Assembly (NCBI GenBank): GCA_020059465.1
Contig: JAGVBZ010000025.1
Span: forward strand, 2,913-66,912
Length of the DNA: 64,000 bases
DNA from: Brevinematales bacterium
Lineage (GTDB): Bacteria; Spirochaetota; Brevinematia; Brevinematales; GWF1-51-8
Reading direction: 5' to 3'
Shown here: positions 1 through 64,000 of the stretch, piece by piece
How the letters are laid out: every line of letters starts with the position of its first letter
Numbering within the stretch: position 1 is the first letter of the stretch
Made by a program: the position numbers and the translations under genes
The notes under the pieces: generated by a model
Told to the model about the DNA's origin: nothing
Database searches by the model: none
Seen by the model: only the letters and a program-made list of their open reading frames with translations

Positions 1-59
1 CGGTCTCGGTCGCGGAAGTGATGTTTTTCGACGAATGATAGAAAGTTTTTATAACATAG

Positions 60-90
60 CCGCCTCCCTCACGGGGGCGGTTTTTATTTT
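60..90 (+). terminator. Rho-independent terminator
   Basis: 8-bp GC stem (CCGCCTCC / GGGGGCGG, one G-T wobble) at 60-80, followed by TTTTTATTTT. It sits just after stop codons at 36-41 of an unresolved upstream ORF fragment. Confidence 0.6.
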
Positions 91-98
91 CCTATTAG

Positions 99-127
99 TT
101 GCATATCATATTTATCAATGATAGAAT
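99..127 (+). promoter_or_regulatory. Sigma70-type promoter with overlapping inverted repeat (possible TA operator)
   Basis: TTGCAT (99-104), 17-nt spacer, TAGAAT (122-127). ATCAAT (115-120) and ATTGAT (131-136) form an inverted repeat flanking the -10 box. The ATG at 160 lies about 30 nt downstream. Confidence 0.5.
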
Positions 128-159
128 ATTATTGATCTAAAAATTATTAAGAGAGTCAT

Positions 160-609
160 ATGAGTAAGATTCTACTATATCTAGACAATTGTTGTTATAA
201 TCGACCTTATGACGATCAAACCAGCGAGAGTATTCGTTTGGAAACTGAGGCAAAACTTTTTATTCAGGATTGTATAAAACAAAATGAACTTGAACTTGCA
301 TGGTCGTTTATACTCGATTTTGAGAATTCCGCTAATCCGTTCGATGAACAGAGAGACAGTATCTGGGAATGGAAAACCATTGCAAAAGCAATTATATTGG
401 CTGAAGATGAAATTAAAATTCTAGCAAAACGTTTTGAAAAAGAAAAGGCAATAAAACCGAAGGACGCTCTTCATTTAAGTTGTGCTATATTTATAATGTG
501 CGATTATTTTTTAACTACCGACAAGGATCTGGTAAAAAAAGCAAAATCGATACCTGAAATTTCTGTACTTAATCCGATAGATTTCGTATTAGAATGGGAG
601 GAAAAATGA
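160..609 (+). CDS. PIN-domain-like protein (putative toxin)
   Basis: 149-aa ORF. N-terminal LLYLDNCCY and C-terminal DALHLSCA...FLTTDKDL follow the PIN pattern (hhhD near the N-terminus, DalhlA and flTxD near the C-terminus). Its stop overlaps the next ORF's start in ATGA. Confidence 0.6.
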   Translation: MSKILLYLDNCCYNRPYDDQTSESIRLETEAKLFIQDCIKQNELELAWSFILDFENSANPFDEQRDSIWEWKTIAKAIILAEDEIKILAKRFEKEKAIKPKDALHLSCAIFIMCDYFLTTDKDLVKKAKSIPEISVLNPIDFVLEWEEK

Positions 610-800
610 AGGCTGATAATGTAATACGGTCTGAAGGAATGAAGGTTCTGCGTGAAAAACTTGGGCTTGTCGAGGCTGAAAAATTTATTACGCTGATTCG
701 GCGGGATAACTTCAATTATACCGAATGGCAAAAGGATTTATGGAAGGATAAATCCGTCGATGAAGTATTCGATGCGGCTAAACAATTTTCTCATAAGTGA
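606..800 (+). CDS. Small partner protein of the PIN-like gene (putative antitoxin, unknown family)
   Basis: 64 aa from ATG 606, with GGGAGG at 596-601 as RBS and an ATGA start/stop overlap. The ORF track starts it at 594. No DNA-binding motif recognised, so the role is inferred from gene coupling only. Confidence 0.5.
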   Translation: MKADNVIRSEGMKVLREKLGLVEAEKFITLIRRDNFNYTEWQKDLWKDKSVDEVFDAAKQFSHK

Positions 801-811
801 AAACATTCCTT

Positions 812-837
812 CCGCTCCCGTCACGGGAGCGGTTTTA
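812..837 (+). terminator. Rho-independent terminator
   Basis: CCGCTCCCG-TCA-CGGGAGCGG hairpin followed by TTTTA, 12 nt after the stop codon at 798-800. Confidence 0.65.
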
Positions 838-866
838 TTGACATTATCCTTCACTTTGAATATAAT
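838..866 (+). promoter_or_regulatory. Consensus sigma70 promoter of the RHH/RelE module
   Basis: TTGACA (838-843), exactly 17 nt, TATAAT (861-866). Both hexamers are perfect consensus. Confidence 0.7.
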
Positions 867-899
867 TGAATAAATATGAATCATCTACGGGGTAAAAAT

Positions 900-1133
900 A
901 TGGCGAAAACCATCACAATGAGAGTGGACGACGACCTGTACCGTATCATAAAAAAAGCGGCGGACGGCGAGAAACGCTCGGTATCGAATTTCCTCGAATG
1001 GGCGGCATTTAATTATATCACCGGCGAACTACAGGTCGATAAAAATGAGATGGAGGAAATCCTCAGGAATACCGCTGACATCGATAAGGGATTGAAGGAA
1101 GCTAAAGAAGGGAAATACCGCGTTGTCGAATAG
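900..1133 (+). CDS. Ribbon-helix-helix (CopG-type) antitoxin
   Basis: KTITMRVDDDLYRIIKKAADGEKRSVSNFLEWA reads as strand-helix-helix. ATG 900 is preferred over track start 876 because the -10 box ends at 866. The toxin gene overlaps its 3' end. Confidence 0.75.
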   Translation: MAKTITMRVDDDLYRIIKKAADGEKRSVSNFLEWAAFNYITGELQVDKNEMEEILRNTADIDKGLKEAKEGKYRVVE

Positions 1134-1395
1134 TTTTTCTATCGCTGAAACCGAAACCTATCGGGAAAAAATCTCAGTCGAACCATACCGGAAAATCGCT
1201 CGTAAAATTTCGGACTTCGTTTATTCCCAACTGAAAGAAAATCCCTTTTTCGGCAACAATATAAAAAAGCTGAAAGGCGAGTATAAGGATGTTTACAGGT
1301 ACAGGATCGGCGGTTTTCGCTTATTCTATATTATCGATGAAGAAAAAAAACTCGTTATTATTATCGATATAGAACAGCGTAAAGACGCTTATTAA
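1123..1395 (+). CDS. RelE/ParE-family toxin
   Basis: 90 aa with a TTG start, overlapping the antitoxin by 11 nt. The C-terminal core YRYRIGGFRLFYIIDEEKKLVIIIDIEQRKDAY is typical of RelE/ParE. Confidence 0.8.
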   Translation: MSNSFSIAETETYREKISVEPYRKIARKISDFVYSQLKENPFFGNNIKKLKGEYKDVYRYRIGGFRLFYIIDEEKKLVIIIDIEQRKDAY

Positions 1396-1407
1396 CAAGG
1401 TGAAACA

Positions 1408-2076
1408 ATGGATATTTTTAACGGCATCGCCCAGCGCCTGAACGCCCTAAAAATCGCGTTCCATTATACTCCGGAACTCGCGCCCGAAAGTTCGCTACAT
1501 CCCGATGAACTCGCGTCCATCGCGCACGCCAGCCCGTTACGGCGGCGGGAATTCGCGGCAGGGCGTCTCTGCGCGCGTGAGGCTGTCCGTACGCTCGGCG
1601 TCGCAGGAGATATTTCCCTTCCGCGCGGACAGTTCCGTCAGCCTATTTTCCCCCCCGGCATCGCGGGAAGCATTTCACATACCGACGGCATGACCTGCGC
1701 GGCGGCGGCGTTCGCGCGCGATTACCGCGCGTTGGGTATCGATATCCAGATCCTCGGCCGCACCGTCAGCGAAGATGCGTCGGCGCAGATACTGAACGGC
1801 GACGAAATGGAATGGATAAGTATTCCCGACGGTATACTGACAGTTTTCTCGATCAAGGAAGCGTTTTTTAAGATGACGAGATGCCTGACCGACACCCCCT
1901 ACTGGTTCGATAAGGTTTCCGTACGGCGGACGGAAAAAAGCGATACGTTGATCTGCATGTACAGCACTCCCGCCGGAATTTTCGAAAAAGAGACCGAATT
2001 CCGGCGGAACGACCGTTATATATTTTCCTTCTGTACCTTGCGCGCGGATGAAAAACTAACCGGGATTAATCTTTAA
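1408..2076 (+). CDS. 4'-phosphopantetheinyl transferase (EntD/Sfp type)
   Basis: Motifs GSISHTDG, GIDIQ (the GxDxE position) and FSIKEAFFK. The gene is visibly GC-richer than the flanking TA genes. Confidence 0.8.
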   Translation: MDIFNGIAQRLNALKIAFHYTPELAPESSLHPDELASIAHASPLRRREFAAGRLCAREAVRTLGVAGDISLPRGQFRQPIFPPGIAGSISHTDGMTCAAAAFARDYRALGIDIQILGRTVSEDASAQILNGDEMEWISIPDGILTVFSIKEAFFKMTRCLTDTPYWFDKVSVRRTEKSDTLICMYSTPAGIFEKETEFRRNDRYIFSFCTLRADEKLTGINL

Positions 2077-3346
2077 ACCTCGTCAGAACGATTGACGAGT
2101 TCTGCCCGCCGAAGCCGAAGCTGTTCGACAATGCGACGTCGATCTTCTTTTCCATGAGCTTATTTTTAACGACATTCAGGTGGATCTCCGGATCCTGCTC
2201 GAATACGTTCATCGTAGGATGGATCACTCCCTCCTCGAACGCCATAATGGTCGCGATCGCCTCGATACCGCCCGCCGCACCGATCAGATGTCCTGTCATC
2301 GATTTCGTGCTGTGGACGAGAACATCCATCGTACGACTGCCGAATACCTTATTGATGCCTCTCGATTCGGTAAGGTCGCCCAACTGTGTGGATGTCCCGT
2401 GCGCGTTGATGAGCTGTACCTGAGATTTATCGATCTGTGCGTCTTCGATAGCGTTTTCCATAGCGTTCGCGCCGCCCCTTCCTTCGGGATGAGGAGCGAC
2501 CAGATCGAATGCGTCGCACGAGAATCCAAAGCCTTTGAGTTCGGCGTATATTCTCGCCCCACGCTTCTTGGCATGCTCGAGTTCTTCGAGCATGACTATC
2601 CCCGCGCCCTCGGCAAGTACAAAACCGTCCCGGTCTTTATCATACGGACGGCTTGCGGTCTCCGGGGAATCGTTCCGGCGGGAGAGCGCGAAAATCGCGT
2701 TAAAACCTCCGAATCCCGGAAGAATCGCCACCGCCTCGGTACCTCCCGCAACCATCACGTCGGAGAGTCCCATCCGGATCATCATCGCCGCGTTTCCGAT
2801 CGCATGGTTGCTGGTCGCGCAGGCTGAGTTGACCGAAAAATTCGGGCCCTGGAAATTATTTTCCTTGGCGAAGTATCCCGCAGGGGTGTTCGGGATCACC
2901 CCGACCACATAGAACGGAGATGTGTGATCTAATCCGAAATTGCGCATTACGTCGAACGTCTCCCAGTGCAGGCCAAGCCCGGCTTCGCCTGTGCCGATGA
3001 TCGCGCCGTAACGGGTCGGGTCTTTTTCGATCACCGCCGGATCAAGTCCGGAGTCTCTAAACGCCTGCGTGGCCGCCACATGCGCGAAAATAGCAAAACG
3101 GTCGAACCTGTTCAGCATTTTCTTCGATATAAAATCGGTTATATTTTCAGGGTAGTCCACCTCCGCGGCGATCTTCACCGGGAAGTCCACGAGATCAGGC
3201 GCAAATTTTTCCGCCAAACGGACACCCGATTTCCCGATTTTCAGGTTGTCCCAAAACTCCCGCACATTATTTCCAATCGGATTCATCGTCCCCATTCCGG
3301 TGATCACAATCCGTGTTTCATAAGGGTTTCGCCTTATTGTACCCAT
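2066..3346 (-). CDS. fabF: Beta-ketoacyl-ACP synthase II
   Basis: 426 aa with active-site NSACATS, HGTSTQLGD and GHLIGAAG, ending FGFGGQN. Confidence 0.93.
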   Translation of the reverse strand: MGTIRRNPYETRIVITGMGTMNPIGNNVREFWDNLKIGKSGVRLAEKFAPDLVDFPVKIAAEVDYPENITDFISKKMLNRFDRFAIFAHVAATQAFRDSGLDPAVIEKDPTRYGAIIGTGEAGLGLHWETFDVMRNFGLDHTSPFYVVGVIPNTPAGYFAKENNFQGPNFSVNSACATSNHAIGNAAMMIRMGLSDVMVAGGTEAVAILPGFGGFNAIFALSRRNDSPETASRPYDKDRDGFVLAEGAGIVMLEELEHAKKRGARIYAELKGFGFSCDAFDLVAPHPEGRGGANAMENAIEDAQIDKSQVQLINAHGTSTQLGDLTESRGINKVFGSRTMDVLVHSTKSMTGHLIGAAGGIEAIATIMAFEEGVIHPTMNVFEQDPEIHLNVVKNKLMEKKIDVALSNSFGFGGQNSSIVLTRFKD

Positions 3347-3489
3347 TCGAACCGCCTTAATTATTTTTACAATTATTTTAATACATTACAATAATTTGTC
3401 AATATGTGTAACAATTCACAAACCATGACAAAACACCCTGCCAGATTTCATTTGGATTTTTCTAACAGATTTTGAATGGTCTCTTTTAA

Positions 3490-3789
3490 TCAGGGAATAT
3501 CTTTGTGAATCAAACTCTTCGCCAGTTGAACATCAATATTCTCATATTCATGCGTCAGAATATTCCTGAAATGGTATACTTTTTTTACAGGGAGCGCTTT
3601 TCTATACTCCGCGTCCCGAAGTTTCTCTATTTTTTCACCAATCTGAAGGAGACACATAGATAAAGCATGATATCCAGCGACATCATTAAAAGCTTCATCC
3701 ATATCAGAATACTTATTTGTTATTTCTTCCATGTCGTCAATAATCTCGAGAATAAAATACAGCCTTACCTTATCCGAATCATTAGACAT
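3490..3789 (-). CDS. hepT: HepT-like HEPN (DUF86) toxin
   Basis: 99 aa with the Rx4H motif in FRNILTHEY. It overlaps the upstream nucleotidyltransferase gene by 8 nt. Confidence 0.8.
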   Translation of the reverse strand: MSNDSDKVRLYFILEIIDDMEEITNKYSDMDEAFNDVAGYHALSMCLLQIGEKIEKLRDAEYRKALPVKKVYHFRNILTHEYENIDVQLAKSLIHKDIP

Positions 3790-4090
3790 AGAAAGTTTCG
3801 GGTAGAATAAACTTTTTACCCGTTCTCCTTAAAGAATTTTTATTAACCATGTCAATTTTCCTGCACAGTTTCCGCTGGATTTCAAGTCTGATTTTATCAA
3901 GTTTGACATACGCATCGAAGCCTGAATTCGCGCTTAAAAACCGCTCGTTAAGTTCATAGAGAATATCGATATCGCTTTTTTCCATTTCCGTATCTTTCGC
4001 GAATGAGCCGAAAACACCGATAATAATAAACCCTTCCGGTAAGTATTTTTCCTTCAGCGCTTTCAGGTTCTGAATAATCATCTCATTCAT
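3782..4090 (-). CDS. mntA: MntA-like nucleotidyltransferase antitoxin
   Basis: GVFGSFAKD...SDIDIL is the minimal nucleotidyltransferase GSx(n)DxD signature. The gene is paired with a DUF86 gene. Confidence 0.8.
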   Translation of the reverse strand: MNEMIIQNLKALKEKYLPEGFIIIGVFGSFAKDTEMEKSDIDILYELNERFLSANSGFDAYVKLDKIRLEIQRKLCRKIDMVNKNSLRRTGKKFILPETFYV

Positions 4091-4115
4091 AATTAATCCT
4101 ATCTCTTTTTTTAGC

Positions 4116-5663
4116 CTAATGCCGGAAGTGGCGTACGCTTGTGAATACCATCGCGATCCCTCGTTCGTTCGCCGCGTCTATAGACTCCTGATCGCGCATC
4201 GAACCGCCCGGCTGTATGATCGCCGTAATTCCCTCCTGGGCGGCGTTATCCACACTGTCGCGGAACGGGAAATATGCGTCCGACGCCATTACCGCGCCGT
4301 CGAGTGTAAAGCCCGCGTCATGAGCCTTCATTACCGCGATACGCGCCGAATCCACCCGCGACATCTGCCCTGCGCCCACCCCGATAATCTGTCCGTCCTT
4401 CGCGTACACAATCGCGTTCGATTTGACGTACTTACAGATTTTCCACGCGAATTTCATATCGTCGATAGTCCCGTCGGGGGCCTTCTTCGTCACGCAGTCG
4501 AATTTCTCGGTATCCATACCGGGCATATCCCATCCCTGCGCGAGCATTCCGCTCTCCACCCGGCGGTACGACGTGCCTTTCTTCGTCCAATCGTTCCCCT
4601 TTATCTCGATAATTCTGAGGTTTTTCTTTTCCTTTAGTATCTCGATCGCCTCCGGTTCGTACCCGGTCGCGATAATGATTTCGTAGAACCGTTCGTGTAT
4701 CAGTTTGGCGGTTTCCGCGTCGAGACGGGTGTTGAATCCGACGATTCCGCCGAACGCCGAGGAGGGGTCGCCGGCGAGCGCGCGTTCGTATGCGTCCCGT
4801 ACGTTCTTTCCCTCCGCCGCTCCGCACGGATTCGTATGCTTGATGATTACACAGAAACTCTTTCCGCCCGCGAACTCGCGCAAAATATCTATCGCGGCGT
4901 CGGTGTCCATAATGTTATTATAGGAGAGTTTTTTACCGCCGTGTACCTCGGAATTCAGGACAGAAATATTATCCGCGATACCCGAACGGTACAGCGCGGC
5001 CGCCTGATGCGGGTTTTCGCCGTAACGCAATTCCTCGGTGAGTTTCATCGGTATCGATCCTTCCGCCGGGAACGCTGTTTTTCCCGAACGCGCGACGAAC
5101 CATGAAGAGATCAGACCGTCGTAGTATGCGGTATGCCCGAACGCCTTTGCGGCGAGCGCGAGACGTGTTTCTTCCGATGTGGAACCTTTCTCATCGATCT
5201 CTTCCATTATGCTCTCAAAATCTGAGTTATCCACTACTATATTTACGAAACGGTGGTTTTTCGCGGCCGCGCGGATCAGGGTCACCCCTCCGATATCGAT
5301 CTGTTCGATAATATCCTCAGGCGACGCCTTCGGGTCGGCGGCGGTCTCCTCGAACGGATACAGGCTGACTACCACATACTCTATCGGCTCGATATTATGC
5401 TTTTTCAGGTCGGCGAGATGATCGGGATTATCGGTGCAGGCAAGGATTCCGGAATGCACCATCGGATGCAGGGTTTTCACCCGTCCGCCGAGCACCTCCG
5501 GGAACCCGGTGATCGCGCTGAGCTCGGTGACCGCGACGCCCTTGTCCTTCAGGTACTTATAAGTCCCGCCGCTCGATACGATCTCGTACCCGCGCCCGGC
5601 AAGGAATTCCGCGAATGTCTCTATTCCGTCTTTCTTATATACGCTGAATAACGCCCTTTTCAT
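4116..5663 (-). CDS. purH: Bifunctional AICAR transformylase / IMP cyclohydrolase
   Basis: 515 aa. N-terminal MGS-like region ALFSVYKKDG...GGRVKTLHP and C-terminal AICARFT region ending RHFRH. Confidence 0.95.
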   Translation of the reverse strand: MKRALFSVYKKDGIETFAEFLAGRGYEIVSSGGTYKYLKDKGVAVTELSAITGFPEVLGGRVKTLHPMVHSGILACTDNPDHLADLKKHNIEPIEYVVVSLYPFEETAADPKASPEDIIEQIDIGGVTLIRAAAKNHRFVNIVVDNSDFESIMEEIDEKGSTSEETRLALAAKAFGHTAYYDGLISSWFVARSGKTAFPAEGSIPMKLTEELRYGENPHQAAALYRSGIADNISVLNSEVHGGKKLSYNNIMDTDAAIDILREFAGGKSFCVIIKHTNPCGAAEGKNVRDAYERALAGDPSSAFGGIVGFNTRLDAETAKLIHERFYEIIIATGYEPEAIEILKEKKNLRIIEIKGNDWTKKGTSYRRVESGMLAQGWDMPGMDTEKFDCVTKKAPDGTIDDMKFAWKICKYVKSNAIVYAKDGQIIGVGAGQMSRVDSARIAVMKAHDAGFTLDGAVMASDAYFPFRDSVDNAAQEGITAIIQPGGSMRDQESIDAANERGIAMVFTSVRHFRH

Positions 5664-5678
5664 CTTCCCTCCATGTGT

Positions 5679-7169
5679 TTAAGGTTTTAATTCCAGTATT
5701 TCCCGTATTACCGAATGCCCGTCCTTCAGACCGATGACTTTATTATGCCTGACGGGCAGTTTATCCAGCCCCGCAAGCGACCTGTGTACCGGCACCCCGG
5801 TCAGGGTCTGGAGCTTATCGAGCAGAACGAACTCGTCATCGACCGCCTTCTCGCCTGTAATCGCATGGTATACCGCTTTGTTGAACTTGAAGGGCGACGC
5901 TGTGGAATCGATCACAGTCGGAGTGGTGTCGCCGGTTTGTTCCACGTATGTCCGGTGGACATGCGAACCGACCGCAGTATGGGTATCGATCAGGTAATGG
6001 TCCTCGCGGAACATCCGCCTGATCTCGGCAAGAGTCGTTTCTTCGTCGGCGAAACCGCCGTAAAGCGAGTTAAATACCCGTTCGCGCGTCGTCTCGTCGA
6101 CCTTGAACCTTCCCTTCGTCTTCAGGTCGTCGTACCATCGTACGATCTTCTCGGGGTTGTTCCCGGTCACACTGTACAGGAAACGTTCGAGGTTCGACGA
6201 GATGAGGATATCCATCGACGGCGACACAGTCGGGTAAAATTCGCGGTTTTTATCATAGATACCGTCCGCAATAAAATCGGTCAGTATTTTATTCTTATTG
6301 GAGGAGCAGATAAAACGGTTCACTGGAAGCCCCATCTGCTGGGCGTAGTAACCCGCAAGTATGTTGCCGAAGTTTCCGGTAGGCACATTGAAGTTCACCG
6401 GATCGCCCATGAAAACTTTCCGCTTCTCGACCATCTGGAGATACGCCCAGAAATAATACACGATCTGCGGAACAAGCCGTCCCCAGTTGATGGAATTCGC
6501 CGACGAAAATTCGAAACCCGCCGCGCTCAGCTCGTTTACGATACCGGGGTCGGCGAATATCTCCTTTACCATGGTCTGGCAGTCGTCAAAATTCCCCTCG
6601 ACGCCCACCGTATAGGTATTCGACCCGGATGTCGTCACCATCTGGACTTCCTGCATATGGCTGACCCCGTTTTTCGGGTAAAACACGATGATACGAGTCC
6701 CGGGCACGTCGCGGAATCCCTCGAGGGCGGCCTTACCGGTATCCCCCGATGTGGCGACCAATATAACAATTTCTTTCTCGGACTTCTGTTTCTGCGCCGC
6801 GATTGTCAGCAGGTGGGGCATGATCTGAAGGGCAAGGTCTTTGAACGCGGCGGTCGGGCCGTGCCAAAGCTCCAGTACAGCAAGGTTATCGTGGAGCACC
6901 CGGAGCGGAGCGGGATTGCTAGTCTCGAAACGGTCAGGGCTGTACGCCTCGGCGACCGCGTACTGGATCTCGGAATCCGTAAAATCAGTCAGATAGAGTT
7001 TGAGTACCTCGAACGCAAGTTCCATATATGTCAGGCCGCGCAGGTTGAAGATATCGATCTCCGGGATGGTCTCAGGGCTGAATAAACCGCCCTTCGGTAC
7101 CATCCCCAGCCTGACCGCTTCCGCGCTCGGAACAGGCGGGTAGTTTCCCCGTGTGCTGACAAAACGCAT
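5679..7169 (-). CDS. thrC: Threonine synthase (long form)
   Basis: 496 aa. N-terminal MRFVSTRG, the PLP-lysine context HGPTAAFKDLALQ, and SSANSINWGRL. Confidence 0.93.
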   Translation of the reverse strand: MRFVSTRGNYPPVPSAEAVRLGMVPKGGLFSPETIPEIDIFNLRGLTYMELAFEVLKLYLTDFTDSEIQYAVAEAYSPDRFETSNPAPLRVLHDNLAVLELWHGPTAAFKDLALQIMPHLLTIAAQKQKSEKEIVILVATSGDTGKAALEGFRDVPGTRIIVFYPKNGVSHMQEVQMVTTSGSNTYTVGVEGNFDDCQTMVKEIFADPGIVNELSAAGFEFSSANSINWGRLVPQIVYYFWAYLQMVEKRKVFMGDPVNFNVPTGNFGNILAGYYAQQMGLPVNRFICSSNKNKILTDFIADGIYDKNREFYPTVSPSMDILISSNLERFLYSVTGNNPEKIVRWYDDLKTKGRFKVDETTRERVFNSLYGGFADEETTLAEIRRMFREDHYLIDTHTAVGSHVHRTYVEQTGDTTPTVIDSTASPFKFNKAVYHAITGEKAVDDEFVLLDKLQTLTGVPVHRSLAGLDKLPVRHNKVIGLKDGHSVIREILELKP

Positions 7170-7309
7170 AGAGTACTCCGATTGAAATAAATAAGATATA
7201 TTTTAACCGGAATCGGCGAAAAAAGAAAGTTTATCGGGATTTTGTCGCTTAATGAGACGGAATCATAAAGTCTTTCCCCGAAACAGGATTCCATTCATGA
7301 AGGCTGCGC

Positions 7310-7981
7310 TTAATTCACGGTCATCGTATACCCGTTATTATAATGCACCTCGAAATCGTTGCTCACCCAATAGATACCCTGAATAGACTGATAAGGCCCG
7401 TCATCGGAATAAGTGCTCCTGATATACCATTTTCCATTTTTCTGATAGGGAAAACAATAATAATATCCGGTCGGGTCGAATTTGGGAAATTCAATTTTCG
7501 CATAATTTCCGTACGAGTACCCGTTGATCTCGATACCGTACCCCATATCGCCCTGATAAATGAAACTATAATGGTGCTTCCATTCTCCGACATTGGTGTC
7601 AAACACTTCACGGTAGGGCCCCTGCACTTTACCGCTCTTTATGATGTAATAACGGACATACCCGTCGTCGTCTTTCCGCTTGAAGTAATAAATATAATCG
7701 CCGGAGTATCCGTAAAAATATAAGTACCCCGCATCCTCATACGGCCCGAATATATTATCGTTGATATTCACATAAGTCTTTTTCTCCCACACATAGACAA
7801 ACCCGAAATCGGGGGTGTTCTCCGCGAAAGCGAGCGAAAAGGCGGACGGGAACGGGCCGTATTTTTTATTGCCTATCCAGACTTCTTTACTTATCCCGTC
7901 TTCGCTGCGGATCAGATACCCGCGCGCGCACGCGCCGGATAGAAGCAGAATAATCATGATGGGCAGTATCGTTTCTTTCAT
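7310..7981 (-). CDS. Hypothetical lipoprotein with degenerate G-P-[YF] repeats
   Basis: Signal peptide with Cys (LLLSGAC). GPF/GPY-containing segments recur roughly every 35-45 aa. Tyr/Gly-rich. No family recognised. Confidence 0.55.
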   Translation of the reverse strand: MKETILPIMIILLLSGACARGYLIRSEDGISKEVWIGNKKYGPFPSAFSLAFAENTPDFGFVYVWEKKTYVNINDNIFGPYEDAGYLYFYGYSGDYIYYFKRKDDDGYVRYYIIKSGKVQGPYREVFDTNVGEWKHHYSFIYQGDMGYGIEINGYSYGNYAKIEFPKFDPTGYYYCFPYQKNGKWYIRSTYSDDGPYQSIQGIYWVSNDFEVHYNNGYTMTVN

Positions 7982-8143
7982 CTTTATCTCCGTGAGAGAT
8001 TATACAAAACATCGCCTCGTTTCGCAACTTCTTCTCATGAACAATAATACTCCCGTTAGATTTTACCAGATTTTATCAATCCTTTGACATTTTATTTTTT
8101 AATAATATACTATTTCAGGGATAAAACATGTAGGAGAAGGGAA

Positions 8144-8944
8144 ATGTCTAAAAAATATCAATCGATTCTATCGATGATCGCACTTATTCTATTATTTTCA
8201 TGTTCCAAACCGGCCGAGAAGGATATATTCGTCTGCGCGGAAAAAGGCGATATCGCCGGGATGAAGCTTCTGATAGAAAAAGGCACGAATGTGAACAAGG
8301 TTAATCCCGCCAATTATTCCATCCTGTTTGTCGCGATCACCAACGGGAACGCCGAAGCGGTCGAGTTCCTGATATCGAAGGGCGCGAATATATCGAACCG
8401 GATAGTCAACACCACTCCCCTCATGCTCGCCGCGGAATGCAACCAAACCCAGATCATCGTCATCCTCGCAGATAAGGGCGTGAAGCTGGACGATTCCAAC
8501 GGGATACGCACCGCGCTCATCAGCGCCGTCGAAAAGGGGAATCTTGCCGCGGTGAAGGCGTTAGCCGAAAAGGGAGCGAATATCAACCTGAAAAACAACC
8601 TGAACTGGACGGCTCTGATGTTCGCGGTTAAGTACGATCATCTCGAAATCGCGAAATACCTGATATCCATGAAGGCCGATCTGAAGGCAAAAGATTATTT
8701 CGACGATAGAACCGCGCTGATTATCGCGGTGGAGAACAATAATCCCGAAATGGTGAAGCTCCTGATAAAAAGCGGAGCGGAGGTCAATCAGCCGATGAAG
8801 GACGCCTCGGGAAAGAAAATGATGTATTACACTCCGCTCGACGTCGCCCAGAAAAAGGGGCTGAAGAAAATAGCCGACCTGCTGGTCGGTTACGGGGCGG
8901 CATCCAGTACGATCAATGCCGACACCGATTCCAAGACGGAATAA
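8144..8944 (+). CDS. Ankyrin-repeat lipoprotein
   Basis: ATG 8144 is preceded by AGGAGAAGGG, while the track ORF starts at 8084. Lipobox LLFSC. At least five ANK repeats (e.g. TPLMLAAECNQTQIIVILADKGVKLD, TALMFAVKYDHLEIAKYLISMKADL). Confidence 0.85.
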   Translation: MSKKYQSILSMIALILLFSCSKPAEKDIFVCAEKGDIAGMKLLIEKGTNVNKVNPANYSILFVAITNGNAEAVEFLISKGANISNRIVNTTPLMLAAECNQTQIIVILADKGVKLDDSNGIRTALISAVEKGNLAAVKALAEKGANINLKNNLNWTALMFAVKYDHLEIAKYLISMKADLKAKDYFDDRTALIIAVENNNPEMVKLLIKSGAEVNQPMKDASGKKMMYYTPLDVAQKKGLKKIADLLVGYGAASSTINADTDSKTE

Positions 8945-9025
8945 CAATTTCCATTTAAACGAAAAAACCGTTGCGTTTCGATGGAAATGGGGTTAAAATA
9001 GTGCAAAAGAATCGAGGGGCTTCCG

Positions 9026-10177
9026 ATGGCGAAATTTCTGAAAGATAACGGCATTTTAATCGCAATGGTCTTATTGGGCATACTGATGTCCGTTCTTTCC
9101 CCCTCGTTCCGTTCGACCGCCAATCTCTCCAACCTCATTCTCCAGATGTGCATCACCGGGACTCTCGCGGTGGGTATGACAATGGTCATCCTGCTGGGCG
9201 GTATCGACCTCTCGGTCGGTTCGGTGATCGCGCTGTCCGGGGTGGAGGCCGCGCTCCTCATGCAGTCCGGGGTGAACGTATGGCTCGCGATCGGGATCAC
9301 CCTCCTCACCGCGGGGTTCCTGCTCGGGCTATGGAACGGGTTCTGGATCGCCAAGTTCAATATCCCGCCATTTATCATCACCCTCGGTATGATGACGATT
9401 TCACGCGGACTCGCGCACCTTCTGACCGGCGGAAGCACGCCGCCTATCACCGACTCGACCTTCTATTTCATCGGGAACGGGTATATTCCGCCGCTTCCGT
9501 CACTGATAATCATTATCCTCGCGCTGGCGGGATTTATTTACAGCGTATTCGCGGGAATCGCCAAGAAAAAGAAATATTCGATTCCGATTAAAACTATAGA
9601 ATGGCTGCCGAACTTCATTATCGGGATAGTCGGGTTCGCGTTCGCGTCATGGATATTCCTCAGTTCGAGGGGCGGCGCGAATATGGACAAAAACCTCGGT
9701 ATCCCCGTGCCCGCTGCGATTATGTCGGTCGTCATATTCATCGGCTACTTCCTCCTGACCAATACCCGTTTCGGACGGCGCATTTACGCGATCGGCGGGA
9801 ACCAGGAAGCCGCGCGCCTTTCGGGTATTAATATCACCGGCGTAAAAATGGGCGTCTATTCGATCATGACCGTGCTTGCGGCGGTCGGCGGCTTCATCGC
9901 GGCGTCCCGCGTCAGTTCGGCGTCCCCCAACGCGGGTACGATGATGGAGCTCGACGTGATCGCGGCGGTGGTGATCGGCGGCACAAGCCTCTCCGGGGGA
10001 TCGGGTACCATCAAGGGCGCGATCATCGGGGCTATATTCATACAGATACTGATGAACGGTATGAGCGTGCTGTCGGTACTCGAGCCGGTACAGAACGTTG
10101 TCAAGGGCTTTATCATTATACTCGCCGTCCTTTTCGACGTGCTCCAGAAGAAGCGAAAATCAACAGCGGTTAAGTAA
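9026..10177 (+). CDS. Sugar-type ABC transporter permease (RbsC/XylH family)
   Basis: 383 aa and polytopic, with family-typical GGIDLSVGS, RFGRRIYAIGGNQEAARLSGI and GGTSLSGGSGTIKGA. No ATPase or binding-protein gene is adjacent. Confidence 0.85.
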   Translation: MAKFLKDNGILIAMVLLGILMSVLSPSFRSTANLSNLILQMCITGTLAVGMTMVILLGGIDLSVGSVIALSGVEAALLMQSGVNVWLAIGITLLTAGFLLGLWNGFWIAKFNIPPFIITLGMMTISRGLAHLLTGGSTPPITDSTFYFIGNGYIPPLPSLIIIILALAGFIYSVFAGIAKKKKYSIPIKTIEWLPNFIIGIVGFAFASWIFLSSRGGANMDKNLGIPVPAAIMSVVIFIGYFLLTNTRFGRRIYAIGGNQEAARLSGINITGVKMGVYSIMTVLAAVGGFIAASRVSSASPNAGTMMELDVIAAVVIGGTSLSGGSGTIKGAIIGAIFIQILMNGMSVLSVLEPVQNVVKGFIIILAVLFDVLQKKRKSTAVK

Positions 10178-10211
10178 TAAGGAAAATTTACCGAAACTTA
10201 GCTTAGTATTT

Positions 10212-10240
10212 TTGCCTTTTTTATTTTCGTGAGTTATAAT
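10212..10240 (+). promoter_or_regulatory. Sigma70-type promoter of the cyclase operon
   Basis: TTGCCT (10212-10217), 17 nt, TATAAT (10235-10240), about 35 nt upstream of ATG 10276. Confidence 0.5.
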
Positions 10241-10275
10241 TCGGTTAGTAAGCAACGTTTAAATGGGGAAAGGGA

Positions 10276-11985
10276 ATGAAAAACACATTTTCAGAGTTCC
10301 TACTTGGGAAAAAAGTAGGTACGGCTCGTGTCGTCCCGCTTTCTACGAAAATTCTACTGGTGTTTGTTATCTTCATTTTAGCTTCGAACTTTGTTTCGAA
10401 CTATATCAACCTTGTCCTGAACCAGGGCGAGCTTATTCAGTCGATGAAACAACTCCTCATCAAGGATCTGAAAGAAATCTATCTTTTCTGTAATAATCAG
10501 CGCGAAATCTACGAATTCAATAAAAATATGGACATGGCGGTCTCGAATATCGAGACCCGTTCACTGAACACGTTTAAAAATAAAAAATCCGTCCTGTTCG
10601 GTATCAGGCCTGACGGGACTTTTATGTTCCAAGGCTCTAAGATAGAAAAGGCCTCCATATTCGAGGATCAGAACGCGCTTCAGGCAATGATTGCCAGCGG
10701 TACGAATATCAGCACCGAAGGGGCGCTTAATTTTTCATTCCACGGCGAAAGTTATCTGGGTATCTATAAATACAACCCGAAGTGGGGCGTATATCTTGTC
10801 CGCGCCGAGGAAATGAACGAGTTTAACGAACCGTCCCAGCAGATTTTCCTGAATATCGCCCTGATCATAGCGATCATCACACTGGTGAGCATGATTGTCG
10901 GGGTGTTTATTATCCAGCGCCTCACCCATTTTATCGGCCAGATCACCAACTCCATCATGGCAATGAGCGATAATCAGCAGTTGGATTTTGTCGATATTAA
11001 AAAAGCTCCTAACGACGACATTACCTTCCTTGGAATGGCATTCAACTCGCTTTCTACTACTATCAACAATCTTCTATTAATATTCCGGAAATTTGTTAAT
11101 AAAGACATAGTCAGAAAGGCGTATGACGAAAAAGAAGTCCGCCTCGAGGGAAAACAGCTCGAACTGACGATGCTGTTCACCGATATCAAGAGTTTCACCT
11201 ATATTACGGAAACCCTCGGTACCGATATCATTAAGCTGTTAAATATCCATTACGACCGCGCTATCCGCGAGATCGTGAACCTCGACGGTATTATCGGGTC
11301 GATCATCGGCGACGCTCTCCTTGCGGTATACGGTGTTATCGATGAAATGCAGATGAACAAATCGCTGAAAGCGGTACTGTCCGGTTATAAGATACAGGAA
11401 GTCGCGGAAATGCTCCGTCTGGAAATGCATAAGCGGAAAGAGGAGATTATCCGTACTAAGGGCGCGTTGACTGAACTTGAGGAAAAAGTTTATAAGGCCG
11501 TACTCCTCGAAGTCGGCGTCGGTATCGACGGCGGACTGGTATTCTATGGAAACATCGGGTCGTATGTCCGCATGACCAACACCGTAATCGGCGACAACGT
11601 AAACGCGGCTTCGCGTCTCGAAGGCCTGACACGGGTATATAAAGTTCCCGTCATATGTTCCAAGTATGTCAAGGACGAGATAGAAAAAACATCGTCGAAA
11701 TTCGGTATTACTTTTGTCGAGCTCGATACGGTGCAGGTAAAGGGTAAGACGGAAGGGGTGACGGTTTATTGGCCTATACCCCAGGACAGAATGACTAAAG
11801 AGATTCAGGATAATATTAAAATATTCTCCGATGCCTTAAAAGATTATTATAAAGGCGACTGGGTAAAAGCGAATGAGAAGTTTGTAAAAGTGGATCTTGC
11901 GCTTGCGGAAGTGTTCAAAGATCGCACCCAGAAAAAAATACCACCCAGTAACTGGAGCGGCATATGGACAATGACAACAAAATAA
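10276..11985 (+). CDS. Membrane sensor adenylate/guanylate cyclase (two TM segments, extracytoplasmic domain, HAMP, class III catalytic domain)
   Basis: TM segments near aa 20-45 and 195-215. The catalytic domain carries LTMLFTDIKSFT, IIGDALLAVYG and VIGDNVNAASRLEGL, so the metal Asp pair and the Asn/Arg are present. Confidence 0.88.
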   Translation: MKNTFSEFLLGKKVGTARVVPLSTKILLVFVIFILASNFVSNYINLVLNQGELIQSMKQLLIKDLKEIYLFCNNQREIYEFNKNMDMAVSNIETRSLNTFKNKKSVLFGIRPDGTFMFQGSKIEKASIFEDQNALQAMIASGTNISTEGALNFSFHGESYLGIYKYNPKWGVYLVRAEEMNEFNEPSQQIFLNIALIIAIITLVSMIVGVFIIQRLTHFIGQITNSIMAMSDNQQLDFVDIKKAPNDDITFLGMAFNSLSTTINNLLLIFRKFVNKDIVRKAYDEKEVRLEGKQLELTMLFTDIKSFTYITETLGTDIIKLLNIHYDRAIREIVNLDGIIGSIIGDALLAVYGVIDEMQMNKSLKAVLSGYKIQEVAEMLRLEMHKRKEEIIRTKGALTELEEKVYKAVLLEVGVGIDGGLVFYGNIGSYVRMTNTVIGDNVNAASRLEGLTRVYKVPVICSKYVKDEIEKTSSKFGITFVELDTVQVKGKTEGVTVYWPIPQDRMTKEIQDNIKIFSDALKDYYKGDWVKANEKFVKVDLALAEVFKDRTQKKIPPSNWSGIWTMTTK

Positions 11986-13316
11986 GCCAGGTTGTAAACC
12001 AGGCCAAATCGAGTTTCCTGAAAGGTGAAGTAGTCGATTCCACCCGTGAGGTAATCGAGTACTCGCTGGATAAGGAGTTTTCCAAATCAAAGAAGAACAG
12101 GCGCGTGCTGATTGTCTGGTCAATCGTGATCTTTTTAGTCCTGATGGCCGGCGCGGCGTTTTTTACCGTATATATGATCCAGCAGAAGCAGACAAACGTG
12201 CAGGTCGATATCGCAGAATTCGAGGACCTCAAACTCACGGAACTTCTGAAATCCGCCAGCACCGATAAGTCTCGTATCACGTTCCTCGAACAGGATATCA
12301 AACAACTCGTATTCCAGAAGAATCAGGAAATCGACCAGATAAAAAGTCAGACGGAACAGCTGATCCAGATCGCCCAGCAGAAGGGGCTTTCTAAAGCCGA
12401 GGAGAACGCCGAAGTAGCCATGCTCCAGAAGCAGGGAAGCGCAAAAGTATCCTCGGTCGGTCAGAAATATGATTCAAAAATCGCAATGAAGAAGGAAGAA
12501 GTCAGCGACCTTAAGAAGAGCCTGCAGGAAAAAGGCGAATCGGGGGATGCGTCCCAGAATACCGGAGCGTATTCCGAGTATGAGAAAATATTTGAAATCC
12601 GTCTTGAGAAAACAAAAGAATACTACGACTCCAAAATAAAAGAGCTCAATAAGCAGCACCTCAAGGATATTGCGCAGATGCAGAAACTGAATCAGGAACT
12701 GATCAAGGTTCTTATCCTGAAATACAACCCTTATATAAAAGACGATGCAGTTAAGTCTCTGATCGCCGTAAAGTACGCCCCGGTCGGCGGGACGCTTGGC
12801 GAATACAACGCGCTGCTCGGCAAAGAGAACATTATGTCGAAGGCCGATTTTGACGCTATGAAATTGAAGAACGCGAATTTTTCGTCAATTTTCACCCGTG
12901 TCTATAGTATCCCCTACACCAACTCGGTACCGTACGCGCTCGCGGGGATCAAGTACTTCCACGATTCGGCGCTGAAAGACTATGACGTCTTATGGCAGAA
13001 AGCGATAAAAACTGTCGAGAAGAAGAATAAACTGATCGACACCTACGAATACGCGTTCGAATATTATACGAAGCTCGGACGCGAGACAGGATATATCCTC
13101 GACCCGCGCGACCCGAAGAAAATGGTGGTCTATATTAATAAGGCCTACCTCATTAAAAAGGGCGACACCGCGATCGTGTTCCGCAACGACGACGAGTATA
13201 TCGGGAAGATCAAACTTGACCCGCAGGCCGACGCTGTTATCGCGGAAGTACTCGAACTCGCGGAAGGGGAAAAGATTCTCCCTCTCGACCGTATCCTGAT
13301 TAATATCAAGCAGTAG
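11964..13316 (+). CDS. Hypothetical bitopic coiled-coil protein
   Basis: 450 aa. Overlaps the cyclase 3' end by 22 nt. One TM segment (VLIVWSIVIFLVLMAGAAFFTVYMI) is followed by long heptad-like K/E/Q-rich stretches. No family recognised. Confidence 0.6.
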   Translation: MDNDNKISQVVNQAKSSFLKGEVVDSTREVIEYSLDKEFSKSKKNRRVLIVWSIVIFLVLMAGAAFFTVYMIQQKQTNVQVDIAEFEDLKLTELLKSASTDKSRITFLEQDIKQLVFQKNQEIDQIKSQTEQLIQIAQQKGLSKAEENAEVAMLQKQGSAKVSSVGQKYDSKIAMKKEEVSDLKKSLQEKGESGDASQNTGAYSEYEKIFEIRLEKTKEYYDSKIKELNKQHLKDIAQMQKLNQELIKVLILKYNPYIKDDAVKSLIAVKYAPVGGTLGEYNALLGKENIMSKADFDAMKLKNANFSSIFTRVYSIPYTNSVPYALAGIKYFHDSALKDYDVLWQKAIKTVEKKNKLIDTYEYAFEYYTKLGRETGYILDPRDPKKMVVYINKAYLIKKGDTAIVFRNDDEYIGKIKLDPQADAVIAEVLELAEGEKILPLDRILINIKQ

Positions 13317-13333
13317 AAATGAAGGAGTATTCC

Positions 13334-14170
13334 ATGAAAGCAAAAATATCCGTATTATTTATATTTCTCGCGTTTATCGCCGTCCCCGCATTCGCGTCCG
13401 TATGGGACAGCACGGGGCTGACACAAGTATCCGAGGGCACCGAAGAAGATAAAAAGACGATTAATCTGCAGAGCGGTTCAGGCTTCCAATTTAAGGTGAT
13501 CTACGGGGCGGATGTTTCCGATAAACAGGCAGCGAAGATCGCCGATGTCGCCGCCGAAATTACCGGATGGAAAACCCTGACGCTGAGCGATCTCCGTTTT
13601 TATGTCGCCGATAAGACCATCGATGTGGTAGTCGTTCCGGTTAAAATCACCATCGATTCCGCCGATTATTCGACCTATTTCCCGTCCGGGCTGTTCTTTT
13701 TCGTCGACCTGACCGATTATATCCTGCGTTACGATTTCAGAATGAACTACAAGGGCAACCTGTTCCTGCGCGTCAAGGGAATTTATGTCAACGAGACCGA
13801 ACTACGCAAGCAGATCGAATCGGCGGTCGCCAACCCCAAGGCGTATATCAAAACAGGGGATGTCGAATATCTTGTCAATAAGCTCGAAGACCTTGAAGCG
13901 AAAGTCGCGCAGATGAAGTACGACATGTTCGAACTCCAGAAGGAGAACTTCCGTCTGAAAGCGGCGGTCGTTTCGCTCCAGAATCGTGGCTTTTTCGGCG
14001 ACGTATTCCCTGTAAAGATAGAGACCATCCAGAAAGTGGTCGATTTCAAAAAGGATAACCCGTCGATGAATAAAGACCAGATTCAGAAAGAGATGGAGAA
14101 GCAGGGAGTGAAGGTCTCCGGAAACGAAGTTTTTCTGATACTCAGCGTCTATTACAACGAGTATAAATAG
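13334..14170 (+). CDS. Hypothetical secreted protein with central coiled coil
   Basis: ATG 13334 has AAGGAG 7 nt upstream, while the track start is 13319. Signal peptide ends AFA-S. Coiled-coil segment LVNKLEDLEAKVAQMKYDMFELQKENFRLK. Starts within 20 nt of the upstream stop. Confidence 0.6.
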   Translation: MKAKISVLFIFLAFIAVPAFASVWDSTGLTQVSEGTEEDKKTINLQSGSGFQFKVIYGADVSDKQAAKIADVAAEITGWKTLTLSDLRFYVADKTIDVVVVPVKITIDSADYSTYFPSGLFFFVDLTDYILRYDFRMNYKGNLFLRVKGIYVNETELRKQIESAVANPKAYIKTGDVEYLVNKLEDLEAKVAQMKYDMFELQKENFRLKAAVVSLQNRGFFGDVFPVKIETIQKVVDFKKDNPSMNKDQIQKEMEKQGVKVSGNEVFLILSVYYNEYK

Positions 14171-14408
14171 CCCGCGCAATCCCTTTTCACCACAGTTACA
14201 GCCCGCGCTATCAATATAGAAAATCATAATACCGGTTTCCGCGCATTCTTTTTTCGCCAAAATTTCCCGAAATCCGTAAATATTCTAACCATCCCCGCTA
14301 GAATTTGTCTATTCCAACAGACACAGCGTGAAAAATCCGGCGCCGATTTTTTCTTGTCAATGCGAACTGTAACGCGGGATAGAGCATTCCGTTTGTTATA
14401 GTGTAACA

Positions 14409-14437
14409 GACTGCTTCGGTTTACGCCTCGCAATGAC
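14409..14437 (-). repeat. Copy of the dispersed GTCATTGCGAGGC...GAAGCAGTC repeat (reverse orientation)
   Basis: GACTGCTTCGGTTTACGCCTCGCAATGAC is the reverse complement of GTCATTGCGAGGCGTAAACCGAAGCAGTC. This matches the element at 29480-29511. Confidence 0.7.
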
Positions 14438-14505
14438 AGCGGGTTATTAGAACTGATTTTGTATAGCAGGGAGCGATATTAAGAATTCGCTTATCCCCGC
14501 CGCCG

Positions 14506-14562
14506 CGCAGGCCACCGATTATTTTTTGTTCAGGTTATCGTAATGGATAAATTGTACGCAGT
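14506..14562 (+). repeat. 57-nt intergenic repeat, copy 1
   Basis: CGCAGGCCACCGATTATTTTTTGTTCAGGTTATCGTAATGGATAAATTGTACGCAGT. Identical to copy 2 at 48 of 57 positions by hand alignment. Confidence 0.75.
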
Positions 14563-14595
14563 TAACAATCGCAAGAATGCGCATATCTACGCCGT

Positions 14596-14652
14596 CGCAG
14601 GCTACCGATTATTTTATGCTCGGGTTTTCGTAATGGGTTTAGTGTACGCAGT
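14596..14652 (+). repeat. 57-nt intergenic repeat, copy 2
   Basis: CGCAGGCTACCGATTATTTTATGCTCGGGTTTTCGTAATGGGTTTAGTGTACGCAGT, offset exactly 90 nt from copy 1. Its 3' end abuts the -35 box below. Confidence 0.75.
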
Positions 14653-14654
14653 AC

Positions 14655-14683
14655 TTGATTTTTACCCCGTATCCTGTTAAAAT
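14655..14683 (+). promoter_or_regulatory. Sigma70-type promoter of the VWA-TPR gene
   Basis: TTGATT (14655-14660), 17 nt, TAAAAT (14678-14683), directly preceded by GTACGCAGTAC (14644-14654). Confidence 0.5.
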
Positions 14684-14703
14684 AGAATTGTCCGGAGGAA
14701 ACA

Positions 14704-16407
14704 ATGCACCTTGCAAATAGGGATATATGGTTATGGATTCTATTGGCCGTGCTTGCGCTTACCGGCCTGATTATTTGGAGTTTTATGCGGCGGCGCAGTA
14801 TTGTCAGACGGGCTTTTTCCGAGGGGCAGAAGGCGTCACTGCTGTCCAATTTCAGTCCCGGCGCGCGCCTGTTCCGTACGATTATACTCGGAATGTCGCT
14901 CTTTTTCCTCGGCCTCGCAATTCTCGACCCGCGTTGGGGCTCGCAGGCTGTCGAGCGCGAGATGTCCGGAATCGATATCGTGTTCCTGATGGATATCTCC
15001 GCCAGCATGGATACCGAGGATGTCCCCGGAAGCCGCTTGGGGTATGCGAAACAGCTTTCCCAGCAGCTCATGAGTCTTCTCGCGGGCAATCGTATCGGTG
15101 TCGCCGGATACGCCGGATTCGGGTTCAAGGTCATCCCTCTGACCGCCGATATCAACGCGGCCATCCTTTTCCTTAACGAACTATCGACGTCGATGATCGA
15201 CATACAGGGCTCCAATCTCGAAGACGGCCTGAAGACCGCGATGGAGCTTTTCGATAAACAAGCCCTGACCCACCGCGCTATCGTGGTATTTACCGACGGC
15301 GAGGATTACGAATTTTCGCCGCTCGAGCAGGCAAAACAGGCAAAACAGTCCGGTATTCGCGTCTACACCCTCGGTATCGGCACCCCCGAAGGCGCAAAGG
15401 TCCCAATCCTCGACCAGTACGGAGCGGTTAAGGACTATATGATGGAGGGCGGCAAAACCGTCGTATCCCGTCTGAACGAGACGCTGCTGAAATCGGTCGC
15501 TCAGGAGTCGGGCGGGATTTACGCTCCCGGCACAGAAGACGGAATCCTGCAGATCGCGAAGAATCTCGGCGAACTCGAGAAGTCCAAATTCGGGAGTAAT
15601 ATTTACGAATTCATGGAGCCGCAGTACCAGTATTTCCTGACAGCCGCCGTGCTTCTGCTCCTGATCTTTATCCTGATGCCCGACCGGAAGCTGAATACCC
15701 GTAAACCCGCGGTACCGCTGGCCGTTCTCTTGTTGGCGCTTCTTCTGCCGGTCGGCGGGTATGCATCGGATGCGTCAGACGGGGTAAAATCATATAAGAA
15801 GAGCGAGTATCAGAAGGCGCTCCAGTTTTTCCAGAAAGCCATCACCGCCGACCCGAAGAACGAACTCCTGCGGTATAACGAGGCCAACTCGTACTACCAG
15901 ATGAAACAGTACGCTCCCGCGATGACAGGGTATCTTTCGCTGACCAATTCGAAAAATAACGACGCGCAGGCAAAGGCGTTCTATAATCTCGGAAACGCAT
16001 TCGCCGCGCAGAAGGATTATAAGAACGCGCTGCTTTCCTATAAATATGTCCTCGACCATGCCGACCCTAAATCGGAGGTATTTCAGCGCGCGCTGAAAAA
16101 CTTTGTGTTTCTGAAGCAGAAATTCCCGCCCCAGCAGCAGAAGGACGATCAGAAGGAAGAGAAGGACAACAAAGATGAGGAGAATAAAGACCAGAATAAA
16201 GATCAGAAAGATGACAAGAAAGAAAAAGAACCGAAAAACCCCGATAATCAGCAAAAACAACAGCAGCAGCAGGCACAGCAGCAGAAACCTATCTCGCCGA
16301 CCGATATCGAGAACCTTCTCAACCTGATCGAGGAAGAGGAAAAAAAGCACCTGACGGACAAAGAAAAACCGACGGGGAAGCTGATCTATCCCAAGATAAA
16401 GTATTGA
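14704..16407 (+). CDS. VWA-domain membrane protein fused to TPR repeats (BatB/BatC-like)
   Basis: N-terminal TM segments, MIDAS motif DIVFLMDISASMDTED, VVFTDGEDY, a further TM segment, then TPR units (YKKSEYQKALQFFQKAITADP, FYNLGNAFAAQKDYKNAL). The tail is K/D/E/Q-rich and low-complexity. Confidence 0.85.
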   Translation: MHLANRDIWLWILLAVLALTGLIIWSFMRRRSIVRRAFSEGQKASLLSNFSPGARLFRTIILGMSLFFLGLAILDPRWGSQAVEREMSGIDIVFLMDISASMDTEDVPGSRLGYAKQLSQQLMSLLAGNRIGVAGYAGFGFKVIPLTADINAAILFLNELSTSMIDIQGSNLEDGLKTAMELFDKQALTHRAIVVFTDGEDYEFSPLEQAKQAKQSGIRVYTLGIGTPEGAKVPILDQYGAVKDYMMEGGKTVVSRLNETLLKSVAQESGGIYAPGTEDGILQIAKNLGELEKSKFGSNIYEFMEPQYQYFLTAAVLLLLIFILMPDRKLNTRKPAVPLAVLLLALLLPVGGYASDASDGVKSYKKSEYQKALQFFQKAITADPKNELLRYNEANSYYQMKQYAPAMTGYLSLTNSKNNDAQAKAFYNLGNAFAAQKDYKNALLSYKYVLDHADPKSEVFQRALKNFVFLKQKFPPQQQKDDQKEEKDNKDEENKDQNKDQKDDKKEKEPKNPDNQQKQQQQQAQQQKPISPTDIENLLNLIEEEEKKHLTDKEKPTGKLIYPKIKY

Positions 16408-16476
16408 ATATTCAATATTTAACGTTATTTTTCCGATAAAAAAATATCCGTTCAACGCAGAGATTACGGGGAGAGA

Positions 16477-17826
16477 ATGCGTTATTTTGTCAGTATATTC
16501 TTATTCTTAATTCTTAAAGCGGGGCAGACAGGCGCCGCATATTACTTCATGCTGTATTTCCAAATGAAACATGACATCTGGCTGATCGCGTTCTATGGGG
16601 GCGCGTCGCTCTTCCAGTTCGCGTTTTATCTCTACGCCACCCTGATCTCCGGAAAGGGCGGGAACGCAAATATTCTGATAAAACGGAACTCGTCGATCAT
16701 CACCTACTTCATGGAACTGGTAGCGGTCGGGGCGTCGCTCTATTATCTTTTCATGCTGAGGAACCCTCTTCTGCCCCTGGAATTCATGTTCGTAGTCGCA
16801 ACCTTTATCGGTAATCTTTTCTTTGCGGCTCATAAAACCGTGCTCTCGTTCCTGATTAAAAACTCCAAAATAAAGATTCACAGTTCCGGAATCGTATCAA
16901 CCATTATCTTCCTGTTTTTCGCGTTCGCCGTACCTCTCGCTTATATCGTCGCAAAGGAGTTTTACTACAAGCAGACCATCGAGCCCATCGATATCTACCT
17001 CATCTCCGGCGCGCTTCTGATAAACTGGATCGCCGTGCTATGGCTTATAATCACCAAAAACCGCCGGGGAAGATTAACCGCGCGCACCCTTCATCCGATT
17101 GACGTGTATATCGAGAAGGACACCACACAGGTATTCGACGACAGCGAAATAGGATACATTCAGACCGAGATCAAAGAACTGATCGCGCGCCTGATTCGTG
17201 AGAAGTCCAGTATCATGCTGTTTAATAATTACACATCCGCGCAGATCAGGGAGCACGCAGTCCGGTACGGGATCGAGATGAACGGCGAAACCAAGACTGC
17301 GACGATTGCGACGTTTATCTACGATGTCCCGAAGGATATCACCGACCCGCAGGAAATCCTCCGAATAAATAACCGAATTGTAGGAATAATCGGCGAGATG
17401 GCGGGCGACTACGACGGATACCCGTTCTTCTATCACAACCATGCAATCATCGTATTCGGCATCCCGTTTTATTTCGAGCACCAGAAATACAACGCGGTCG
17501 AATGCGCCACACGGGTCATCTGGGATATTTATAATTTTGCCGGGAATGAAAGTCTGCATATCGATATCAGCACGGGTATATTTACCGGCCCGCTGGTGTT
17601 CGGAACGATGAACACGCCCGGAAAGGGGCTGAAAGAAATCCGCGCAGTCGGCCAGTCCATCGATAATTCTTATAAAATTGCGGCGATTTCCAAAAACCTT
17701 AAGGTGAAGCTTCTGACATGTAACGAAACTATTGAAAACCTCAAGACCAAGTTCTATGTCGAGAAAACCTATAAGATAAAACTCGATACCGGCGAGATGA
17801 TGCTCCTGAATAAGGTAAAAGCATAA
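16477..17826 (+). CDS. Polytopic membrane protein with degenerate class III cyclase-like C-terminal domain
   Basis: About 6 N-terminal TM segments. The C-terminal region aligns by hand to the cyclase fold (TIATFIYDV / AIIVFGIP / ISTGIFTGPLVFGT / VGQSIDNSYKI), but the second metal Asp and the Asn/Arg positions are substituted. Confidence 0.6.
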   Translation: MRYFVSIFLFLILKAGQTGAAYYFMLYFQMKHDIWLIAFYGGASLFQFAFYLYATLISGKGGNANILIKRNSSIITYFMELVAVGASLYYLFMLRNPLLPLEFMFVVATFIGNLFFAAHKTVLSFLIKNSKIKIHSSGIVSTIIFLFFAFAVPLAYIVAKEFYYKQTIEPIDIYLISGALLINWIAVLWLIITKNRRGRLTARTLHPIDVYIEKDTTQVFDDSEIGYIQTEIKELIARLIREKSSIMLFNNYTSAQIREHAVRYGIEMNGETKTATIATFIYDVPKDITDPQEILRINNRIVGIIGEMAGDYDGYPFFYHNHAIIVFGIPFYFEHQKYNAVECATRVIWDIYNFAGNESLHIDISTGIFTGPLVFGTMNTPGKGLKEIRAVGQSIDNSYKIAAISKNLKVKLLTCNETIENLKTKFYVEKTYKIKLDTGEMMLLNKVKA

Positions 17827-17855
17827 CTGTCCCGGCGAACCACCCTATCGAAAAC

Positions 17856-18872
17856 CTACTGAATTTCGAGCTTGCCCTTCAGATTGCCGTTTTTATAGAG
17901 AAGCTGCAGAATAGTGATAATTTCATCGGTGCTTGCCCCTAGCTTGTTCAGCCCGTCCGCGAGTTCCGCGACAGTCGCGCTGGATTTCATCACCTTAACG
18001 GTTTCGCTGGCATTCTGTCCGCCTGAGGAACCGCCCCAGCTTGCCGCGCCGCCCCCGACCTGCACCTTCGTCCCCTTGAACGATACCGCCGCCTCGGTAA
18101 TCATTACGTTCCCGCCCGAAACAATTACTCCCTGCTTCGCGTCGATCAATACCCTCGGCTCCTGATCGATATCCACCGACATTTTATTCAGTTCGAAAAT
18201 GAAGTCGTATATTTCCATCCCCGCGGGAATTTTCATCCGTATCTTGTAATTCTGCACTTTAGTAATCGCATCGGGGTACTTTTTCTGAATCGTTTCTTTG
18301 ACCTTACTGACCACGCCCATACCAAGCTTTTCGTTGACATAGATTGTCAACTGCCCGTTGGTATCGGTGATCTGGTGAAAAATCTCCTCCTGCACAATCC
18401 CGCCGAGAGGGACGATTCCGGTGACGCTCTTGGAGCCGTTCTCGACCATCAGCCTGCCCTGCGCGATCGCATATATCTGGTTGTCCCCGCCCAGCAGCGG
18501 CGTGATAATCAGTTCTCCGCCTTCCAGCGACTTCGCGTCGAAAACCGACGCCACACTCACATCGACATGACTCCCTATGGGGGCGAACGGGGGAAGCTGC
18601 GCGCTGACCAGCACGATTGCGGAGTTCTTCGGCTTCAGGAGCATGGGGTCGACATAAAACCCGAAATTATTCGCGATCATCGATAGGACTTCCTTTGTCT
18701 GCGACCCGGTCGTACTGTCGCCTGTCCCCTTCAGCCCGACCACAATACCGTAACCGAGGACAGGGTTGACCTGCATCCCTTCTATAGAGATAATATTTTT
18801 TAACGGTACGCTTTCCGCGAAAAGCCCCGCAGCGATAAAAACAAACAGTCCTGTTATGAATAAACCGCGCAT
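17856..18872 (-). CDS. flgI: Flagellar P-ring protein
   Basis: 338 aa with a signal peptide, VVGLKGTGDS, ITEAAVSF and a C-terminal LNKLGASTDEIITILQLLYKNGNLKGKLEI. Confidence 0.93.
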   Translation of the reverse strand: MRGLFITGLFVFIAAGLFAESVPLKNIISIEGMQVNPVLGYGIVVGLKGTGDSTTGSQTKEVLSMIANNFGFYVDPMLLKPKNSAIVLVSAQLPPFAPIGSHVDVSVASVFDAKSLEGGELIITPLLGGDNQIYAIAQGRLMVENGSKSVTGIVPLGGIVQEEIFHQITDTNGQLTIYVNEKLGMGVVSKVKETIQKKYPDAITKVQNYKIRMKIPAGMEIYDFIFELNKMSVDIDQEPRVLIDAKQGVIVSGGNVMITEAAVSFKGTKVQVGGGAASWGGSSGGQNASETVKVMKSSATVAELADGLNKLGASTDEIITILQLLYKNGNLKGKLEIQ

Positions 18873-18881
18873 TATTTTCCC

Positions 18882-19655
18882 CTATTTTTTAATCAGTTTC
18901 GCAATCAGCATTTTACCGCTGTTGATATTCTCTACCAGATAAGTCACATCGTCCAGTTTCCGGATGATCCGGGCCTCTACAGTAATTATCAGCCCGCCTA
19001 ATTTATACACGAGATAGGCTTTATAGTCCTGTATCTTATCGATATAAACCTCGTTATCAGCCGGCTGGATAGCATTGGGATACCCGGGCGCCGAGGGCAC
19101 AGTATTGTAGTTTGTCGGCCATACTGCAGCTGCCGCCGGAACAGCCTGCGGTAAGACCTCCGGCGCCTTCATCGGGAACGACAGCATCAGCATGGACGGG
19201 GTTCCCATTTCTTTCGTCAGATCGATATAATTCACCGACACGACTACTTTATCGCCTTTCATGTTATAGTCCGAGTTTACGATATAAAACTTCCCCGGGA
19301 GCATCTCCGGTTTCAATGCCGGCACAGCGTTGGGATATAGGGACAGAAGGCCGTTAATGATATCCTGCGCGGAGGACAGCGAAGGGATATACCGCAGGTC
19401 GATTCCGCTTCCGACTAAAGTAAAGTCCTTATATCCCGCGTTTTGAAACAAAACACCCAATTCTTTATTCGAAAAAACTTTACTCTTATCGGTGGGTATG
19501 ATATAATTACTTCCGAAGGGCGCATGACAAAGCGACGCGAGACTCATTTTAGGCTGAGTGGTATAAATAGTTTTCGGAAGATAGATCGTAATTGAAAAAC
19601 CGGGAACGCCCGTTAAAATCAGTAACATAATAATGAAAAATATTCGAACGCGCAT
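18882..19655 (-). CDS. flgA: Flagellar P-ring assembly chaperone FlgA-like
   Basis: 257 aa with a signal peptide. Lies immediately upstream of flgI with a 9-nt gap. The C-terminal VENINSGKMLIAKLIKK matches the conserved FlgA end (v-N-x-x-SGK-x-h-x-x-x-V). Confidence 0.7.
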   Translation of the reverse strand: MRVRIFFIIMLLILTGVPGFSITIYLPKTIYTTQPKMSLASLCHAPFGSNYIIPTDKSKVFSNKELGVLFQNAGYKDFTLVGSGIDLRYIPSLSSAQDIINGLLSLYPNAVPALKPEMLPGKFYIVNSDYNMKGDKVVVSVNYIDLTKEMGTPSMLMLSFPMKAPEVLPQAVPAAAAVWPTNYNTVPSAPGYPNAIQPADNEVYIDKIQDYKAYLVYKLGGLIITVEARIIRKLDDVTYLVENINSGKMLIAKLIKK

Positions 19656-19845
19656 GGAGATTCCTCCTCAATTCAATATCGGAATAAACCCTGAATAATG
19701 TAGTAAAAAGTACAGGCGGGGCGGGCGTTTGCACTTGTGCATTTTCGTGCGTAATGCCTACATGCAGGGGCAAATTCAATTATTAAACTTAGTATAAAAA
19801 TGGTATATACTTATAGCATATGTATTTAGAAATTTTTGCTTTTTT

Positions 19846-19861
19846 TGGCATAGTAATTGCA
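19846..19861 (+). promoter_or_regulatory. Sigma54-type (-24/-12) promoter element
   Basis: TGGCATAGTAATTGCA fits TGGCAY-N5-TTGCW, with GG and GC at the canonical 10-nt spacing. No + strand CDS follows. Confidence 0.45.
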
Positions 19862-19871
19862 TATTAATATT

Positions 19872-20000
19872 ACACCCCCCAATATATCTCTCGGCCTAGG
19901 CCGGGATTTCACCTCCTCGAAAGAGGAGGTGGTTAAAAAAAAGCCCCCTTAAATAAATGTCCAAAAAAGAAAACCCCTCTTGATTTGGGGTTTTCTTTTT
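19872..20000 (+). ncRNA. Candidate sigma54-dependent small RNA (~125 nt)
   Basis: Bracketed by the -24/-12 element and an intrinsic terminator. It holds three hairpins: CTCGGC-CTAG-GCCGGG, CACCTCCTC-GAAA-GAGGAGGTG, and AAAACCCC-N9-GGGGTTTT followed by a T-run. The only ORF is 8 codons with no RBS. Confidence 0.35.
19963..20000. terminator. Bidirectional rho-independent terminator
   Basis: AAAACCCC (19970-19977) pairs with GGGGTTTT (19987-19994). A T-run follows on the + strand (CTTTTT) and on the - strand (CTTTTTTGG). It ends the maeB-like/PNP/DUF503 operon on the - strand. Confidence 0.75.
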
Positions 20001-20292
20001 ATTCATGCACAATGAATTCGGTGCTGTATGAGTGAATGATGTCGGGGTGGAATCTCTCGACAAGATTATAAACGTTCGACAGGACGCTGTTCAAGTGATC
20101 GGTCTCGTTGGAAACCGCCGACACCGCTATGATGGTTTTCTGCCCGAAATGGTCTTCTTCGACAATCTCCGATACGCTGACGTTGAATTTCTTCCTGATT
20201 TTATCCTTGATGCTCCGCAGCAGATTCCGGCGTTCCTTGACCGTTTCCCAATGAGGGATATCGATTTGTATGGTGAGCAGTCCGATAATCAT
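19999..20292 (-). CDS. DUF503 (YlxP-like) protein
   Basis: 97 aa. MIIGLLTIQIDIPHWETVKERRNLLRSIKDKIRKKFNVSVSEI matches the DUF503 beta-alpha-beta pattern. Confidence 0.75.
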   Translation of the reverse strand: MIIGLLTIQIDIPHWETVKERRNLLRSIKDKIRKKFNVSVSEIVEEDHFGQKTIIAVSAVSNETDHLNSVLSNVYNLVERFHPDIIHSYSTEFIVHE

Positions 20293-20297
20293 GAGGT

Positions 20298-21104
20298 CTA
20301 TTCCCCCATCAGATACTTCATTCCTTCCGCAATTTTCCGCCGTCCAATCTTTCCCGCTTCTATGACCTCGGAATGATCGAGCTTTTTCCCGCCCAGCCCG
20401 GACGCCTTATTCGTGATCAGCGACATTCCTGCAATGCGCATCCCGTAAAACCGGCCCATGATCGCTTCCATGACAGTGGACATACCCACCGCGTCCGCGC
20501 CGATCGTCCGGAGATAACGGATTTCCGCGGGTGTTTCGTAATGCGGGCCGCGAAGCGCGGCGTACACTCCCTGAGTGAGGCCGAACTTTTTCGATAAACC
20601 TACGGCAAGCCTTTTATCATAAGCCTCCGTCATATCCTGAAATTTTTCCGATCCCGGCGCTCCCGATAACGGGCTTCCGGACTGAAGGTTGATCTGGTCG
20701 TAAATAACCATCACATCCCCTACTTCGAGCGTGTCAAGTACGCCGCCCGCGGCATTGGTCAGCAGAAGATTCTTAATACCGAGTTCCCCGAACAGCGCGA
20801 CCGAGAACGCCACCTCGAAAGGGGTCCAGCCTTCATAGAGGTGGGAACGTCCCAACTGCGCGAGGACACGTTTTCCTTCATACTCGGCGATCATGAATTC
20901 GCCGCGGTGCCCGGCTACGGCGGAATGCGGCATCCGCGCGACATTTTCGAACGGGAAACTCCCGATAATTTTAAAATCGTCGAACACATCGGAAAGCCCC
21001 GACCCCATGACCGCCGCCCATTCGACCGGTTTATCCCATTCGGGTACTGATTTTAAAAACGATTCCCTCGCCTCGGCGAGTTTGTCTTTGTTATATAGTT
21101 TCAC
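20298..21104 (-). CDS. punA: Purine nucleoside phosphorylase (trimeric PNP/PunA type)
   Basis: VMGSGLS, GRSHLYEG, LTNAAGG, GPHYETPAEIRYLRTIGADAVGMSTV. Colinear with B. subtilis PunA from memory. Confidence 0.9.
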   Translation of the reverse strand: MKLYNKDKLAEARESFLKSVPEWDKPVEWAAVMGSGLSDVFDDFKIIGSFPFENVARMPHSAVAGHRGEFMIAEYEGKRVLAQLGRSHLYEGWTPFEVAFSVALFGELGIKNLLLTNAAGGVLDTLEVGDVMVIYDQINLQSGSPLSGAPGSEKFQDMTEAYDKRLAVGLSKKFGLTQGVYAALRGPHYETPAEIRYLRTIGADAVGMSTVMEAIMGRFYGMRIAGMSLITNKASGLGGKKLDHSEVIEAGKIGRRKIAEGMKYLMGE

Positions 21105-22350
21105 CGAAAAATCTCCGTCTGTTTTCTTTTAAAATATTCAGCATATTATAAAAAATCGCGTCTTTTTCAGGCTTCAGCCTCGCAACCCCGTCGGCGATCG
21201 CCTGTTGTCCAACCGCCTCCGCCTCGTACGCAAACACTTCAAAATCGTATACCGACGGGATAATCTTTCCCTTATCGAGGTCGTTCTGGGTGATCCGTAA
21301 CGCGATAGCCTCGGCGGCGGCTTGTTTCATATTTTCGGTCACCGACATCGCGCGTACGTCCAAAAGCCCCCGGAAAATCGCCGGAAACCCCAGACAGTTA
21401 TTGACCTGATTCGGAAAATCGCTGCGTCCGGTCGCGACAACCGCCGCCCCGGCAGCCTTAGCCTCATCGGGCAGAATCTCCGGATCGGGATTGGCCATCG
21501 CGAATATTATGGGTTTCGTTCCCATCGTTTTCACCATTTCGGATGTCAATGCGCCTTTCGCGGACAACCCGAGGAATACGTCGGCCCCGCGAACTACATC
21601 CGAAAGCAGCCCCTGCTCTTTATCGGGGTTGGTCGCCCGCGCTATTTCTTCTTTCATCGGGTTCATATTATTCGTTCTGCCCTCGAAGATCGCTCCCTTC
21701 GTATCGCAGAGTATCACGTTTTTCGCGCCCCCATGCAGCATTAGACGGGTAACAGCAATACCTGCGGCGCCGCTCCCGTTTACAACAATCTTCACCTCGT
21801 CGATATTCTTCCCGACTATCTTTAACGCGTTGATGAGGCCGCCGAGCGATACCACCGCAGTACCATGCTGGTCGTCGTGAAATATGGGTATACTGAGGTT
21901 TTTAGACAGCCTTGTCTCGATATCGAAACAGCGCGGCGCGGAAATATCCTCAAGGTTGATCCCCCCGGCGATCGGCGAGATCAGTTCGACCGTACGGATG
22001 ATGGTCTCCGTGTCCTGGGTATCGAGTACAATAGGATAAGCGTCCACCCCGCCGAATATCTTGAACAGCAGGGCTTTCCCCTCCATCACCGGGATGGAAC
22101 CTCTGCATCCGATGTTTCCCAATCCAAGCACCGCAGACCCGTCGCTGACCACCAGAACCGTATTGCCCTTGATGGTATAATCGAATACTTTTTCCTCTGC
22201 GTCCGCGATTTCCAGGCAAGGCACCGCTACACCGGGCGTATATGCGAGCGATAATTCTTCGCGGGTTTTGACCGAAACTTTGGGAATCGTCTCGATTTTT
22301 CCGTTTCCTATCCCGTTATTCTGATGGTATTTTAATGCGTGTTCCCTCAC
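21091..22350 (-). CDS. NAD(P)-dependent malic enzyme (short form)
   Basis: 419 aa with LSLAYTPGV, VVSDGSAVLGLGNIG, PVMEGKALLFK, FHDDQHGTA, NGSGAAG and FAMANPDPEI. Confidence 0.92.
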   Translation of the reverse strand: MREHALKYHQNNGIGNGKIETIPKVSVKTREELSLAYTPGVAVPCLEIADAEEKVFDYTIKGNTVLVVSDGSAVLGLGNIGCRGSIPVMEGKALLFKIFGGVDAYPIVLDTQDTETIIRTVELISPIAGGINLEDISAPRCFDIETRLSKNLSIPIFHDDQHGTAVVSLGGLINALKIVGKNIDEVKIVVNGSGAAGIAVTRLMLHGGAKNVILCDTKGAIFEGRTNNMNPMKEEIARATNPDKEQGLLSDVVRGADVFLGLSAKGALTSEMVKTMGTKPIIFAMANPDPEILPDEAKAAGAAVVATGRSDFPNQVNNCLGFPAIFRGLLDVRAMSVTENMKQAAAEAIALRITQNDLDKGKIIPSVYDFEVFAYEAEAVGQQAIADGVARLKPEKDAIFYNMLNILKENRRRFFGETI

Positions 22351-22436
22351 TGCAGGCTCCTTTTTTAGGTGTAAAGATATTTTATTCGAGATTCAAGAGA
22401 ATAGCAATCAAATGACGAAAATAAATAGCATACCGC

Positions 22437-22465
22437 TTGAATTCTTTAGGAAAAGAAGGTATAAT
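22437..22465 (+). promoter_or_regulatory. Sigma70-type promoter of the surface-protein locus
   Basis: TTGAAT (22437-22442), 17 nt, TATAAT (22460-22465), leaving a leader of about 115 nt before the TTG start at 22587. Confidence 0.55.
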
Positions 22466-22586
22466 TCTTTTTGGGGTGTAATTTTATATCATTTAATAAC
22501 CATTCGTATCCATACAATATTTTTGCGCTTTTTGTATATGAAAAAAGCTAAGTTTTTATCGTACTTGTTTTGAAAGCGGGGGATTT

Positions 22587-25500
22587 TTGCAGTTAAGAAA
22601 GTTACTATTAGCTTTCTTTGTTGTAACCGGAACTGTGTCTTTAGCTTCTGCGGTCTGTATGAAAGGGGCGTACAATTCATGGACAAGCGTGAATTTTACC
22701 ACCACATACTCGCCGCCCGGGTATTGCCGGAACGTGATAACCGGGGTATCGCAGGGAAACACATTTATCGTCGGCGCGGGCATCAACGACGACTACACTA
22801 CTAAGTACTGCGGCGGTTATTGGGTTCCGGGTTCGGCCAATATGAACGCGGTATGGAGCCTGCCCGTCGGCGGCGCAGACGCGGCTTTCGATGGAGCGAA
22901 TTATTCACAGGTAAAAACTTATATCATTTTCGTATCGAGCACCGTCGCAAACGGCAACTTCGGTATCATGACCGTTTCCGGCAATCCAATCAATATTTCC
23001 GCAGTATCCGCGGGAACAGTTTACCCGCAATCCAATACTATAGTCAATCTCACCCTCTCCGGCGCGAAATGCGCGGAGGAAATCGTCTATATCCGTTACA
23101 GTACCAATAACTGGACGTCCTCGGCGTTCGTTCAGGCGACGGGCGGCGGTACCGCCTATACAGCCGTCGTACCCGGAATGCCCGGCGGTACTATTGTCAG
23201 GTACTACGCGCTGACCACATCGGCGAGTTCGGGAAACCTCGCGGCGAATCCCGACCTTCTCGCTATCAGCGTTAATAACAATAGCGGCGCGAACTATTCC
23301 TTTACTGTCCCGAAGACGACATGGCATACCGTTAAAATCGACGGGATAAACGATTTTTACACCAACGAGTGTTTCCCGACCACATCCGCAGGGTCGGGGT
23401 ATACCAACTGGATCACATGGGACAACAGCTATCTCTATATCGGATATAAGGGCGCGGATATCGCAAACGACCCCTTGGGGGCGGGAGTCCTCGTAATCTA
23501 TATTTCCACCAATACCAACACCGGGTCAGCGTACGGGGTATTGTATAATACGCAGAAACCCGTTCTGCCGTTCCGCGCGGATTACGTGTTCAATTTCGTC
23601 AACGATTACACATGGAACAGCGCGGTATGGAACGGTACCGCGTGGAACTGGAACTCGCCGTTCACCGTAATCACCGGCACCGACCTGAACCGGAACAGTA
23701 CCTATCTGGAATTCCGTATCAGCAAGTCCGACCTGAAGAATCCCGCAAATCTCGATATCTATCTTCAATTCGTGAAGAAAACCGTGGGTTTCGAATGGAC
23801 ACACGGCGCGGTGCCGTACAATACGCTGACCGACGGGTATAAAAGCAACCCGTCAAATTATATCTCCTTCAAGACGAATATCTGGAAGATCAGCAAACAG
23901 CCGTACCAATCCGCCTATAAAACTTTCGACCCCATTCCCCCGTACCAGAATATCCTGCGGTATCCCGTCAATAACCAGACGGTCTATTCCAACTACTCCC
24001 TGACAATGACCAATACCGCGCAGGATAAGATCGGGATATATAAAGTCGAATTTTACACCAATTACAACGGATTATACGGCACGGTCTATGTGACGAATTA
24101 CAACAGCAATTATACCAAAACTATTCCTCCGAACATCCTCAAACCCGGAACGAATCATTTCTACACGATCGCCTATGATACCCGGAATAAACTCTACTCC
24201 GCGACCAATACGGTAGTCGTCAAGGTGAATTCGCCGCCCCCCAAACCGGTGCTGACATTCCCGGTCAACGGCGATATGAACTTCTATCTCCTCAAGCCCC
24301 GGTTCAAATGGTATATAGGCGCGGATCCCGACGGGCAGGTAATATCCAATTACCAGATCATCGTCTCGATAAATTCGACACTGACCCCGCAGTACTTCAA
24401 TCATACCTTTGTCTCGACGTCGTCGAATTTCCTGACAATCTTCACCAATTACCTGCAGAATAACACTACTTATTACTGGTCGGTACGCGCAAACGACGGC
24501 ATCATATGGGGGCCGTGGTCGACTACCAATTATTTCCGGGTGAACCCCGCTTATATCAAGCTCGACGGCAGCCTGTCCGAATGGAACACATCCATCGGCG
24601 GAGTGAACACCGATTTCATCAGCAACGGGCAATGGATATGGAACGACAAGACGAACGACGCGGTGGTATCCGGCGACGCGCTGCCCTACGACCATCTCGA
24701 TATGCTGAAATTCGGGGTCACCGCCGATAAAAACTGTCTGTTCTTCATGTTCACCGTACCCGACCTGTCGGACGATGTGACCTACGACTCCCCACGCCCC
24801 TACATCAGCGTCTCGATCGACACGAACCTTGTAACCGGATCCGGGAATAACCAGACGGTCGAGAGCGAAGTGGGCACTCCCGCCGCCGCGAGATGGGAGC
24901 TTGAAATCATCGCGAATGTCGATGGAACCGGTTACTATACCGTTTCCGGGAGCACGACTAACTTTCACGAGTGCGGCGAAAACTGGATCACCCATTCGGC
25001 CCATCCCGGCCTGGGCGAGATCGCCATCCCGTGGGATGAGATGGGATTTAAATCGATCCCGCAGAAGCTGAATATTATCGTAAACACCGGGCGCGTAGTG
25101 GACGGCCTCGGGAATTACCATCTCCAGCCGATTTCCGGCGCGCCAAACTTCCTCGACTGTGTTTCCACCAACGATCCCGCGTCGGCGGAGTTTTCCGACG
25201 GGGTCAACAATATTTACATGAATATCTGCTTCAATACCAACGGATGCATCATCGAGACATCGTTCAAGGTCACCTGCCCGACCAACGCCCTCGCGGGAAT
25301 GCCGTTCCCGGTGGTGGTCAAAGCCCTTGCGCCGCTCGGCGGAAAGGTTTACGACTTCAACCGCGCGATCGTCTCCGCATTGTTATTCGGCGGTACGGCC
25401 TATGTCGTATCGAACACGGCATGGAAACAGGGCGTTTCCACAAACTATGTCGTCATCAATTACCTCGGTTCCAATAAAATCGTCATCCGCGACCAGCAGT

Positions 25501-27959
25501 TTACGAATATCGGCGGGATCAGCGGATGGATCGTGATCTACCGTCCCGACGTAGTCATAAACGAATTGATGTTCGACCCTGTCGGCGCGAATACCGACGG
25601 GCAATGGGTCGAACTGTTCAACCGCGAGAACAAGTCCGTATACCTGAACGGATGGGCTATTCACGATTACGACGTCGCCTTCCCGATGTATAAAATTACG
25701 AACGTAATAATTCTGCCGTCCTCGAATTATATCGTGCTGTGGGACGGGGCGGGTGTGAACGACCTCGATTTCTCCGACGGGCGCGGTATCCTCTACGGGC
25801 AATGGGGCGCGGCGCAGCTTTCGACCGCGCAGGACGAGGTCGGACTTTACTGCTCTTCTACGATGGAAAACCAGTACACCCTGATGGACTTTGTCGCTTA
25901 CGGGGCGGACGCGGGTACCGACGACGACCTTGCTGTGACGGCGGGCATCTGGACATCAGGCGCGTTCGCGTCGACGGCGCTCTACACCGAGGGGTCGTCC
26001 CTCGTACTTCTTCCCGACGGCGACGATCATAATCTCGCCTCCGACTGGACGGTCGACCATACCCCCACCCCGAAATGGGGCAATAAATATATCATCGCGC
26101 AGAATATTTCCAATACCGTGCAGACCAACGGCGCGTATGCCGGGACGATTATGCTGGCGTTCCAAATCCGGCTCCCCGACCCCGAGAACGACGCGGCCGC
26201 ATCGGGCGACCGTCTATCCAATATCGTCATCTGCCTCGGCGGGAATATCACGACCAACGGTATCCTCGAAGCCAAGCTCTGGAACGGCAACGGCGCGGGA
26301 CAGTTCAACTACGGATACCGGAATAACTCGGCGACCAACAACCTGCTGATGGGAACCGGGACTTATTCCAACGCGGTCAACGGATACGTATTCAAGAACC
26401 TCGCGAACAATCTCATCGCCGATTCGGCGGCGGGCGGATATATGACGGTCTATTTCTCGCTGAAGCTCGCGACCAATATCACCGCAGGGCAGACGGTCAA
26501 ACCCTTCATCCTGCCGAACAGTATCAGGATGCAGTCCGTGCCGGGCGAGTTTATCGGCCCGAAGGACAAAGGACTGACGAATTCGCAGTCGATGCCGATA
26601 AAACCCGGGTACTTTATCGTGTACGAGTACAGCGACGCGAAATGGGCGGGCGTAAACAGCTATCTCTACGACTTTATCGAAATATATAATAATTCCGCGG
26701 CCGGAATTACCCCGTCGGGATGGAATATATCGACCGCGCAGGGGAACGACAACCTCGCCTTCTTCCGGGGGTCGACGTTCGCGGCGGGTAATATGCTCCT
26801 GATATGCGGCGGGATAACCACAGCGCAGACGTTCACCAACTTCTACGCGGAGAATCCCTCGTCGCCGATCATGGCTCCCGCCTCCGGCACGAAGATCGCC
26901 CTGAACGGACTTGCCGCCGCGGATACGCCGTTTATCCTGCGCGAGAACACCACCATAATCGCAATCATTAATTATACGAACAATATTACAACCGCGAGCA
27001 ATACGGTCGAAATGATCAACCCGTGGGGAGGCCAGACCGCCGCGAATTATCAGGCGTCGTCGTATATCCATGGGACGCCGGGGTATCTCAACGGATTCCG
27101 GGCGATCGAAATGAGTCTCGCGAACGTATCCAACTACAGTCTCGATATCAATACGACAAACAACCTCGTGCTCGATTTCTCTATCCCGAACAATAACGGC
27201 GCGGCGGATACGCTGCAGATGATCACGATTAAGAATAACGCGACCGCGGTCAATACGGACGTGTCGTTCAAACTGTGGAAAGAGGGCGCGAGCGCGGGAT
27301 ACAACGGCGACGAGACGCTGGTCGGGAGCCTCACCTATCAGGGTTCCGGCCGATGGCAATGGAGCGGATCGACATCCATCCCGAATACGGGCGCGGTCAA
27401 GAAATGGAAATTCTATATTACAGCGGATGTGGCTCCGACGGTTCTGGACGGGAACATGGTCAAGCTCGGTGTGGAGGGGCTATCCCCGCCGGCGCCCGGC
27501 CCGTATACCGATAGTTTCACGATGGGCATCAAAGTTGCGAGCTGGAACGACGGCCCTGTCGACGGCGCTGTCTCAAATATATCGTACCAGATATGCGGCG
27601 TACCGTTCCTGACCCTTTCCAAAACGGTGCAGAGCGTTCAGGTAATGAATACCAACCTCGCACTGCCGGGGTCGCTCATCCTGTACAAGCTCGAGTATTC
27701 CAGCCTATCGAACGGACGGGCGTATCAGGTCGCGCTGTACGATAAAATTCCCGCTAACACCAAGTACTACACCAACTACGCGGGAACCGCCGCGGGATGG
27801 ACGGTGCAGTTCTCGCAGTTGGCAAATCCCGACCAGAGCTATAACTCATCCGACTATAACACAAATCCCACGAACGCGCTCTGGATACGCTGGAAAAAAG
27901 GGCTAGTATACCCGAACGAGGATAACCGGACGCTTTATTTAGGAGTAACATTAAACTAA
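22587..27959 (+). CDS. Giant secreted surface protein (1790 aa) with two lamin-tail-like domains, an FN3-like module and a C-terminal DUF11-type domain
   Basis: TTG start and a signal peptide ending ASA-V. LTD signatures are VVINELMFDPVGANTDGQWVELFNRENKSVYLNGWAI (about 25545) and DFIEIYNNSAAGITPSGWNIS (about 26670). The FN3-like segment is PPPKPVLTFPVNG...YYWSVRANDG. The DUF11-like end is LTLSKTV...PGSLILYKLEYSSLSNGRAYQVALYDKIPANTKY. Confidence 0.85.
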   Translation: MQLRKLLLAFFVVTGTVSLASAVCMKGAYNSWTSVNFTTTYSPPGYCRNVITGVSQGNTFIVGAGINDDYTTKYCGGYWVPGSANMNAVWSLPVGGADAAFDGANYSQVKTYIIFVSSTVANGNFGIMTVSGNPINISAVSAGTVYPQSNTIVNLTLSGAKCAEEIVYIRYSTNNWTSSAFVQATGGGTAYTAVVPGMPGGTIVRYYALTTSASSGNLAANPDLLAISVNNNSGANYSFTVPKTTWHTVKIDGINDFYTNECFPTTSAGSGYTNWITWDNSYLYIGYKGADIANDPLGAGVLVIYISTNTNTGSAYGVLYNTQKPVLPFRADYVFNFVNDYTWNSAVWNGTAWNWNSPFTVITGTDLNRNSTYLEFRISKSDLKNPANLDIYLQFVKKTVGFEWTHGAVPYNTLTDGYKSNPSNYISFKTNIWKISKQPYQSAYKTFDPIPPYQNILRYPVNNQTVYSNYSLTMTNTAQDKIGIYKVEFYTNYNGLYGTVYVTNYNSNYTKTIPPNILKPGTNHFYTIAYDTRNKLYSATNTVVVKVNSPPPKPVLTFPVNGDMNFYLLKPRFKWYIGADPDGQVISNYQIIVSINSTLTPQYFNHTFVSTSSNFLTIFTNYLQNNTTYYWSVRANDGIIWGPWSTTNYFRVNPAYIKLDGSLSEWNTSIGGVNTDFISNGQWIWNDKTNDAVVSGDALPYDHLDMLKFGVTADKNCLFFMFTVPDLSDDVTYDSPRPYISVSIDTNLVTGSGNNQTVESEVGTPAAARWELEIIANVDGTGYYTVSGSTTNFHECGENWITHSAHPGLGEIAIPWDEMGFKSIPQKLNIIVNTGRVVDGLGNYHLQPISGAPNFLDCVSTNDPASAEFSDGVNNIYMNICFNTNGCIIETSFKVTCPTNALAGMPFPVVVKALAPLGGKVYDFNRAIVSALLFGGTAYVVSNTAWKQGVSTNYVVINYLGSNKIVIRDQQFTNIGGISGWIVIYRPDVVINELMFDPVGANTDGQWVELFNRENKSVYLNGWAIHDYDVAFPMYKITNVIILPSSNYIVLWDGAGVNDLDFSDGRGILYGQWGAAQLSTAQDEVGLYCSSTMENQYTLMDFVAYGADAGTDDDLAVTAGIWTSGAFASTALYTEGSSLVLLPDGDDHNLASDWTVDHTPTPKWGNKYIIAQNISNTVQTNGAYAGTIMLAFQIRLPDPENDAAASGDRLSNIVICLGGNITTNGILEAKLWNGNGAGQFNYGYRNNSATNNLLMGTGTYSNAVNGYVFKNLANNLIADSAAGGYMTVYFSLKLATNITAGQTVKPFILPNSIRMQSVPGEFIGPKDKGLTNSQSMPIKPGYFIVYEYSDAKWAGVNSYLYDFIEIYNNSAAGITPSGWNISTAQGNDNLAFFRGSTFAAGNMLLICGGITTAQTFTNFYAENPSSPIMAPASGTKIALNGLAAADTPFILRENTTIIAIINYTNNITTASNTVEMINPWGGQTAANYQASSYIHGTPGYLNGFRAIEMSLANVSNYSLDINTTNNLVLDFSIPNNNGAADTLQMITIKNNATAVNTDVSFKLWKEGASAGYNGDETLVGSLTYQGSGRWQWSGSTSIPNTGAVKKWKFYITADVAPTVLDGNMVKLGVEGLSPPAPGPYTDSFTMGIKVASWNDGPVDGAVSNISYQICGVPFLTLSKTVQSVQVMNTNLALPGSLILYKLEYSSLSNGRAYQVALYDKIPANTKYYTNYAGTAAGWTVQFSQLANPDQSYNSSDYNTNPTNALWIRWKKGLVYPNEDNRTLYLGVTLN

Positions 27960-27970
27960 GGATGGAATAA

Positions 27971-29446
27971 ATGAAATTACTCAGGACATGCATGCTGATG
28001 ATTTTACCCGCGCTCATTTTTGTCAACGCTTACGGCGCGATCAAAATCCAGTCCGTGATGCTGAATCAGCCCGATGCAAAAAATCTAATCGACGGCGATA
28101 AAAATACGCTTACAAAATTCAAGCCCGGCGAGAATATCCTCACGCTCCAGATGGGCGCGTTGAAGGATATCGGAGCGATCAAAATATTTTTACAGAAGGT
28201 AACCGAGTTTAAGAATTTCAAACTTTTTATATCCGACGATTTTATTTCCTGGTCAACTGTCGCGGAGTATAAGAATATCAAAAGCGATCTGATCGACGTC
28301 AAGGCTGAAAACATTTCCGCGATGTTCGTGAAAATCGTACTCGAGTCCGGGTCGGAATACGCCGTCCGGGAAATCGAGTGCTATGAGAAAGCGTCGGGGA
28401 AGAACGAAATAACCGATGTGAAAGTTTCCGGGGTTTCAGAAAGTTCCGCGGTCATCACATGGAAAACGAAGATCAAATCGCAGGACCATTTCCATTACCA
28501 GAAAAAGTATAACGGGAGTAAAGAGACGCTGATCGAGGTGAATTATATCACCAATCATTCGGTATCCCTGCAGGGGCTTGTGAAGGGCTCGGACTATAAC
28601 TTCGTGATAGTGAGCGAATCCCCCGACGGCACCCGTATCGAGAGCAAACAGTACGGATTCAAGACCCTCGGCATCCCTCTGCCGGAGTTCTGGCAGTTGA
28701 CCGCGAAAAATATTACCCCGTTCACCGCGAAGCTCTTCTATGAGTCGAATGTACCCGTCTCGTACGAGATCTTTTTCGGTCAGTCCCCCGACGGGATGAA
28801 AAAGCTTAAGGAAGACAAAGGACTTGCGGCATCGCGGGATATCGATATCACTGGGTTACAGCAGGAGACGGCCTATTATTATCAGCTTTACCTGAGGGAC
28901 GCGCAGGGCAACGTCATCAAAACCCCGCCGCTGAGCTTTGTCACCCCGCCGGACAATATCGCGCTCGGTAAAAAAGTATGGGGCACGTTCAATTACGTCG
29001 ATCCGACTATCAAGGAACTCGGCTACGGCGAGACGTCGATCGACAAACTCACCGACGGGAGCCTGAACTACTTCGGCGGGATGGCGATCTCGTTCAACGC
29101 GGACAATTCCGACCAGTACGCGGTGATCGACCTCGGCAGTATATCCGCGATCAAACGGCTGGATATCTACTGGTGGGCGTTATCGTTCAGTAAGGACTAC
29201 CGGATCGACGTGAGTATCGACGGGAAGTCGTGGAAAACGCTGAAAGAGCATCTGGACGCATCGCAGGGCTCGGATATGCGCTCCCCGATGGGCGACTATA
29301 TCGTCCTGCACTCCGTCCCGCTTGACACGGCCGCGCGGTTTGTCAGAGTATATATCACGGCGAAAGCGCCCCGGGGAACACGGGAGAAAAAATGGCAGCC
29401 GTGGAAGAACCTGTTTATATGTGAGATTGCGGTAATTGCAAAATAA
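27971..29446 (+). CDS. Secreted protein: discoidin (F5/8 type C) domain, two FN3 modules, second discoidin domain
   Basis: Signal peptide. The first discoidin-like domain ends VREIECYE. FN3-like segments include SAVITWKTKIKSQ and ETAYYYQLYLRDAQGN. The second discoidin-like domain includes IDLGSISAIKRLDIYWW and ends ICEIAVIAK. Confidence 0.8.
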   Translation: MKLLRTCMLMILPALIFVNAYGAIKIQSVMLNQPDAKNLIDGDKNTLTKFKPGENILTLQMGALKDIGAIKIFLQKVTEFKNFKLFISDDFISWSTVAEYKNIKSDLIDVKAENISAMFVKIVLESGSEYAVREIECYEKASGKNEITDVKVSGVSESSAVITWKTKIKSQDHFHYQKKYNGSKETLIEVNYITNHSVSLQGLVKGSDYNFVIVSESPDGTRIESKQYGFKTLGIPLPEFWQLTAKNITPFTAKLFYESNVPVSYEIFFGQSPDGMKKLKEDKGLAASRDIDITGLQQETAYYYQLYLRDAQGNVIKTPPLSFVTPPDNIALGKKVWGTFNYVDPTIKELGYGETSIDKLTDGSLNYFGGMAISFNADNSDQYAVIDLGSISAIKRLDIYWWALSFSKDYRIDVSIDGKSWKTLKEHLDASQGSDMRSPMGDYIVLHSVPLDTAARFVRVYITAKAPRGTREKKWQPWKNLFICEIAVIAK

Positions 29447-29479
29447 AACCGCCTCTAAGGTGCGGTAAAGAATATTTCA

Positions 29480-29574
29480 GTCATTGCGAGGCATGAAGTG
29501 ACGAAGCAGTCGAATGAATTACTGAAAACGATAAGGATTGCTTCACGAATCCTGACGGATTCATTCGCAATGAC
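29480..29574. repeat. ~95-nt palindromic element built from two inverted copies of the GTCATTGCGA...GAAGCA(G/A)TC repeat
   Basis: The + strand copy is 29480-29511 (GTCATTGCGAGGCATGAAGTGACGAAGCAGTC). The inverted copy is 29535-29574, whose reverse complement is GTCATTGCGAATGAATCCGTCAGGATTCGTGAAGCAATCC. Confidence 0.75.
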
Positions 29575-29630
29575 AAAGAATGGCATGAGATTAAGGTAAC
29601 AGCAAAATAAACTGTTTTTAGGAGGATAGT

Positions 29631-30686
29631 ATGAAAATCAGAAGAAGCCTGGTATCGCTAGCCCTGCTGACGGGCGCGATCACTGCTGTGCTGGTGATGT
29701 CGCCGTTCGGCGGACGCAGCGCGGAAGCCGCGCCTACCCCGGCGGGCACACCGATCACCAACACCGCCACCATGACATGGGGCGGAGGTATGTCCACCAA
29801 CGTGGCTACCACTATGCCGCGCGTCGGTACCAACTATGGGGGAACATGGTCGGGTAACAACAGTACGAATGTCGCACCCGGTACGCATTCGTACAACAAG
29901 ACCTCGTTCGTAAACGACGGAAACCTTGCGGTCAACTTTCAGTTCAGCGCGGGTGAATTTCATTCCGCCGCGCAGTGGGGTTCATGGTTCTATGAATACA
30001 CCAATACCGCCACTACCGCTCACGGTTTGCCTCTTACGGTAAGCATGTCGCCTCAGGCTGTGGTCACCACCCTTTGGTTCCATGTGTATGTGCCGGGCGC
30101 CGAAATCGACTCGTCCTACGCCCAGTTCAAATGTGTAGCCACCGGGCCGAACACCACCGCTATTGCCACGAACTATACGGGCTACAACGCTCTGCGCTAC
30201 GGCGGAAATATGGGGAAATGGGCCGCCGGCTTCGGTAAGGTTATCCTGACGAACACTACGGGTTCGGGCAACACGAACTGGAGAGTAACCGTACAGGCGG
30301 CCGTCATGGCGCTGACCAAGTATTTGATCATTTCGAACGCCGGGCCTTTCGCCACGGATACCACACGCCCGTTCCCCGGCGGCATCCTGATCTGGCGCCT
30401 GAATTATTCCAACGGCGGATCGGTTCCCGCGACAAGCGTTAAGATTGTCGACGTGTTCAACACGAACTTTGTGACGCTGAATATTAACAGTCTGAAGTCC
30501 AACACCTGGGGTTCGCCCTATCCGTGGGCCGCGGCCGCGTTTACAACCAACGCCGTAGGAGACCCGGGTGCGTCCACCAACGGCGCCAGCGTGATCTTCG
30601 CCCCGTTCACCACCACTCCGCTTAACGGCAGTACGGTCGGGGCCGGCGGTAAAGGCGCGTTTTACTACGTGAACTACGTGAAGTAA
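29631..30686 (+). CDS. Secreted DUF11-like protein (possible abundant structural subunit)
   Basis: AGGAGG at 29620-25, 5 nt before the ATG. The signal peptide ends AEA-A and is followed by PTPAGTPITNTATMTW. Composition is T/N/G/A-rich and visibly GC-richer than neighbours. Confidence 0.65.
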   Translation: MKIRRSLVSLALLTGAITAVLVMSPFGGRSAEAAPTPAGTPITNTATMTWGGGMSTNVATTMPRVGTNYGGTWSGNNSTNVAPGTHSYNKTSFVNDGNLAVNFQFSAGEFHSAAQWGSWFYEYTNTATTAHGLPLTVSMSPQAVVTTLWFHVYVPGAEIDSSYAQFKCVATGPNTTAIATNYTGYNALRYGGNMGKWAAGFGKVILTNTTGSGNTNWRVTVQAAVMALTKYLIISNAGPFATDTTRPFPGGILIWRLNYSNGGSVPATSVKIVDVFNTNFVTLNINSLKSNTWGSPYPWAAAAFTTNAVGDPGASTNGASVIFAPFTTTPLNGSTVGAGGKGAFYYVNYVK

Positions 30687-30779
30687 CACTGTTTAACGGA
30701 TTACGATATTAAGGCTTGACAAAATAGATGGGGCCGCCCCGAAGGCGGGCGGTTCCAGACTATTTAATGAGGTTGAAAT

Positions 30780-31784
30780 ATGAAATTTTTAGGGCTTATA
30801 CTATTTTTTCTCCCTGTGTTATGCTGGAGCAGTGTTCTATTAAAATATCAGGACGGGTGGTCTGCCGTATTGCGGCTTGACAATATGAAATCGTTATCCA
30901 AGCCCGTCGTATTCATCATCTATCATAAATCCATGACCAATTCCGCAATGATGATCGGCGATTCGCCGGAACATACGGTTCCGCTGACCCTGCCCGCCGG
31001 GGAGTGCGCCTATCAGGTGAAGGACGCGAATAAAAAAATTATCGAGCAGGGAAAACTATCCCTGAGCCTCCCGGTCGACGTAAAAATAAAATCCGTAGAA
31101 CCGAAAAAGGTCACTTTCAGCCTCTCGTCCGCGCAGGACATATTTGTCGAATGCTATCTGACGACCAATAATACGATCGCGCACTACCAGAGAATCGAGT
31201 TGAAAAAGCAGGGCGAGGCCGTGTTCTCCGGGTTGGCGTCCGGGACGGAATTTAAGGCCGAATTCAAGGTCAAGGATACCGCCTTCTCGAAATCGTTCAC
31301 TACCCCGCTTTTCAACGCCGCCCTCCATAAGCCGGTCTCCGGTACATTCAACCGTCTCCCGGAAAGCAAATTTGTCGACGATTCCACCCCCGCTATCACG
31401 AGGGTCAACGACGGGCTAGTGGAATGGTATAAGGGGATGGCGGTCAGCACGGAAGTGGGAATGGAAGCCCAGTATGTGATTATTAACCTTCTCGGCACGC
31501 ATCACCTGAAGAGCATGAAGGTCACATGGAACGCCAATTACTACCCGTTATCCTATTATATCATGTACAGCATGGACGGGGTGAAATGGGATTATTTCGA
31601 GCGGAAGGAGAAGGATTATCAGGCTTCCGCCGCGCCGGATAATTCTCCCATCAGGGTGGATGAATTCCCGGTATCGTTCGACGCGGGTTATATCGGGGTA
31701 TGGATCGATAAAAACGCCGCAATCCACGCACATCAGGATTATAAGAATTACTTACAATTAATGGAGATAGAGGCCTATGAATAG
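30780..31784 (+). CDS. Secreted protein with C-terminal discoidin (F5/8 type C) domain
   Basis: Signal peptide. The C-terminal half reads NAALHKPVSGTF...VIINLLGTHHLKSMKVTWN...LMEIEAYE. Confidence 0.7.
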   Translation: MKFLGLILFFLPVLCWSSVLLKYQDGWSAVLRLDNMKSLSKPVVFIIYHKSMTNSAMMIGDSPEHTVPLTLPAGECAYQVKDANKKIIEQGKLSLSLPVDVKIKSVEPKKVTFSLSSAQDIFVECYLTTNNTIAHYQRIELKKQGEAVFSGLASGTEFKAEFKVKDTAFSKSFTTPLFNAALHKPVSGTFNRLPESKFVDDSTPAITRVNDGLVEWYKGMAVSTEVGMEAQYVIINLLGTHHLKSMKVTWNANYYPLSYYIMYSMDGVKWDYFERKEKDYQASAAPDNSPIRVDEFPVSFDAGYIGVWIDKNAAIHAHQDYKNYLQLMEIEAYE

Positions 31785-33009
31785 GCTCGCGCTGATACTT
31801 CTGCTTGTCGTCTGCACCTGCACGCTGTCTCACGGGGCCGCCGGAACCCCTTCGGGAACTGTCCTCTCCAACATCTCCCGGATGGACTTCTATTACTGGG
31901 GTATCCCTTTCACGAATTATATTATGGATACGTCGCTGACAATGGGCAGTATCTACGGTATAGACGGAATCTATTCCCTCCCCGCGTATAACGGCTACCC
32001 GAATTATTCCGTGCGTATCGACCTGTATATGACCAACCTCGGGAACGACGCGGATAACGACGCCGATTTATTCGTCTCATCGTTCTCGAACTCCCCCGGC
32101 TATACGGCATCGCCGTGGAGTTACCATTTCGAGGTATTGTCGGTCAATGTCGGAACGAATTACTCGATCCCGTTCGCGCTTTTCGGGGTGGGCGCGGTAT
32201 TCCACGCGGTACTTGTGGTGGATATCCCCGCCGACGCCCCGACCAACTCGATGGGGTATTTCACTATCGGCGGTACGACGCTCAGCAACTCGAACCATGT
32301 GGCGGGAACATACACCGGATACAACGGGCTACCGTACGGCGGTAAGACACAGGCCGGAACGATGTTCACCGTGCGGGTGATCCCGCCGAACCGGATTGTC
32401 GACCTCTACGCGAGCGACGCGATCGATACGATCCGCCTTTTCGACGGGACTCTGTACCTGCGGAAGATCGAGAATTTTATATACGCACTGCTGAGGAATA
32501 CACCTGTCCGCGCGACCACGGTCAACCTGTGGTACGCGGTCGACAGTCTCCCGGACGGCCCGGGCGGGAATCCGGACGACGCGAGCGTACCGATGATCGA
32601 AATCTCGCAGAACCTGTATCAGGCGAAGATTCCCGAGAGCGCGGTCAAGTCCGGCAACTTCACGGCGTTTTTCCTCGAGATCGACGGGCTGAACTATATC
32701 ACGAACTTCACTTATCTATTGAAGGGCGTATACGAACAGGGTTATGAGACGATTGTGATGAATAATATTATCCCGCCGGGCTCGGCATATATCAAACTCC
32801 CCGACAAGACGCTCGGCAAACCGGGCAAGATTACCGTATACTCGATAGCGGGCGATATCGTACGCCACATATTCGACGGCGATATCGGGAATACGTTGTA
32901 CGGATGGGACGGTACCGACGATCAGGGCTTCATGGCGCAGACAGGGATATACTTCATCGTCGTCGATATCGAGAATCTGAAAGAAGTACGTAAAATTATG
33001 GTGAAATAG
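31777..33009 (+). CDS. Secreted protein with FlgD-Ig / T9SS-type C-terminal domain
   Basis: Overlaps the upstream gene by 8 nt. The signal peptide is followed by AAGTPSGTVLSNISRM. The C-terminus ITVYSIAGDIVRHIFDG...GWDGTDDQGFMAQTGIYFIVVDIENLKEVRKIMVK matches the FlgD_ig/CTD pattern. Confidence 0.7.
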   Translation: MNRLALILLLVVCTCTLSHGAAGTPSGTVLSNISRMDFYYWGIPFTNYIMDTSLTMGSIYGIDGIYSLPAYNGYPNYSVRIDLYMTNLGNDADNDADLFVSSFSNSPGYTASPWSYHFEVLSVNVGTNYSIPFALFGVGAVFHAVLVVDIPADAPTNSMGYFTIGGTTLSNSNHVAGTYTGYNGLPYGGKTQAGTMFTVRVIPPNRIVDLYASDAIDTIRLFDGTLYLRKIENFIYALLRNTPVRATTVNLWYAVDSLPDGPGGNPDDASVPMIEISQNLYQAKIPESAVKSGNFTAFFLEIDGLNYITNFTYLLKGVYEQGYETIVMNNIIPPGSAYIKLPDKTLGKPGKITVYSIAGDIVRHIFDGDIGNTLYGWDGTDDQGFMAQTGIYFIVVDIENLKEVRKIMVK

Positions 33010-33018
33010 GAGAACGGT

Positions 33019-34170
33019 TTGAACCGGAACCTGAGACCGCGAGCCGCCGGATTAATCCTGAGCCTGACATTTGTCTTCATTACTCTATCATATCCGCTGA
33101 CATCGGAATCGGACTTCCTGAAGATTCCGAAGAGCGCCCGCGCTATCGGCCTCGGCGACAGCTATACGTCCATTATCGGCGACACCACCGCGATCGAGTA
33201 CAATCCCGCCGCGATGAATACGATCGATAATCTCGCGCTGTCGTTCATGTACCAGTCGTGGATCGATAACGCTTATGCGTGCTATTTCTCCGGCGCGATG
33301 AAGATATACGACTTCGTGATCGGTACGAGCCTGTACTATGTGGATTACGGCGGGTTCAGCCATTACGACTCCTACGGGATGCTCCTGTCGGAGTATCAGC
33401 CCCACGATATCTGCTGGAAGGCCGCGATATCGATGGACGGCGGACTGCTGTTCGATTTCCTGACCGGGTTCTCGGTCGGTATAGGCGCGGGAGTGATCGG
33501 CAGGGGATTGGCGGACTTCGGGACATGGGGACTCACCGTCGATCTGGGGATCAATTACACGTTCACCCTCCAGCGGCTGGGATTCAAGTATGACGGCGAA
33601 TTATTCAGGATGCCGATCAACGCCGGATTCGCTATCCAGAACATCGGGTTTACCGGGGATTCGACCGCGCCCCTCAAGGGGACGCTCGGCATATCCGCCG
33701 GACTGGCGAAGGGACTGTACCTGTCGATGGATGTCGCGATCGAGTACGGCCGCCCGTTCCTGTATAAAATGGGTATCGAATACACTCTCTTCAATATATT
33801 AATACTGCGTACCGGGTTCAATCTCGGAAGGGACACCGGTAATCTCGCGTTCGGCCTCGGCCTGCGCTATCCGGAGTACTTCAACGACCTCCGGCTGGAT
33901 TACGCATTCTCGTATCTGGATACCCTCGGGAATAACCATAACTTCTCGGTGTATGTCGATTTTCCCGTTTTCGTCGACCATGTATCGCAGTACTATCAGC
34001 AGGGAATCTATCATTATCTTCATGGCGACTATGAGCTTGCGAAGGAGAAATGGCTAAAGGCGCTCGCTATTGATCCCGAAAATAAACTGGTACAGAAGAA
34101 GCTCCACGATCTGGAAAAACTGATGAAGCTCAATCAAATGATCGAGAATGAAAAAGGGATGTCGAAATGA
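33019..34170 (+). CDS. PorV/PorQ-family-like outer-membrane beta-barrel with C-terminal TPR motif
   Basis: TTG start. FLKIPKSARAIGLGDSYTSIIGDTTAIEYNPAAM matches the conserved PorV/PorQ N-terminal motif. Alternating G/aromatic strands follow. The tail YYQQGIYHYLHGDYELAKEKWLKALAIDPEN is a TPR unit. Confidence 0.7.
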   Translation: MNRNLRPRAAGLILSLTFVFITLSYPLTSESDFLKIPKSARAIGLGDSYTSIIGDTTAIEYNPAAMNTIDNLALSFMYQSWIDNAYACYFSGAMKIYDFVIGTSLYYVDYGGFSHYDSYGMLLSEYQPHDICWKAAISMDGGLLFDFLTGFSVGIGAGVIGRGLADFGTWGLTVDLGINYTFTLQRLGFKYDGELFRMPINAGFAIQNIGFTGDSTAPLKGTLGISAGLAKGLYLSMDVAIEYGRPFLYKMGIEYTLFNILILRTGFNLGRDTGNLAFGLGLRYPEYFNDLRLDYAFSYLDTLGNNHNFSVYVDFPVFVDHVSQYYQQGIYHYLHGDYELAKEKWLKALAIDPENKLVQKKLHDLEKLMKLNQMIENEKGMSK

Positions 34171-36428
34171 AAATCCGTTACCTGCTTTCTCTGCTGATAT
34201 TCATTGCGGGACTCGCGTACAGTCAATCCGATCCCGGCGGCTACGACAAGGCTCTCGAATGGTATAACAAGAAGCACTATGTCAAATCGGTCGAAATACT
34301 CAAGGAGTATATGGACAATTTCCCTCTCGACCCCCGCGCGCCCGAACTGCTGGAAAAGATGTATGAGAAGTACACAGAGTTCCAGATCGTCTATCTGCAG
34401 GGCAAGGAATTTTATAATAAAAAACTCTACCTGAAAACGATCGAGGAGTTTTCCAACGCGCTGAAAGTGGGTTTCAGCGATAAACTACAGTTCTACCTGA
34501 CCGAATGTATCCGCACCGTATTCGAGCTTGAGAACGGGTTTGTGCCGAGCACGGTCGCCGAGACCGCCGAGAGCCTGACCATCTCGTGGAATAGCGATCT
34601 CCTGACCAACGCCCGCGTCGTATTCGTGAAAAGCGAAAATATCCCGCTTCTCAATATGATCCATTACCTCAACGAGAACAAGATACCCGTCGCGCGGCTG
34701 GAAAAATATTTCACGCAGGGGAATATATTTAAATCGTTCACGGTGAACGGAACCAGCGTAACCGTCTCGAAAAATCAGCCCGCCGAATCCTTTCTCGTTA
34801 TCGTCTACCCCAAGACCGTGGAGGACGTCCGTTCCCAGCCCATCATCCGCATGGTAGTCACCAAGGAGCCGTCGATCCAGAATAAATTTCTCATGCTCGA
34901 ACCGATCCGCGATATCCCGCTCCTGCCGCTGTATACCAATATCCATATCATCATACCCGGCCAGCCCGAACATACGACCACCAATGTGACCGGTATTCTG
35001 ACGAAATACAGCAACCTGATCATCAGCCTGAATACAAACTCGATAACCAACCTGACTAACGGCAGTCTGACTAACGCCTACCTCAATGCCAGCGGGATTA
35101 AAACCGTTAACGGATGGGGCGCTTTCCCATGGTGGCTGCTGATTATCCTGCTACTGATTATCCTGCTTGTCCTGACGGGTTTAATTCTCCGGGAGAAACG
35201 GCGGCGGGAACTTGCAGGAAAAATCGAACAATGGAAAATGGAGAACGAGTACGATCTCACGGATGACGGCGCGGAGAAGAAATCCCCCGTGTTCAAGAAA
35301 AAGCCTGCGCCGAAAAAGAGCGCCCAACAGTTGAAAAAGCCCCTGCAGCAGGAAAAAAAGCCCGTACAGAAGAAAAGTTCGCCATCCGGAAAGAAATCCG
35401 CACCTGCCAAGCCGAAGCCCAAATCGGGTAACGCCCCGTCGCGCCCGAAGGGGAAGAAACTCCCCGCGGTCATTGTGCTTATTCTCAGCGGGGTAATCGC
35501 CGTATCCGCGCAGGAATTCACCGACGCCCCGGGATGGCGGGATTACGCGCAGAAGTCGCTCGCTCCAGTTGTATGGAATTATTATGTCGAACACGCCGGG
35601 ATTACCAACCTCCCGCAGTCCTACTATGACAACATCGCAAAATTCTACTCGTTTGAGAAAAGCGCACACCTGCCCCAGCATTACCTGAAAACCCTCGATT
35701 TCCTCCGCGAAACCGCGAATTATCTCCGAAATATATCGTCGGTCTATTTCAGGAATTTCGATTACGAGAATTACGCCCTGACATCGTTCATGGTGTATTA
35801 TATCGATAAGGATTATTCGTTTTTCTCGCAGTCCATCTCGGAACTGAAAAAAGCCAAGACGGAAGCGATAGCGGATAAGATATTACAGAAGAGCATCGAG
35901 TTTGAAAAAAAGGGGCTGTACCTCGGCGCAATTGTCCGAATCACCGGATATATGTCGTTATCGGCGAATATACAGCCCGATCTTTTTCAGCGCCTGAACG
36001 ACCTCTACGCGAAGAATAAAAAGGAAATATCGCAGTACGAGTACTTATCCGCGACCGCGCGGATCAATAAAATCCTTTATGACGGCGAAATCCCGGCGGT
36101 AATCAAGGATATCCTCTGTCTGAGGGAAACATTCGAATACGAGGCGCAGTTCGGTCCGTTGGAATCGTTCAGTTTGTTAAGGAAGGATGCGGTCGAATTC
36201 CTGCGTCTGAACTACCGGATTCTGCTTTACAACGACCTGCTCACCGAAGGATATAAATGCTACCTGAACTGTCAGCTTCAGCCCGCGAAGGAATGCTTCG
36301 AACTGGCGTGGCATATCGCCCCGAAGAAGGAATTGCTGCCTTCCATCGGAAGCAATATCGCGATGGTCAAGGGCGCGATGAGCGGAAAGGGAGTGCATAT
36401 CTATATCACCAACGCGCTTATTCCCTGA
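34167..36428 (+). CDS. Bitopic envelope protein: TPR/FN3-like N-half, TM, Lys/Pro-rich loop, second TM, unknown C-half
   Basis: ATGA overlap with the barrel gene, and a signal peptide. TPR-like YDKALEWYNKKHY; LTISWNSD (FN3-like); TM WWLLIILLLIILLVLTGLIL; KKPAPKKSAQQLKKP...PKPKSG; second hydrophobic segment LPAVIVLILSGVIAVSA-QE. Confidence 0.65.
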   Translation: MKIRYLLSLLIFIAGLAYSQSDPGGYDKALEWYNKKHYVKSVEILKEYMDNFPLDPRAPELLEKMYEKYTEFQIVYLQGKEFYNKKLYLKTIEEFSNALKVGFSDKLQFYLTECIRTVFELENGFVPSTVAETAESLTISWNSDLLTNARVVFVKSENIPLLNMIHYLNENKIPVARLEKYFTQGNIFKSFTVNGTSVTVSKNQPAESFLVIVYPKTVEDVRSQPIIRMVVTKEPSIQNKFLMLEPIRDIPLLPLYTNIHIIIPGQPEHTTTNVTGILTKYSNLIISLNTNSITNLTNGSLTNAYLNASGIKTVNGWGAFPWWLLIILLLIILLVLTGLILREKRRRELAGKIEQWKMENEYDLTDDGAEKKSPVFKKKPAPKKSAQQLKKPLQQEKKPVQKKSSPSGKKSAPAKPKPKSGNAPSRPKGKKLPAVIVLILSGVIAVSAQEFTDAPGWRDYAQKSLAPVVWNYYVEHAGITNLPQSYYDNIAKFYSFEKSAHLPQHYLKTLDFLRETANYLRNISSVYFRNFDYENYALTSFMVYYIDKDYSFFSQSISELKKAKTEAIADKILQKSIEFEKKGLYLGAIVRITGYMSLSANIQPDLFQRLNDLYAKNKKEISQYEYLSATARINKILYDGEIPAVIKDILCLRETFEYEAQFGPLESFSLLRKDAVEFLRLNYRILLYNDLLTEGYKCYLNCQLQPAKECFELAWHIAPKKELLPSIGSNIAMVKGAMSGKGVHIYITNALIP

Positions 36429-36430
36429 TA

Positions 36431-36637
36431 TCATCCCTCCTTCATAACATAGTTCACCACAAAATGGGTCGCGAGCACCTTATCGTTCAAGAGGACTTTT
36501 TTCATATCGTCCCGCGAGATAAACACGTCTTTTGTGGAGGTGTCTTTTATAAAAAGGTCGATCACCTTCTCATATTTCGGCAAATCGATCCATCCCGGTA
36601 AATCGTTCAATAAATCGGCTAATTTCATTAAATCCAT
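36431..36637 (-). CDS. Hypothetical small protein (68 aa)
   Basis: ORF convergent on the 753-aa gene and divergent from the paralog array. No motif recognised, so coding status is uncertain. Confidence 0.35.
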   Translation of the reverse strand: MDLMKLADLLNDLPGWIDLPKYEKVIDLFIKDTSTKDVFISRDDMKKVLLNDKVLATHFVVNYVMKEG

Positions 36638-36681
36638 GTTACTTCCCTCCTAAAAATCCGTAAATTTCTCTATGTATTATC

Positions 36682-36709
36682 TTGAATTTTTTAAATTTTC
36701 CACTATAAT
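36682..36709 (+). promoter_or_regulatory. Sigma70-type promoter of the first DcrB-like paralog
   Basis: TTGAAT (36682-36687), 16 nt, TATAAT (36704-36709). AAGGAG precedes ATG 36739. Confidence 0.55.
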
Positions 36710-36738
36710 ATGCAAAGAATTATTTTAAGGAGTTTTCT

Positions 36739-37302
36739 ATGAAAAGACACGTTATTGCAGTATTAGCACTGGTTGGGTTAGTTTTAGCAGGGTGTGGTTC
36801 ACAGGATAAGGCCGCTGAAAAGAGCGGCGGTGCTGTCGAAGGGAAGGCCGGGAATATAGCCTCCGTTAAAAAGGGCGGAACGCAAACTTATGCGAACATT
36901 TCGATAACTGTTCCAGCTGATTGGGAAGTCAGCGAAGAAGAGAACCTTGTTCGTGTTTACAGCCCCGGCGATACAGTTCTTCTTCAGATCGAGGAATTTT
37001 CCTCAGAGTCATGGAAAGATTATGTAGCAAAGGCTGAGAAAAAAATGACCGAATACCTGAAGAACGATTTGGGCTCCGAATACAAAGTCAGTAAGAAAGG
37101 CGAAGAGAAGATAAACGGTATCAATACCTATTACTTCAATTATTCCTATGAAGATCCCGACTACGGCAAGGCGATATGCTATACTTATGCTGTAGAAACC
37201 GGCAAAGGGATAACCATGCTCACATTCGATGTACTCGAAGAAGGCCTCAACGATTATAAGAAAGCTATGGGCGACATCAAAGCAAGTTTAGCGGTAAAAT
37301 AA
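36739..37302 (+). CDS. DcrB/PsbP-fold-like (DUF1795-type) lipoprotein, single-domain paralog
   Basis: Perfect lipobox LAGC. Domain motifs are ISITVPADWEV, YSPGD, INGINTYYF, YGKAICYTYAVETGKGITMLTFDVLEEG and DIKASL. The architecture parallels E. coli DcrB by hand comparison. Confidence 0.65.
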   Translation: MKRHVIAVLALVGLVLAGCGSQDKAAEKSGGAVEGKAGNIASVKKGGTQTYANISITVPADWEVSEEENLVRVYSPGDTVLLQIEEFSSESWKDYVAKAEKKMTEYLKNDLGSEYKVSKKGEEKINGINTYYFNYSYEDPDYGKAICYTYAVETGKGITMLTFDVLEEGLNDYKKAMGDIKASLAVK

Positions 37303-37345
37303 GAATAATAATCAAGCATAACATTTCATAACCCGGGAGGTTGTG

Positions 37346-40300
37346 ATGAAGATATTTTTTACAGTACTTGTAACAGTTTTATGCGCTTTGAACGGCGGTT
37401 TTGCCGAAAGGATACGCGCGGTTTCACAATGCGGCTTCTCGAAAGAACCCGTGTACGATATGCGTGATTTTTCCTGTATACCTATGGCTAAAACAGACAG
37501 CGCGGAATCGATGAATAAATATACGGTTTCCGGGGCGCATATCGAATTATCTTTTCCCGGCGACTGGCAGGTGAACGCGCAGAAAAACACACTGAGCGCT
37601 TACTCTCCCGGGGATATTGTCCTGTTTTATGTTGATCCGTTCGAACTCGGCCAAGGTAAAGACCTGAAGTCCTCGATGAAAAGTTATATCGAGCAGGAAT
37701 ACGCCGGAGACGCGCTTGAAATCGGGAATTTCAGCGCAGTGACGGTGGGCGAGTTCAAAGCCAACTCATGGACATTCTCTTATGTTGACGGCGAGTACGG
37801 AAAGGCGTCGGTCATGCTGATAGTCATCGAGACTAAAAAAGGAATGGCCATGCTGACTGTCGATATGCTGGAGGATGGGAAAAAAGAGTACCAGCCGCTT
37901 ATCGATAAGATCCTCGCGACTGTAAAGTATTCCGAGGGTTCCGCTGATGTGGAAGTCGACGGTAAAATGTATACCCATGCCAAATCAGGACTGAAAGTCT
38001 GGATACCCGCATCATGGGATACCCTGAACGACGTCAACCGTCTCGATTCATATTCCGACGGAGACGTCGCGCTGATTATCGTTGAAAAACTTTCGGATAA
38101 GTCTTGGAAGGATTTCAGTAAAAAAGCGTACGATACTTTGAATGACTATATCGCGGACGATATCGGCGACGATTTTGAAGTAAAATCCAAGGGCGAGACC
38201 GAAATCAACGGGATGAAAGCCTACAAGATCGAATACGAGTATATCGACGGAAGCTACGGGAAGGCGATCTCGATGTCTGTCGCTCTCGAAACAGAGAAGG
38301 GTATCGCGGTATTCACCTACGATATCCTCGAGGATGGGCTAGACGAGTACCTGCCGATAGCCAAAAAGATGGTTGCCAGCCTCGTTCAGGCGTCTCAAGA
38401 GACCGACGGGGGCCAAACGAAACCCCTCGATTCCGCCGCTCAGAATTATGTCGTAAAAGGCACATACCTCGAACTGAATATCCCTACCGATTGGCAGGTG
38501 GATAATTACTCGGGCAAACTCTCCGGGTACTCACCGAACGATACGGTACTTCTGTATGTCGAGAGGATGAACGATAAATCGTTCGGCGATTATCAGTCGA
38601 AGGATGAATTAAAGACCGATCTGGAAAAATTCGCAAAGGGCGAGTATAGCTATAAACTCACATTCGGTAAAATAAAGGATACGAAAGTCGGCGGCATGTC
38701 CGCTGTTTCTATGCCGTTTACCTATCATGACGATTCCTACGGCGATATTTCCTGCGAGTACTACGGTATCGATACCGGAAAGGGTATTTCTACCATTATT
38801 TTTGATACTCTCGAAGAGGGCGGAAGCGAATATGAGCAGATCAACGCCGGCATACTCGCAAGCGTCAAATTCAACGACTCCGGTCCGGGCGAGACAGTCG
38901 AGCCTGATGCCGAGAAATCGGGAACCAAGCTCTATGTGGCTGGGTCATCCTGTATCGAACTGAAAATCCCGGCAAACTGGGACGTGGATAACTCGCCGAA
39001 TAAACTTTCGGGATATTCTCCCAACGATACGGTTCTGTTATACGTCGAGCCGATGAATAATAAATCGTTCGACGATTATAAAAGTGAACAGGAGTTTCTC
39101 GACGACTTCAAGAGTTTCGCGAAAAACGCCTACAGCTATGATCTGACATTCGGTAAAGCGGAGCAGACTGAAGTAGGCGGGATGGACGCCGTATCGCTGC
39201 CGTTCAGCTACTATGACGAATCCTACGGCGATATCCACTGTCAGTACTACGCTATCGATACCGGAAAAGGTATCGCCACTATCATCTTCGATACGCTGGA
39301 TGATGGCGGAAGCGAATACGAGCAGATCAACGCGGATATTCTTGCAAGCGTCAAATTCAATGACTCCGAGTATTCCGACAGCGGGAACGTAACAGTGGAT
39401 TCTACCCCGGGCGAGTATAAGCATGCTAAGTCTCATCTGATGCTGACTATCCCCAAGGATTGGTCGACATCCGCGTACGATTCCGACTTGAGTTCCTATT
39501 CGCCGAATTCGTCGATTATTCTGTATATGCTTCCCCTGAACAACAAGGCGTTGAAGGACTATAAGAAAAACGCCGATCTCCTGAAGGAAGTGGACAAGGC
39601 GCTGAAAGACCGTTACTATTCAAGTATGGACTATAAGCTTCAGGACAAGGGTAAGGAAAAAGTCGGCGGAATGGATGCGATGAAGTTCTTTATGACCTAC
39701 TCCGATTCGACGTTCGGCGAGATCGATGTCACCGTACATGCAATCGACACCGGTAAGGGTATCACTCTGGTCATTTTCGACGGTATCCGTAAAGAGGCGG
39801 AACCCTATCAGGAAGCGATTGCCGGGATTTTAGCAAGCATCAAGTTCTACGACGAAAAAGCGGCGCCTGTCGCGGACGATACATCGATCGATGTCAATAA
39901 ACTTTCCGGCAAGTATTATCAGGTCAAAGCATCGCGGTTAAAAATCTGGATACCCAATGATTTCGATGTGTACAGCGAACAGTCGGGGTCGACTCAGTAT
40001 GATTACCAGTTCTACACCGGTTCGCGCGACGGCGCGGTCATTCTGAAAATCTACACTTATCAGGACGATTATCTCAACATTCAATCGCTTGACAGTAAAA
40101 CCGTACTGATCGATTTCCTGAAGAATGCCGGGTTTGATACGCTTGTCGTCAAAGGGGCGAAAACCGCTAAGTTTAACGGGAAGGACTCTTTGATCATCGA
40201 CTTCACTTATATGGTGGATCAGAACCTGACTGCTGTTTGCCGCGCGGTTGCAATCGATACCGATAACGGGATCAGCGTCTATGTTGAAGATATACTTCAG

Positions 40301-40402
40301 CCCGATCTGAAGAAGTATAAAGATGTCATGGGCAAGATTTCCGGGTCTGTCGAAGTGATCCGTGTTCTGTATGACGGTACCCAGCACCCGTGGGCGAAAT
40401 AA
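37346..40402 (+). CDS. Secreted protein with six tandem DcrB/PsbP-like domains (1018-1019 aa)
   Basis: ATG 37346 follows GGGAGG, while the track uses GTG 37343. Six units of about 150-160 aa each carry hxhxhPxxW, YSP(G/N)D, (I/V)(N/G)GM, YG(K/D)(A/I), (E/D)TGKGI, FDxLE(E/D)G and ILAS(V/I)K. Confidence 0.8.
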   Translation: MKIFFTVLVTVLCALNGGFAERIRAVSQCGFSKEPVYDMRDFSCIPMAKTDSAESMNKYTVSGAHIELSFPGDWQVNAQKNTLSAYSPGDIVLFYVDPFELGQGKDLKSSMKSYIEQEYAGDALEIGNFSAVTVGEFKANSWTFSYVDGEYGKASVMLIVIETKKGMAMLTVDMLEDGKKEYQPLIDKILATVKYSEGSADVEVDGKMYTHAKSGLKVWIPASWDTLNDVNRLDSYSDGDVALIIVEKLSDKSWKDFSKKAYDTLNDYIADDIGDDFEVKSKGETEINGMKAYKIEYEYIDGSYGKAISMSVALETEKGIAVFTYDILEDGLDEYLPIAKKMVASLVQASQETDGGQTKPLDSAAQNYVVKGTYLELNIPTDWQVDNYSGKLSGYSPNDTVLLYVERMNDKSFGDYQSKDELKTDLEKFAKGEYSYKLTFGKIKDTKVGGMSAVSMPFTYHDDSYGDISCEYYGIDTGKGISTIIFDTLEEGGSEYEQINAGILASVKFNDSGPGETVEPDAEKSGTKLYVAGSSCIELKIPANWDVDNSPNKLSGYSPNDTVLLYVEPMNNKSFDDYKSEQEFLDDFKSFAKNAYSYDLTFGKAEQTEVGGMDAVSLPFSYYDESYGDIHCQYYAIDTGKGIATIIFDTLDDGGSEYEQINADILASVKFNDSEYSDSGNVTVDSTPGEYKHAKSHLMLTIPKDWSTSAYDSDLSSYSPNSSIILYMLPLNNKALKDYKKNADLLKEVDKALKDRYYSSMDYKLQDKGKEKVGGMDAMKFFMTYSDSTFGEIDVTVHAIDTGKGITLVIFDGIRKEAEPYQEAIAGILASIKFYDEKAAPVADDTSIDVNKLSGKYYQVKASRLKIWIPNDFDVYSEQSGSTQYDYQFYTGSRDGAVILKIYTYQDDYLNIQSLDSKTVLIDFLKNAGFDTLVVKGAKTAKFNGKDSLIIDFTYMVDQNLTAVCRAVAIDTDNGISVYVEDILQPDLKKYKDVMGKISGSVEVIRVLYDGTQHPWAK
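38444..39366 (+). repeat. Internal tandem duplication (domain copies 3 and 4, period about 486 nt)
   Basis: Copy 3 spans 38444-38880 and copy 4 spans 38927-39366. They share long nucleotide runs, e.g. GGCGGAAGCGAATA(T/C)GAGCAGATCAACGC and GCAAGCGTCAAATTCAA(C/T)GACTCC. Protein identity is roughly 70% by eye. Confidence 0.8.
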
Positions 40403-40480
40403 ATATTTTCATGAACAGTTGAATTTTTTATGGATAGATGATACATTAATGTATACAAACTTAACTCCAAGGAGACCGAT

Positions 40481-40978
40481 ATGAAAAGAGTACTTTTGGG
40501 TGTTTTAGCTTTAGTTGTTTTCGCAACCGTAGGCGCTTTTGCAAAATTGTATAAGTTCAAATCCGGCAATTTGCAGGTTGATATCCCTTCCGATTGGGAA
40601 GTCGAAAATACCTCAGGTAAGCTTTCTGCCTATTCCCCCGGCGATGTGGCTTTGTTCTTCATCGAAGAATTTTCCGAAGCCGCGGATGCGGATGACGAGG
40701 ATGCAGGAAAGCAGTTGATCCTCGATTATATCACCGCCGATATCGGCAGCGATTATGAAACCGGCGAAACCGGCTTCGAGACCGTGAACGGACTGGATAT
40801 CTATTATGTCGATTATACCTATGATGACGAGAGCTACGGCACCGCGATCTGCACCACCTTTGTGATAATGGCGGGCGACAGCTATTCTATCGTAACCATC
40901 GACGTGCTGGAAGACGGCTACGATGATTATGAAAAAGTCATGGATAAAATTGTCGGCAGCCTCAAAAAGATAAAATAA
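40481..40978 (+). CDS. DcrB/PsbP-like secreted paralog, single domain
   Basis: Signal peptide ending AFA-K, then LQVDIPSDWEV, YSPGD, VNGLDIYYVDYTYDDESYGTAICTTF and VLEDGYDDYEKVMDKIVGSLKK. Confidence 0.7.
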   Translation: MKRVLLGVLALVVFATVGAFAKLYKFKSGNLQVDIPSDWEVENTSGKLSAYSPGDVALFFIEEFSEAADADDEDAGKQLILDYITADIGSDYETGETGFETVNGLDIYYVDYTYDDESYGTAICTTFVIMAGDSYSIVTIDVLEDGYDDYEKVMDKIVGSLKKIK

Positions 40979-40994
40979 TTACTCGAACATGTAT

Positions 40995-41026
40995 CCGGGG
41001 AACGGTTATGCCGTTCCCCTTTTTTC
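40995..41026 (+). terminator. Rho-independent terminator
   Basis: GGGGAACGG-TTATG-CCGTTCCCC followed by TTTTTT. Confidence 0.75.
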
Positions 41027-41068
41027 ATGTTTACCGGATAAAATTTCAGTACCTGACAGGACGACAAT

Positions 41069-41428
41069 ATGAAACGGTTCGTATTCGGGATATTTGCGAT
41101 ACTGCTCTATATCGGAGGATTTCACCAAGCCGGATATGCCAAGAATGCGGATGAAAGGAAGCAATATGTCATTAAGTATATCATTCGCAATCGCGGGGAT
41201 AAAAATGAATCGGGAGATTCCGGTACAGAAATGATTAACGGGATGGATACATATCACCTGAAATACTTCTATAAAGAAGATTCCTGCGGAACCGCTCTCT
41301 GCACTGCCATTGTAGTAAATGCGGGAGGTATCTTTTCCATTGTTACTGTCGATGTTGTGGAGAGCGCTTATCCCGAATATAAGGATATTATTGCGGGCAT
41401 TGTCAATCGCCTTAAGAAGATTCAATAA
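41069..41428 (+). CDS. Truncated DcrB/PsbP-like paralog (C-terminal half of the domain only)
   Basis: 119 aa: a signal peptide, then directly the INGMDTYHLKYFY...GTALCTAIVVNAGGIFSIVTVDVVESAYPEYKDIIAGIVNRLKK half. The hPxxW strand and the YSPGD motif are absent. Possibly a decaying copy. Confidence 0.5.
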   Translation: MKRFVFGIFAILLYIGGFHQAGYAKNADERKQYVIKYIIRNRGDKNESGDSGTEMINGMDTYHLKYFYKEDSCGTALCTAIVVNAGGIFSIVTVDVVESAYPEYKDIIAGIVNRLKKIQ

Positions 41429-41551
41429 ACATATTTTAGGGATGGGATATTTCCAACAGATTTTCCTTAAGGCCGCCTCTATTACCCTAAAGAAAATCTT
41501 CGACGTTACCGAATTATTTATAGGATCTAATAAAAACTATTGGGGGACATC

Positions 41552-42064
41552 ATGCGTGTTTTTTTCAGTGTTATACTTTTTTCCGTTTTTATCCTATTCG
41601 CGGGATGTTCTACTCCTCAGGCGGTCAAGCTGAAAGACGCCGGGATCAGTATCTCGTTCCCGTCAGACGACTGGAAAGTCGAGAAGCAGGGCGGGCGCGA
41701 ACTGATCGCGGCATTAGGCGGGACTGAAATCAATCTTTACATCTCGCCGCTCGATGAAAACTCGCTTGAAATGATAAACCTCGATCTCGCCATAAAACAG
41801 ACCGTATATTCAATCACCAATGCCCTGATGGCCGCCACGCTTACACCGAAAGAACCGCTGACTGTCAACGGGATAGACTTCTATCAGATCGAGTTCACCG
41901 GACAGACGAAAGGGACTCCTACGGTATATCTCGCGGGACGCGCTATGGTGCTTCGTACGTCGCGCGGGTATTTTTCGCTGATCTTCATCGGCCCTGTCGA
42001 GGAATACCGGCAGTTCGAAAGCCAGCTCCCGTCTATCATCAAAACCGTCAAACTCATCGATTGA
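41552..42064 (+). CDS. Divergent DcrB/PsbP-like lipoprotein paralog
   Basis: ATG 41552 is preceded by TGGGGGA, while the track uses TTG 41540. Lipobox LFAGC. Motifs ISISFPSDDWKV, VNGIDFYQIEF and YFSLIFIGPVEEY. Confidence 0.65.
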   Translation: MRVFFSVILFSVFILFAGCSTPQAVKLKDAGISISFPSDDWKVEKQGGRELIAALGGTEINLYISPLDENSLEMINLDLAIKQTVYSITNALMAATLTPKEPLTVNGIDFYQIEFTGQTKGTPTVYLAGRAMVLRTSRGYFSLIFIGPVEEYRQFESQLPSIIKTVKLID

Positions 42065-42073
42065 GCCCGTCGG

Positions 42074-42604
42074 ATGAAAATGAATCAAATACCCGGAAAT
42101 CGGTATCGGTGTCTATTTATACTTCTATTGCTGGGGTTATGTTTACCGTCGACAGGCTATGTAAAAACAGTATATTATGAGGCGGGCGGTCTGTCAATCG
42201 ACCTACCGCAGGGCTGGAAGGCAAACCCTGCCGGACATATCCTGCTCTGCGAACCGCAGAAGAATAACGTCCTCCTAACCCTCGAAACGCTTTCTTCCAA
42301 CGGGTTCGGTACAAATCAGTCCGCCCAGTACAAGCTGCTGGAATGGTATTTCCGGCAGACGCTTTCGATCGAATTCCTCGCGGACGATTATTACGAAGAG
42401 GAGGCGGGAGGATGGTATGGGTTCGCGATGACCGGGTCGTATGTGCAGAAGAACGGGAAAACCAGTTTGGGTTACTGCGGGATTCTCGGGATAAAAGAGG
42501 GCATACTTGCGATCACGCTCACAGGCTCGTTCAGCGGTCCCGTCGAATTCCATCAACTCCTGACCCGTCTGCTGAGCGGTCTCCAGCCCGTCACTGACCG
42601 TTAG
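42074..42604 (+). CDS. Divergent DcrB/PsbP-like lipoprotein paralog
   Basis: Hydrophobic leader with Cys (LLGLC), then LSIDLPQGWKA and GILAITLTGSF. Domain length and order match its neighbours. Confidence 0.55.
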   Translation: MKMNQIPGNRYRCLFILLLLGLCLPSTGYVKTVYYEAGGLSIDLPQGWKANPAGHILLCEPQKNNVLLTLETLSSNGFGTNQSAQYKLLEWYFRQTLSIEFLADDYYEEEAGGWYGFAMTGSYVQKNGKTSLGYCGILGIKEGILAITLTGSFSGPVEFHQLLTRLLSGLQPVTDR

Positions 42605-43034
42605 GCGTATTTTTCAATCGTTCGAGAGTCTGCCGGATAGCCCCGGCGGTTTTATCCGCTTCATCCATACTTTCATACAGTTTTCTCGGCCATAAAAAAT
42701 GACGCATCCCGTCGCCCTTGCTCCGCGGCAGGATATGAACATGGAGATGCGGGACGCTCTGACTGATTCGATTATTGATGGCATTGAATATCCCCTGAGA
42801 ACCCATCGCATCCTCGACCGCGCGGGACACCAGCTTCAGATTGCTGAAAAATCCGTATATCATTTCATCCGGGAATTCCATCATAGTGGTAAAATGCTTT
42901 TTAGGAATGAGCAGAGTGTGCCCGTAGAAAACGGGACGCATATCCAAAAATGCCAGGGAAATATTGTCCTCGAAGACCACACAGGCAGGTTCCTGCCCGG
43001 CGGCGATTTTACAGAAGATACAGTCGGGATTCAT
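42591..43034 (-). CDS. HIT-family nucleotide hydrolase/transferase
   Basis: CIFCKI near the N-terminus and the histidine triad VPHLHVHILPR. Confidence 0.9.
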   Translation of the reverse strand: MNPDCIFCKIAAGQEPACVVFEDNISLAFLDMRPVFYGHTLLIPKKHFTTMMEFPDEMIYGFFSNLKLVSRAVEDAMGSQGIFNAINNRISQSVPHLHVHILPRSKGDGMRHFLWPRKLYESMDEADKTAGAIRQTLERLKNTPNGQ

Positions 43035-43564
43035 TTATTCTGACCCAGCTTTTCGCTTCTGAACTTTTCCAACACCTCGATAAATTCGTCGGGCTTGAAA
43101 TTAAAAAGCCCGGTGGAGATATTGAATGTCGGGTAGCCCATATTCCTCGACCATTTCGCCGCCCGGCGTTTGCCCTCCGGCAGCCGTAAAAGCACCGACT
43201 CGGGATTTTTCACCTCGATCCCGATAATTCTCTGGAGACGGAACGGATAGATGAAAATCTTGTCGATCTCCTCCCATCTCAGCACCTCGGACGACGGAAG
43301 GATATATCTCCCTGAAATACCCTCGCTGTTGATGATCAGTAACGGCGATCGATCGGTAATCTGCCTGATACCGAGTATTATTCCAAGAAGGAAGGCGGCA
43401 TCCAATAATACCAGTATTATCAGAAGAGGTACCGGTACCTGATTGAGATTGGAATATATCATCCATGTCGCGAAGAGCGACCCGAGAAGCATGACCGATA
43501 GAATGATTATGGAAATCGCGATGATTCCTTTCGACGAGTATAAATGAATCTCTTTTTCGTCCAA
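43031..43564 (-). CDS. Two-TM protein with C-terminal PH-like domain (STM3941-like)
   Basis: Two hydrophobic helices, then LLIINSEGISGRY...LRWEEIDKIFIY, which resembles bacterial PH-domain membrane proteins. Overlaps the HIT gene by 4 nt. Confidence 0.5.
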   Translation of the reverse strand: MDEKEIHLYSSKGIIAISIIILSVMLLGSLFATWMIYSNLNQVPVPLLIILVLLDAAFLLGIILGIRQITDRSPLLIINSEGISGRYILPSSEVLRWEEIDKIFIYPFRLQRIIGIEVKNPESVLLRLPEGKRRAAKWSRNMGYPTFNISTGLFNFKPDEFIEVLEKFRSEKLGQNK

Positions 43565-43690
43565 AACTAACTCCTTAATGGGATGGATAAATTATAACCT
43601 AAACCCTCTTTTTCCGCAATCTTTACTTTTTCCAATCGTTTACAAACTCCCTGTTCTATGCTATCATTTAGTAACAATCAAGGGACAATT

Positions 43691-44353
43691 ATGACACGGG
43701 CGTTTGTATCCGATTTCGACAATACCATCACATTGAAGGATTTCTACAGCATCGCGATCGAGAAGTACCTTCCAGTCGAAGGAGAATTATACTACCGGCG
43801 CTTCAAAAACCGCGAGATCGGGGTTCTGGACTTCCTCGGGCACGTGTTCAATAACATGAACTCCGACCGCTATTCCCTCCTCGAGGATATCCTCTCTATC
43901 CCCCTCGATCCGTACGCCCCCGATTTTATCCGCTGGTACTCCGCCGAGGTCGGGCCGTTTTATATCCTCAGCGCGGGATGCTCGTATTATATCGAGATTC
44001 TCCTCGAACGGTACGGACTGTTGGAAATGGTCACCCTGATCGCCAATCCGGGATATTATTACGAGGGAAACATCTTCATGCTCCCCAACCCCAACGACGA
44101 GTATTATTCGCCCGGGAGCGGGGTCGATAAAGGGAAGGCAGTGCAGATGATCAACAAATGCGCGGACTATACGTTTTTTGCCGGGGACAGCGCCCCCGAT
44201 TATCCCGCGGCGCTGCTTGCCGATACTGTGTTCGCGCGCAGGGGATTCGAGCTTGCGGAACAGCTGGCCGGGAGCGGGATACCGTTCACTCCCTTCGCTT
44301 CGTTCGGGGATATCCTCGCTCATACCCGCGATATCCTACGTAAACAATCGTAA
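43691..44353 (+). CDS. HAD-superfamily phosphatase (subfamily IB, MtnX-like)
   Basis: The DxDxT nucleophile motif is in FVSDFDNTIT, followed by YILSAG and the late acidic motif FFAGDSAPD. ATG 43691 is preferred, while the track uses 43658. Confidence 0.65.
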   Translation: MTRAFVSDFDNTITLKDFYSIAIEKYLPVEGELYYRRFKNREIGVLDFLGHVFNNMNSDRYSLLEDILSIPLDPYAPDFIRWYSAEVGPFYILSAGCSYYIEILLERYGLLEMVTLIANPGYYYEGNIFMLPNPNDEYYSPGSGVDKGKAVQMINKCADYTFFAGDSAPDYPAALLADTVFARRGFELAEQLAGSGIPFTPFASFGDILAHTRDILRKQS

Positions 44354-44451
44354 ATATCCCCGGCGCGCATTTTTTCCGACGGAATATTTGATATTTCCGA
44401 TTTATAATGCTACATTCTAGGTACAGGATTTTTTACAAACGAGGAGGCTTT

Positions 44452-45483
44452 ATGAAAAGATTTGCGGTAGTGTTTGGAATAATTTTTGCGGTCGGGGTGT
44501 ACGGTTTCGCGGATACCAACGCGGATAATCTGGTCGGCTACATGCAGGGCACCTATCAGGAAATAGCGGTAGCTTTATCGACGCCGATGGCGCCTACGAT
44601 GACGATTTATAACTCGGCGGGAAGTGTATATACCGCCGATACCCGCGACTTTCTGGGAATAAAAATAGGTGTAGGAATAGGCGTTGTCGCATCACCTGCC
44701 TTAACTGGTTACCTTTTAAGCGGTTTGAAAACCGATTATTTACCCGCCTCAGCCAGCGGAAATTCAAATGCCAGCGCATATTCAACTATGGTTGGTATGT
44801 TCTCACTTATTCCCATGCCTTACGATACGATTTACTTTAAAATCGGTATGATAAAACTCCCGATCTTGCCGCAATTTGATGTGGGTGTCCGTGTAGGTTT
44901 CTTACCCGATGTAGGCGGTTTACTCGGATATGGAGAAAACAACCCATCGGGAATGGTTTTAAAAACCGGCGGTTTCCATTTCGGTGCAGAGGTGCGCGCA
45001 AAAATGATCGATGCGGGTGTGTTCCAAATCGGTTTGAACGTCGGAATAGATTTCGATAACGGTGGAATTGAGTTCTCGCAGAGCATTACTCAGCCGCTAT
45101 CGGTTCCGGTACCCGGCGGATTTACCCAGACTATCACCAGTAAGTATACCACAGGGATTAATTTCGGATGGATGGGCACATCGATCGGCGGGAAGCTGAT
45201 CGCCGCGCTGAATATACCCGTCTTTTCGCTCTACGCGGGTGTCGGTATCAATTTTAATATCGGATCGGTTTCGACTAAGATGTACACGACCGGTTCAATG
45301 GAAGTAGTCACTTCATATTCTGAATTCTTTAATGTAGAAGGCGTATCCACTATTCCGTATTACTTCACTGAAATCCGCGCTATCGCTGGATTCCAGCTCC
45401 TGATTATCAACGCCGCTGTGGAATACAGCATCAACACCGGAGCGGTAGCTTTAACAATACACCCGTTAACACTGACATTCTAA
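44452..45483 (+). CDS. Putative outer-membrane beta-barrel protein
   Basis: GAGGAGG RBS before ATG 44452, while the track uses 44407. Signal peptide ends GFA-D. Gly/aromatic-rich alternating strands and a C-terminal LTLTF ending in Phe. Confidence 0.55.
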   Translation: MKRFAVVFGIIFAVGVYGFADTNADNLVGYMQGTYQEIAVALSTPMAPTMTIYNSAGSVYTADTRDFLGIKIGVGIGVVASPALTGYLLSGLKTDYLPASASGNSNASAYSTMVGMFSLIPMPYDTIYFKIGMIKLPILPQFDVGVRVGFLPDVGGLLGYGENNPSGMVLKTGGFHFGAEVRAKMIDAGVFQIGLNVGIDFDNGGIEFSQSITQPLSVPVPGGFTQTITSKYTTGINFGWMGTSIGGKLIAALNIPVFSLYAGVGINFNIGSVSTKMYTTGSMEVVTSYSEFFNVEGVSTIPYYFTEIRAIAGFQLLIINAAVEYSINTGAVALTIHPLTLTF

Positions 45484-45498
45484 AAGCACAGTATCAAT

Positions 45499-45529
45499 AA
45501 AAAAAGGGCTGCATGCAGCCCTTTTTTTA
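45499..45529. terminator. Bidirectional rho-independent terminator
   Basis: GGGCTGCATGCAGCCC palindrome with an A-run upstream and a T-run downstream, between convergent genes. Confidence 0.8.
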
Positions 45530-45546
45530 TTTTATGTTATCTCTGT

Positions 45547-46302
45547 TTAGTTCGAATTCATGAATTCTTCCATAATCGAATCGTCGATATCCGCGTTCTG
45601 CGCGAAATCCTGCACGTCGTCATGGTTCTCGAGTTCGTCCATCAGTTTCAGCAGGGTGAACGCTTTATCTTTTTCGAGCTTGATAGTGTTCTGCGGGATA
45701 CGCGAAATCTCCGATTCGGTCACTGCCAAACCCTTATTCTTCAGTTCCTCGATAATAGCGTGAAAAGAGTCCATTGATGTGTATACCGCGATCGTATCGC
45801 CTTCCTTCACCACATCGTCAGCCCCGATTTCGAGCGCGATTTCCATCACCTCGTCCTCGGTGTGCTTTGCGCCGTCTATCCCGATATAACCTTTTCTGTC
45901 GAACATCCACGCGACACATCCGGCCTCGCCGAGGTTGCCGTTATGTTTGGAGAATATTTTTCGTATTTCAGCGGCAGTGCGGTTCTTATTGTCGGTCATT
46001 GTATCTACAATTACGGCAACACCGCCGGGCCCGTAGCCCTCGTACGAAATCTCCTCATAGGAAACCCCTTCGAGTTCGCCGGTACCGCGCTTGATCGCTT
46101 TTTCGATAGTATCCTTCGGCATATTCACGCCCTTAGCCTTATCGATAGCGACCTTCAAACGGTTATTGGTGTCGGGATTGCCGCCCTTTTCTTTCGCCGC
46201 GACAATGATTTCCTTAACGAACTTGGAAAACACATTACTCCGTTTCGCGTCCTGGGCGCCCTTTCTCTGCTTAATATTGGCCCATTTATTATGACCTGAC
46301 AT
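45547..46302 (-). CDS. yebC: YebC/PmpR-family transcriptional regulator
   Basis: MSGHNKWANIKQRKGAQDAKR plus full-length colinearity with the family (251 aa). Confidence 0.93.
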   Translation of the reverse strand: MSGHNKWANIKQRKGAQDAKRSNVFSKFVKEIIVAAKEKGGNPDTNNRLKVAIDKAKGVNMPKDTIEKAIKRGTGELEGVSYEEISYEGYGPGGVAVIVDTMTDNKNRTAAEIRKIFSKHNGNLGEAGCVAWMFDRKGYIGIDGAKHTEDEVMEIALEIGADDVVKEGDTIAVYTSMDSFHAIIEELKNKGLAVTESEISRIPQNTIKLEKDKAFTLLKLMDELENHDDVQDFAQNADIDDSIMEEFMNSN

Positions 46303-46375
46303 ATTACCTCCGGCTACGGTTTTATTCGCGATTATTATACACCAAACGGCGAAATTTTACAAGAAAAACCGGGCT

Positions 46376-46415
46376 GGACAAAAATATAGGCCGTCCAGCA
46401 GGACGGCCTTTTTAT
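46376..46415 (-). terminator. Rho-independent terminator
   Basis: AGGCCGTCC-NNN-GGACGGCCT hairpin at 46388-46409. On the - strand it is followed by ATATTTTTG. Confidence 0.6.
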
Positions 46416-46426
46416 AGAAAGAATGA

Positions 46427-47437
46427 TTACTTTCCGGCTTCGACATACGCCGACGGATCGGACGCGTCTACGGAAACCTTGTATTCAGCTAACTGACTCT
46501 CGTTGCCGACAGCATCGACCGCTATCGCTTTTATCGTGTGCTCGCCGCTGGTGAGTTTAAACGGATAGCTGTACTGCATCGCCTCGCCTGCATCGATATA
46601 ATACATAATCGACACGACATCGGTATCGGCATCCTTCGCGGTAATCGTGATAGAGGATTTCCCTGAGATATAATTTACGCCGTCTTTCACAAACGCCGCA
46701 GGATCGCTGGCGATGGTCACAACAGGCGCGGTACCGTCGATATAGAATACGTTGGTCATGGTTTTACTGATATTCCCGACATTATCGGTAGAGCGGTATA
46801 AGATCGTATGCATCCCGCTTTTATCGGCCAACACGATATTCTTGTCATAAGCCATAAATTCGCCGCCGTCCACGGCATAACTGATTGATTTTACGCCGGA
46901 AAGTTTATCCTGCGCGAGAACCGTGAATTTATTATTCGCCGGTACATAGACGCCGTTGGTCATTTTAACACCTTTAAACGCGCTGACAATCTTCACAGAC
47001 GGCGCGGTGGTATCCATAATAAACGAGTAGGTTTTCATGGCTGAAACGTTTCCGACATTATCTTCGACCTGAAAGGCGATCGAATGACGCCCTTCATTGG
47101 TGAAGCCGACAGGAGTGGAATATACCTTCATCGCGGCGTTATCCACCCAGATGTAGATATTCTTTACACCGGCGCCTGCATCCTGGCTCTGGACAGCGAA
47201 CTTCGCGCCGGCGGGCGCGTAGTCGATAGAACCGTCGTTATACAACGCTCCGCCCGTCGCGATCACTTCCTTCTCGGGAGTTACCTTCGCCGCTTCAGGT
47301 TCGACCGTATTCGTCGTAGATACGACAGCGGGTTTGGAAACAGCATCCTGATCGGGCGCATCCGTCTGCTGAGCGGTCAGTAATACAGGGCAAATTCCTA
47401 AAAACAACACGGGTAAAAGAATCGATATTCTTTTCAT
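46427..47437 (-). CDS. Secreted protein with three Ig-like repeats (Big / OmpL47-type)
   Basis: Signal peptide. Three units of about 85 aa each end in D-N/A-V-G-N-x-S (EDNVGNVS, TDNVGNIS, VDAVGNES) followed by D-x-T/S-x-P. Confidence 0.65.
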   Translation of the reverse strand: MKRISILLPVLFLGICPVLLTAQQTDAPDQDAVSKPAVVSTTNTVEPEAAKVTPEKEVIATGGALYNDGSIDYAPAGAKFAVQSQDAGAGVKNIYIWVDNAAMKVYSTPVGFTNEGRHSIAFQVEDNVGNVSAMKTYSFIMDTTAPSVKIVSAFKGVKMTNGVYVPANNKFTVLAQDKLSGVKSISYAVDGGEFMAYDKNIVLADKSGMHTILYRSTDNVGNISKTMTNVFYIDGTAPVVTIASDPAAFVKDGVNYISGKSSITITAKDADTDVVSIMYYIDAGEAMQYSYPFKLTSGEHTIKAIAVDAVGNESQLAEYKVSVDASDPSAYVEAGK

Positions 47438-47463
47438 TTCTTATATGCCTCCTGGTTTCTTGA

Positions 47464-48096
47464 TTATTCCATTATCTCTTCTTTAATAAAAGTTTTTTCA
47501 TCGAATCCGATCATCTTTTTCACATTGAGTATGATAAAAACTTCCTCGCCGATCTTCGCAACTCCCTCGATAAACGCGCGGTCGACGTTGGTAGATACTC
47601 CCTCCGCGGATTGAATCATTTTTTCATCGATAGCGAAAACCCGGTCGAGATTGTCCACTAAAAATCCTACTAATACTCCTTCGATTCTGACAATTATCAT
47701 TTTACGCGCCGCGCTTTTTTTCTTGGCGCGCATAATCTCCGCGATTTTTGCATTAGTGCTTTCCAACGGTTTCTCACCAGCTTTAGAATCCGCATTATTT
47801 CCGCCGGGAGATTCTGTTTTTCCATCCGCAGGGGGTTCGGAGGTATTATTAACTGCAGGAACTTCATGGTTCGTATGGGATACCGGCATAATCTCATCGG
47901 ATTTGTCCAGGCCGAGCTTCTTCTTGACCGACATCACAGGCACTACAATACCTCGAAGATTCATGATTCCTTCGATAAAGCTGGGCATATCCGGCATCTT
48001 GGTAAATTTTGTTTCACGGACTACTTCTTCGACATCCATAATATCAAGACAATATTTTATGCCGGTAATATAAAAACTGACAAATTGCCTTTCCAT
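47464..48096 (-). CDS. cheW: Chemotaxis coupling protein CheW with a low-complexity insertion
   Basis: QFVSFYITGIKYCLDIMDVEEVV...IMNLRGIVVPV and a C-terminal IIVRIEGVLVGFLVD...EGVAKIGEEVFIILN. An insert of about 65 aa rich in P/E/N/K splits the domain. Confidence 0.85.
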   Translation of the reverse strand: MERQFVSFYITGIKYCLDIMDVEEVVRETKFTKMPDMPSFIEGIMNLRGIVVPVMSVKKKLGLDKSDEIMPVSHTNHEVPAVNNTSEPPADGKTESPGGNNADSKAGEKPLESTNAKIAEIMRAKKKSAARKMIIVRIEGVLVGFLVDNLDRVFAIDEKMIQSAEGVSTNVDRAFIEGVAKIGEEVFIILNVKKMIGFDEKTFIKEEIME

Positions 48097-48171
48097 ACGT
48101 GTTTCTTCCCGTATTGAGGTTTTTGTTATATATAATAATTCAAATTTTGCAGGCGGTCAATTTTAAAGGAC

Positions 48172-49614
48172 TTATTTATAGAAATTTATTTCAATCGTCG
48201 TGTTCCATCCGTACGGCTTATCGCCCATATCGGGGTTTCCATAAACATAGATATCTTTAATACCTGTAAGGAAATCGCTCGTCAGCTTAAACCCTCCGGA
48301 GTTCACGCTGCTGAAAAGGCTCTGCACGTCTACGGTAAAATAATACCCGATTTTATTCTGGATCGACGCCTGACTGAAAAAATCAGGCAGATTTTTATAA
48401 TATCCGTTCTTATTGTCGAATACATTCTTTACCAGCGCGACAAGAAGGTCCTTATCGGTTGAAAAGAAAAAATCTTTTTCAATCTGTCCGTAGAAAATAG
48501 AAACGTTTTCACTTTTGTAGTGGTAAAACGGATAGGTGAAAATATCGAATGTAAACAATTTCTGACCGGACTTCAGAATGACACCCTTCAGCGTCTGAAT
48601 AAACTCCGCCGACTTTGCAGTATCTTTCACGCCGATAGAGCCGTAGATCAGATACTGTTTCTTGAGATCGTCGTACTTCAGGATAACCAGCTTAAACCTC
48701 CCGTCGGAGTTCGCAATCAGGTCTTTTTCGATGCTGATCGAATACTTTTTCATAAGTTCGGCGGCAATCCCCTTTAAGCCGAGTACATTCAACTGATCGA
48801 TGGCGAGATAATACCGGTACAGCTCCGCGAAGTTCATGTATAAATTCCCGACCAGCACGGGACTTCCCCATCCGTAGTCGAGAATATCGAATTTTCCTTT
48901 CCCGTCGGCGACACGGATCAGTTTGATAAAGTCGGTCTGCTTATCGGTCATCAGCGCGGAGTAGAGCTGGAGTTTGATTTTATCCGCACCGAAATCGATT
49001 GTACCCGCGGTAAACCCGTAGGGAATCTGCACCTTCGACGATATCATCGAACTCCCGGATATCGCGCTCAGATACTTGCTGTCGATCCACACGAACGGTT
49101 TGTCCCATTTGAATTGCAGACGTTCGGCCGACAGCTTGAATCCTTCGTCAGCGATCAGGAGCGGAGTTTTCATATCCGGCATGACCTTTGGAGTCGCGGA
49201 TAGAATGGCGTATTTCCCGACAATCGCGTACGGAACTGTATTCTGCAGAATGGATTTTACATAAGTCTTGAATTTCGCCTCCGACTTGAGGGTGACCAGG
49301 ATATACCCGATATTGCTGGTAATATGCACGTAAGCAATCGGCCCGGCGATATCCACCCCGATTCCTTCGAGACTCTTTTCGTTCAGGATATCCACACCCA
49401 GACTCGATTCGGAGTTGAGGCTGTATTGCTTCTCCATTTGGGGATAGTTTTTCCCGTAGAAACGCTTCATGAGCGCTTTGACAGTCCCATGCAGGGATTT
49501 AAACGTCGGAAAGTAAATGACGAGTTCCGACTTGACGATACTATTCTCAATCCCGCCTCCCGCAAAACTCACCGCAGGGATAAGCAGAGACAGCGTTATT
49601 ATAAGTTTTTTCAC
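48172..49614 (-). CDS. Hypothetical secreted protein (480 aa)
   Basis: Signal peptide ending SFA-G. No motif recognised with confidence. ATGA-type 4-nt overlap with the upstream gene. Confidence 0.6.
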   Translation of the reverse strand: MKKLIITLSLLIPAVSFAGGGIENSIVKSELVIYFPTFKSLHGTVKALMKRFYGKNYPQMEKQYSLNSESSLGVDILNEKSLEGIGVDIAGPIAYVHITSNIGYILVTLKSEAKFKTYVKSILQNTVPYAIVGKYAILSATPKVMPDMKTPLLIADEGFKLSAERLQFKWDKPFVWIDSKYLSAISGSSMISSKVQIPYGFTAGTIDFGADKIKLQLYSALMTDKQTDFIKLIRVADGKGKFDILDYGWGSPVLVGNLYMNFAELYRYYLAIDQLNVLGLKGIAAELMKKYSISIEKDLIANSDGRFKLVILKYDDLKKQYLIYGSIGVKDTAKSAEFIQTLKGVILKSGQKLFTFDIFTYPFYHYKSENVSIFYGQIEKDFFFSTDKDLLVALVKNVFDNKNGYYKNLPDFFSQASIQNKIGYYFTVDVQSLFSSVNSGGFKLTSDFLTGIKDIYVYGNPDMGDKPYGWNTTIEINFYK

Positions 49615-50162
49615 ATGACCACCTCGTTTTCGTAACGTTCGTCATCGATTATTTTCTGCATATTGACCGTGTTCATAAACGATGACACAGGTTCGCCTTC
49701 GAGGTTGAATCCGATCATCATCGGTTCGAGGATTTCCTCGGATACCAGAAACGGCAGGTCATATTCGTTTCCGATAATAATGGCTTCCAGCAACGATATC
49801 TTTATTCTTCTGCTGAACAACCCTTTCCTGACAGCACATTCCGCCGAATCCGGCGTATTGTCTTTATTAAACAGGACAATTTCTTTTACCTTAATCCCGG
49901 CGCCTTCGAGAAAACCGGAAAAGATCTTATTCTGGAATATCAGCGGGAGCATGATCGCCTCCTCGCCCTCCATTCCCTCGAACGCCACAAGGCCGGTTTT
50001 ATTCTTCGACTGGTCCTCGGACTTCATGAATATCATAAAACGATGCGAAATCCCGTCATAAGCCATCTTTTCGACACGCATCAGAGTAAAACGGTCTCGA
50101 TTATTTTTTCCGCCGAACATGCGCCTGATTAGTTTCATCATGTAATTATTCTCCTTGCCCAC
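49611..50162 (-). CDS. Hypothetical protein, weakly bifunctional-nuclease (DUF151)-like
   Basis: 183 aa. GEEAIMLPLIFQNK...GIKVKEIVLF...ISLLEAIIIGNEYDLPFLVSEEIL loosely follows the DUF151 order. Low certainty. Confidence 0.45.
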   Translation of the reverse strand: MGKENNYMMKLIRRMFGGKNNRDRFTLMRVEKMAYDGISHRFMIFMKSEDQSKNKTGLVAFEGMEGEEAIMLPLIFQNKIFSGFLEGAGIKVKEIVLFNKDNTPDSAECAVRKGLFSRRIKISLLEAIIIGNEYDLPFLVSEEILEPMMIGFNLEGEPVSSFMNTVNMQKIIDDERYENEVVM

Positions 50163-50226
50163 ACCTATAATTTAATATGAATTCCAATAAAAATCAAGGT
50201 GCTGCGCACACTATTCCCGACTGCTG

Positions 50227-50390
50227 CGCAGGCTATCCCATTGCATCAAACATATCAATAATCAATCGCCGGCCTGCCGCCGAATTATAACCCCCCCCCG
50301 GCATGCTCGGGGTGACTGTATCATATATCATCACGGGCTGCCGGTTGATGCCTGTACTTATTCTATATCGGGTCTGGGGTACGCAGTACC
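50227..50390 (+). repeat. Intergenic element related to the 14.5-kb 57-nt repeats
   Basis: Starts CGCAGGCTATCCCATT, compared with CGCAGGCTACCGATTA at 14596. Ends GTACGCAGTACC (50379-50390), compared with GTACGCAGTAC at 14644. The interior is longer and unrelated. Confidence 0.5.
50291..50299. repeat. Homopolymeric C9 tract
   Basis: Nine consecutive C residues read directly, in the 275-nt divergent intergenic region. Confidence 0.9.
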
Positions 50391-50419
50391 TTGATTTTTC
50401 CGGCGTTCGTCCTTAGAAT
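50391..50419 (+). promoter_or_regulatory. Sigma70-type promoter of the ABC exporter gene
   Basis: TTGATT (50391-50396), 17 nt, TAGAAT (50414-50419), preceded by GTACGCAGTACC. Confidence 0.5.
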
Positions 50420-50437
50420 ATTCGCAGGAGATATACT

Positions 50438-52156
50438 ATGAAGCCTAAACGCAGTTTTTGGAGCTATGTTTTCCGTTACAAGGGGTCGCTCATTTTTTCC
50501 ATCCTCTTCGCCATGACCTACTCCGCCGGACAGGTCGGCGGCCTGATGAGTGTGGGCGGCTTCTTCCAGAATACGCTTATCGGAAACAATTTTGAGTATA
50601 TAAACTTTTTTACAATAGCGTTATTGGTCGGTTTCGGATTGCTGTGGGCGGGATCGCACTATCTGGCGTATCTTTCGTCGAATACCCTCGCGGTAAAGGT
50701 CATACACGACCTTCGCGGCGAAATATACGAACGCCTGATCGATCTGCCCATCTCCTACTATAAAAAGAACCGTTCAGGAGAAATACTCTCGCGTATCCTG
50801 AACGATATCGGGGTGATCGAGGTGTTCCTGATGAATATCGTGGTCGATATGATCGCCCAGCCCATCACAGTAGTCGCGATTGTAGTCATACTCCTCCTGA
50901 CCAATACCCAGCTATCGTTATACTTCTTTTCGATCGCGCCGGTTATCGGGCTTGCCCTCGGCGGACTGGGCGCGCTGGTACAAAACCGCAGTATGAAAGT
51001 TCAGAAAAATATTTCCGATATCACCTCGCATATTCAGGAGACCGTGTTCGGGATCGAGGTCATTAAGGGCTTCGGGGTGGAAAGCGAGGTACGGCATCGG
51101 TTCGGTAAGGCCAACGACGCGCACCTGAGCTCTATCAAACGCGAGGTGCGTATCCGTCTGCTGGGTACTCCGACCCTCGAATTCCTCGGCGTCATAGGGA
51201 TGATTATTATACTGGTACTCGGCGCTATGAGCGTTCAGTCCGGTATGGCGAAGTCCGGCGATATCATCACGTTTATCCTGCTCGCGCTGGGGCTGTCTCT
51301 GCCCCTCTCGCAGGTCGGTAATATTGCGATGGTGCTCCGAAAGCTGAAGCCCGCGTCAGACCGTATTTTCGAGATTATCAACTCCGAGGAGAAGGAAGAT
51401 TTTTCCAAACCGGACATCGGCGCAATTGAAGGCGCGATCGAGCTGAAAAAGCTCTCGTTCGGGTACGACCCTTCCCGGACTATCCTCGATAAAATCGATC
51501 TGAAGATCAGACCCGGCGAAACGGTCGCTGTGGTCGGATCGAGCGGCGCGGGCAAGTCTACAATGATATCGCTCATCCCCGTGTTCAACTCGCCGACATC
51601 GGGGCAGATCCTGATCGACGGGAAGGATACGTCCGGGGTGAACCCTCTTTCCATCCGCAAACAACTGAGTATAGTGACTCAGGAGACCATCCTGTTCTCG
51701 GGTACCATCCGCGAGAACATTCTGCTCTCCCGTCCCGACGCCTCCCCTGACGACGTGATCGAGGCCGCGAAGATCGCGAACGCTCACGATTTTATTATGG
51801 AGATCCCAGCAGGCTACGACACGGTAATCGGCGACCGCGGCATGACATTATCCGGCGGCCAGCGCCAGCGTATCGTGCTCGCAAGGGCGATTATCCGCAA
51901 ACCGAAGATACTGATCCTCGACGAGGCCACCAGTTCGCTCGACGCCGAATCGGAGAAGCTGATCGCGGAGGCGATGAAACGAATCCTCGGCAAACAGACT
52001 ACCCTGATTATCACCCACAAACTCTCGTCGGTGGCAAACGCCGATACGATTATCGTGATGGAGAACGGAAAGATTATCGAACGCGGGACGCACAAGGAAT
52101 TGTTGGAAAAGAAAGGGATTTATGACAAACTGTACCGGATACAGCTAAGCGTTTAA
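50438..52156 (+). CDS. ABC exporter, fused permease-ATPase (MsbA/type I exporter family)
   Basis: 572 aa with six N-terminal TM helices. Walker A GSSGAGKST, signature LSGGQRQR, Walker B ILILDEATS, H-loop ITHKL. Confidence 0.92.
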   Translation: MKPKRSFWSYVFRYKGSLIFSILFAMTYSAGQVGGLMSVGGFFQNTLIGNNFEYINFFTIALLVGFGLLWAGSHYLAYLSSNTLAVKVIHDLRGEIYERLIDLPISYYKKNRSGEILSRILNDIGVIEVFLMNIVVDMIAQPITVVAIVVILLLTNTQLSLYFFSIAPVIGLALGGLGALVQNRSMKVQKNISDITSHIQETVFGIEVIKGFGVESEVRHRFGKANDAHLSSIKREVRIRLLGTPTLEFLGVIGMIIILVLGAMSVQSGMAKSGDIITFILLALGLSLPLSQVGNIAMVLRKLKPASDRIFEIINSEEKEDFSKPDIGAIEGAIELKKLSFGYDPSRTILDKIDLKIRPGETVAVVGSSGAGKSTMISLIPVFNSPTSGQILIDGKDTSGVNPLSIRKQLSIVTQETILFSGTIRENILLSRPDASPDDVIEAAKIANAHDFIMEIPAGYDTVIGDRGMTLSGGQRQRIVLARAIIRKPKILILDEATSSLDAESEKLIAEAMKRILGKQTTLIITHKLSSVANADTIIVMENGKIIERGTHKELLEKKGIYDKLYRIQLSV

Positions 52157-52164
52157 ATAACAGT

Positions 52165-52629
52165 CTAACGGTAATTCTTCATTTCGCGGTCCATATCCCG
52201 CTTGATATCTTTTTCGCGGATCGCGTCGCGTTTGTCGTGAACCTGCTTACCCTTGACCAATCCGACCTGCAGTTTCGCGAACCTGCCCTTGATATATATC
52301 TTTAACGGTACGAGCGTATAACCCCTCTGCATAATCAGGTTCGTCAGACGCAAGATTTCCTTTTTATGCAGGAGCAGTCTCCGGCTGCGGGTCGGGTCGT
52401 GATTGAATATGTTTCCGAACCCCCACGGGCTGATATGGATATTGAGAGCCTGCGCTTCGCCGTTACGGAGAAGCACGAAACTGTCCTTGAGGTTGACATT
52501 CCGCGAGCGTACCGATTTGATCTCGGTACCGCGCAGTTCTATCCCGGCCTCCATCGTTTCGATTATCTCGTAATCGTGATAGGCTTTTTTATTCGTTGCT
52601 ATATCGGTGAACGCTCTTTTTTCCGCCAT
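52165..52629 (-). CDS. smpB: SsrA-binding protein
   Basis: 154 aa with NKKAYHDYEI, EAGIELRGTEIKS and LLLHKKEI. Confidence 0.95.
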   Translation of the reverse strand: MAEKRAFTDIATNKKAYHDYEIIETMEAGIELRGTEIKSVRSRNVNLKDSFVLLRNGEAQALNIHISPWGFGNIFNHDPTRSRRLLLHKKEILRLTNLIMQRGYTLVPLKIYIKGRFAKLQVGLVKGKQVHDKRDAIREKDIKRDMDREMKNYR

Positions 52630-52640
52630 TTTCCTTTCCG

Positions 52641-52949
52641 TTACTGAATCACTCCGCCGGGAGTATTGAACCCGATATTATCGGGCAACGCGATCTCGCC
52701 GAACTTCTTCTCGAAATTTTCGACATTGTTCTCAAGGGCCTTCATGAACATCTTCGCGTTCTTCGGCGTCATTACGATACGGGAGACAACCTTAGCGCCT
52801 TCCTGCCCGGGCATGATCCTCGCAAAATCGATGACCAATTCTTCGGGGGAATGCGATACGATCACGAAGTTCGAGTATTTGATAAATCCCTCTTCGTTGG
52901 GGACCTCCACCTTTAAATTCTGCGGTTGGGGCTGGTTCTTCTCATTCAT
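52641..52949 (-). CDS. DUF3467 protein
   Basis: YSNFVIVSHSPEELVIDFARIMPG...VSRIVMTPKNAKMFMKALENNVENFEKKFGEI matches the DUF3467 pattern. Confidence 0.8.
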   Translation of the reverse strand: MNEKNQPQPQNLKVEVPNEEGFIKYSNFVIVSHSPEELVIDFARIMPGQEGAKVVSRIVMTPKNAKMFMKALENNVENFEKKFGEIALPDNIGFNTPGGVIQ

Positions 52950-52993
52950 CTGATTCTCCCTGATTTTTGCTACCGGTAATATTAATCATGCAG

Positions 52994-53028
52994 ATAAAAA
53001 AAATCAAGCGGGACGACGCCCGCTGATT
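52994..53028 (-). terminator. Rho-independent terminator of the rpsA-TPR operon
   Basis: On the - strand, ATCAGCGGG-CGTCGT-CCCGCTTGAT (one bulge) is followed by T8. Confidence 0.7.
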
Positions 53029-53090
53029 TATATTTCTTTATAATCTGATAAAGACTATGGCCAATCTCAGTTTTCCTCCGGCCGCCTCGC

Positions 53091-53894
53091 TTATTGGGGA
53101 GGAAGAAGCTGAATTCCGTCCGCGCCCTGTGGCATCGGGAGATTTTGTACCGGCGCCGCAGTGTTCGGGTTGGAGTAATAATATATTTTCGCTTTCGCAA
53201 ATTTATACCATTCGGAGTTCGTATAATTTTCCGATACCGCACGGTAGATATTCAGTGCGCCGTTGATATCATTCATCACTTCGAGGTTCTGCGCCTTGGC
53301 GATCATCGCGTACGGGGTAAAGCCTTCCTTCGAGTACTTTTCGATCACCGTATCATACTGCGCTATCGCGGAACGATAATCGTTCTTTATCTCATGACAG
53401 TAAGCAATCCCCAATGTGCCCATCGCCCGGTAAAAATCAGTCTTAGCATTAGCGACCACATCCGTATATAACGTATACGCCGCCGATAACACCTGATTCA
53501 TATCGGCGTCGCTTAACGATGATCCGACAGTGCGCTCAAGATAATTATTGGCGAGAAACATTCTCGCGCGGTTTGCGCTGACAGTTTCAGGATAGGTCTG
53601 AATAATGACGAACAGGTTGGATATCTGTGTCCAGAATATACGGTTCTGCTCCTGCGCGTTGGTAACATAATTCAGGTTCTCTATCGAACTGAGTGCGATA
53701 TCGTAGATACGTGTCGCCTCGTTCTCATCGTTGTTCTTATTCTGATTATTAATGAAAAGCACAATACTTCCCAAAACGATTATTACAAAAACCACCAATA
53801 GAGCGCGCTTGTTTTTATTAATAAACTCGACTGTTCTCTCGAGGAGAGTCGTTTTTTGAGCGTTGAATGCGGGTACAGGATTACTCTTCGACAT
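53091..53894 (-). CDS. Membrane-anchored TPR-like protein (YfgM/CpoB-like)
   Basis: N-terminal TM segment (ALLVVFVIIVLGSIVLFI), then helical-repeat units (ANRARMFLANNYL, FYRAMGTLGIAYCH, YAMIAKAQNL, WYKFAKAKIYY). Overlaps rpsA by 14 nt. Confidence 0.65.
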   Translation of the reverse strand: MSKSNPVPAFNAQKTTLLERTVEFINKNKRALLVVFVIIVLGSIVLFINNQNKNNDENEATRIYDIALSSIENLNYVTNAQEQNRIFWTQISNLFVIIQTYPETVSANRARMFLANNYLERTVGSSLSDADMNQVLSAAYTLYTDVVANAKTDFYRAMGTLGIAYCHEIKNDYRSAIAQYDTVIEKYSKEGFTPYAMIAKAQNLEVMNDINGALNIYRAVSENYTNSEWYKFAKAKIYYYSNPNTAAPVQNLPMPQGADGIQLLPPQ

Positions 53895-55677
53895 CGGTGC
53901 TCTCCGTATCTTTTGATTTCTTCTTTACAGTTTTTTTAGGCGCAGCGCTCTCGGCTTTCTCGGTTTTCTTTTTCTCCGGTTCGATTTTCAAGCCTTTAAA
54001 CTGGTCGGCCAATAACGATCCCATCGAGGTCGAATAAGCTTCGGTTTTACCGGATTCCTTAACGATATACTTTTGGAACTCGCGCTGTTCCTCAGCCTGC
54101 ATCAGGTCTTTGCGGCTCAGTTCGATCTTCGCCTTTGCGACATCCACATAGCGGACAGCCGCGCGGATCGGGTCGCCGACCTTCAATGTATCCTCGGTCT
54201 TTTCAGCGCCGTCCTTATTGATATTGGAAATATGAATGAAACCTTCGAGATTATTCTCCAGAGCGACGACTATTCCGTATTCCTGTATCGCCTTGACAGT
54301 ACCTTCTACCACCGAGTTCTTCGGGTAGTTCATCGAAAATGCCTGCAGAGGGTTATCGGAGAGCTGTTTGATGCCGAGGCGAAGTCTTTCCTTCCCCGGC
54401 TCGATCGACAGTACGATAACGTCAGTCTTGTCGCCCTTCTTAAATCTTTCCTTGAGATCGACCTCGTTCTCCATCCAGTCCACATCTTCCTTGCGGAGAA
54501 TGCCCTCGATACCGTCGTCGAACTTGATGAAAACCCCGAAATCGAGCACAGACGATACCGTGCCGGAAAGCTTCTTGCCCCGCGTATAATTCGCCTCGGC
54601 GTCGTCCCACGGGTTGGCCTGGAGTTCGCGCAGGGAAACATCCATTCTGCGGCGGTCTATTTCGATATTTTTTATCTTAACTTCAACCATTGCGCCCTTC
54701 TTCAGGGCTTTTTTCGGGTCGCGGACACGCTGGGTCCAGGATATTTCCGAAACATGCAGGAACGCTTCGATTCCTTCCTCCACCTCGACGACCGCGCCCT
54801 CCTTGCGGAAATGCACGACCCTGCCCTGAATAACATCGCCGACCGCAAAACGGTTTTCGATGTTCTCCCACGGGTTCGGGAGAAGCTGCTTCTTTCCGAC
54901 CTTGACGGAGTCCTTGGTCTTATCGAGGGAAATGATCTGTACCTCGAACTCGTCGCCGTATTTTACCACACCGCGAAAATCGCTCAGATACTTCCATGAA
55001 AAATCGGAGATATGCAGGAACGCCTTGATGCCCTCCACCGAGAGAATGATATAGTTCTGGTCAATCTCCTCGACAGACCCGTTGACAACATCCCCCACCT
55101 GATGGGTCTCGAAAAATTTTCCATAGAGTTTTTTTACAGTCTTCTGCAGATAAACCCTGCGGGAAATAATGATGCTAGTGCCGCGCTTTTCCAGCACGAC
55201 AAAATCGAATTTCTGTCCGATGATATTCTCGGGTTTTTCATATCTGCGTGTATCTATATGGGAATAAGGAAGGAACGCTTTTAAATCGCCGCCCAGATCG
55301 ACGGTAAAACCCTTGGGAATATTGTCGCGAACTACAACTTCCTTAACAGTGCCTTTCACCGGAAGTTCGAGACGGATTGCCTCATGGATGCTGTCGAGCA
55401 CACCCATTCTCTCCGCGCGGGTTTTAGAAGCGATAGGGACACCTTCCCGGCGGTCACCGGTCATCATAACATCGACCTTCGACCCGACAGCCGGCGGAGT
55501 TTCAAATTCATCCAACGGTACTACTACCTCGGATTTTCCCCCCATCTCCAAAAAGACGAGATTATTATCCACCGAAATAACCGTCCCGCTCCTAACAGGA
55601 CCCTCGGCTTCGGTGTCGTTCTTGAGCTCTTTTTCCATAGCTTGCAAAAAGATCTCGTCATGAGTGTTCGCTTCCAT
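53881..55677 (-). CDS. rpsA: 30S ribosomal protein S1
   Basis: 598 aa with six S1/OB repeats, each with G-x-V and (V/I)xxGhxGFLHhS(E/D) patterns (e.g. GIKAFLHISDFSW, GIEAFLHVSEISW), and a Lys-rich C-terminal tail. Confidence 0.93.
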   Translation of the reverse strand: MEANTHDEIFLQAMEKELKNDTEAEGPVRSGTVISVDNNLVFLEMGGKSEVVVPLDEFETPPAVGSKVDVMMTGDRREGVPIASKTRAERMGVLDSIHEAIRLELPVKGTVKEVVVRDNIPKGFTVDLGGDLKAFLPYSHIDTRRYEKPENIIGQKFDFVVLEKRGTSIIISRRVYLQKTVKKLYGKFFETHQVGDVVNGSVEEIDQNYIILSVEGIKAFLHISDFSWKYLSDFRGVVKYGDEFEVQIISLDKTKDSVKVGKKQLLPNPWENIENRFAVGDVIQGRVVHFRKEGAVVEVEEGIEAFLHVSEISWTQRVRDPKKALKKGAMVEVKIKNIEIDRRRMDVSLRELQANPWDDAEANYTRGKKLSGTVSSVLDFGVFIKFDDGIEGILRKEDVDWMENEVDLKERFKKGDKTDVIVLSIEPGKERLRLGIKQLSDNPLQAFSMNYPKNSVVEGTVKAIQEYGIVVALENNLEGFIHISNINKDGAEKTEDTLKVGDPIRAAVRYVDVAKAKIELSRKDLMQAEEQREFQKYIVKESGKTEAYSTSMGSLLADQFKGLKIEPEKKKTEKAESAAPKKTVKKKSKDTESTDVEE

Positions 55678-55754
55678 ATATGCCTCTTCATATTAAAAAT
55701 AATGTCTACTATTTTAGATAAAGCTCTTCTTTTTGTCAATTTTCACGCGGTTCA

Positions 55755-56414
55755 TCATTCCTGAACAGCTATATCGTCCAAATCGAATATCAGCACCTTT
55801 TCCTGCACGCCCTCGAACACCTTTACCAGAAACTTCTGGGGAATCAGGTACTCTTTTTTCCCTTTTTTTACGACATAGATCACACTGGTAGTGGTAATGA
55901 GGTCTTTCCCCAGAAGGTAATCGACCCGGACGATTTTTTTCGACGAATTCTCGACATATATGTTCAGCTTATTCTCCGCATTGGCGGGCTTCAGTTTCAA
56001 TGTCAGTACTTTTGTGCCGGGAGAATCCAAGAAGAACGAAAAATCATATTTATTCAGAAGGCTTTGTTCGCTCTGATTTGAAAGAATATTGCCTAATGTG
56101 AAGAAACTGACATAGTCGCCGAAAAGGTCCTCGTAGAATTCGTCCACATTTTTCACTTTAACACTGACTCCGGCGTCCCGCTTGAATACCAGTTCCACCC
56201 ACGGCTTTTTCTTCCCGTCGAGCAGCGCGGTCTTGGGTATCTTATCCAGTTCCTTTTCGATCGGTTTCCCGGTCAGCTTAGCGGAAAATGAGACCGGTAG
56301 TTTATCATAGACCGCTTTTCTTACTTCAAAGAAGTACTGCGCGGGGTTTGTCTGAGCATAGGCGATCACGAACAACCCGATCAGCGCCGATAACAATAAT
56401 ATTTTTCGAGGCAT
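55755..56414 (-). CDS. Hypothetical secreted protein (possibly LolA-fold)
   Basis: Signal peptide ending AYA-Q. 219 aa, beta-rich. The fold guess rests only on size and pattern. Confidence 0.5.
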   Translation of the reverse strand: MPRKILLLSALIGLFVIAYAQTNPAQYFFEVRKAVYDKLPVSFSAKLTGKPIEKELDKIPKTALLDGKKKPWVELVFKRDAGVSVKVKNVDEFYEDLFGDYVSFFTLGNILSNQSEQSLLNKYDFSFFLDSPGTKVLTLKLKPANAENKLNIYVENSSKKIVRVDYLLGKDLITTTSVIYVVKKGKKEYLIPQKFLVKVFEGVQEKVLIFDLDDIAVQE

Positions 56415-56570
56415 AAATATCTCTCCTTCTATTAACTATTTCTTTCTATTATTTTATCATAAAATCATCCATTTTTCAACGAACACTGAAAAACAGAGGA
56501 GATACTTCCGCCCCTGAAAATCGAAATCTTGACATATTATAGCCGGTATTTCGAAAAAGAAGGTTTTGCT

Positions 56571-57617
56571 TTAGTTCCCTGAAATTTTAAATACCTTGAT
56601 GCCCGCCGGCCCGTATGCGGCATAGATGAACGGCGTTGTGTCGGTGGAATAGAATATCTTGGACGCGATACCGCTGCTTTCGAGATACCGCCCCTTCAAT
56701 ACTACCGAACTGGACGACGCGATACTCAGCCAAAGCATACCGACCGAGCCGTCCGCTAAAAATATGTCGCTTCCGTTGACAATAACATCGCGCGCTTCGC
56801 CGGAAGTATCGTAGGAGGCCTTCAGTTTAGGTTTCGTAGGATCGCTGACATCGTACACCATCGCTCCGTAAAGCTGGTCGGCAATTACAAGCGTGCTTCC
56901 GGAAACCGATGTGGCATTCGCCTGACTGAGCGACCAAGATATGACCGAGGAAATCTTTCCGCTGGCCAAATCGACTATATAGACTCCGCCTTCCTTAGCC
57001 GCGACATAAGCATACCCTCCGGAGACGCTGATATCCGAGGCGGGCTTATTATCCAGCGATTTCGCCGCCGCCCCTGCAACACAACCGCCGGCTGCGCCGG
57101 GGGCTATGGTATAAGTAACCAGTCCCTTGGCCGAATCCGCGACATATGCCCGGGTAAAATCGTCCTTGATGGCTATCGTACCGCTGTTGTATCCGGCCAG
57201 ATCATTCGTTAAGTGCCCTGCGGGGAGAAGGATATTCGACGGGGTAGTGACATTGAGAATCATCATACCGCCCAATTCGTTGACGCTCCCGAGGGGAATG
57301 AACGCGTAATTCGATCCGCCGGTGGTTTTCACCACTACATCGTTTACAGGGACGTAAGTACTGTATGTCCCGCCGGTAACTTTTACCAGATTACTGGGAT
57401 TGACTATTTTATAGATAAGAAGTCCGTCATATCCGGCGGCCGCATAGAGGTATCCACCGCTGACATACACCGATTTTATCACCTCGGTAGTGGTAATTGT
57501 GGCAACCAGCGATATATTTGCGGTCCCGGAGGATGAATCCGCAGGTAATGTACACGCGCTATATCCGAATAAAAGCATCGATATAAACGCAATCATTGCA
57601 AACTTTTTACCTTCCAT
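56571..57617 (-). CDS. LVIVD-repeat beta-propeller lipoprotein
   Basis: Lipobox-like LFGYSAC. Six or more repeats of the G-G-x-h-Y-h-A-x-x-x-x-G-h-x-h-h-D/K-h type (GGYLYAAAGYDGLLIYKI, GGYAYVAAKEGGVYIVDL, LVIADQLYGAMVYDV). Confidence 0.8.
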   Translation of the reverse strand: MEGKKFAMIAFISMLLFGYSACTLPADSSSGTANISLVATITTTEVIKSVYVSGGYLYAAAGYDGLLIYKIVNPSNLVKVTGGTYSTYVPVNDVVVKTTGGSNYAFIPLGSVNELGGMMILNVTTPSNILLPAGHLTNDLAGYNSGTIAIKDDFTRAYVADSAKGLVTYTIAPGAAGGCVAGAAAKSLDNKPASDISVSGGYAYVAAKEGGVYIVDLASGKISSVISWSLSQANATSVSGSTLVIADQLYGAMVYDVSDPTKPKLKASYDTSGEARDVIVNGSDIFLADGSVGMLWLSIASSSSVVLKGRYLESSGIASKIFYSTDTTPFIYAAYGPAGIKVFKISGN

Positions 57618-57773
57618 GAAATGCTCCCCATTACTATTATATATATTATCTGCTATTTAATAATATAACTTTATCACTCGTTAAAATCAAGTAATGGGGG
57701 AATTTATTCCGAAAATATATTGATTATTCCTTTTTTTTATATAGAATAATAGGGTTACCAAACGGAGGCGAAA

Positions 57774-58148
57774 ATGAAAAAAATCCTTGCCATAGATGAC
57801 CATGAAGAGATTCTGAGCATCATCAAAACCAAGCTCTCCAGAAGCGGATATGAGGTGGAGACCCTTTCCGATTCGATGATGGCGATAGAGACTGTGCGAA
57901 GGTTTAAACCTGACCTCATCCTGCTGGATATCATGATGCCGAAAATCACAGGATTCGAGATATGCGAGGAACTTAAGTCCGAATCAGAGTTTAAGGATAT
58001 CAAGGTGGTGTTCCTGACCGCTAAGGATATGGACTTCGCAAGAAAAAAAGCGCAGGAGCTTCATGCCGACGGTTTTATCGCCAAACCGTTCTCACCGAAA
58101 GATATAGTCACATTTATCGAGGACTTGCTCGGAAAGAACAATGACTAA
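57774..58148 (+). CDS. Stand-alone response-regulator receiver (CheY-like)
   Basis: 124 aa with DD at 8-9, phospho-acceptor context LILLDIMMP, FLTAK and IAKPF. No output domain. Confidence 0.92.
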   Translation: MKKILAIDDHEEILSIIKTKLSRSGYEVETLSDSMMAIETVRRFKPDLILLDIMMPKITGFEICEELKSESEFKDIKVVFLTAKDMDFARKKAQELHADGFIAKPFSPKDIVTFIEDLLGKNND

Positions 58149-58965
58149 GATATCCCGTTTCTTCCGCGCGGTCGGTAAAACGCTCAGCGCCCCGTTCCGG
58201 TGGGTCTTTCATAAAATGATGGATAAGCACGACGCGGTATTGGAAAAAAAGATCCGCCGCGAACTGGAAATCAGTCTCAGCCACGAGCTGAAAACCCCTC
58301 TTACCAGCATTTTCGCATATTCTGAACTGCTCATCGAGAGCCTGGAAAAGTACGGGACGAAAGAGGATAAGGAATCGATCAAGCTGATTTACCGTAAAAG
58401 CCAGGAACTGATCCGTTTTATCGATAATATCATCAATATCTCGATCCTCGAAATCAACCCGCAGGTTCTGTTTTCCACGAAAATCAACCTGTCCAATATT
58501 ATAATCGAGGCCATCAACCGTTTCCGGACATTCTATGAAATCGGGCGGGGTGTGACAATCACTACCAGTATCGAGCCGGATTTGAACGTATTCGGCAACG
58601 ACCGTCTCTTTCAGACCGTGTTTTTCGAGCTTCTGAGCAACGCCTACCTCTATAAACGGGATAAAAAACCGGTAAATATCGATCTTTCTGTAAAAACTGT
58701 GTTGAAAAAAGATAAGGATAAAACCGCCGAATTCTGCGAATTTACCATCACGGATAACGGGATCGGTATCAAGCCGAGCAACCTCAACAGGGTATTCGAG
58801 AAATTCTTCCGGGTAGAGGAAGCCGATACCGCGCAGACCTCTGGATTGGGGATGGGACTGACTCTTGTAAAAAGGGCGCTCAGTTTTTATAACAGCACCA
58901 TAGATATAACGAGTATTTACGGGAAAGGGACGACTATTACTATCGAGTTTCCGTTATACCGTTAG
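58141..58965 (+). CDS. Soluble sensor histidine kinase
   Basis: Overlaps the receiver gene by 8 nt. H-box LSHELKTPLTSI, N-box LLSNAYLY, G1 DNGIGI, G2 GLGMGL. No TM segment. Confidence 0.9.
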   Translation: MTKISRFFRAVGKTLSAPFRWVFHKMMDKHDAVLEKKIRRELEISLSHELKTPLTSIFAYSELLIESLEKYGTKEDKESIKLIYRKSQELIRFIDNIINISILEINPQVLFSTKINLSNIIIEAINRFRTFYEIGRGVTITTSIEPDLNVFGNDRLFQTVFFELLSNAYLYKRDKKPVNIDLSVKTVLKKDKDKTAEFCEFTITDNGIGIKPSNLNRVFEKFFRVEEADTAQTSGLGMGLTLVKRALSFYNSTIDITSIYGKGTTITIEFPLYR

Positions 58966-58976
58966 GAGCCGTATAG

Positions 58977-61220
58977 TTGAAGATACAGCAGAAAATGATT
59001 GTTTCTCACCTGATCGTGGGCGTAATACCTGTCATGCTGGCATTCGTGATACTTTCGCTGGCGATTATCAACAGCTCCCGTCAGGGAGTCGCCGGGCGTC
59101 TCGAGGCCACTCTCGAACGAATCCGTTTTCTGATCGATTCCGATATGGAGAAGAACCGGGTAATCTCGTCCGTATTCAGTAAAAACATTCTTATTGAGTC
59201 GCTCAAGAAGGGCAGTACGAATATCATGCCGCCCGGATTTAGTCTGAACTCCTTTTCGATAGATATGGTCTCATTTACCTTTTATACGAATATTGTCCTG
59301 AGATATAGTCTCCATCCAGAAAGTTCGGCGTATTTCACCACAGATTCCATGCGCCGGTATATTTGGGATTTTCTTGCAAATCCGTATTATACCCCGGAGC
59401 ATTCGCTGACATTCCCCGATATCGTTTCGAATATGGTTGTTATGCGGAACTGTTCTACTATCTACGACAACGAGAAGAAAAAGAAGATCGGGCTATCGAT
59501 CGTCAGCGCTGTCCTGGACACTGACTACCTGAAGTCGCTCGATCAGGGGAATCCCGACCTCATTGTATTCATCGAAACTCCGCAGGGAATCCTTTTCAGC
59601 CGTTCCGTTTCCAAGAACATGAAGGAGACCGAAGCGGTCATCAGGGACACGGAAACCGTTAAACCGGGAGTCCCTCAATTGATCGACCTGAAGGCCGAGG
59701 GAAAGTATTATGTATTCAAAACCGCGCTCTATTCCCTCCCCTCGAAGGGAACAATCCATCTGGGGATTCTTTACGGCTTCGAGACCGTGAACGCTATGCT
59801 GAACCTGTTCCAGCAGGTCAGTTTTGTCATTTTCTTCATCGGAGTGCTTCTCGCATCGATTATCGCGATCGTATTCGCGCGGAAAATCACGATACCGCTT
59901 CTCGTGCTGAAATCGATGGTAAAAGACTTTCAGAGCGGTGTTCAGGCGATCCCCTCGCCGGATATGGTTTCCGATGAAATCTCTCTCCTCCAGCAGAGTT
60001 TCAGCGAAATGGCGACCGATATCCTCTCCAATAAGGAAAAGCTCAATTCATATAATTCCGCGCTTTCCCGCGAAGTGGAAACCAAGACACAGGATTTGCT
60101 GAATAAAGTCCGTGTCCTGACCCTGATAAACGATTTCAGTTCGTTCAGCATGAAGACGGAGATTGTCGACGAAACCCGATATATCGAACGGGTCATTCTT
60201 GAACTGCGTAACCTTCTTCGCCTGAACTATATCTCTGTTTTCAATCAGATGCGGAGGGAAGTAGTCAAGATGCATTTCCTCTACTCGAATCCGAAATTCC
60301 CGGAACCCGATAAGCGGATATTCCGGATCGAGGAACGAGCCGCGAAACGGGTGTTTTCGTCCGCGGAAATCATTTCCCGTTCGAGCGGCGGCTTCTGCAT
60401 AATGGCGTTCCCCGTATACTTTGTCGACCAGCTCGAGTACGGTATTGTAATCATGTGCGAATCGAAGAAGGGCAGCTTCATTCTGGACACCATGAGCACG
60501 ATCCTCAACCTGATCGCTATGAAAATATATTCGATCCGCATCAATTCCGAAAAAATCCATTCGGAAAAACTCGCCTCGCTCGGACAATTCGCGAGCACGA
60601 TTATCCACGATATCAAGAACCCGTTGACCATCATCCGCAGCGGGATCGAGGTGCTCGGCGACGAGGACTTTACCGCAAACGAGAAGGACGAATACCTCCG
60701 CATGATCATGAGCGAGATCGACAGGCTGACCAATATGCTCAATGATATCCTCGATTTCGCGAAGGGAAGCATAATTCTGCATTACGAACAGGTCGAGATC
60801 GATCCGCTGATCGAGAATCTTTCCCGCATGTTCGTGCAGAAGGCCGAAAAACACAACATCAAGCTGGTAATCGACTGTGAATCGGGAATCACCCTGAAGA
60901 TAGACAAGTACCGGATGATCCGTACGCTCAGCAATATTATCACCAACGCTATCGAGGCGGTAGGCGACGGCGGAAAAATAACAATTTCCACCCAAAAGAA
61001 AATATTCGACCTGCTGATAAAAATCGAGGACAACGGCCCGGGTATCCCGGAGGATATCAAGAACCTCATCTTCGAACCGTTCATAACACATGGAAAGAAA
61101 GAGGGGACGGGCCTCGGACTCTCCATCGTAAAAAAGATCATCGAAGCCCACGGCGGCAATATCACATTCAAGTCCGCCCCGGGCAGCGGAACAACTTTCT
61201 ATATTTCCTTGCCATTATAA
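58977..61220 (+). CDS. Membrane sensor histidine kinase (periplasmic domain, HAMP, GAF-like region, HisKA, HATPase)
   Basis: TTG 58977, or ATG 58995. Two TM segments flank about 270 aa. H-box FASTIIHDIKNPLT, N-box ITNAIEA, DNGPGI and GTGLGLS. Confidence 0.9.
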   Translation: MKIQQKMIVSHLIVGVIPVMLAFVILSLAIINSSRQGVAGRLEATLERIRFLIDSDMEKNRVISSVFSKNILIESLKKGSTNIMPPGFSLNSFSIDMVSFTFYTNIVLRYSLHPESSAYFTTDSMRRYIWDFLANPYYTPEHSLTFPDIVSNMVVMRNCSTIYDNEKKKKIGLSIVSAVLDTDYLKSLDQGNPDLIVFIETPQGILFSRSVSKNMKETEAVIRDTETVKPGVPQLIDLKAEGKYYVFKTALYSLPSKGTIHLGILYGFETVNAMLNLFQQVSFVIFFIGVLLASIIAIVFARKITIPLLVLKSMVKDFQSGVQAIPSPDMVSDEISLLQQSFSEMATDILSNKEKLNSYNSALSREVETKTQDLLNKVRVLTLINDFSSFSMKTEIVDETRYIERVILELRNLLRLNYISVFNQMRREVVKMHFLYSNPKFPEPDKRIFRIEERAAKRVFSSAEIISRSSGGFCIMAFPVYFVDQLEYGIVIMCESKKGSFILDTMSTILNLIAMKIYSIRINSEKIHSEKLASLGQFASTIIHDIKNPLTIIRSGIEVLGDEDFTANEKDEYLRMIMSEIDRLTNMLNDILDFAKGSIILHYEQVEIDPLIENLSRMFVQKAEKHNIKLVIDCESGITLKIDKYRMIRTLSNIITNAIEAVGDGGKITISTQKKIFDLLIKIEDNGPGIPEDIKNLIFEPFITHGKKEGTGLGLSIVKKIIEAHGGNITFKSAPGSGTTFYISLPL

Positions 61221-61271
61221 CCTAAATATGTAAAAATATCCGGCAGAATATTTAAAGCGGAGAATATAACC

Positions 61272-61892
61272 GTGATCGAAATCCGCGGCCTGACCGTACT
61301 CTACCCCAACCGTTCCATCGTTTTCCCCGGGAATATCGATATCCCTCCGCGCGGAAGTTTCCTGATATCCGGCGACAACGGGTGCGGAAAAAGTTCGCTT
61401 GTCCGCGCCGTACTCTGCCTGCACGGGGAGTTCGACGGGATGATCGGTATCGACGGCGCGGATAACCGTTCTATGAAGCGGATCGATATCGCGCGGAAGG
61501 TCTCGTACCTGCCCCAGACCGGCGGTACACAGATCGAGCTGAACGTACGCGATTTTATTATTCAGGGAATGTACGCGCTCGGTCCATCCGCGGACGCAGG
61601 AAAACGCTATGAAACCATCTCTGACGCTCTGGGATTAACGGGGTTTTCGGAACGGAATTATGCCGAACTGTCGGGCGGGGAAAAACAGCTTTGCCGGATC
61701 GCGCGGTCGCTGATAGCGCCGGTACCCTACTCGTTCCTCGACGAGGCCGACGCGTTCCTGAGCAGAAAAAACCGCACGCGGTTCTACGATTATCTCGGCA
61801 TACTTTCCGCCGAACGCGCGGTGATATTGGTGACCCATTCGCCGTCGGACGCTCCGGACGGATTTGAAACTCTTTTAGAAATGTATGAATGA
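61272..61892 (+). CDS. ABC transporter ATP-binding protein (short, FepC/ZnuC-like), no adjacent permease
   Basis: GTG start. Walker A GDNGCGKSS, signature LSGGEKQL, Walker B FLDEADAFL, H-loop VTHS. Confidence 0.8.
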   Translation: MIEIRGLTVLYPNRSIVFPGNIDIPPRGSFLISGDNGCGKSSLVRAVLCLHGEFDGMIGIDGADNRSMKRIDIARKVSYLPQTGGTQIELNVRDFIIQGMYALGPSADAGKRYETISDALGLTGFSERNYAELSGGEKQLCRIARSLIAPVPYSFLDEADAFLSRKNRTRFYDYLGILSAERAVILVTHSPSDAPDGFETLLEMYE

Positions 61893-61897
61893 CGGAT

Positions 61898-62608
61898 TTA
61901 TTCGAATTCTTTGGCCTTGGCGAAATCGAGGATGACATGCACCCCGAACGATACGGCAAACCCTCTGAGAGCAAGAGCCGCTTTGGGATTTGAGTAATTT
62001 GCCTGGGTGACATTCGCTCCCTTATCGCCGTAATAAACCGTACCGGTCAGATTGAGCGGCGCGCTGACATAGAGATACGACACCGACAGGTCGAACGAGA
62101 AGATGCTCCAACGGTAGCCTATTCCGCCGCCGAACGTATAACCCAATCCGAGTTTATTCTCGAAACTCATCTGCGAATAAGCCGAATCGTACCCGCTGGC
62201 TGCGGCAAGGTCTTTATCGATATTACCCTTGAGAGGCTCCAGATTGATATTCCAATTCACGATACCTCCGACAAAATACCGGAAGAAAAGATTTCCGAGG
62301 GGTATCCGTCCCTCAAGCTGTGTCTGGAACATGAACGAATCTGCAAAAAACCATCCGCTCGTCGCCATACTCTCGTTGACAACTTCCATACCGTAGACCC
62401 GGTTATAACGGATAGACAGGGGCTTGAAGTAGAGGATATCTTCGATCAGGGGAAGGAGAAAAAAATCGGAAACAATATCGCCGCTAATCTCTGCGGAAGC
62501 CGCGGCTTTATTGGGAAAAAGCAGCGTGAAACTCGTGCCGATTTCGGCAAAGGCGCAATTCACCATGATAAAAAGAAGCAGTATGCCGCGTAAAATTGTC
62601 ACATTCAT
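61898..62608 (-). CDS. Putative outer-membrane beta-barrel protein
   Basis: ATG 62608 yields the signal peptide MNVTILRGILLLFIMVNCAFA-E, while the track start 62728 adds 40 unlikely residues. Alternating aromatic/Gly strands (GLGYTFGGGIGYRWSIFSFDLSVSYLY). Confidence 0.55.
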   Translation of the reverse strand: MNVTILRGILLLFIMVNCAFAEIGTSFTLLFPNKAAASAEISGDIVSDFFLLPLIEDILYFKPLSIRYNRVYGMEVVNESMATSGWFFADSFMFQTQLEGRIPLGNLFFRYFVGGIVNWNINLEPLKGNIDKDLAAASGYDSAYSQMSFENKLGLGYTFGGGIGYRWSIFSFDLSVSYLYVSAPLNLTGTVYYGDKGANVTQANYSNPKAALALRGFAVSFGVHVILDFAKAKEFE

Positions 62609-62985
62609 CTCCACAAAAGTATGAAATATTTTATCATAAATCGGCAGGAAGTCAAAAAAAAGCAGAATTCTTCCGCTTAATAACAATAAAGCGGAAATAT
62701 TTGAAAAAATACTTGCATTGTTTCTCAAAATGATGCATAATACATGAACGATTAGGTTTGAGTATCCAGATTAGATTTCGGTATTTGGTTTAGTTTTTGA
62801 GAAGCGGATTTTGTATCTCGTTTTCCGGAGAAATTCAACAATGTGGGGTTTTACTCATCTTCTTTTTCAGTTCACTTGTTTCAACTCCGTTTTCATTCCT
62901 TTCTCAAAGCAAGAGTTACCATCTACCATCTTGCTGCGCTTGAATGGTACCGATCCGACCGTTGGCAAGCTTTAAGGAGGTTTTT

Positions 62986-63246
62986 ATGCCAACATCCATC
63001 TACGTGGGCAATCTGCCCTTTTCCACCACAGAACAGGATCTCGCATCTTTGTTCTCGCCTTACGGCGAAGTAGTTTCTGCTAAGATCATCCAGGACAGAG
63101 AGACCGGACGCAGCAAAGGCTTCGGTTTCGTTGAAATGGGATCGCAGGATCAGGCTCAGAATGCGATTGCGAGTCTTGACCAGTCTGAAATGGCGGGCAG
63201 GAACATCAAGGTTAATCTTGCTAAGCCTAGAAAGCCCCGTTTCTAA
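62986..63246 (+). CDS. RRM-type RNA-binding protein
   Basis: AAGGAGG RBS before ATG 62986, while the track uses 62944. RNP2 IYVGNL, RNP1 KGFGFVEM. 86 aa. Confidence 0.92.
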   Translation: MPTSIYVGNLPFSTTEQDLASLFSPYGEVVSAKIIQDRETGRSKGFGFVEMGSQDQAQNAIASLDQSEMAGRNIKVNLAKPRKPRF

Positions 63247-63264
63247 GGAAATTAACTGACAAAC

Positions 63265-63301
63265 CGGCGCGGCCCTTTTTAAGGGCCGCGCTTATTTTTT
63301 C
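63265..63301 (+). terminator. Rho-independent terminator
   Basis: GCGCGGCCC-TTTTTAA-GGGCCGCGC followed by TTATTTTTT. Confidence 0.85.
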
Positions 63302-63314
63302 GCTCCCCCCGCGC

Positions 63315-63342
63315 TTGACATTTTATTTCCGTTCACTACAAT
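63315..63342 (+). promoter_or_regulatory. Sigma70-type promoter of the ZnuA-like gene
   Basis: TTGACA (63315-63320), 16 nt, TACAAT (63337-63342). Confidence 0.55.
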
Positions 63343-63381
63343 ATTGCCCTGATATCATTCCACAAGTTCGGAGGATATTTT

Positions 63382-64000
63382 ATGAAAACCGTCCTTTTAC
63401 TCCTGATCGTTCTTTCCTTCACGATGCCCGGATGTACCGTGAAACAAAAAAGCGGAAAACCAGTTATCTTTGTCAGCATCCTTCCCCAGAAGTTTCTGGC
63501 CGAACGGATTGCGGGCGGCAAGGCTGAAATCCACTCGATGACCCAGCCCGGTCAGGATCCCCATACGTTCGAACCCGCGCCCAGCCAGATGTTCGCCCTT
63601 TCCGACGCCGTGCTTTATATTACCGCAGGTATCGAATTTGAAAATATATGGATAGGCAAAATCCGCGAGGCCAATCCCTCGATGAAATTTATCAGTTCTA
63701 TCGAGGATATCGTGCTGATCCCGTTCGAGTCCGCAGATGCGCACGAACACGGGCACAGCCATGACGCGCCGGACCCGCATGTGTGGCTCTCCCCCGTCAA
63801 CGCGATGACAATGGCGAAAAACATCCTGCACGCGCTCGAACTCTGCGATAGTACAAATAAAGGATATTTCCGTTCGAACTACGATCAACTGATAATCGAT
63901 TTGACCGAACTCGACCGCCTCATCCGGGCACAGTTACAGAAGGCCGCTGTGACCAATATGCTGGTCTTTCATCCGTCATGGGGATACTTCGCGAAGGAAT
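63382..64000 (+). CDS. Metal (Zn/Mn) ABC transporter substrate-binding lipoprotein, ZnuA/TroA family (3'-truncated by the window edge)
   Basis: Absent from the ORF track because no stop is reached. My translation from ATG 63382 gives MKTVLLLLIVLSFTMPGCTVK (lipobox), QPGQDPHTFEP, a His-rich loop HEHGHSHDAPDPHVWLSP, and FHPSWGYFA. Confidence 0.8.
   Translation, partial: MKTVLLLLIVLSFTMPGCTVKQKSGKPVIFVSILPQKFLAERIAGGKAEIHSMTQPGQDPHTFEPAPSQMFALSDAVLYITAGIEFENIWIGKIREANPSMKFISSIEDIVLIPFESADAHEHGHSHDAPDPHVWLSPVNAMTMAKNILHALELCDSTNKGYFRSNYDQLIIDLTELDRLIRAQLQKAAVTNMLVFHPSWGYFAKE

Follow-up and report, generated by a model that had tools for sequence, protein, structure and literature searches.

Does a gap between two genes of an uncultivated spirochete hold a small RNA gene of its own, transcribed by the sigma-54 form of RNA polymerase? 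The question arises from a 64,000-nt stretch of a Brevinematales contig (hereafter the window), for which a reading of the letters alone (hereafter the sequence-only reading) had proposed an RpoN-dependent small RNA (sRNA) on the + strand of a 343-nt gap between two - strand genes, labelled flgA and DUF503. The coordinates of the gap were borne out: it extends from the start of the gene in the flgA position (19655, - strand) to the stop codon of the DUF503 gene (19999-20001, - strand), and the DUF503 assignment was confirmed by Pfam. On comparative sequence grounds the proposal is supported, with each of its refuting conditions that the analysis covered having turned out in its favour, and we consider it likely that the gap carries a stand-alone sigma-54-type sRNA gene of ~125-130 nt (+ strand, ~19872-20000), the product of which would probably act in trans via its runs of C.

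The predicted promoter, TGGCATAGTAATTGCA (TGGCAT-AGTAA-TTGCA), lies at 19846-19861 on the + strand with its GG at 19847-48 and its GC at 19859-60; read directly on that strand, it fits the -24/-12 consensus with the right GG/GC spacing, as had been claimed. It is the sole exact match to TGGCAY-N5-TTGCW on both strands of the 64 kb, where chance predicts almost none (shuffle mean 0.03, with at least one match in 3 of 100 shuffles). Allowing one mismatch added a single site, which is intragenic and does not exceed the chance expectation. Each related locus (L001, L003-L016, L018 and L019) had exactly one TGGCAY-N5-TTGCW, always in the homologous place. Conservation in relatives was one of the points on which the sequence-only reading had staked its proposal, and here TGGCAY, TTGCW and their spacing proved invariant in 11 lineages, while the 5-nt spacer and the flanks drift, with eight different spacers found among the lineages (AGTAA, AATTT, ATTAT, ATATA, AATAA, ATTAA, ACTAT and GCTTT). 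Neither rpoN nor an enhancer-binding protein was found in the 64-kb window or in ~150 kb of related loci, using GAFTGA and RpoN-box patterns in six-frame translations together with Pfam (PF00158 and sigma-54 domains) on 50 window ORFs, and a search of the literature on Brevinema with sigma-54 or rpoN yielded nothing useful.

Upstream of this motif, the sequence-only reading had pointed to a palindrome as a candidate activator site. The palindrome is present (TGCACTTGTGCA, TGCAC-TT-GTGCA, 19730-19741, 116-105 nt upstream of the -24 T and thus ~-142 to -131 relative to the predicted transcript start), and it forms part of a cluster of half-sites phased with the sigma-54 motif. TGCAC/GTGCA half-sites occur in all 11 lineages near -116, -104 to -109, -93 and -78 from the -24 T, and between -130 and -65 they are 62 times as dense as in the remainder of the loci. 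The window itself has further half-sites at 19742-19775 that are weak and degenerate (GTGCG, ATGCA), at positions where relatives have the full GTGCA (-77 to -82). Since the half-sites keep their distance to the sigma-54 motif but not to the divergent flgA start, which lies ~45 to ~280 nt away, they belong to the sigma-54 promoter. NtrC-family activators recognise TGCA-type dyads, and the cluster can be read, as expected, as putative enhancer-binding-protein sites.

The spacing of the dyads varies among lineages (TGCAC-N2, N5 or N7-GTGCA). One of them, L013, carries TTGCATTATGCAA on the - strand of its locus (~3300-3312), where it precedes the -24 element by ~100-110 nt and matches the LuxO-type motif TTGCAWWWTGCAA perfectly; because dyad spacing differs between lineages, this likeness to a LuxO site is a resemblance and not an identification. 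Another lineage (L014) has a GC-rich insert of ~230 nt (~4060-4290) with strong hairpins (e.g., GGTCCCCGTAAGGGGGGC and CCTGGACTGGCGCCAGTCCCCAGG) between the enhancer-like sites and the flgA-position start, which the other lineages do not have and for which there was no gathering-level Rfam match.

If position -12 is assigned to the C in the GC of the -12 element, the transcript start falls at ~19872, and the predicted RNA of the window, which represents the longer of two forms, would then span ~129 nt (19872-20000, + strand, with an inferred start). Its predicted fold has a minimum free energy (MFE) of -48.3 kcal/mol (z = -5.2; 0 of 200 shuffles fold as well) and reproduces the three hairpins that had been described, the last being a terminator (19889-19906, 19909-19932 and 19964-20000, respectively). 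Two C-rich stretches are single-stranded, namely ACACCCCCCAAUAUAU at the 5' end and AAAGCCCCCUUAAAUA in the core between hairpin 2 and the terminator, and these seeds, or C-runs, were unpaired in every fold made for the window and its relatives. The first belongs to the 5' end ACACCCCCCAAUAUAUC (seed 1, 19872-19888), predicted to be unpaired in the MFE structures, and the second to the family core, an A-run plus GCCCCCUUAAAUAAAUG (seed 2, 19935-19959, with AGCCCCCTTAAA at 19942-19953). Hairpin 1 is UCUCGGC-CUAG-GCCGGGA (19889-19906 in the fold), and hairpin 2, seen in both fold and alignment, is CACCUCCUC-GAAA-GAGGAGGUG (19909-19932) with a GNRA-type loop and with arms that read as anti-SD and SD look-alikes. 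The terminator (19964-20000) consists of the stem AAAACCCC (19970-77) and GGGGUUUU (19987-94) followed by CUUUUU, and in DNA terms AAAACCCC-N9-GGGGTTTT plus CTTTTT is present as described; a simple terminator scan missed it because the 9-nt loop exceeds the limit of 8 set in that scan.

The unit is kept in 11 distinct uncultivated Brevinematales lineages, once per locus and divergent from the flgI operon. Close relatives, in which the protein encoded in the flgA position is 53-79% identical, keep the gene order malic enzyme, PNP, DUF503, gap, flgA-position gene and flgI; their RNA body (85 nt from the predicted start) is 88-98% identical to that of the window, compared with 48-63% for the upstream spacer, and their terminators change by paired substitutions, which answers in the affirmative whether the RNA and its hairpins are conserved. 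In distant lineages (FlgI 47-57% identical) the motif invariably lies ahead of the gene that precedes flgI and points away from it. The gene on the other side is different there: L012 has PSP1 together with a gene for a small lipoprotein, L014, L016 and L019 have a 197-aa gene and DUF4340, and L018 has SpoIID. Because the unit stays by the flgI operon while the other neighbour changes, it is linked to that operon and not to DUF503, and in most lineages the downstream gene is convergent, which speaks for a stand-alone unit. It is absent from this intergenic region in Thermospira aquatica, where the gap is only 108 nt.

Within the RNA, AAAGCCCCCTTAAA is invariant in 11 of 11 lineages, down to a FlgI identity of 47%, and occurs once per locus in 17 of the 19 loci. 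Common to the 11 lineages is the invariant block AAAGCCCCCUUAAA, with a GC-rich hairpin and a U-rich tail 15-22 nt further on. The short form (L012, L014, L016, L018 and L019) is ~60-70 nt long and has this block at its predicted 5' end, in the first 1-14 nt, plus a second C-run (AACCCCC or similar) in the terminator loop. The long form (the window, L001, L003, L005, L007 and L013) has ~70 nt inserted before the block, which supply hairpin 1, hairpin 2 with its core CCUCCUC-GNRA-GAGGAGG and, ahead of both, a new 5' end whose ACACCCCCCAAUA does not vary among the six lineages with this form. In its letters this 5' end (CCCCCCAAUAUAUCUC) is similar to the family core (CCCCCUUAAAUAUAUGUC) and thus looks like a duplicated seed. 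Trained on only the five short forms, a covariance model picked up the 3' module of every long form (six of six; E = 6e-4 to 2e-6), with no other significant match in 181 kb. Further afield, a scan of a genome collection with the PNP protein yielded a single true relative besides an unrelated locus from Clostridia, and a metagenome scan with ACACCCCCCAATATATCTCT returned only copies of two lineages already in the comparison.

The three hairpins differ in how they are supported. A covariation check had been suggested by the sequence-only reading, and the terminator helix does covary: across 11 lineages it is 96% paired with compensatory changes in 10 of 12 pairs, a level reached in 0 of 500 shuffles and compared with at most 72% pairing in slid controls, in a test whose model-guided alignment was fitted to the structure and hence favours pairing. 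For hairpin 1 the support comes from one divergent lineage, L013, which has a different sequence (CCUGG...CUAGG) in the same place in its single-sequence fold; MAFFT misregistered this hairpin, and the covariation count therefore understates it. The 7-bp core of hairpin 2 (CCUCCUC/GAGGAGG) is invariant in all six long forms, with GAAA or GUAA as the loop, and this invariance means that there is no covariation support for it, while hinting at a sequence-specific role outside the model that we propose below. Since the unit as a whole is kept in eleven lineages, we predict it to be a real regulator and not a chance motif.

The gene on the flagellar side (18882-19655, - strand) encodes a 257-aa product with a signal-peptide-like N-terminus. 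Its earlier label, flgA, holds as far as position goes (upstream of flgI), but the protein had no match in Pfam, NCBIfam or a PDB profile search. With a pLDDT of 55, its AlphaFold model was too poor for a fold search, and its position beside flgI, as the sole pointer, suggests a FlgA-like role. Homologues of this protein were found in Brevinematales only (Brevinematales MAGs, GWF1_51_8), and an exact look-up of the window's version gave no match because the database version has a shorter start. The PNP protein of the window shares 86% identity with its counterpart in 'Spirochaetes bacterium GWF1_49_6', and FlgI homologues, down to 45-57% identity, were labelled Brevinematales, Brevinematia or Thermospira. 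Together these neighbouring proteins assign the window to uncultivated Brevinematales (Spirochaetota). Brevinematales are among the few spirochetes with a P-ring gene. In the window this gene, flgI (17856-18872, - strand), is next to the flgA-position gene, and it is kept across Brevinematales. FlgI orthologues are present in few spirochete species only, according to a recent phylum-wide study (bioRxiv 10.1101/2025.07.04.663154).

The divergent flgA-position/flgI operon has a -10 element of its own, TCCGATAT (19676-19683, - strand), which reads CCGATAT/A in relatives and lies 13-34 nt upstream of the flgA-position start codon in 11 of 12 lineages, Thermospira included. We call it sigma-28-type on the basis of GCCGATAA, which we take to be the sigma-28 -10 consensus. 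With this element in front of the flgA-position gene, the divergent operon looks FliA-dependent and the sRNA looks RpoN-dependent. Elsewhere in the window, downstream of a 1790-aa lamin-tail-domain protein (22587-27959) and of proteins with F5/8 type C (discoidin) domains, a long run of mostly + strand ORFs (29631-45483, including ORFs of 753 and 1019 aa) is almost without Pfam matches and has the look of a lineage-specific set of secreted or surface proteins.

The sequence-only reading had seen nothing in the unit that resembles known sRNAs, and Rfam 15 agreed, giving no family at the gathering threshold for the window and five related loci, including Qrr (RF00378), GlmY/GlmZ and RsaE. The best sub-threshold matches, ohsC (30.4 bits vs 50) and Gut-1 (24.8 vs 50), were to the terminator only or on the wrong strand and were rejected. 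Few sigma-54-dependent sRNAs are known (Qrr, GlmY/GlmZ, the CrcZ type and CJnc230 of Campylobacter), and, to our knowledge and judging by the literature searched, no example is on record for Brevinematales or for any Spirochaetota other than the pathogens. GlmY serves as a protein decoy and GlmZ activates glmS, while the C-runs of RsaE/RoxS (Firmicutes) and RepG (Helicobacter pylori) pair with G-rich ribosome-binding or leader sequences.

The Qrr RNAs of Vibrionaceae (sigma-54 + LuxO) are sigma-54-dependent sRNAs with upstream activator sites, the LuxO site being TTGCAWWWTGCAA (PMC10162802). The Brevinematales unit shares with them a small stand-alone RNA gene, a sigma-54-type promoter, TGCA-type dyads ~100-150 nt upstream, an invariant single-stranded seed and a Rho-independent terminator; it differs in that it has no sequence or structure similarity or Rfam match to them, comes from a different phylum, has dyads mostly of other spacings and is single-copy in the sequence examined. 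GlmY and GlmZ of Enterobacteriaceae (sigma-54 + GlrR) likewise have sigma-54 promoters and several conserved activator sites upstream (PMC3045617), but their architecture is another one, the unit has no Rfam match to them and nothing in it points to their roles. A physical tie between an RpoN-type sRNA and a flagellar gene is seen in CJnc230 (FlmE) of Campylobacter jejuni, which is RpoN-dependent and base-pairs to repress both flgM and a flagella-interaction regulator (PMC11187230). That RNA arises by processing of the 3' end of the flgE mRNA, whereas the Brevinematales RNA has its own predicted promoter and points away from the flagellar operon; the two do not resemble each other in sequence, and a flagellar role for the Brevinematales RNA is suggested by gene linkage only. 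Finally, in a comparison drawn from general background that serves as a lead, the unit has several unpaired C-runs (one of them in the short-form terminator loop) in common with the C-rich-seed sRNAs RsaE/RoxS and RepG, but these are not known to be sigma-54-dependent and the unit has no Rfam match to their families. Judged by these comparisons, the unit is Qrr- or GlmY/GlmZ-like in its predicted transcription, C-rich-seed-like in its predicted RNA and a member of none of these families, i.e., a previously undescribed candidate sRNA family of a known kind and with a restricted taxonomic range.

In the model that we propose, sigma-54 RNA polymerase would bind TGGCAT-N5-TTGCA, an NtrC-family enhancer-binding protein would activate it from the TGCAC/GTGCA sites ~100-140 nt upstream, and transcription would stop at the AAAACCCC/GGGGUUUU terminator. 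The RNA would most likely act in trans, its C-runs pairing with G-rich, UUUAAGGGGG-like ribosome-binding sites in mRNAs and thereby blocking translation initiation, and UUAAGGGGG-like sites on start regions would be the sites expected under such base pairing. The weakest step is the last one, in which the role of the RNA would be tied to the control of flagellar or envelope genes.

A search for targets covered the window and the related operons. Elsewhere in the window there was no seed complement of at least 8 nt, the best duplexes in a duplex-energy scan of the window were at background level, and the flgA-position/flgI operon showed no conserved target site across the 11 lineages. The best non-self duplex in the window involves GCGGGGCUUUU in flgI (18826-18855, - strand; codons 14-17, +40), which pairs with the A-run and C-run at -21.8 kcal/mol; it is near background and not conserved, and was rejected. 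A lead noticed after the fact comes from L012, in which the ribosome-binding site of the small lipoprotein gene (UGUUUAAGGGGGAAAC-N6-AUG, 4082-4103, - strand of the locus) complements the sRNA seed, with 10 exact and 13 total base pairs to CCCCCUUAAAUAU. It is the only non-self seed complement in ~220 kb of Brevinematales DNA, in a gene that adjoins the short-form sRNA on its downstream side and has no homologue in the window.

That no mRNA target was found in the sequence searched also fits another reading, in which the same conserved sRNA binds a protein or the ribosome instead of mRNAs, for example with the CACCUCCUC/GAGGAGGUG hairpin or the C-runs titrating an RNA-binding protein. The stem of hairpin 2 is invariant in sequence in six lineages, which structure alone would not need. 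The short forms, however, do without hairpin 2 but retain promoter, C-rich core and terminator, so that the function shared by the two forms cannot depend on this hairpin. A base-pairing seed is typically a single-stranded, invariant and 5'-proximal C-run, and the RNA is predicted to have such an anatomy, which argues for base pairing with mRNAs; we regard binding to a protein or the ribosome as an unlikely alternative.

Base pairing aside, the RNA could be real but made by a sigma-70-type polymerase at an extended -10, with TGGCA...TTGC kept for some other DNA-binding protein. This we hold to be improbable. It draws on an AT-rich stretch between the -12 element and the start and on L019, in which the -12 element (4096-4111, - strand of the locus) runs with its TTGC into TGCTATAAT, a perfect sigma-70-type extended -10. 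The latter fits in L019 only, may be an overlapping second promoter that is absent in the other lineages, and would have a parallel in E. coli glmY, where sigma-70 and sigma-54 promoters overlap (PMC3045617). Against a sigma-70 origin, a promoter scan called no sigma-70-like + strand promoter at the locus in the window, and from one lineage to the next neither -10-like hexamers nor -35 regions are kept, in contrast to TGGCAY-N5-TTGCW, which is invariant with exact spacing. Moreover, an extended -10 needs TG only, and not TTGC plus TGGCA.

The unit might alternatively encode a small protein. The sequence-only reading had counted an 8-codon ORF (19957-19983) as the only one, which did not hold: a 31-codon ORF with a TTG start is also present (19857-19952), and the unit contains a strong SD-like GAGGAGG. 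The 31-codon ORF, however, has its start codon within the -12 element, before the point at which transcription is predicted to begin; in L005 a substitution in a loop introduces a stop, in L007 the frame is shifted, and L013 and all short forms lack the ORF. The 8-codon ORF has ATA in place of its ATG in L007, and its length differs in L001 and L005. L016 has no ORF of at least 6 codons in the unit, and no start codon lies 5-12 nt after GAGGAGG. Judging from this lack of any conserved reading frame, the unit is non-coding, and the chance that it encodes either small protein appears very small.

Slimmer still is the chance that a fortuitous sigma-54-like motif lies beside an ordinary bidirectional DUF503 terminator with no separate gene between them: although the terminator of the window is bidirectional, overlaps the DUF503 stop codon and serves that gene too, which upholds to this extent the earlier explanation of it by the convergent - strand operon, the motif is at the same place in 11 of 11 lineages, the ~85 nt that separate promoter from terminator hardly vary, and in five other lineages, where the neighbour is not DUF503, the unit persists and the hairpin has its U-tail on the sRNA strand only. 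Both the small-protein reading and this last one are contradicted by the comparative data.

Returning to the stand-alone sigma-54-type sRNA gene, its fixed place beside the sigma-28-type flgA-position/flgI operon, kept while the other neighbour changes, suggests a flagellar or envelope role. We can thus picture, tentatively and as a possibility to which we give modest odds at best, a regulator that would act as a sigma-54/enhancer-controlled checkpoint of flagellar or envelope assembly by silencing mRNAs with G-rich ribosome-binding sites, and whose long form would owe its origin to a duplicated C-rich seed and a newly gained SD/anti-SD hairpin. If this were true, it would be a second, independent invention of the link from RpoN via an sRNA to late flagellar genes that is seen in Campylobacter. 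A sigma-54-driven sRNA is not surprising in itself, but the comparative case for this one is strong, and with evidence that covers promoter, putative activator sites, seed, terminator and two forms, the unit is a candidate for a new Rfam family. For the organisms themselves, the predicted sRNA would offer an entry to sigma-54 use in an uncultivated spirochete order, and to the cognate activator and its signal, as well as a handle on a possible coupling of post-transcriptional control to the P-ring/flagellar operon.

Follow-up and report, generated by a model that had tools for sequence, protein, structure and literature searches.

Seven open reading frames, O1 to O7, follow one another on the + strand of the window, a 64,000-nucleotide stretch of DNA from a MAG of Brevinematales (Spirochaetota). 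Their junctions are +11, +184, +93, -8, +9 and -4 nt, and the coordinates given by a previous sequence-only reading of this DNA were reproduced exactly. A sigma-70-like promoter candidate, TTGAAT-17-TATAAT (22437..22465, + strand), lies 5′ of O1 inside a 236-nt intergenic gap and agrees with the consensus at 10 of 12 positions. The near-consensus promoter proposed earlier is present at this site, but it is only suggestive because similar matches are frequent in the region, where 30 were observed vs 16 +/- 3.5 expected. As predicted, a hydrophobic, signal-peptide-like segment opens all seven products. Pfam and NCBIfam profile searches matched none of O1 to O7 to an enzyme family, and no T9SS core family was found among the window ORFs scanned, both in agreement with the previous reading. 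Its view of the products as secreted and non-enzymatic is borne out, and in character they are lectin- and adhesin-like.

Comparison with other genomes showed that the gene order from O1 to O6 is strictly maintained across at least six lineages, with identities of 35-50% and unrelated flanks (L009, L012, L016, L017 and L011 are the collinear loci named). Collinearity within unrelated surroundings identifies a real module, and judged by gene order O1-O6 is a conserved functional module. The idea that these genes function together is upheld by the retention of this order in distant genomes; conservation of the full seven-gene order holds for O1 to O6 but not for O7, which is present in L001, L004, L008, L014, L015 and L011 and absent behind O6 in L009, L012 and L016. 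In these comparisons the presence of O7 and the very large size of O1 are each restricted to particular lineages. A looser variant cassette with two CTD-protein/barrel pairs occurs in L020.

O7 (34167-36428, + strand; 753 aa) is a lineage-specific membrane protein in which a signal peptide is followed by a periplasmic domain, a transmembrane segment (residues 323-341), an 86-aa Lys/Pro-rich loop, a second transmembrane segment (residues 432-450) and a C-terminal helical domain. It had been described as a bitopic TPR/FN3 protein, a description at odds with its two internal hydrophobic segments and with the lack of any significant match to TPR or FN3 profiles. O7 may be an envelope scaffold, and it is outside the conserved core. 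The two discoidin proteins recognized previously are found again. O2 (27971-29446, + strand; 491 aa) is a secreted protein with the order F5/8C, fn3, fn3-like, F5/8C (F5_F8_type_C, E 1.5e-20; fn3, E 1e-9), and O4 (30780-31784, + strand; 334 aa) is secreted and carries a C-terminal discoidin (F5/8C) domain. They are paralogues of each other, are kept in all cassettes, and may be lectin-like accessories or assembly factors. For all their conservation, they stand outside the fibre model proposed below.

The organizing principle of the cassette, overlooked in the previous reading, is a DUF11/CLIPPER domain divided between the N- and C-termini of subunits. O3 (29631-30686, + strand; 351 aa), with a signal peptide, is the proposed major "shaft" subunit and consists of an N-terminal donor strand, an N-domain (residues 55-215) and a DUF11/CLIPPER-like acceptor domain that lacks a strand (residues 218-351). 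The donor strand (residues 36-52, TPAGTPITNTATMTWGG; 29736..29786, + strand) lies at the mature N-terminus and contains an invariant asparagine, N44 (29760-29762, + strand), while the acceptor domain (30282..30683, + strand) holds K230 (30318-30320) and D274 (30450-30452), both invariant across the O3 family. Among 58 family members, 55 have the strand motif, which in alignments falls on the final strand of canonical DUF11 repeats. In 149 such repeats, lysine occupies the position of K230 in 141, aspartate that of D274 in 147 and asparagine that of N44 in all 149. A CLIPPER Lys-Asn bond with a catalytic Asp has been established experimentally (PMC12617251). All three residues are retained by 54 of 59 O3-like proteins, and Lys and Asp are jointly missing from O3 in two lineages, L017 (P0048) and P0051, which retain the strand Asn; the O1 orthologue of L017 keeps both Lys and Asp.

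Profile comparisons support the division of the domain. Of 917 canonical DUF11 repeats, 442 gave an end-to-end alignment with a profile in which each C-domain is followed by its own N-terminal strand, compared with 10/909 and 42/917 in controls. When C-domain and strand are joined as chimeras, the end of the Pfam DUF11 match moves from model position ~75 to 100, with a gain of 3.5 bits for P0100, relative to the isolated C-domain, and of about 10 bits for P0064, relative to the full-length protein. The O3 of the window scores 14.3 bits against the Pfam model and the O1 of the window has no match; both are too diverged, so the case for a split domain rests on the wider family and on orthologues. 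On this basis O3 is, by sequence, a split DUF11/CLIPPER protein with an Asn strand at its N-terminus and Lys/Asp in its C-domain. An AlphaFold2 prediction for O3 gave a pLDDT of 31. Single-chain relatives have the order C-domain, 3-5 residues, strand, N-domain, C-domain, and the terminal C-domain is again strand-less. Since the strand follows the previous C-domain so closely in these fusions, it completes the preceding domain, and this "Rosetta-stone" order argues for head-to-tail complementation between separate subunits.

The partners of O3 appear to carry one half of the domain each. O1 (22587-27959, + strand; 1790 aa, TTG start), the proposed distal "tip" subunit, has a signal peptide, a lineage-specific, CBM53-like N-extension (residues 1-243), a conserved core (residues 244-555), a lineage-specific insertion that contains Ig-like domains and a pair of LTD domains (residues 556-1660) and a C-terminal DUF11/CLIPPER-like acceptor domain (residues 1661-1790; 27567..27956, + strand). 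The two lamin-tail-like domains reported earlier correspond to two LTD stretches (E 3.4e-21), but the size that earned O1 the name "giant fibre-like protein" is not conserved: in three lineages O1 orthologues are only 435-440 aa long and match residues 244-555 and 1661-1790. The DUF11-type end ascribed to O1 is recovered through short orthologues, which pass the Pfam cut-off of 24.6 bits at 28.6 and 24.7 bits, although it is undetectable in the window protein itself. The acceptor domain aligns with the O3 C-domain, stops at the penultimate strand (...RTLYLGVTLN) and contains candidate Lys and Asp residues, K1679 (27621-27623, + strand) and D1719 (27741-27743, + strand); in this alignment K and D/E are conserved in every O1 orthologue. 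No N-terminal donor motif was found in the O1 family.

The proposed "base" subunit, O5 (31777-33009, + strand; 410 aa), shows the opposite arrangement. Behind its signal peptide lie a donor strand (residues 24-40) with N32 (31870-31872, + strand), invariant in the O5 family, then D1 (residues 60-200), paralogous to the N-domain of O3, and D2 (residues 205-316), an Ig-like domain; members of the family have no acceptor domain. O3 and O5 had been called DUF11-like paralogs, but their kinship is confined to the N-terminal domain (profile E 1e-11) and O5 lacks a DUF11 body. Because Lys/Asp domains end one strand short in O1 and O3, and an Asn strand opens O3 and O5, sequence analysis indicates that O1 is acceptor-only, O3 donor and acceptor, and O5 donor-only. 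The AlphaFold2 monomer of O5 has a mean pLDDT of 71, with residues 19-58 disordered and the remainder confident, and a fold search returned generic tandem-Ig matches only. A C-terminal beta-sandwich resembling T9SS type A CTDs and FlgD_ig (residues 335-410; 32779..33006, + strand; pLDDT 77-89) ends in strongly conserved residues (...LKEVRKIMVK). The FlgD-Ig/T9SS-type domain attributed to one protein of the locus is on O5, through matches to FlgD_ig (E 9e-5) and TIGR04183 (E 2e-4) that both fall under curated cut-offs (21.1 bits vs 23 for TIGR04183; 22.8 vs 27). Five of six O5-family members match TIGR04183 at E<=0.01, and each cassette has exactly one such CTD, always adjoining the barrel gene.

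That barrel is O6 (33019-34170, + strand; 383 aa, TTG start), a PorV/PorQ-family outer-membrane protein with a barrel (residues 31-315) and a C-terminal TPR helix pair (residues 324-356). It scores 99.6 bits against NCBIfam NF033709 (cut-off 90) and is always immediately downstream of O5, so the earlier assignment of a dedicated PorV/PorQ-like barrel to this locus stands. Its family profile matches a solved PorV, 6h3i_F, with E 2.4e-25 and, at E<=1, none of the FadL structures. O6 scores far below the cut-offs of both equivalog models (28 vs 250 for PorV and 69.5 vs 220 for PorQ) and is thus orthologous to neither protein. AMPK1_CBM/CBM48 modules are borne by O6 orthologues, and several homologues have weak UPF0164 matches. 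The "shuttle" role suggested for O6 fits less well than that of a PorQ/PorP-type anchor for O5, the lone CTD protein.

Directly 3′ of the O3 stop codon is a GC-rich hairpin without a U-tract (30722..30765, + strand). The 106-nt spacer after O3 has a folding energy of -36.5 kcal/mol (z -5.65), and none of 200 shuffled sequences was equally stable. A post-O3 hairpin was found in five of eight loci (the window, L001, L012, L016 and L011), and none in L009 or L005. As a candidate element for mRNA stabilization or partial termination, it would increase the output of O3, which on this evidence appears to be the abundant small subunit surmised earlier.

We propose, with middling confidence, that this cassette of six or seven genes, conserved in Brevinematales, encodes a fibre of the cell envelope that is modular and non-enzymatic and is assembled when strands complete a split DUF11/CLIPPER domain. 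Each subunit would insert its N-terminal strand into the C-terminal domain of the one in front, giving a head-to-tail chain with O1 at the tip, (O3)n as the shaft and O5 at the base, and a spontaneous Lys-Asn isopeptide bond may lock each joint, like a natural SpyTag/SpyCatcher pair. The T9SS-like CTD of O5 would be gripped by the O6 barrel, as modelled on PorZ-PorQ and on type B CTD/PorP-like pairs, thereby attaching the fibre to the outer membrane; the adhesive end would consist of the CBM53-like, Ig-like and LTD modules that vary in the N-terminal part of O1. The specific assignment of tip, shaft, base and anchor, possibly covalently joined, we regard as about evenly balanced between right and wrong. 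Nothing resembling an outer-membrane translocon, chaperone or usher is encoded in the cassette, so surface exposure of the fibre is an assumption, and the initial idea of a "self-contained" system is not supported. Complementation in cis, as in a circular permutation, is topologically possible for O3 and is a counterpoint to its polymerization.

Such self-complementation is the alternative that we take most seriously, though we consider it unlikely. The O3 strand would fold onto its own C-domain with an intramolecular isopeptide bond, yielding a monomer, and O1-O5 heterodimers rather than polymers would sit on O6. A single O3 chain does hold all three triad residues, known CLIPPER bonds are intramolecular, and an acceptor-only O1 and donor-only O5 would still be accounted for. 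Against this, the strand of fused relatives lies 3-5 residues behind the previous C-domain and a further strand of its own comes after the downstream C-domain, the O3 proteins of L017 and P0051 keep the strand Asn but not Lys and Asp, both of which the O1 orthologue of L017 retains, and the hairpin behind O3 suggests a stoichiometric excess. It is quite improbable that the genes are an ordinary T9SS cargo cluster, with a canonical T9SS elsewhere, O5 as type A CTD cargo, O6 as a PorV/PorQ paralogue and the rest co-regulated. O6 does belong to the PorV/PorQ family and the O5 family does match TIGR04183, but a CTD is present on only one of six secreted proteins whereas every T9SS cargo requires its own, O6 falls far below both equivalog cut-offs, and the ORFs scanned contain no T9SS core; furthermore, descriptions of the T9SS confine it to the FCB superphylum, and PorV/PorQ-family barrels without a T9SS are known from spirochaetes. 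We also think it very doubtful that the products form a periplasmic chain, which O6 would fasten to the inner face of the outer membrane and O7 to the inner membrane. The missing translocon, the predicted periplasmic location of the two large domains of O7 and of the TPR/CBM extension of O6, and the exclusively Sec-type signal peptides are compatible with such a chain; however, DUF11/CLIPPER, discoidin, LTD and CTD modules are typically extracellular, CTDs of the T9SS are bound by PorV at the outer face, and O7 is dispensable in three lineages. Very little credence is given to a nutrient-capture locus in which O2, O4 and the CBM53 of O1 would bind hydrophobic or glycan-derived substrate and deliver it to O6 as a FadL-like importer, since the analogy with surface glycan-binding proteins beside outer-membrane transporters, the place of PorV in the FadL superfamily, the barrel-plus-TPR architecture of Treponema FadL-like proteins, the FadL-like interpretation of a Brachyspira PorV/PorQ-family barrel and the CBM modules of O6 orthologues are set against the absence of any hydrolase, inner-membrane transporter or regulator from all cassettes examined, the preference of the O6 profile for PorV over FadL structures, and a split donor/acceptor domain and invariant CTD-barrel adjacency that would go unexplained.

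No named system matching the cassette was found, described pili and secretion systems included, as had been claimed at the outset; the proposed fibre does share elements with several. The nearest kin of O5-O6 are T9SS anchoring pairs (PorZ-PorQ and PorU-PorV of Porphyromonas, and type B CTDs with PorP/SprF-like barrels; PMC9143113), in which the gene for a C-terminal Ig-like sorting domain likewise adjoins that of a FadL-superfamily barrel, its presumed holder. In contrast to these pairs, the cassette is hosted by a spirochaete with T9SS core genes not found nearby, O6 bears a periplasmic TPR or CBM48 extension, and there is one CTD protein per cassette, with a sub-threshold CTD match. The Treponema pallidum FadL-like (UPF0164) proteins TP0548, TP0859 and TP0865 (PMC8407342) resemble O6 in combining a 14-strand-type barrel with a periplasmic alpha-helical TPR extension, but sequence similarity is marginal (E 0.058), and they are interpreted as importers and not reported beside CTD-bearing or DUF11-like genes.

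As in the proposed fibre, an incomplete Ig-like fold is completed by a neighbour's strand in chaperone-usher and Bacteroidia type V pili, which also share the division into tip, shaft and base. The cassette differs in having no PapD-like chaperone, usher or FimA/Mfa fold, its subunits are neither lipoprotein precursors nor equipped with a protease-processing signal, and the candidate covalent lock is a feature that those pili lack. Sulfolobus threads (PMC9715654) and Haloarcula Tat-fimbriae (PMC11821415) are filaments built by N-terminal donor-strand complementation, with inter-subunit isopeptide bonds as an extra lock in the former and genes for tip, adapter, core and anchor subunits grouped together in the latter; these archaeal filaments have unrelated sequences, a single membrane, other folds and secretion routes, and no barrel anchor. 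Fibrillar adhesins with CLIPPER/DUF11 domains (PMC12617251; PDB 9IFR) share with the cassette the beta-sandwich family, the Lys/Asp/Asn triad and a cell-surface setting, sometimes with Por_Secre_tail. Known CLIPPER domains are complete, arranged in tandem and cross-linked within one chain, whereas in the cassette the Asn strand is detached and located at the mature N-terminus of separate small subunits, an arrangement which implies that the join is made between chains.

The locus comprises seven plus-strand genes, O1 (22587-27959), O2 (27971-29446), O3 (29631-30686), O4 (30780-31784), O5 (31777-33009), O6 (33019-34170) and O7 (34167-36428). The positions and junctions (+11, +184, +93, -8, +9 and -4 nt) given by an earlier, sequence-only reading were re-found; as it stated, a hydrophobic signal-peptide-like segment opens all seven products, and none matched an enzyme family in Pfam or NCBIfam. 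Gene order, which it proposed as a check, is informative. In distant genomes (loci L009 on a 2-Mb contig, L012 in GCA_020052515.1, L016 and L017) the order O1-O2-O3-O4-O5-O6 is kept at 35-50% identity amid unrelated flanks (tRNA synthetases, a transposase, polysaccharide genes), and comparative sequence evidence therefore identifies the cassette O1-O6 as a unit under selection. At L011, O3-O7 are present, with a SpoIIE gene downstream. The close relatives L001, L004 and L015 keep all seven genes, a synteny that proves little about a module, as the flanks are shared as well. A genome-collection scan with O3 found two close relatives only, and exact look-up of the window O3 and O6 returned no identical sequence on record.

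Two traits of the window copy, O7 and the giant O1, are lineage-specific by these comparisons. The reported length of O1, 1790 aa, holds in the window, but its counterparts in L009, L012 and L016 have only 435-440 aa and align to O1 residues 244-555 and 1661-1790; by this alignment the N-terminal extension and the 1100-residue LTD/Ig insertion are lineage-specific add-ons. The two LTD stretches noted earlier stand, accompanied by Ig-like domains and a CBM53-like segment. A Cys near the signal-peptide end in all O1 orthologues raised the possibility of a lipoprotein, which we set aside, good AXA-type sites following the Cys. Two minus-strand ORFs within O1 (24072-25121 and 26214-27359; 349 and 381 aa, rich in Arg, Gly, Asp and Val) look like by-products of its codon composition. 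O7, described as a bitopic TPR/FN3 protein, begins with a signal peptide and has two further hydrophobic stretches inside the chain, separated by an 86-residue Lys/Pro-rich loop, but no significant TPR or FN3 match. It is absent after O6 in L009, L012 and L016, and in these O7-less lineages O6 carries an extra AMPK1_CBM/CBM48 module (L009:10001-11557, L012:10001-11518, L016:7305-8840), at L012 in addition to weak TPR matches; a glycogen-binding-type module, presumably periplasmic, on an outer-membrane barrel is unusual, and it accompanies the absence of O7. The discoidin assignments were confirmed, O2 having two F5/8C domains plus fn3 and O4 one F5/8C; these paralogues have the discoidin region in common and are kept in every cassette.

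After O7, on the plus strand of window 36739-40402, lie genes for a 187-aa protein with a faint lipoprotein LytA-like N-terminus (36739-37302) and a 1019-aa protein without a family match (37343-40402); both are syntenic in close relatives only (L001, L004), probably lie outside the cassette, and were excluded as members. Upstream genes for an ankyrin-repeat protein (8084-8944, +), an adenylate/guanylate-cyclase-domain protein (10276-11985, +), a Bat-like VWA+TPR protein (14704-16407, +) and the flagellar P-ring protein FlgI (17856-18872, -) are not linked to the cassette in distant genomes. A 336-aa protein encoded at 46427-47437 (-) matches the Leptospira OmpL47-type multi-beta-barrel surface proteins (domain model 156.8 bits against a cut-off of 40; equivalog 153 against 250), a family of Leptospira-type surface proteins encoded here in a Brevinematales genome. 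Neither Rfam families nor tRNAs were found in scans of the window.

CLIPPER domains, formerly DUF11, are CnaA-like sandwiches by crystallography, with an intramolecular Lys-Asn isopeptide bond formed under Asp catalysis (PMC12617251). Our comparisons indicate that in the O3 family a DUF11 repeat ends a strand too soon, the absent strand having been relocated to the N-terminus. An exhaustive O3 profile search retrieved 11 close cluster representatives, several dozen remoter proteins (320-370 aa) that share the two-domain layout of O3, and many giant DUF11-repeat proteins in which the match was confined to O3 residues ~240-300; the O3-like split-domain family spans dozens of 50%-identity clusters. 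In the 320-370 aa relatives, which connect with O3 at profile E values between 1e-13 and 1e-23, the C-terminal domain matched DUF11 at 27-30 bits in Pfam (PF01345, cut-off 24.6) and 35-45 bits with TIGR01451 (cut-off 24). With the Pfam model the window O3 C-domain scored 14.3 bits and that of the window O1 went unmatched, while O1 orthologues reached 28.6 and 24.7 bits. Two features are constant in the O3 family: a motif, (G)T-x-AGT-x-(I/L)-T-N-x-A-x-V, right after the signal-peptide cleavage site, and a C-terminal end of the form F/Y-x-F/Y-x-V-x-(I/L)-(N/D/K). The C-domains of O1 and O3 stop at the penultimate strand, and neither is a complete contiguous CLIPPER domain.

Chimeras, in which a C-domain was joined to the same protein's own N-terminal strand and scored with Pfam, are consistent with this rearrangement. 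The chimera of the homologue P0100 reached 36.9 bits, up from 33.4, and its match grew from 10-75 to 11-100 of the model; that of P0064 reached 38 bits, up from 27.4, and covered positions 8-100. Chimeras of the window O3 and O1, both too diverged, gained no Pfam score. A local HMM built from 51 chimeras and run on 81 giant DUF11 proteins aligned to the model's very end in 442 of 917 repeats, against 10 of 909 when another 18-residue segment was appended and 42 of 917 when the strand was shuffled. In 149 canonical near-full-length repeats aligned to O3 K230, D274 and N44, the Lys was present in 141, the Asp in 147 and the Asn in all 149; the Asn strand of O3 sits at the N-terminus, not after the domain as in the canonical repeat. 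From this alignment, these positions are most likely the CLIPPER isopeptide triad, which is intact in 54 of 59 full-length O3-like proteins; in P0048 (the O3 of L017) and P0051, Lys and Asp are lost together and Asn is kept. Direct placement of the triad on the solved CLIPPER structure 9IFR failed, as neither the P0100 nor the chimera profile matched it. Profile searches of PDB sequences with the O3 and O5 families gave nothing meaningful, picornavirus VP3 matches at E 0.01 being judged chance, and an AlphaFold2 model of O3 from a five-sequence alignment was unusable (pLDDT 31).

O3 and O5 had been taken for DUF11-like paralogs, and we reject the view that both are DUF11 proteins: they have in common the N-terminal strand and an N-terminal domain of ~170 residues (pairwise E 2e-4, profile E ~1e-11), and the DUF11 body is not shared. 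The O1 family has a strand-less acceptor domain (K1679 and D1719 in the window, the Asp replaced by Glu in some orthologues) and no N-terminal motif, O3 has both donor strand and acceptor domain, and in the O5 family the motif comes straight after the signal peptide, with N32 invariant, and the acceptor domain is absent. The pattern read from these sequences is acceptor only in O1, donor plus acceptor in O3 and donor only in O5. In the AlphaFold2 model of O5 (mean pLDDT 71), confident beta-sandwich domains occupy residues 60-200, 205-316 and 335-410, and conserved residues 19-58 are disordered, as would be expected for a strand without a partner in its own chain.

With both elements in one chain, O3 could in principle complement itself in cis. 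Its fused relatives argue against this. Eight large single-chain proteins (P0055, P0060, P0101, P0121, P0172, P0052, P0058 and P0106) have the order C-domain, strand, N-domain, C-domain, and in P0055, P0060, P0101 and P0121, where the short strand model scores, the strand starts only 3-5 residues past the C-domain and therefore belongs to the preceding domain. Every downstream C-domain in the fused relatives has a following strand except the last, at which the protein ends with no strand after it, as O1 does. If such a chain were divided at the boundary of the strand and not of the domain, O3-type subunits would result, whose N-terminal strand must then complete the C-domain of another molecule. 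The L017 cassette also speaks against complementation in cis: its O3 acceptor is without Lys and Asp, yet the strand Asn is kept, as are the Lys and Asp of O1. From these sequence patterns we consider head-to-tail complementation in trans the more likely reading; the joints may plausibly each be covalently bonded as well.

Related arrangements occur elsewhere. Five of the eight large single-chain proteins (P0052, P0055, P0101, P0121 and P0172) end in a strand-less C-domain and may accept a strand from another protein. At L021:2788-7762, in another organism, a barrel-less trio follows this logic, with its genes in matching order: a 199-aa protein consisting solely of a strand-less DUF11-like C-domain, the 367-aa O3-like P0148 with donor strand and acceptor domain, and a 947-aa protein with a donor-like strand, AGTVITHTQATI, at its start (His for Asn) followed by Big_6/Big_13.

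The O5 and O6 products suggest how such an assembly could be attached to the cell. A C-terminal FlgD_ig/TIGR04183-like domain claimed for O5 can be seen, although its scores lie below the cut-offs (TIGR04183 21.1 bits against 23, FlgD_ig 22.8 against 27). Five of six O5-family members match TIGR04183 at E<=0.01, the best at 8.6e-5, always just under cut-off. Residues 335-410 are all-beta (pLDDT 77-89) and form a beta-sandwich of ~75-80 residues at the extreme C-terminus, the last residues of which are strongly conserved. By the CTD profile each cassette has exactly one such domain, and its gene is always directly upstream of O6. O6 belongs to the PorV/PorQ family, as had been proposed, with 99.6 bits against the NF033709 cut-off of 90 (99.3 for the L009 orthologue); scores with the PorV/PorQ equivalogs were far lower (28 against 250 for NF033710, 69.5 against 220 for NF033711). 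The O6-family profile matched 6h3i_F, the Flavobacterium johnsoniae PorV, at E 2.4e-25 over profile positions 1-245, and no FadL structure at E<=1. In the far more distant locus L020, too, the gene for an O5-like CTD protein immediately precedes that for an O6-like barrel; another O6-like barrel there follows a 994-aa fn3 protein whose C-terminus is CTD-like by eye and was missed by the CTD profile. A barrel-TPR gene on a contig from Elusimicrobia has as a near neighbour the gene for a 1755-aa protein whose end is CTD-like. The full order at L020:8384-20339 is O2-like, O3-like, O2/O4-like, a second O3-like, O5-like with CTD, O6-like barrel (faint TPR), the 994-aa fn3 protein and the second O6-like barrel, without TPR, a variant with two candidate CTD/barrel pairs and the O1 homologue absent. 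In function the nearest parallels are the T9SS pairs PorZ-PorQ, PorU-PorV and type B CTD-PorP (PMC9143113), where a barrel retains a CTD that is not cleaved, and the O5 CTD may be bound by O6 in a like manner. Spirochaetal barrels of the PorV/PorQ family have been noted previously and read as FadL-like, and three Treponema pallidum FadL-like proteins have a barrel-plus-TPR architecture like that of O6 (PMC8407342).

The spacers around O3 bear on its expression. The 93-nt O3-O4 spacer contains a GC-rich hairpin (30722-30765; z -5.65, none of 200 shuffles as stable); L001 has a hairpin at the same place, where three one-sided substitutions keep pairing, L012, L016 and L011 have non-homologous hairpins there, and no hairpin is present in L009 or L005. 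From the parallel with major-pilin genes, we infer that O3 may be made in excess. At L012 the spacer (L012:7509-7640) holds a G/C-rich nested hairpin of -81 kcal/mol over 132 nt (z -6.8), far in excess of a simple terminator's needs, and it may be a repeat element. Within the 184-nt O2-O3 spacer, window 29445-29590 folds more stably than its shuffled versions (-41.8 kcal/mol, z -3.5) and, lying before the ribosome-binding site of O3 (AGGAGG at ~29620), could contain an internal regulatory element or a site of processing. As for a promoter, the near-consensus site claimed earlier is present, as TTGAAT-17-TATAAT at 22437-22465; the match is only suggestive because promoter-like matches are common in this stretch (30 found against 16 +/- 3.5 expected).

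We propose that the subunits would be exported by Sec and joined head to tail, the tag strand of one entering the CLIPPER catcher domain of its neighbour, which lacks that strand. A Lys-Asn isopeptide bond, formed spontaneously, would close each joint, and no sortase, chaperone or usher would take part. In this scheme O1 would be the tip, (O3)n the shaft and O5 the base of the fibre; the T9SS-like CTD of O5, inserted in the dedicated PorV-like barrel O6, would fix it to the outer membrane, and the variable N-terminal modules of O1 would form the adhesive end at the cell surface. That the cassette specifies an unrecognised class of bacterial surface fibre, in a phylum without T9SS, is a tentative proposal, which we rate as a serious possibility short of a probable one. 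The constituent parts (CLIPPER, discoidin, LTD, T9SS-like CTD, PorV-family barrel) are already known. The sequence-only reading knew of no named system that matched, and our literature search likewise yielded no description of this cassette, of a split DUF11/CLIPPER domain or of a spirochaetal CTD/PorV-like pair.

Several consequences would follow should the model hold. DUF11/CLIPPER would have a role beyond stabilisation within a chain. Given the dozens of clusters in the O3-like family, and its members at L020 and L021, where the gene context differs, the principle would be widespread and a natural source of orthogonal SpyTag/SpyCatcher-like pairs. Diderms would have a route to a pilus-like structure that uses none of the known assembly machines, the subunits forming covalent joints themselves; to our knowledge, self-made joints of this kind are so far known only from archaeal threads and engineered SpyTag/SpyCatcher pairs. 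The tag/catcher pairs, O5 to O3 and O3 to O1, could serve as protein-ligation tools. Spirochaetal PorV/PorQ-family barrels would gain a function outside the FCB superphylum, as anchors of CTD proteins, which would bear on the interpretation of the 'FadL-like' outer-membrane proteins of pathogenic spirochaetes.

The cassette does not show the defining features of chaperone-usher, sortase-dependent or type V pili, and the window ORFs scanned do not supply a canonical T9SS component set. Unlike chaperone-usher pili, its proteins matched no PapD-like chaperone or usher barrel in Pfam or NCBIfam. In contrast to sortase-dependent pili, there is no sortase family match and the C-termini have no LPXTG-TM-charged tail. 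The type V pili of Bacteroidia differ in that no P_gingi_FimA or Mfa match was obtained and the cassette signal peptides end in AXA-type sites, not lipoboxes. T9SS core families (SprA/Sov, PorK/L/M/N, PorU, PorT) were found in neither the cassette proteins nor the 30 other window ORFs scanned (37 ORFs), in agreement with the sequence-only reading. Comparable principles are known from archaea: archaeal threads combine donor-strand complementation with isopeptide bonds (PMC9715654), and haloarchaeal tafi are encoded by operons with a tip-adapter-core-anchor logic (PMC11821415).

Follow-up and report, generated by a model that had tools for sequence, protein, structure and literature searches.

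In a 64-kb stretch of DNA from an uncultured Brevinematales bacterium (64,000 nucleotides, hereafter the window) we find two adjacent genes, g5 and g6, which stay side by side in related genomes and encode a protein with a predicted Ig-like C-terminal domain (CTD) and a predicted outer-membrane barrel of the PorV/PorQ family with a TPR tail. By analogy with the PorZ-PorQ and PorU-PorV pairs of the T9SS, the two products may be a pair dedicated to anchoring a cell-surface complex, a reading to which we give about an even chance. The analysis shows the barrel family, the fold and homology of the CTD, the conservation of the operon and the adjacency of barrel and CTD genes across several phyla.

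The g1-g7 operon and its conservation

Together the two genes make up the distal part of an operon of six to seven genes. The features in the window are as follows.

22437..22465, + strand: sigma-70-like promoter match 5' of g1 (TTGAAT-17-TATAAT, 10/12 matches; a consensus match only)
22587..27959, + strand: g1, 1790-aa secreted giant protein with Ig-like, CBM-like and two lamin-tail domains and a DUF11-like C-terminus
27971..29446, + strand: g2, 491-aa secreted protein, F5/8-type-C (discoidin) + fn3 + F5/8-type-C
29631..30686, + strand: g3, 351-aa secreted protein, paralogue of the g5 N-terminal domain
30780..31784, + strand: g4, 334-aa secreted protein with a C-terminal F5/8-type-C domain; 8-nt overlap with g5
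31777..33009, + strand: g5 (the "cargo"), 410 aa, signal peptide and three predicted beta-sandwich domains
32785..33006, + strand: predicted Ig-like domain of g5, residues 337-410, of the T9SS type A / FlgD_Ig class, ending at the last residue
33019..34170, + strand: g6, 383 aa, TTG start, predicted PorV/PorQ-family outer-membrane barrel with TPR tail
33100..33963, + strand: plug segment and beta-barrel of g6, residues 28-315
33979..34161, + strand: predicted periplasmic helical tail of g6, residues 321-381, one TPR unit and a long capping helix
34167..36428, + strand: g7, 753-aa membrane protein to which no family is assigned

The last four genes are translationally coupled, with spacings of -8, +9 and -4 nt. 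The first-pass annotation had reported the 9-nt gap between g5 and g6 and the ATGA overlap of g6 with the gene that follows it, and both were found again, as were its ORF coordinates and lengths and the sequences it quoted; the gap reads gagaacggt, and a GGAG-like ribosome-binding site spans the stop codon. Its description of g5 and g6 as a two-gene minimal unit does not hold, since the pair ends an operon that is itself conserved in every sampled Brevinematales locus covering it.

The genes upstream of the pair encode lectin- and adhesin-like proteins. In g1, Pfam LTD (76 bits) and Ig_Rha78A_N (33.5 bits) were matched; conservation is limited to residues ~244-551, and orthologue length varies from 1705-1841+ aa (L001/L024) to about 437-440 aa (L004/L007). 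F5_F8_type_C was matched in g2 (74 bits, with fn3 at 38.9 bits) and in g4 (33.3 bits), which shares 30% identity with the second discoidin domain of g2. All full-length relatives have g2. The product of g3, which gave no match in Pfam, NCBIfam or PDB, is related to g5 (27% identity over 201 aa, E 0.002 by blastp against an operon-only database) and is kept in relatives; in the minimal cluster of L018 motif inspection places a g3-like gene ahead of the pair, but tblastn gave no match there. At the other end of the operon, a hydropathy scan divides g7 into a signal peptide, a transmembrane segment (~320-342), a Lys/Pro-rich stretch (343-430), a second hydrophobic segment (431-449) and a C-terminal domain, and the protein had no family-model or PDB match. 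No peptidase or sortase model matched any of the seven operon proteins, and no T9SS core component was matched among the window genes scanned, which are housekeeping, Bat-like, FlgI, ABC and kinase genes. The window as a whole holds one CTD and one barrel of the PorV family.

The closest relatives are 'Spirochaetes bacterium GWF1_49_6', 'GWF1_51_8' and Brevinematales MAGs. In every sampled Brevinematales relative (L009, L001, L024, L006, L004, L007, L011, L013 and L018) the order of cargo then barrel is kept, at protein identities from 89% down to 26%, and the arrangement is thus no chance juxtaposition. The flanks of the other sampled Brevinematales loci yielded no further CTD or barrel copies; such strict co-conservation, one to one, is more in keeping with a dedicated partner than with a general shuttle. 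For g7, tblastn detected a homologue after four of the six TPR-only barrels (window, L009, L001 and L006); a 678-aa gene occupies its position in L024 (placed by position alone), L018 is without it, and none is present at the four loci where the barrel protein includes a CBM48/AMPK1_CBM domain as well.

The barrel and its TPR tail

Sequence models and a predicted structure place g6 in the PorV/PorQ family, although its scores fall below the orthologue cutoffs of both PorV and PorQ. The family model NF033709 (PorV_fam, cutoff 90) was matched with 99.6 bits, residues 31-315 aligning to model positions 4-326, and was also matched by 17/17 g6 orthologues. Scores to the specific models were far lower than their cutoffs: 28 bits against 250 for the PorV equivalog NF033710, over the N-terminal 112 residues only, and 69.5 bits against 220 for the PorQ equivalog NF033711, over residues 21-184 only, so that g6 is not a PorQ orthologue. 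Between these two, PorQ scored above PorV in g6 and in each of the 17 orthologues, the best of which reached E 2e-22 on PorQ. An N-terminal signature, TSxxDFLKIPxSARAxxLGxSYT...YNPAA, is invariant across the family.

The AF2 model of g6 (pLDDT 82, pTM 0.72) has 14 long strands and a short hairpin by DSSP. Its best PDB matches in Foldseek were the PorV chains 8gl6_F and 6h3i_F (E 3e-13 and 1e-11, TM 0.58-0.64), compared with E 1e-8 to 1e-6 and TM ~0.45 for TodX/FadL. The sequence profile gave the same ranking, with E 1e-25 for PorV 6h3i_F and 4.6e-4 for the FadL-type TbuX, and Toluene_X (PF03349) was matched at E <= 0.01 in none of the 17 orthologues. The assignment to the PorV/PorQ family made in the first-pass annotation is therefore upheld by the family model, by profile and by fold, and where the barrel might have scored better to FadL/OmpP1 types the opposite was seen, with PorV/PorQ far ahead of FadL/TodX. 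The treponemal family UPF0164 (PF03687, cutoff 21.4) was matched by 9/17 orthologues (best E 3.3e-6); g6 itself reached 12.6 bits (E 0.058). A TP0856-type barrel, P0024, is a distant match (E 1e-5). At L022, the neighbour of a TP0856-type barrel is TP0855-like.

Following the last strand, the model contains three helices (321-334, 338-351 and 356-381), which the even-stranded topology of the barrel would place in the periplasm. TPR_2 (PF07719) scored 25.0 bits on g6 at residues 325-355, below its cutoff of 27, was matched by 13/17 orthologues (best E 1e-7), and the g6 profile matches consensus TPR proteins. The predicted TPR unit is kept in 17/17 orthologues, with G329, W345 and A348 invariant, and the tail noticed in the first reading of the DNA is real and conserved. 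Such a combination is not unique to the Brevinematales locus: PorV-family barrels in other phyla carry TPR, OmpA or CBM48 tails, and three T. pallidum FadL-like outer-membrane proteins also have a TPR tail (PMC8407342).

The C-terminal domain of g5 and related domains in other phyla

The AF2 model of g5 is of moderate confidence (pLDDT 66) and shows blocks of strands at residues 76-200, 205-316 and 337-410. The last of these appears to be a beta-sandwich of the T9SS type A / FlgD_Ig class, an assignment that is threshold-level in g5 and clear at the level of the family. On g5 itself TIGR04183 (Por_Secre_tail, cutoff 23) scored 21.1 bits with the full protein and 23.3 bits with the last 120 aa alone, and FlgD_ig (PF13860) scored 22.8 bits, under its gathering threshold of 27. 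Only nine homologues of g5 were found, all from loci with the same g5-g6 type of operon; among them TIGR04183 was matched in seven (best E 2e-6) and FlgD_ig in eight (best E 2.9e-9), the latter making the family-level homology clear, while the PorU and PorZ C-termini were each matched in two. The earlier claim of a T9SS/FlgD-Ig domain therefore stands for the family; for g5 alone it is borderline with TIGR04183 and falls below the FlgD_ig cutoff.

Six residues of the domain (W377, G390, Y392, R405, K406 and V409) are invariant across the nine orthologues, the last three of them in the terminal ...EVRKIMVK. K406, four residues from the C-terminus, corresponds to the near-invariant and functionally important lysine through which type A CTDs contact PorV (PMC10994853).

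Similar neighbours occur in other phyla. A CTD protein is encoded directly 5' of a PorV-family barrel in Elusimicrobia (L014), Rhodothermia (L017), Krumholzibacteriota (L019) and Stahlbacteria (L021), and two genes downstream of the barrel in L020. For four of these five CTDs (L014, L017, L020 and L021) the best match is PorZ or PorU, with PorZ scores of 60.9 bits in L014 and 45.7 bits in L020; that of L019 matches best to a T9SS-dependent metalloprotease CTD, PorU and PorZ also being matched. Alignment of the g5 CTD family by hhalign to CTDs from PorV-family-barrel loci of other phyla, all encoded in the barrel's own locus and most directly adjacent to it, gave a probability of 98% (E 2e-13). 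In other phyla, the proteins whose CTD is encoded beside a barrel are giant and adhesin-like. The g5 CTD profile further matches 40,073 cluster representatives, the best of which are giant proteins with 5-21 internal tandem copies; the CTD is a generic module, and the domain alone is therefore no proof of a sorting or anchoring role.

A possible anchor pair, its alternatives and known counterparts

If g5 and g6 act as an anchor pair, the C-terminal Ig-like domain of g5 would remain uncleaved and be held by surface loops of g6, so tethering g5 to the cell surface, and the secreted lectin- or adhesin-like products of g1-g4 would be tethered there too, probably via g5. At the barrel's periplasmic end, the lone TPR unit would then serve as a dock for a periplasmic or inner-membrane partner, which may be g7 where it is present, a fused CBM48 domain taking its place in sister lineages. 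Should g5 remain in the periplasm, the analogy with PorQ-PorZ would fail.

Several other readings were weighed. The first-pass annotation had seen a PorV shuttle and its cargo in the manner of a Bacteroidota T9SS; here g6 would be a genuine PorV-type shuttle and g5 a cargo exported through a SprA/Sov encoded elsewhere, its CTD then being removed. The family of the barrel, with PorV its best solved match, and a CTD resembling the type A sorting domain with the conserved lysine kept are consistent with this. We nevertheless consider it quite unlikely, since g6 falls far short of the PorV and PorQ equivalog cutoffs, a lone CTD and a lone barrel lie in 64 kb with no further CTD protein in the flanks of related loci, the one-to-one co-conservation suits a dedicated partner, and no T9SS core component was matched among the scanned window genes. 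Moreover, the host belongs to the Spirochaetota, outside the reported distribution of the T9SS, which is limited to Bacteroidota and the FCB superphylum (PMC4793230, PMC11205867, PMC12421860). A role for g6 as an uptake channel of the FadL type, taking in hydrophobic or amphipathic compounds, is also rather unlikely in our estimate; the upstream genes would then encode functionally separate glycan-binding proteins of the surface or periplasm, and the g5 CTD would be a mere Ig-like module. The barrel does have a FadL-superfamily fold with TodX/FadL among its structural matches, over half of its orthologues match UPF0164 and a TP0856-type barrel is a distant relative, and the treponemal TP0548, TP0859 and TP0865 bear C-terminal TPR helical bundles (PMC8407342). 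However, both profile and fold favour PorV over TbuX, FadL and TodX, Toluene_X goes unmatched, and an uptake channel leaves unexplained the CTD genes beside such barrels in five phyla and the tight translational coupling at this locus. We note that the overlap of the barrel family with UPF0164, the 'FadL-like' family of treponemes with a proposed role in transport, counts against an anchor pair.

A periplasmic or envelope-spanning assembly would instead keep g5 and the lectin-like proteins inside the outer membrane, with the TPR tail binding g5 or g7 and the barrel acting as an anchor point only. TPRs serve in docking between proteins and the one in the g6 family is invariant, the window has no known outer-membrane export route, and in sister lineages CBM48 replaces or extends the tail with loss of g7, which suggests that the variable function resides at the periplasmic end. 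[quoted passage not shown] We regard such an assembly, too, as quite unlikely, and an anchor pair at the cell surface is the reading that we favour.

Recognition of a CTD by a PorV-family barrel is seen as a trait of the T9SS in the Bacteroidota/FCB group. At the spirochaete locus described here a barrel gene and a CTD gene are conserved as a pair, one to one, and similar pairs occur in Elusimicrobia, Stahlbacteria and Krumholzibacteriota. Should the translocon be missing from those lineages, then how a non-lipoprotein gets to and stays on the spirochaete surface becomes testable, as does the origin of the T9SS sorting signal; if the lineage carries a full T9SS, the finding comes down to a wider taxonomic range and an unusual fused tail. 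A broader proposal, which we hold to be fairly doubtful, is that docking of an Ig-like CTD on a PorV/PorQ-family barrel may constitute an autonomous surface-display or export module that works without the T9SS translocon and is spread over Spirochaetota, Elusimicrobiota and candidate phyla, its periplasmic tail (TPR, CBM48 or OmpA) providing a link to the envelope. In that case the T9SS would have taken over a barrel/CTD recognition pair that already existed, and Brevinematales would build a lectin-rich surface complex with theirs. The locus also offers a possible function for the TPR tails of spirochaetal FadL-like outer-membrane proteins, including syphilis vaccine candidates.

Among known systems, PorV (LptO; the T9SS shuttle and SprA partner, with the sortase PorU bound) is the best solved match to g6 by profile and fold. 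The genes of PorU and PorV are neighbours in P. gingivalis, as g5 and g6 are here. The present locus, however, gives no sign of many cargos, no peptidase model was matched in its operon, and PorV has no TPR extension. The T. pallidum proteins TP0548, TP0859 and TP0865 (UPF0164) are spirochaetal 14-stranded FadL-superfamily barrels that carry a periplasmic C-terminal helical extension with a TPR motif (PMC8407342), but they are only distantly related to g6 and no CTD-bearing partner gene has been described for them. In the BAM complex of Bacteroidota, the 14-stranded barrel BamG, of the FadL family, holds the surface protein BamH with its extracellular loops (PMC12578637); BamG (9hiv_F) was among the structural matches of g6 at TM 0.39, much weaker than PorV, and it differs in being bound to BamA and in having as partner a lipoprotein that lacks a CTD.

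Within the T9SS, barrels and CTD proteins are already known to be encoded as cognate pairs: PorP/SprF-like barrels are the partners of type B CTD proteins (Gorasia et al. 2022, cited in PMC10947112). Such pairs, among them SprB-SprF and PG1035-PorP, share the genetic logic of g5-g6, a surface protein encoded beside its own anchoring barrel, but they use a PorP/SprF rather than a PorV/PorQ barrel and another type of CTD, and need the T9SS translocon. In the attachment complex of the P. gingivalis T9SS, the PorQ-PorZ subcomplex consists of a PorV/PorQ-family barrel and one partner held by a retained C-terminal Ig-like domain; of the T9SS proteins, only PorZ and PorU keep their CTDs uncleaved and bound to PorQ and PorV, respectively (PMC10947112). 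The Brevinematales pair differs from it in its spirochaete host, in the TPR tail of g6 and in the adjacency of the two genes within a six-to-seven-gene operon. PorZ is built on beta-propellers, and g5 gave no match to the PorZ model at E<=1. The likeness lies in the barrel, for which PorQ is the best specific model, and in the CTDs beside related barrels elsewhere, four of five of which score best to PorZ or PorU; by this analogy the stable, uncleaved PorZ-PorQ complex appears a closer analogue of g5-g6 than the shuttle.

Operon architecture and its conservation

The two open reading frames singled out in the first-pass annotation, the 9-nt gap between them (which holds a GGAG-like ribosome-binding site), the ATGA overlap with the next gene and all quoted peptide strings were found as claimed. 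The two ORFs form the distal end of an operon beginning at 22587:

22437-22465, promoter-like site upstream of the operon start
22587-27959, + strand, g1, giant Ig/LTD protein of 1790 aa
second in the operon, g2, discoidin-fn3-discoidin protein
third in the operon, g3, paralogous to the N-terminal domain of g5 (27% identity across 201 aa)
fourth in the operon, g4, protein carrying a discoidin domain
31777-33009, + strand, g5, ORF of 410 aa
33019-34170, + strand, g6, ORF of 383 aa with a TTG start
34167-36428, + strand, g7, overlapped by the end of g6

Signal-peptide-like N-termini were read from the translations of all seven genes, and the operon products are Sec-exported and non-lipoprotein. 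No match to g3 or g7 was found in Pfam, NCBIfam or PDB. The nearest proteins come from 'Spirochaetes bacterium GWF1_49_6' (~90% identity) and GWF1_51_8 (72%), the remoter ones from Brevinematales MAGs; both proteins are listed as 'hypothetical' in public records. The order g1 to g6 is kept in six loci of relatives (L001, L024, L004, L007, L011 and L013), g2/g3 to g6 are retained in two contig-limited ones (L009 and L006), and L018 presents a minimal version consisting of a g3-like gene, g5 and a barrel with TPR tail at 26-28% identity. Orthologues being kept down to 26% identity, a chance ORF or annotation artefact was rejected. The first gene varies in length, from 1790 aa in the window and 1705-1841+ aa in L001/L024 to ~437-440 aa in L004 (3493-4815) and L007 (3680-4993). 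Since the long and short forms share only residues ~244-551, the lamin-tail-domain part is a lineage-specific expansion.

Elsewhere in the window lie housekeeping genes together with flgI and a Bat-like vWA/TPR gene, and no T9SS core component was found among the window genes scanned. In this Brevinematales spirochaete the flgI gene (17856-18872, − strand) encodes a clear homologue of the flagellar P-ring protein (Pfam 228 bits); P-ring genes are sporadic in the phylum according to a recent preprint (10.1101/2025.07.04.663154). The vWA/TPR protein (14704-16407, + strand) is BatB-like and its flanking genes (11964-17826) have no family match; this region may represent an aerotolerance-type (Bat) operon and lies a short way upstream of the surface-protein operon. 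Behind the operon, six consecutive genes (36739-42604, + strand) share one paralogous domain of ~140-165 aa with a mutual identity of 19-42%. Their products measure 187, 1019 (six tandem copies), 165, 119, 174 and 176 aa, and the 187-aa protein, the sole member scanned, has no Pfam match. The same array recurs behind the operon in GWF1_51_8 (L001).

The g6 barrel and its tail

The g6 protein passed the NCBIfam PorV/PorQ family model (99.6 bits, cutoff 90, residues 31-315) and fell below the cutoffs of the orthologue-level models for PorQ (69.5/220), PorV2 (32.5/325) and PorV (28/250), as did all 17 of its orthologues. By these sequence models g6 belongs to the broad PorV/PorQ family and is an orthologue of neither PorV nor PorQ. 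The g6 family profile matched Flavobacterium johnsoniae PorV (6h3i_F) with E 1e-25 and the FadL-type channel TbuX with only 4.6e-4. With 25 homologues as input, AF2 gave a confident model of g6 (pLDDT 82, pTM 0.72). The model has a plug segment made of helix, 14 long strands with one short hairpin besides, which leaves the DSSP strand count ambiguous, and three helices at the C-terminus. Its best PDB folds were PorV in SprA complexes (8gl6_F, E 3e-13; 6h3i_F, E 1e-11; TM 0.58-0.64), with TodX, FadL and Bacteroidota BamG ranking behind (TM 0.39-0.47). The Pfam FadL/Toluene_X model matched none of the 17 orthologues at E <= 0.01; UPF0164, the treponemal 'FadL-like' family, matched nine. Models, profile and fold therefore all place g6 closer to PorV than to FadL, which upholds the proposal of a PorV/PorQ-type barrel, and we rejected a FadL-type transporter as first-choice reading.

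AF2 folds residues 321-381 of g6 into a single TPR unit capped by a long helix; TPR_2 reaches 25 bits here (cutoff 27), and G329, W345 and A348 are invariant in 17/17 orthologues. Outer-membrane protein topology implies that the tail should be periplasmic, since it comes after the final strand of a barrel with an even number of strands. A CBM48/AMPK1_CBM domain prolongs the tail in 7/17 orthologues. The TPR tail had been presented as foreign to PorV; tails on PorV/FadL-like barrels are not peculiar to g6. Three Treponema pallidum FadL-like proteins carry C-terminal TPR helical bundles (PMC8407342), and among the distant g6 homologues a PorV-family barrel from Krumholzibacteriota bears several TPRs and one from Stahlbacteria an OmpA domain.

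Homologues of g7 (tblastn) follow four of the six barrels that have a TPR tail and no fused CBM48 (window, L009, L001 and L006), were confirmed only downstream of such barrels, and are absent beside all four CBM48-bearing ones. L024 has a positional counterpart, a gene of 678 aa, and g7 is missing in L018. From this distribution, g7 and the fused CBM48 would seem to stand in for one another as periplasmic partners. Within g7, a second hydrophobic segment (431-449, ...AVSA/QE) resembles an internal signal peptide and is preceded by a Lys/Pro-rich stretch of ~90 residues.

The C-terminal domain and its gene pairing with the barrel

Full-length g5 scored slightly under threshold for FlgD_ig (22.8/27) and TIGR04183 (21.1/23), and its last 120 residues alone reached 23.3 for TIGR04183 (cutoff 23). 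The nine known homologues gave clearer results, with FlgD_ig in eight (best E 2.9e-9), TIGR04183 in seven (best E 2e-6), and the PorU and PorZ C-terminus models in two each. The AF2 model of g5, moderate overall (pLDDT 66) and better over the last 70 residues (80-91), shows three beta-sandwich domains, the last being the C-terminal domain (CTD, residues 337-410). W377, G390, Y392, R405, K406 and V409 are invariant in the homologues. Type A CTDs have a near-invariant, functionally important lysine that contacts PorV in solved substrate complexes (PMC10994853); K406, four residues from the C-terminus, corresponds to it.

An exhaustive profile search with the g5 CTD matched 40,073 cluster representatives, a database-wide figure and not one per genome, and the top matches were giants that carry the module internally 5-21 times in tandem. 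The CTD fold is thus a generic module; a CTD role is indicated solely by terminal position, conserved lysine and genomic context. As to the claim of a T9SS-type C-terminal domain, homology is clear for the family as a whole, with g5 itself near or below the cutoffs. Among the proteins matched, P0039-P0057 are giants with 7-21 internal tandem FlgD_Ig-like modules and score highest with this profile.

We ran the CTD HMM against the window and every locus fetched, each translated in six frames. Every Brevinematales locus holds exactly one CTD protein, in every case the gene preceding the barrel, and the barrel HMM found one barrel per locus. A dedicated one-to-one pair fits this limited locus sample, which is not a genome count, better than a general shuttle does. 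A word-indexed CTD-profile search of these MAGs for further CTD proteins yielded three fragments only and was uninformative. We also compared distant PorV-family barrels with readable surroundings.

CTD proteins around distant PorV-family barrels (locus; source; CTD protein; barrel tail)
L014; Elusimicrobia; 645 aa, directly upstream, gap 0; none noted
L017; Rhodothermia; 645 aa, directly upstream; none noted
L019 (1-7991, barrel 8001-9890); Krumholzibacteriota; giant >2,660 aa, directly upstream; TPRs
L021 (418-5985, barrel 6001-7491); Stahlbacteria; giant 1855 aa, directly upstream; OmpA
L020; Elusimicrobia; two genes downstream; TPR
L015; uncultured bacterium; ~4 kb upstream; none noted
L022; treponemal type; no CTD protein, TP0855-like neighbour; none noted
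L023; metagenome contig; no CTD protein; none noted

In four of five loci the neighbour's CTD was closest to the PorZ/PorU C-terminus (L014, PorZ 60.9 bits; L020, PorZ 45.7; L017, PorZ 20.1; L021, PorU 23.7 and PorZ 23.6). In the fifth, L019, the CTD of a T9SS-dependent metalloprotease scored best (35.9 bits), with PorU (29.3) and PorZ (29.1) also matched. The window CTD family aligned with these other-phylum CTDs in hhalign at 98% probability (E 2e-13). The T9SS has two proteins with an uncleaved CTD, PorZ and PorU, and these stay on PorQ and PorV (PMC10947112). In L022 (2859-7341), a TP0855-like gene (Pfam TP_0855_helical and TP_0855_C) lies divergently beside a UPF0164 barrel, itself a distant g6 homologue, a layout that mirrors the T. 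pallidum TP0855/TP0856 neighbourhood.

A possible surface tether

Family membership, fold, homology, gene-order conservation and recurrence across phyla are supported directly; from them we infer binding, CTD retention, surface exposure and a role for the tail. The best-supported reading, to which we give an even chance, is that g5 is held by the g6 barrel through a retained CTD. The barrel would grip this domain in PorQ-PorZ fashion, g5 and its paralogue g3 would probably arrange the lectin/adhesin-like g1, g2 and g4 at the surface, and the TPR tail could be a docking site for g7 or another periplasmic element.

An uptake channel of FadL type, the role suggested for the T. pallidum FadL-like proteins, is unlikely for g6 given its far weaker FadL-type matches in profile and fold. 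The shuttle-cargo pair of a true T9SS, as the first-pass annotation had it, agrees with the barrel family and the homologues' CTDs and would need a translocon elsewhere in the genome; no T9SS is reported in the spirochaete phylum (PMC4793230, PMC11205867, PMC12421860), and we consider this reading quite improbable. Slightly more doubtful still is an assembly confined to the periplasm, with the TPR tail as its organiser. Should complete genomes of these lineages be without a T9SS translocon, the interest of the pair would be much greater.

Our literature search brought up no relevant work on T9SS or on PorV-like/PorQ-like proteins from spirochaetes or Brevinematales, nor a description of such pairs in spirochaetes or of the operon. 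If g6 does tether g5, the closest systems in function would be PorQ-PorZ and PorV-PorU. In genetic logic the locus resembles type B CTD proteins with their cognate PorP/SprF-like barrels.
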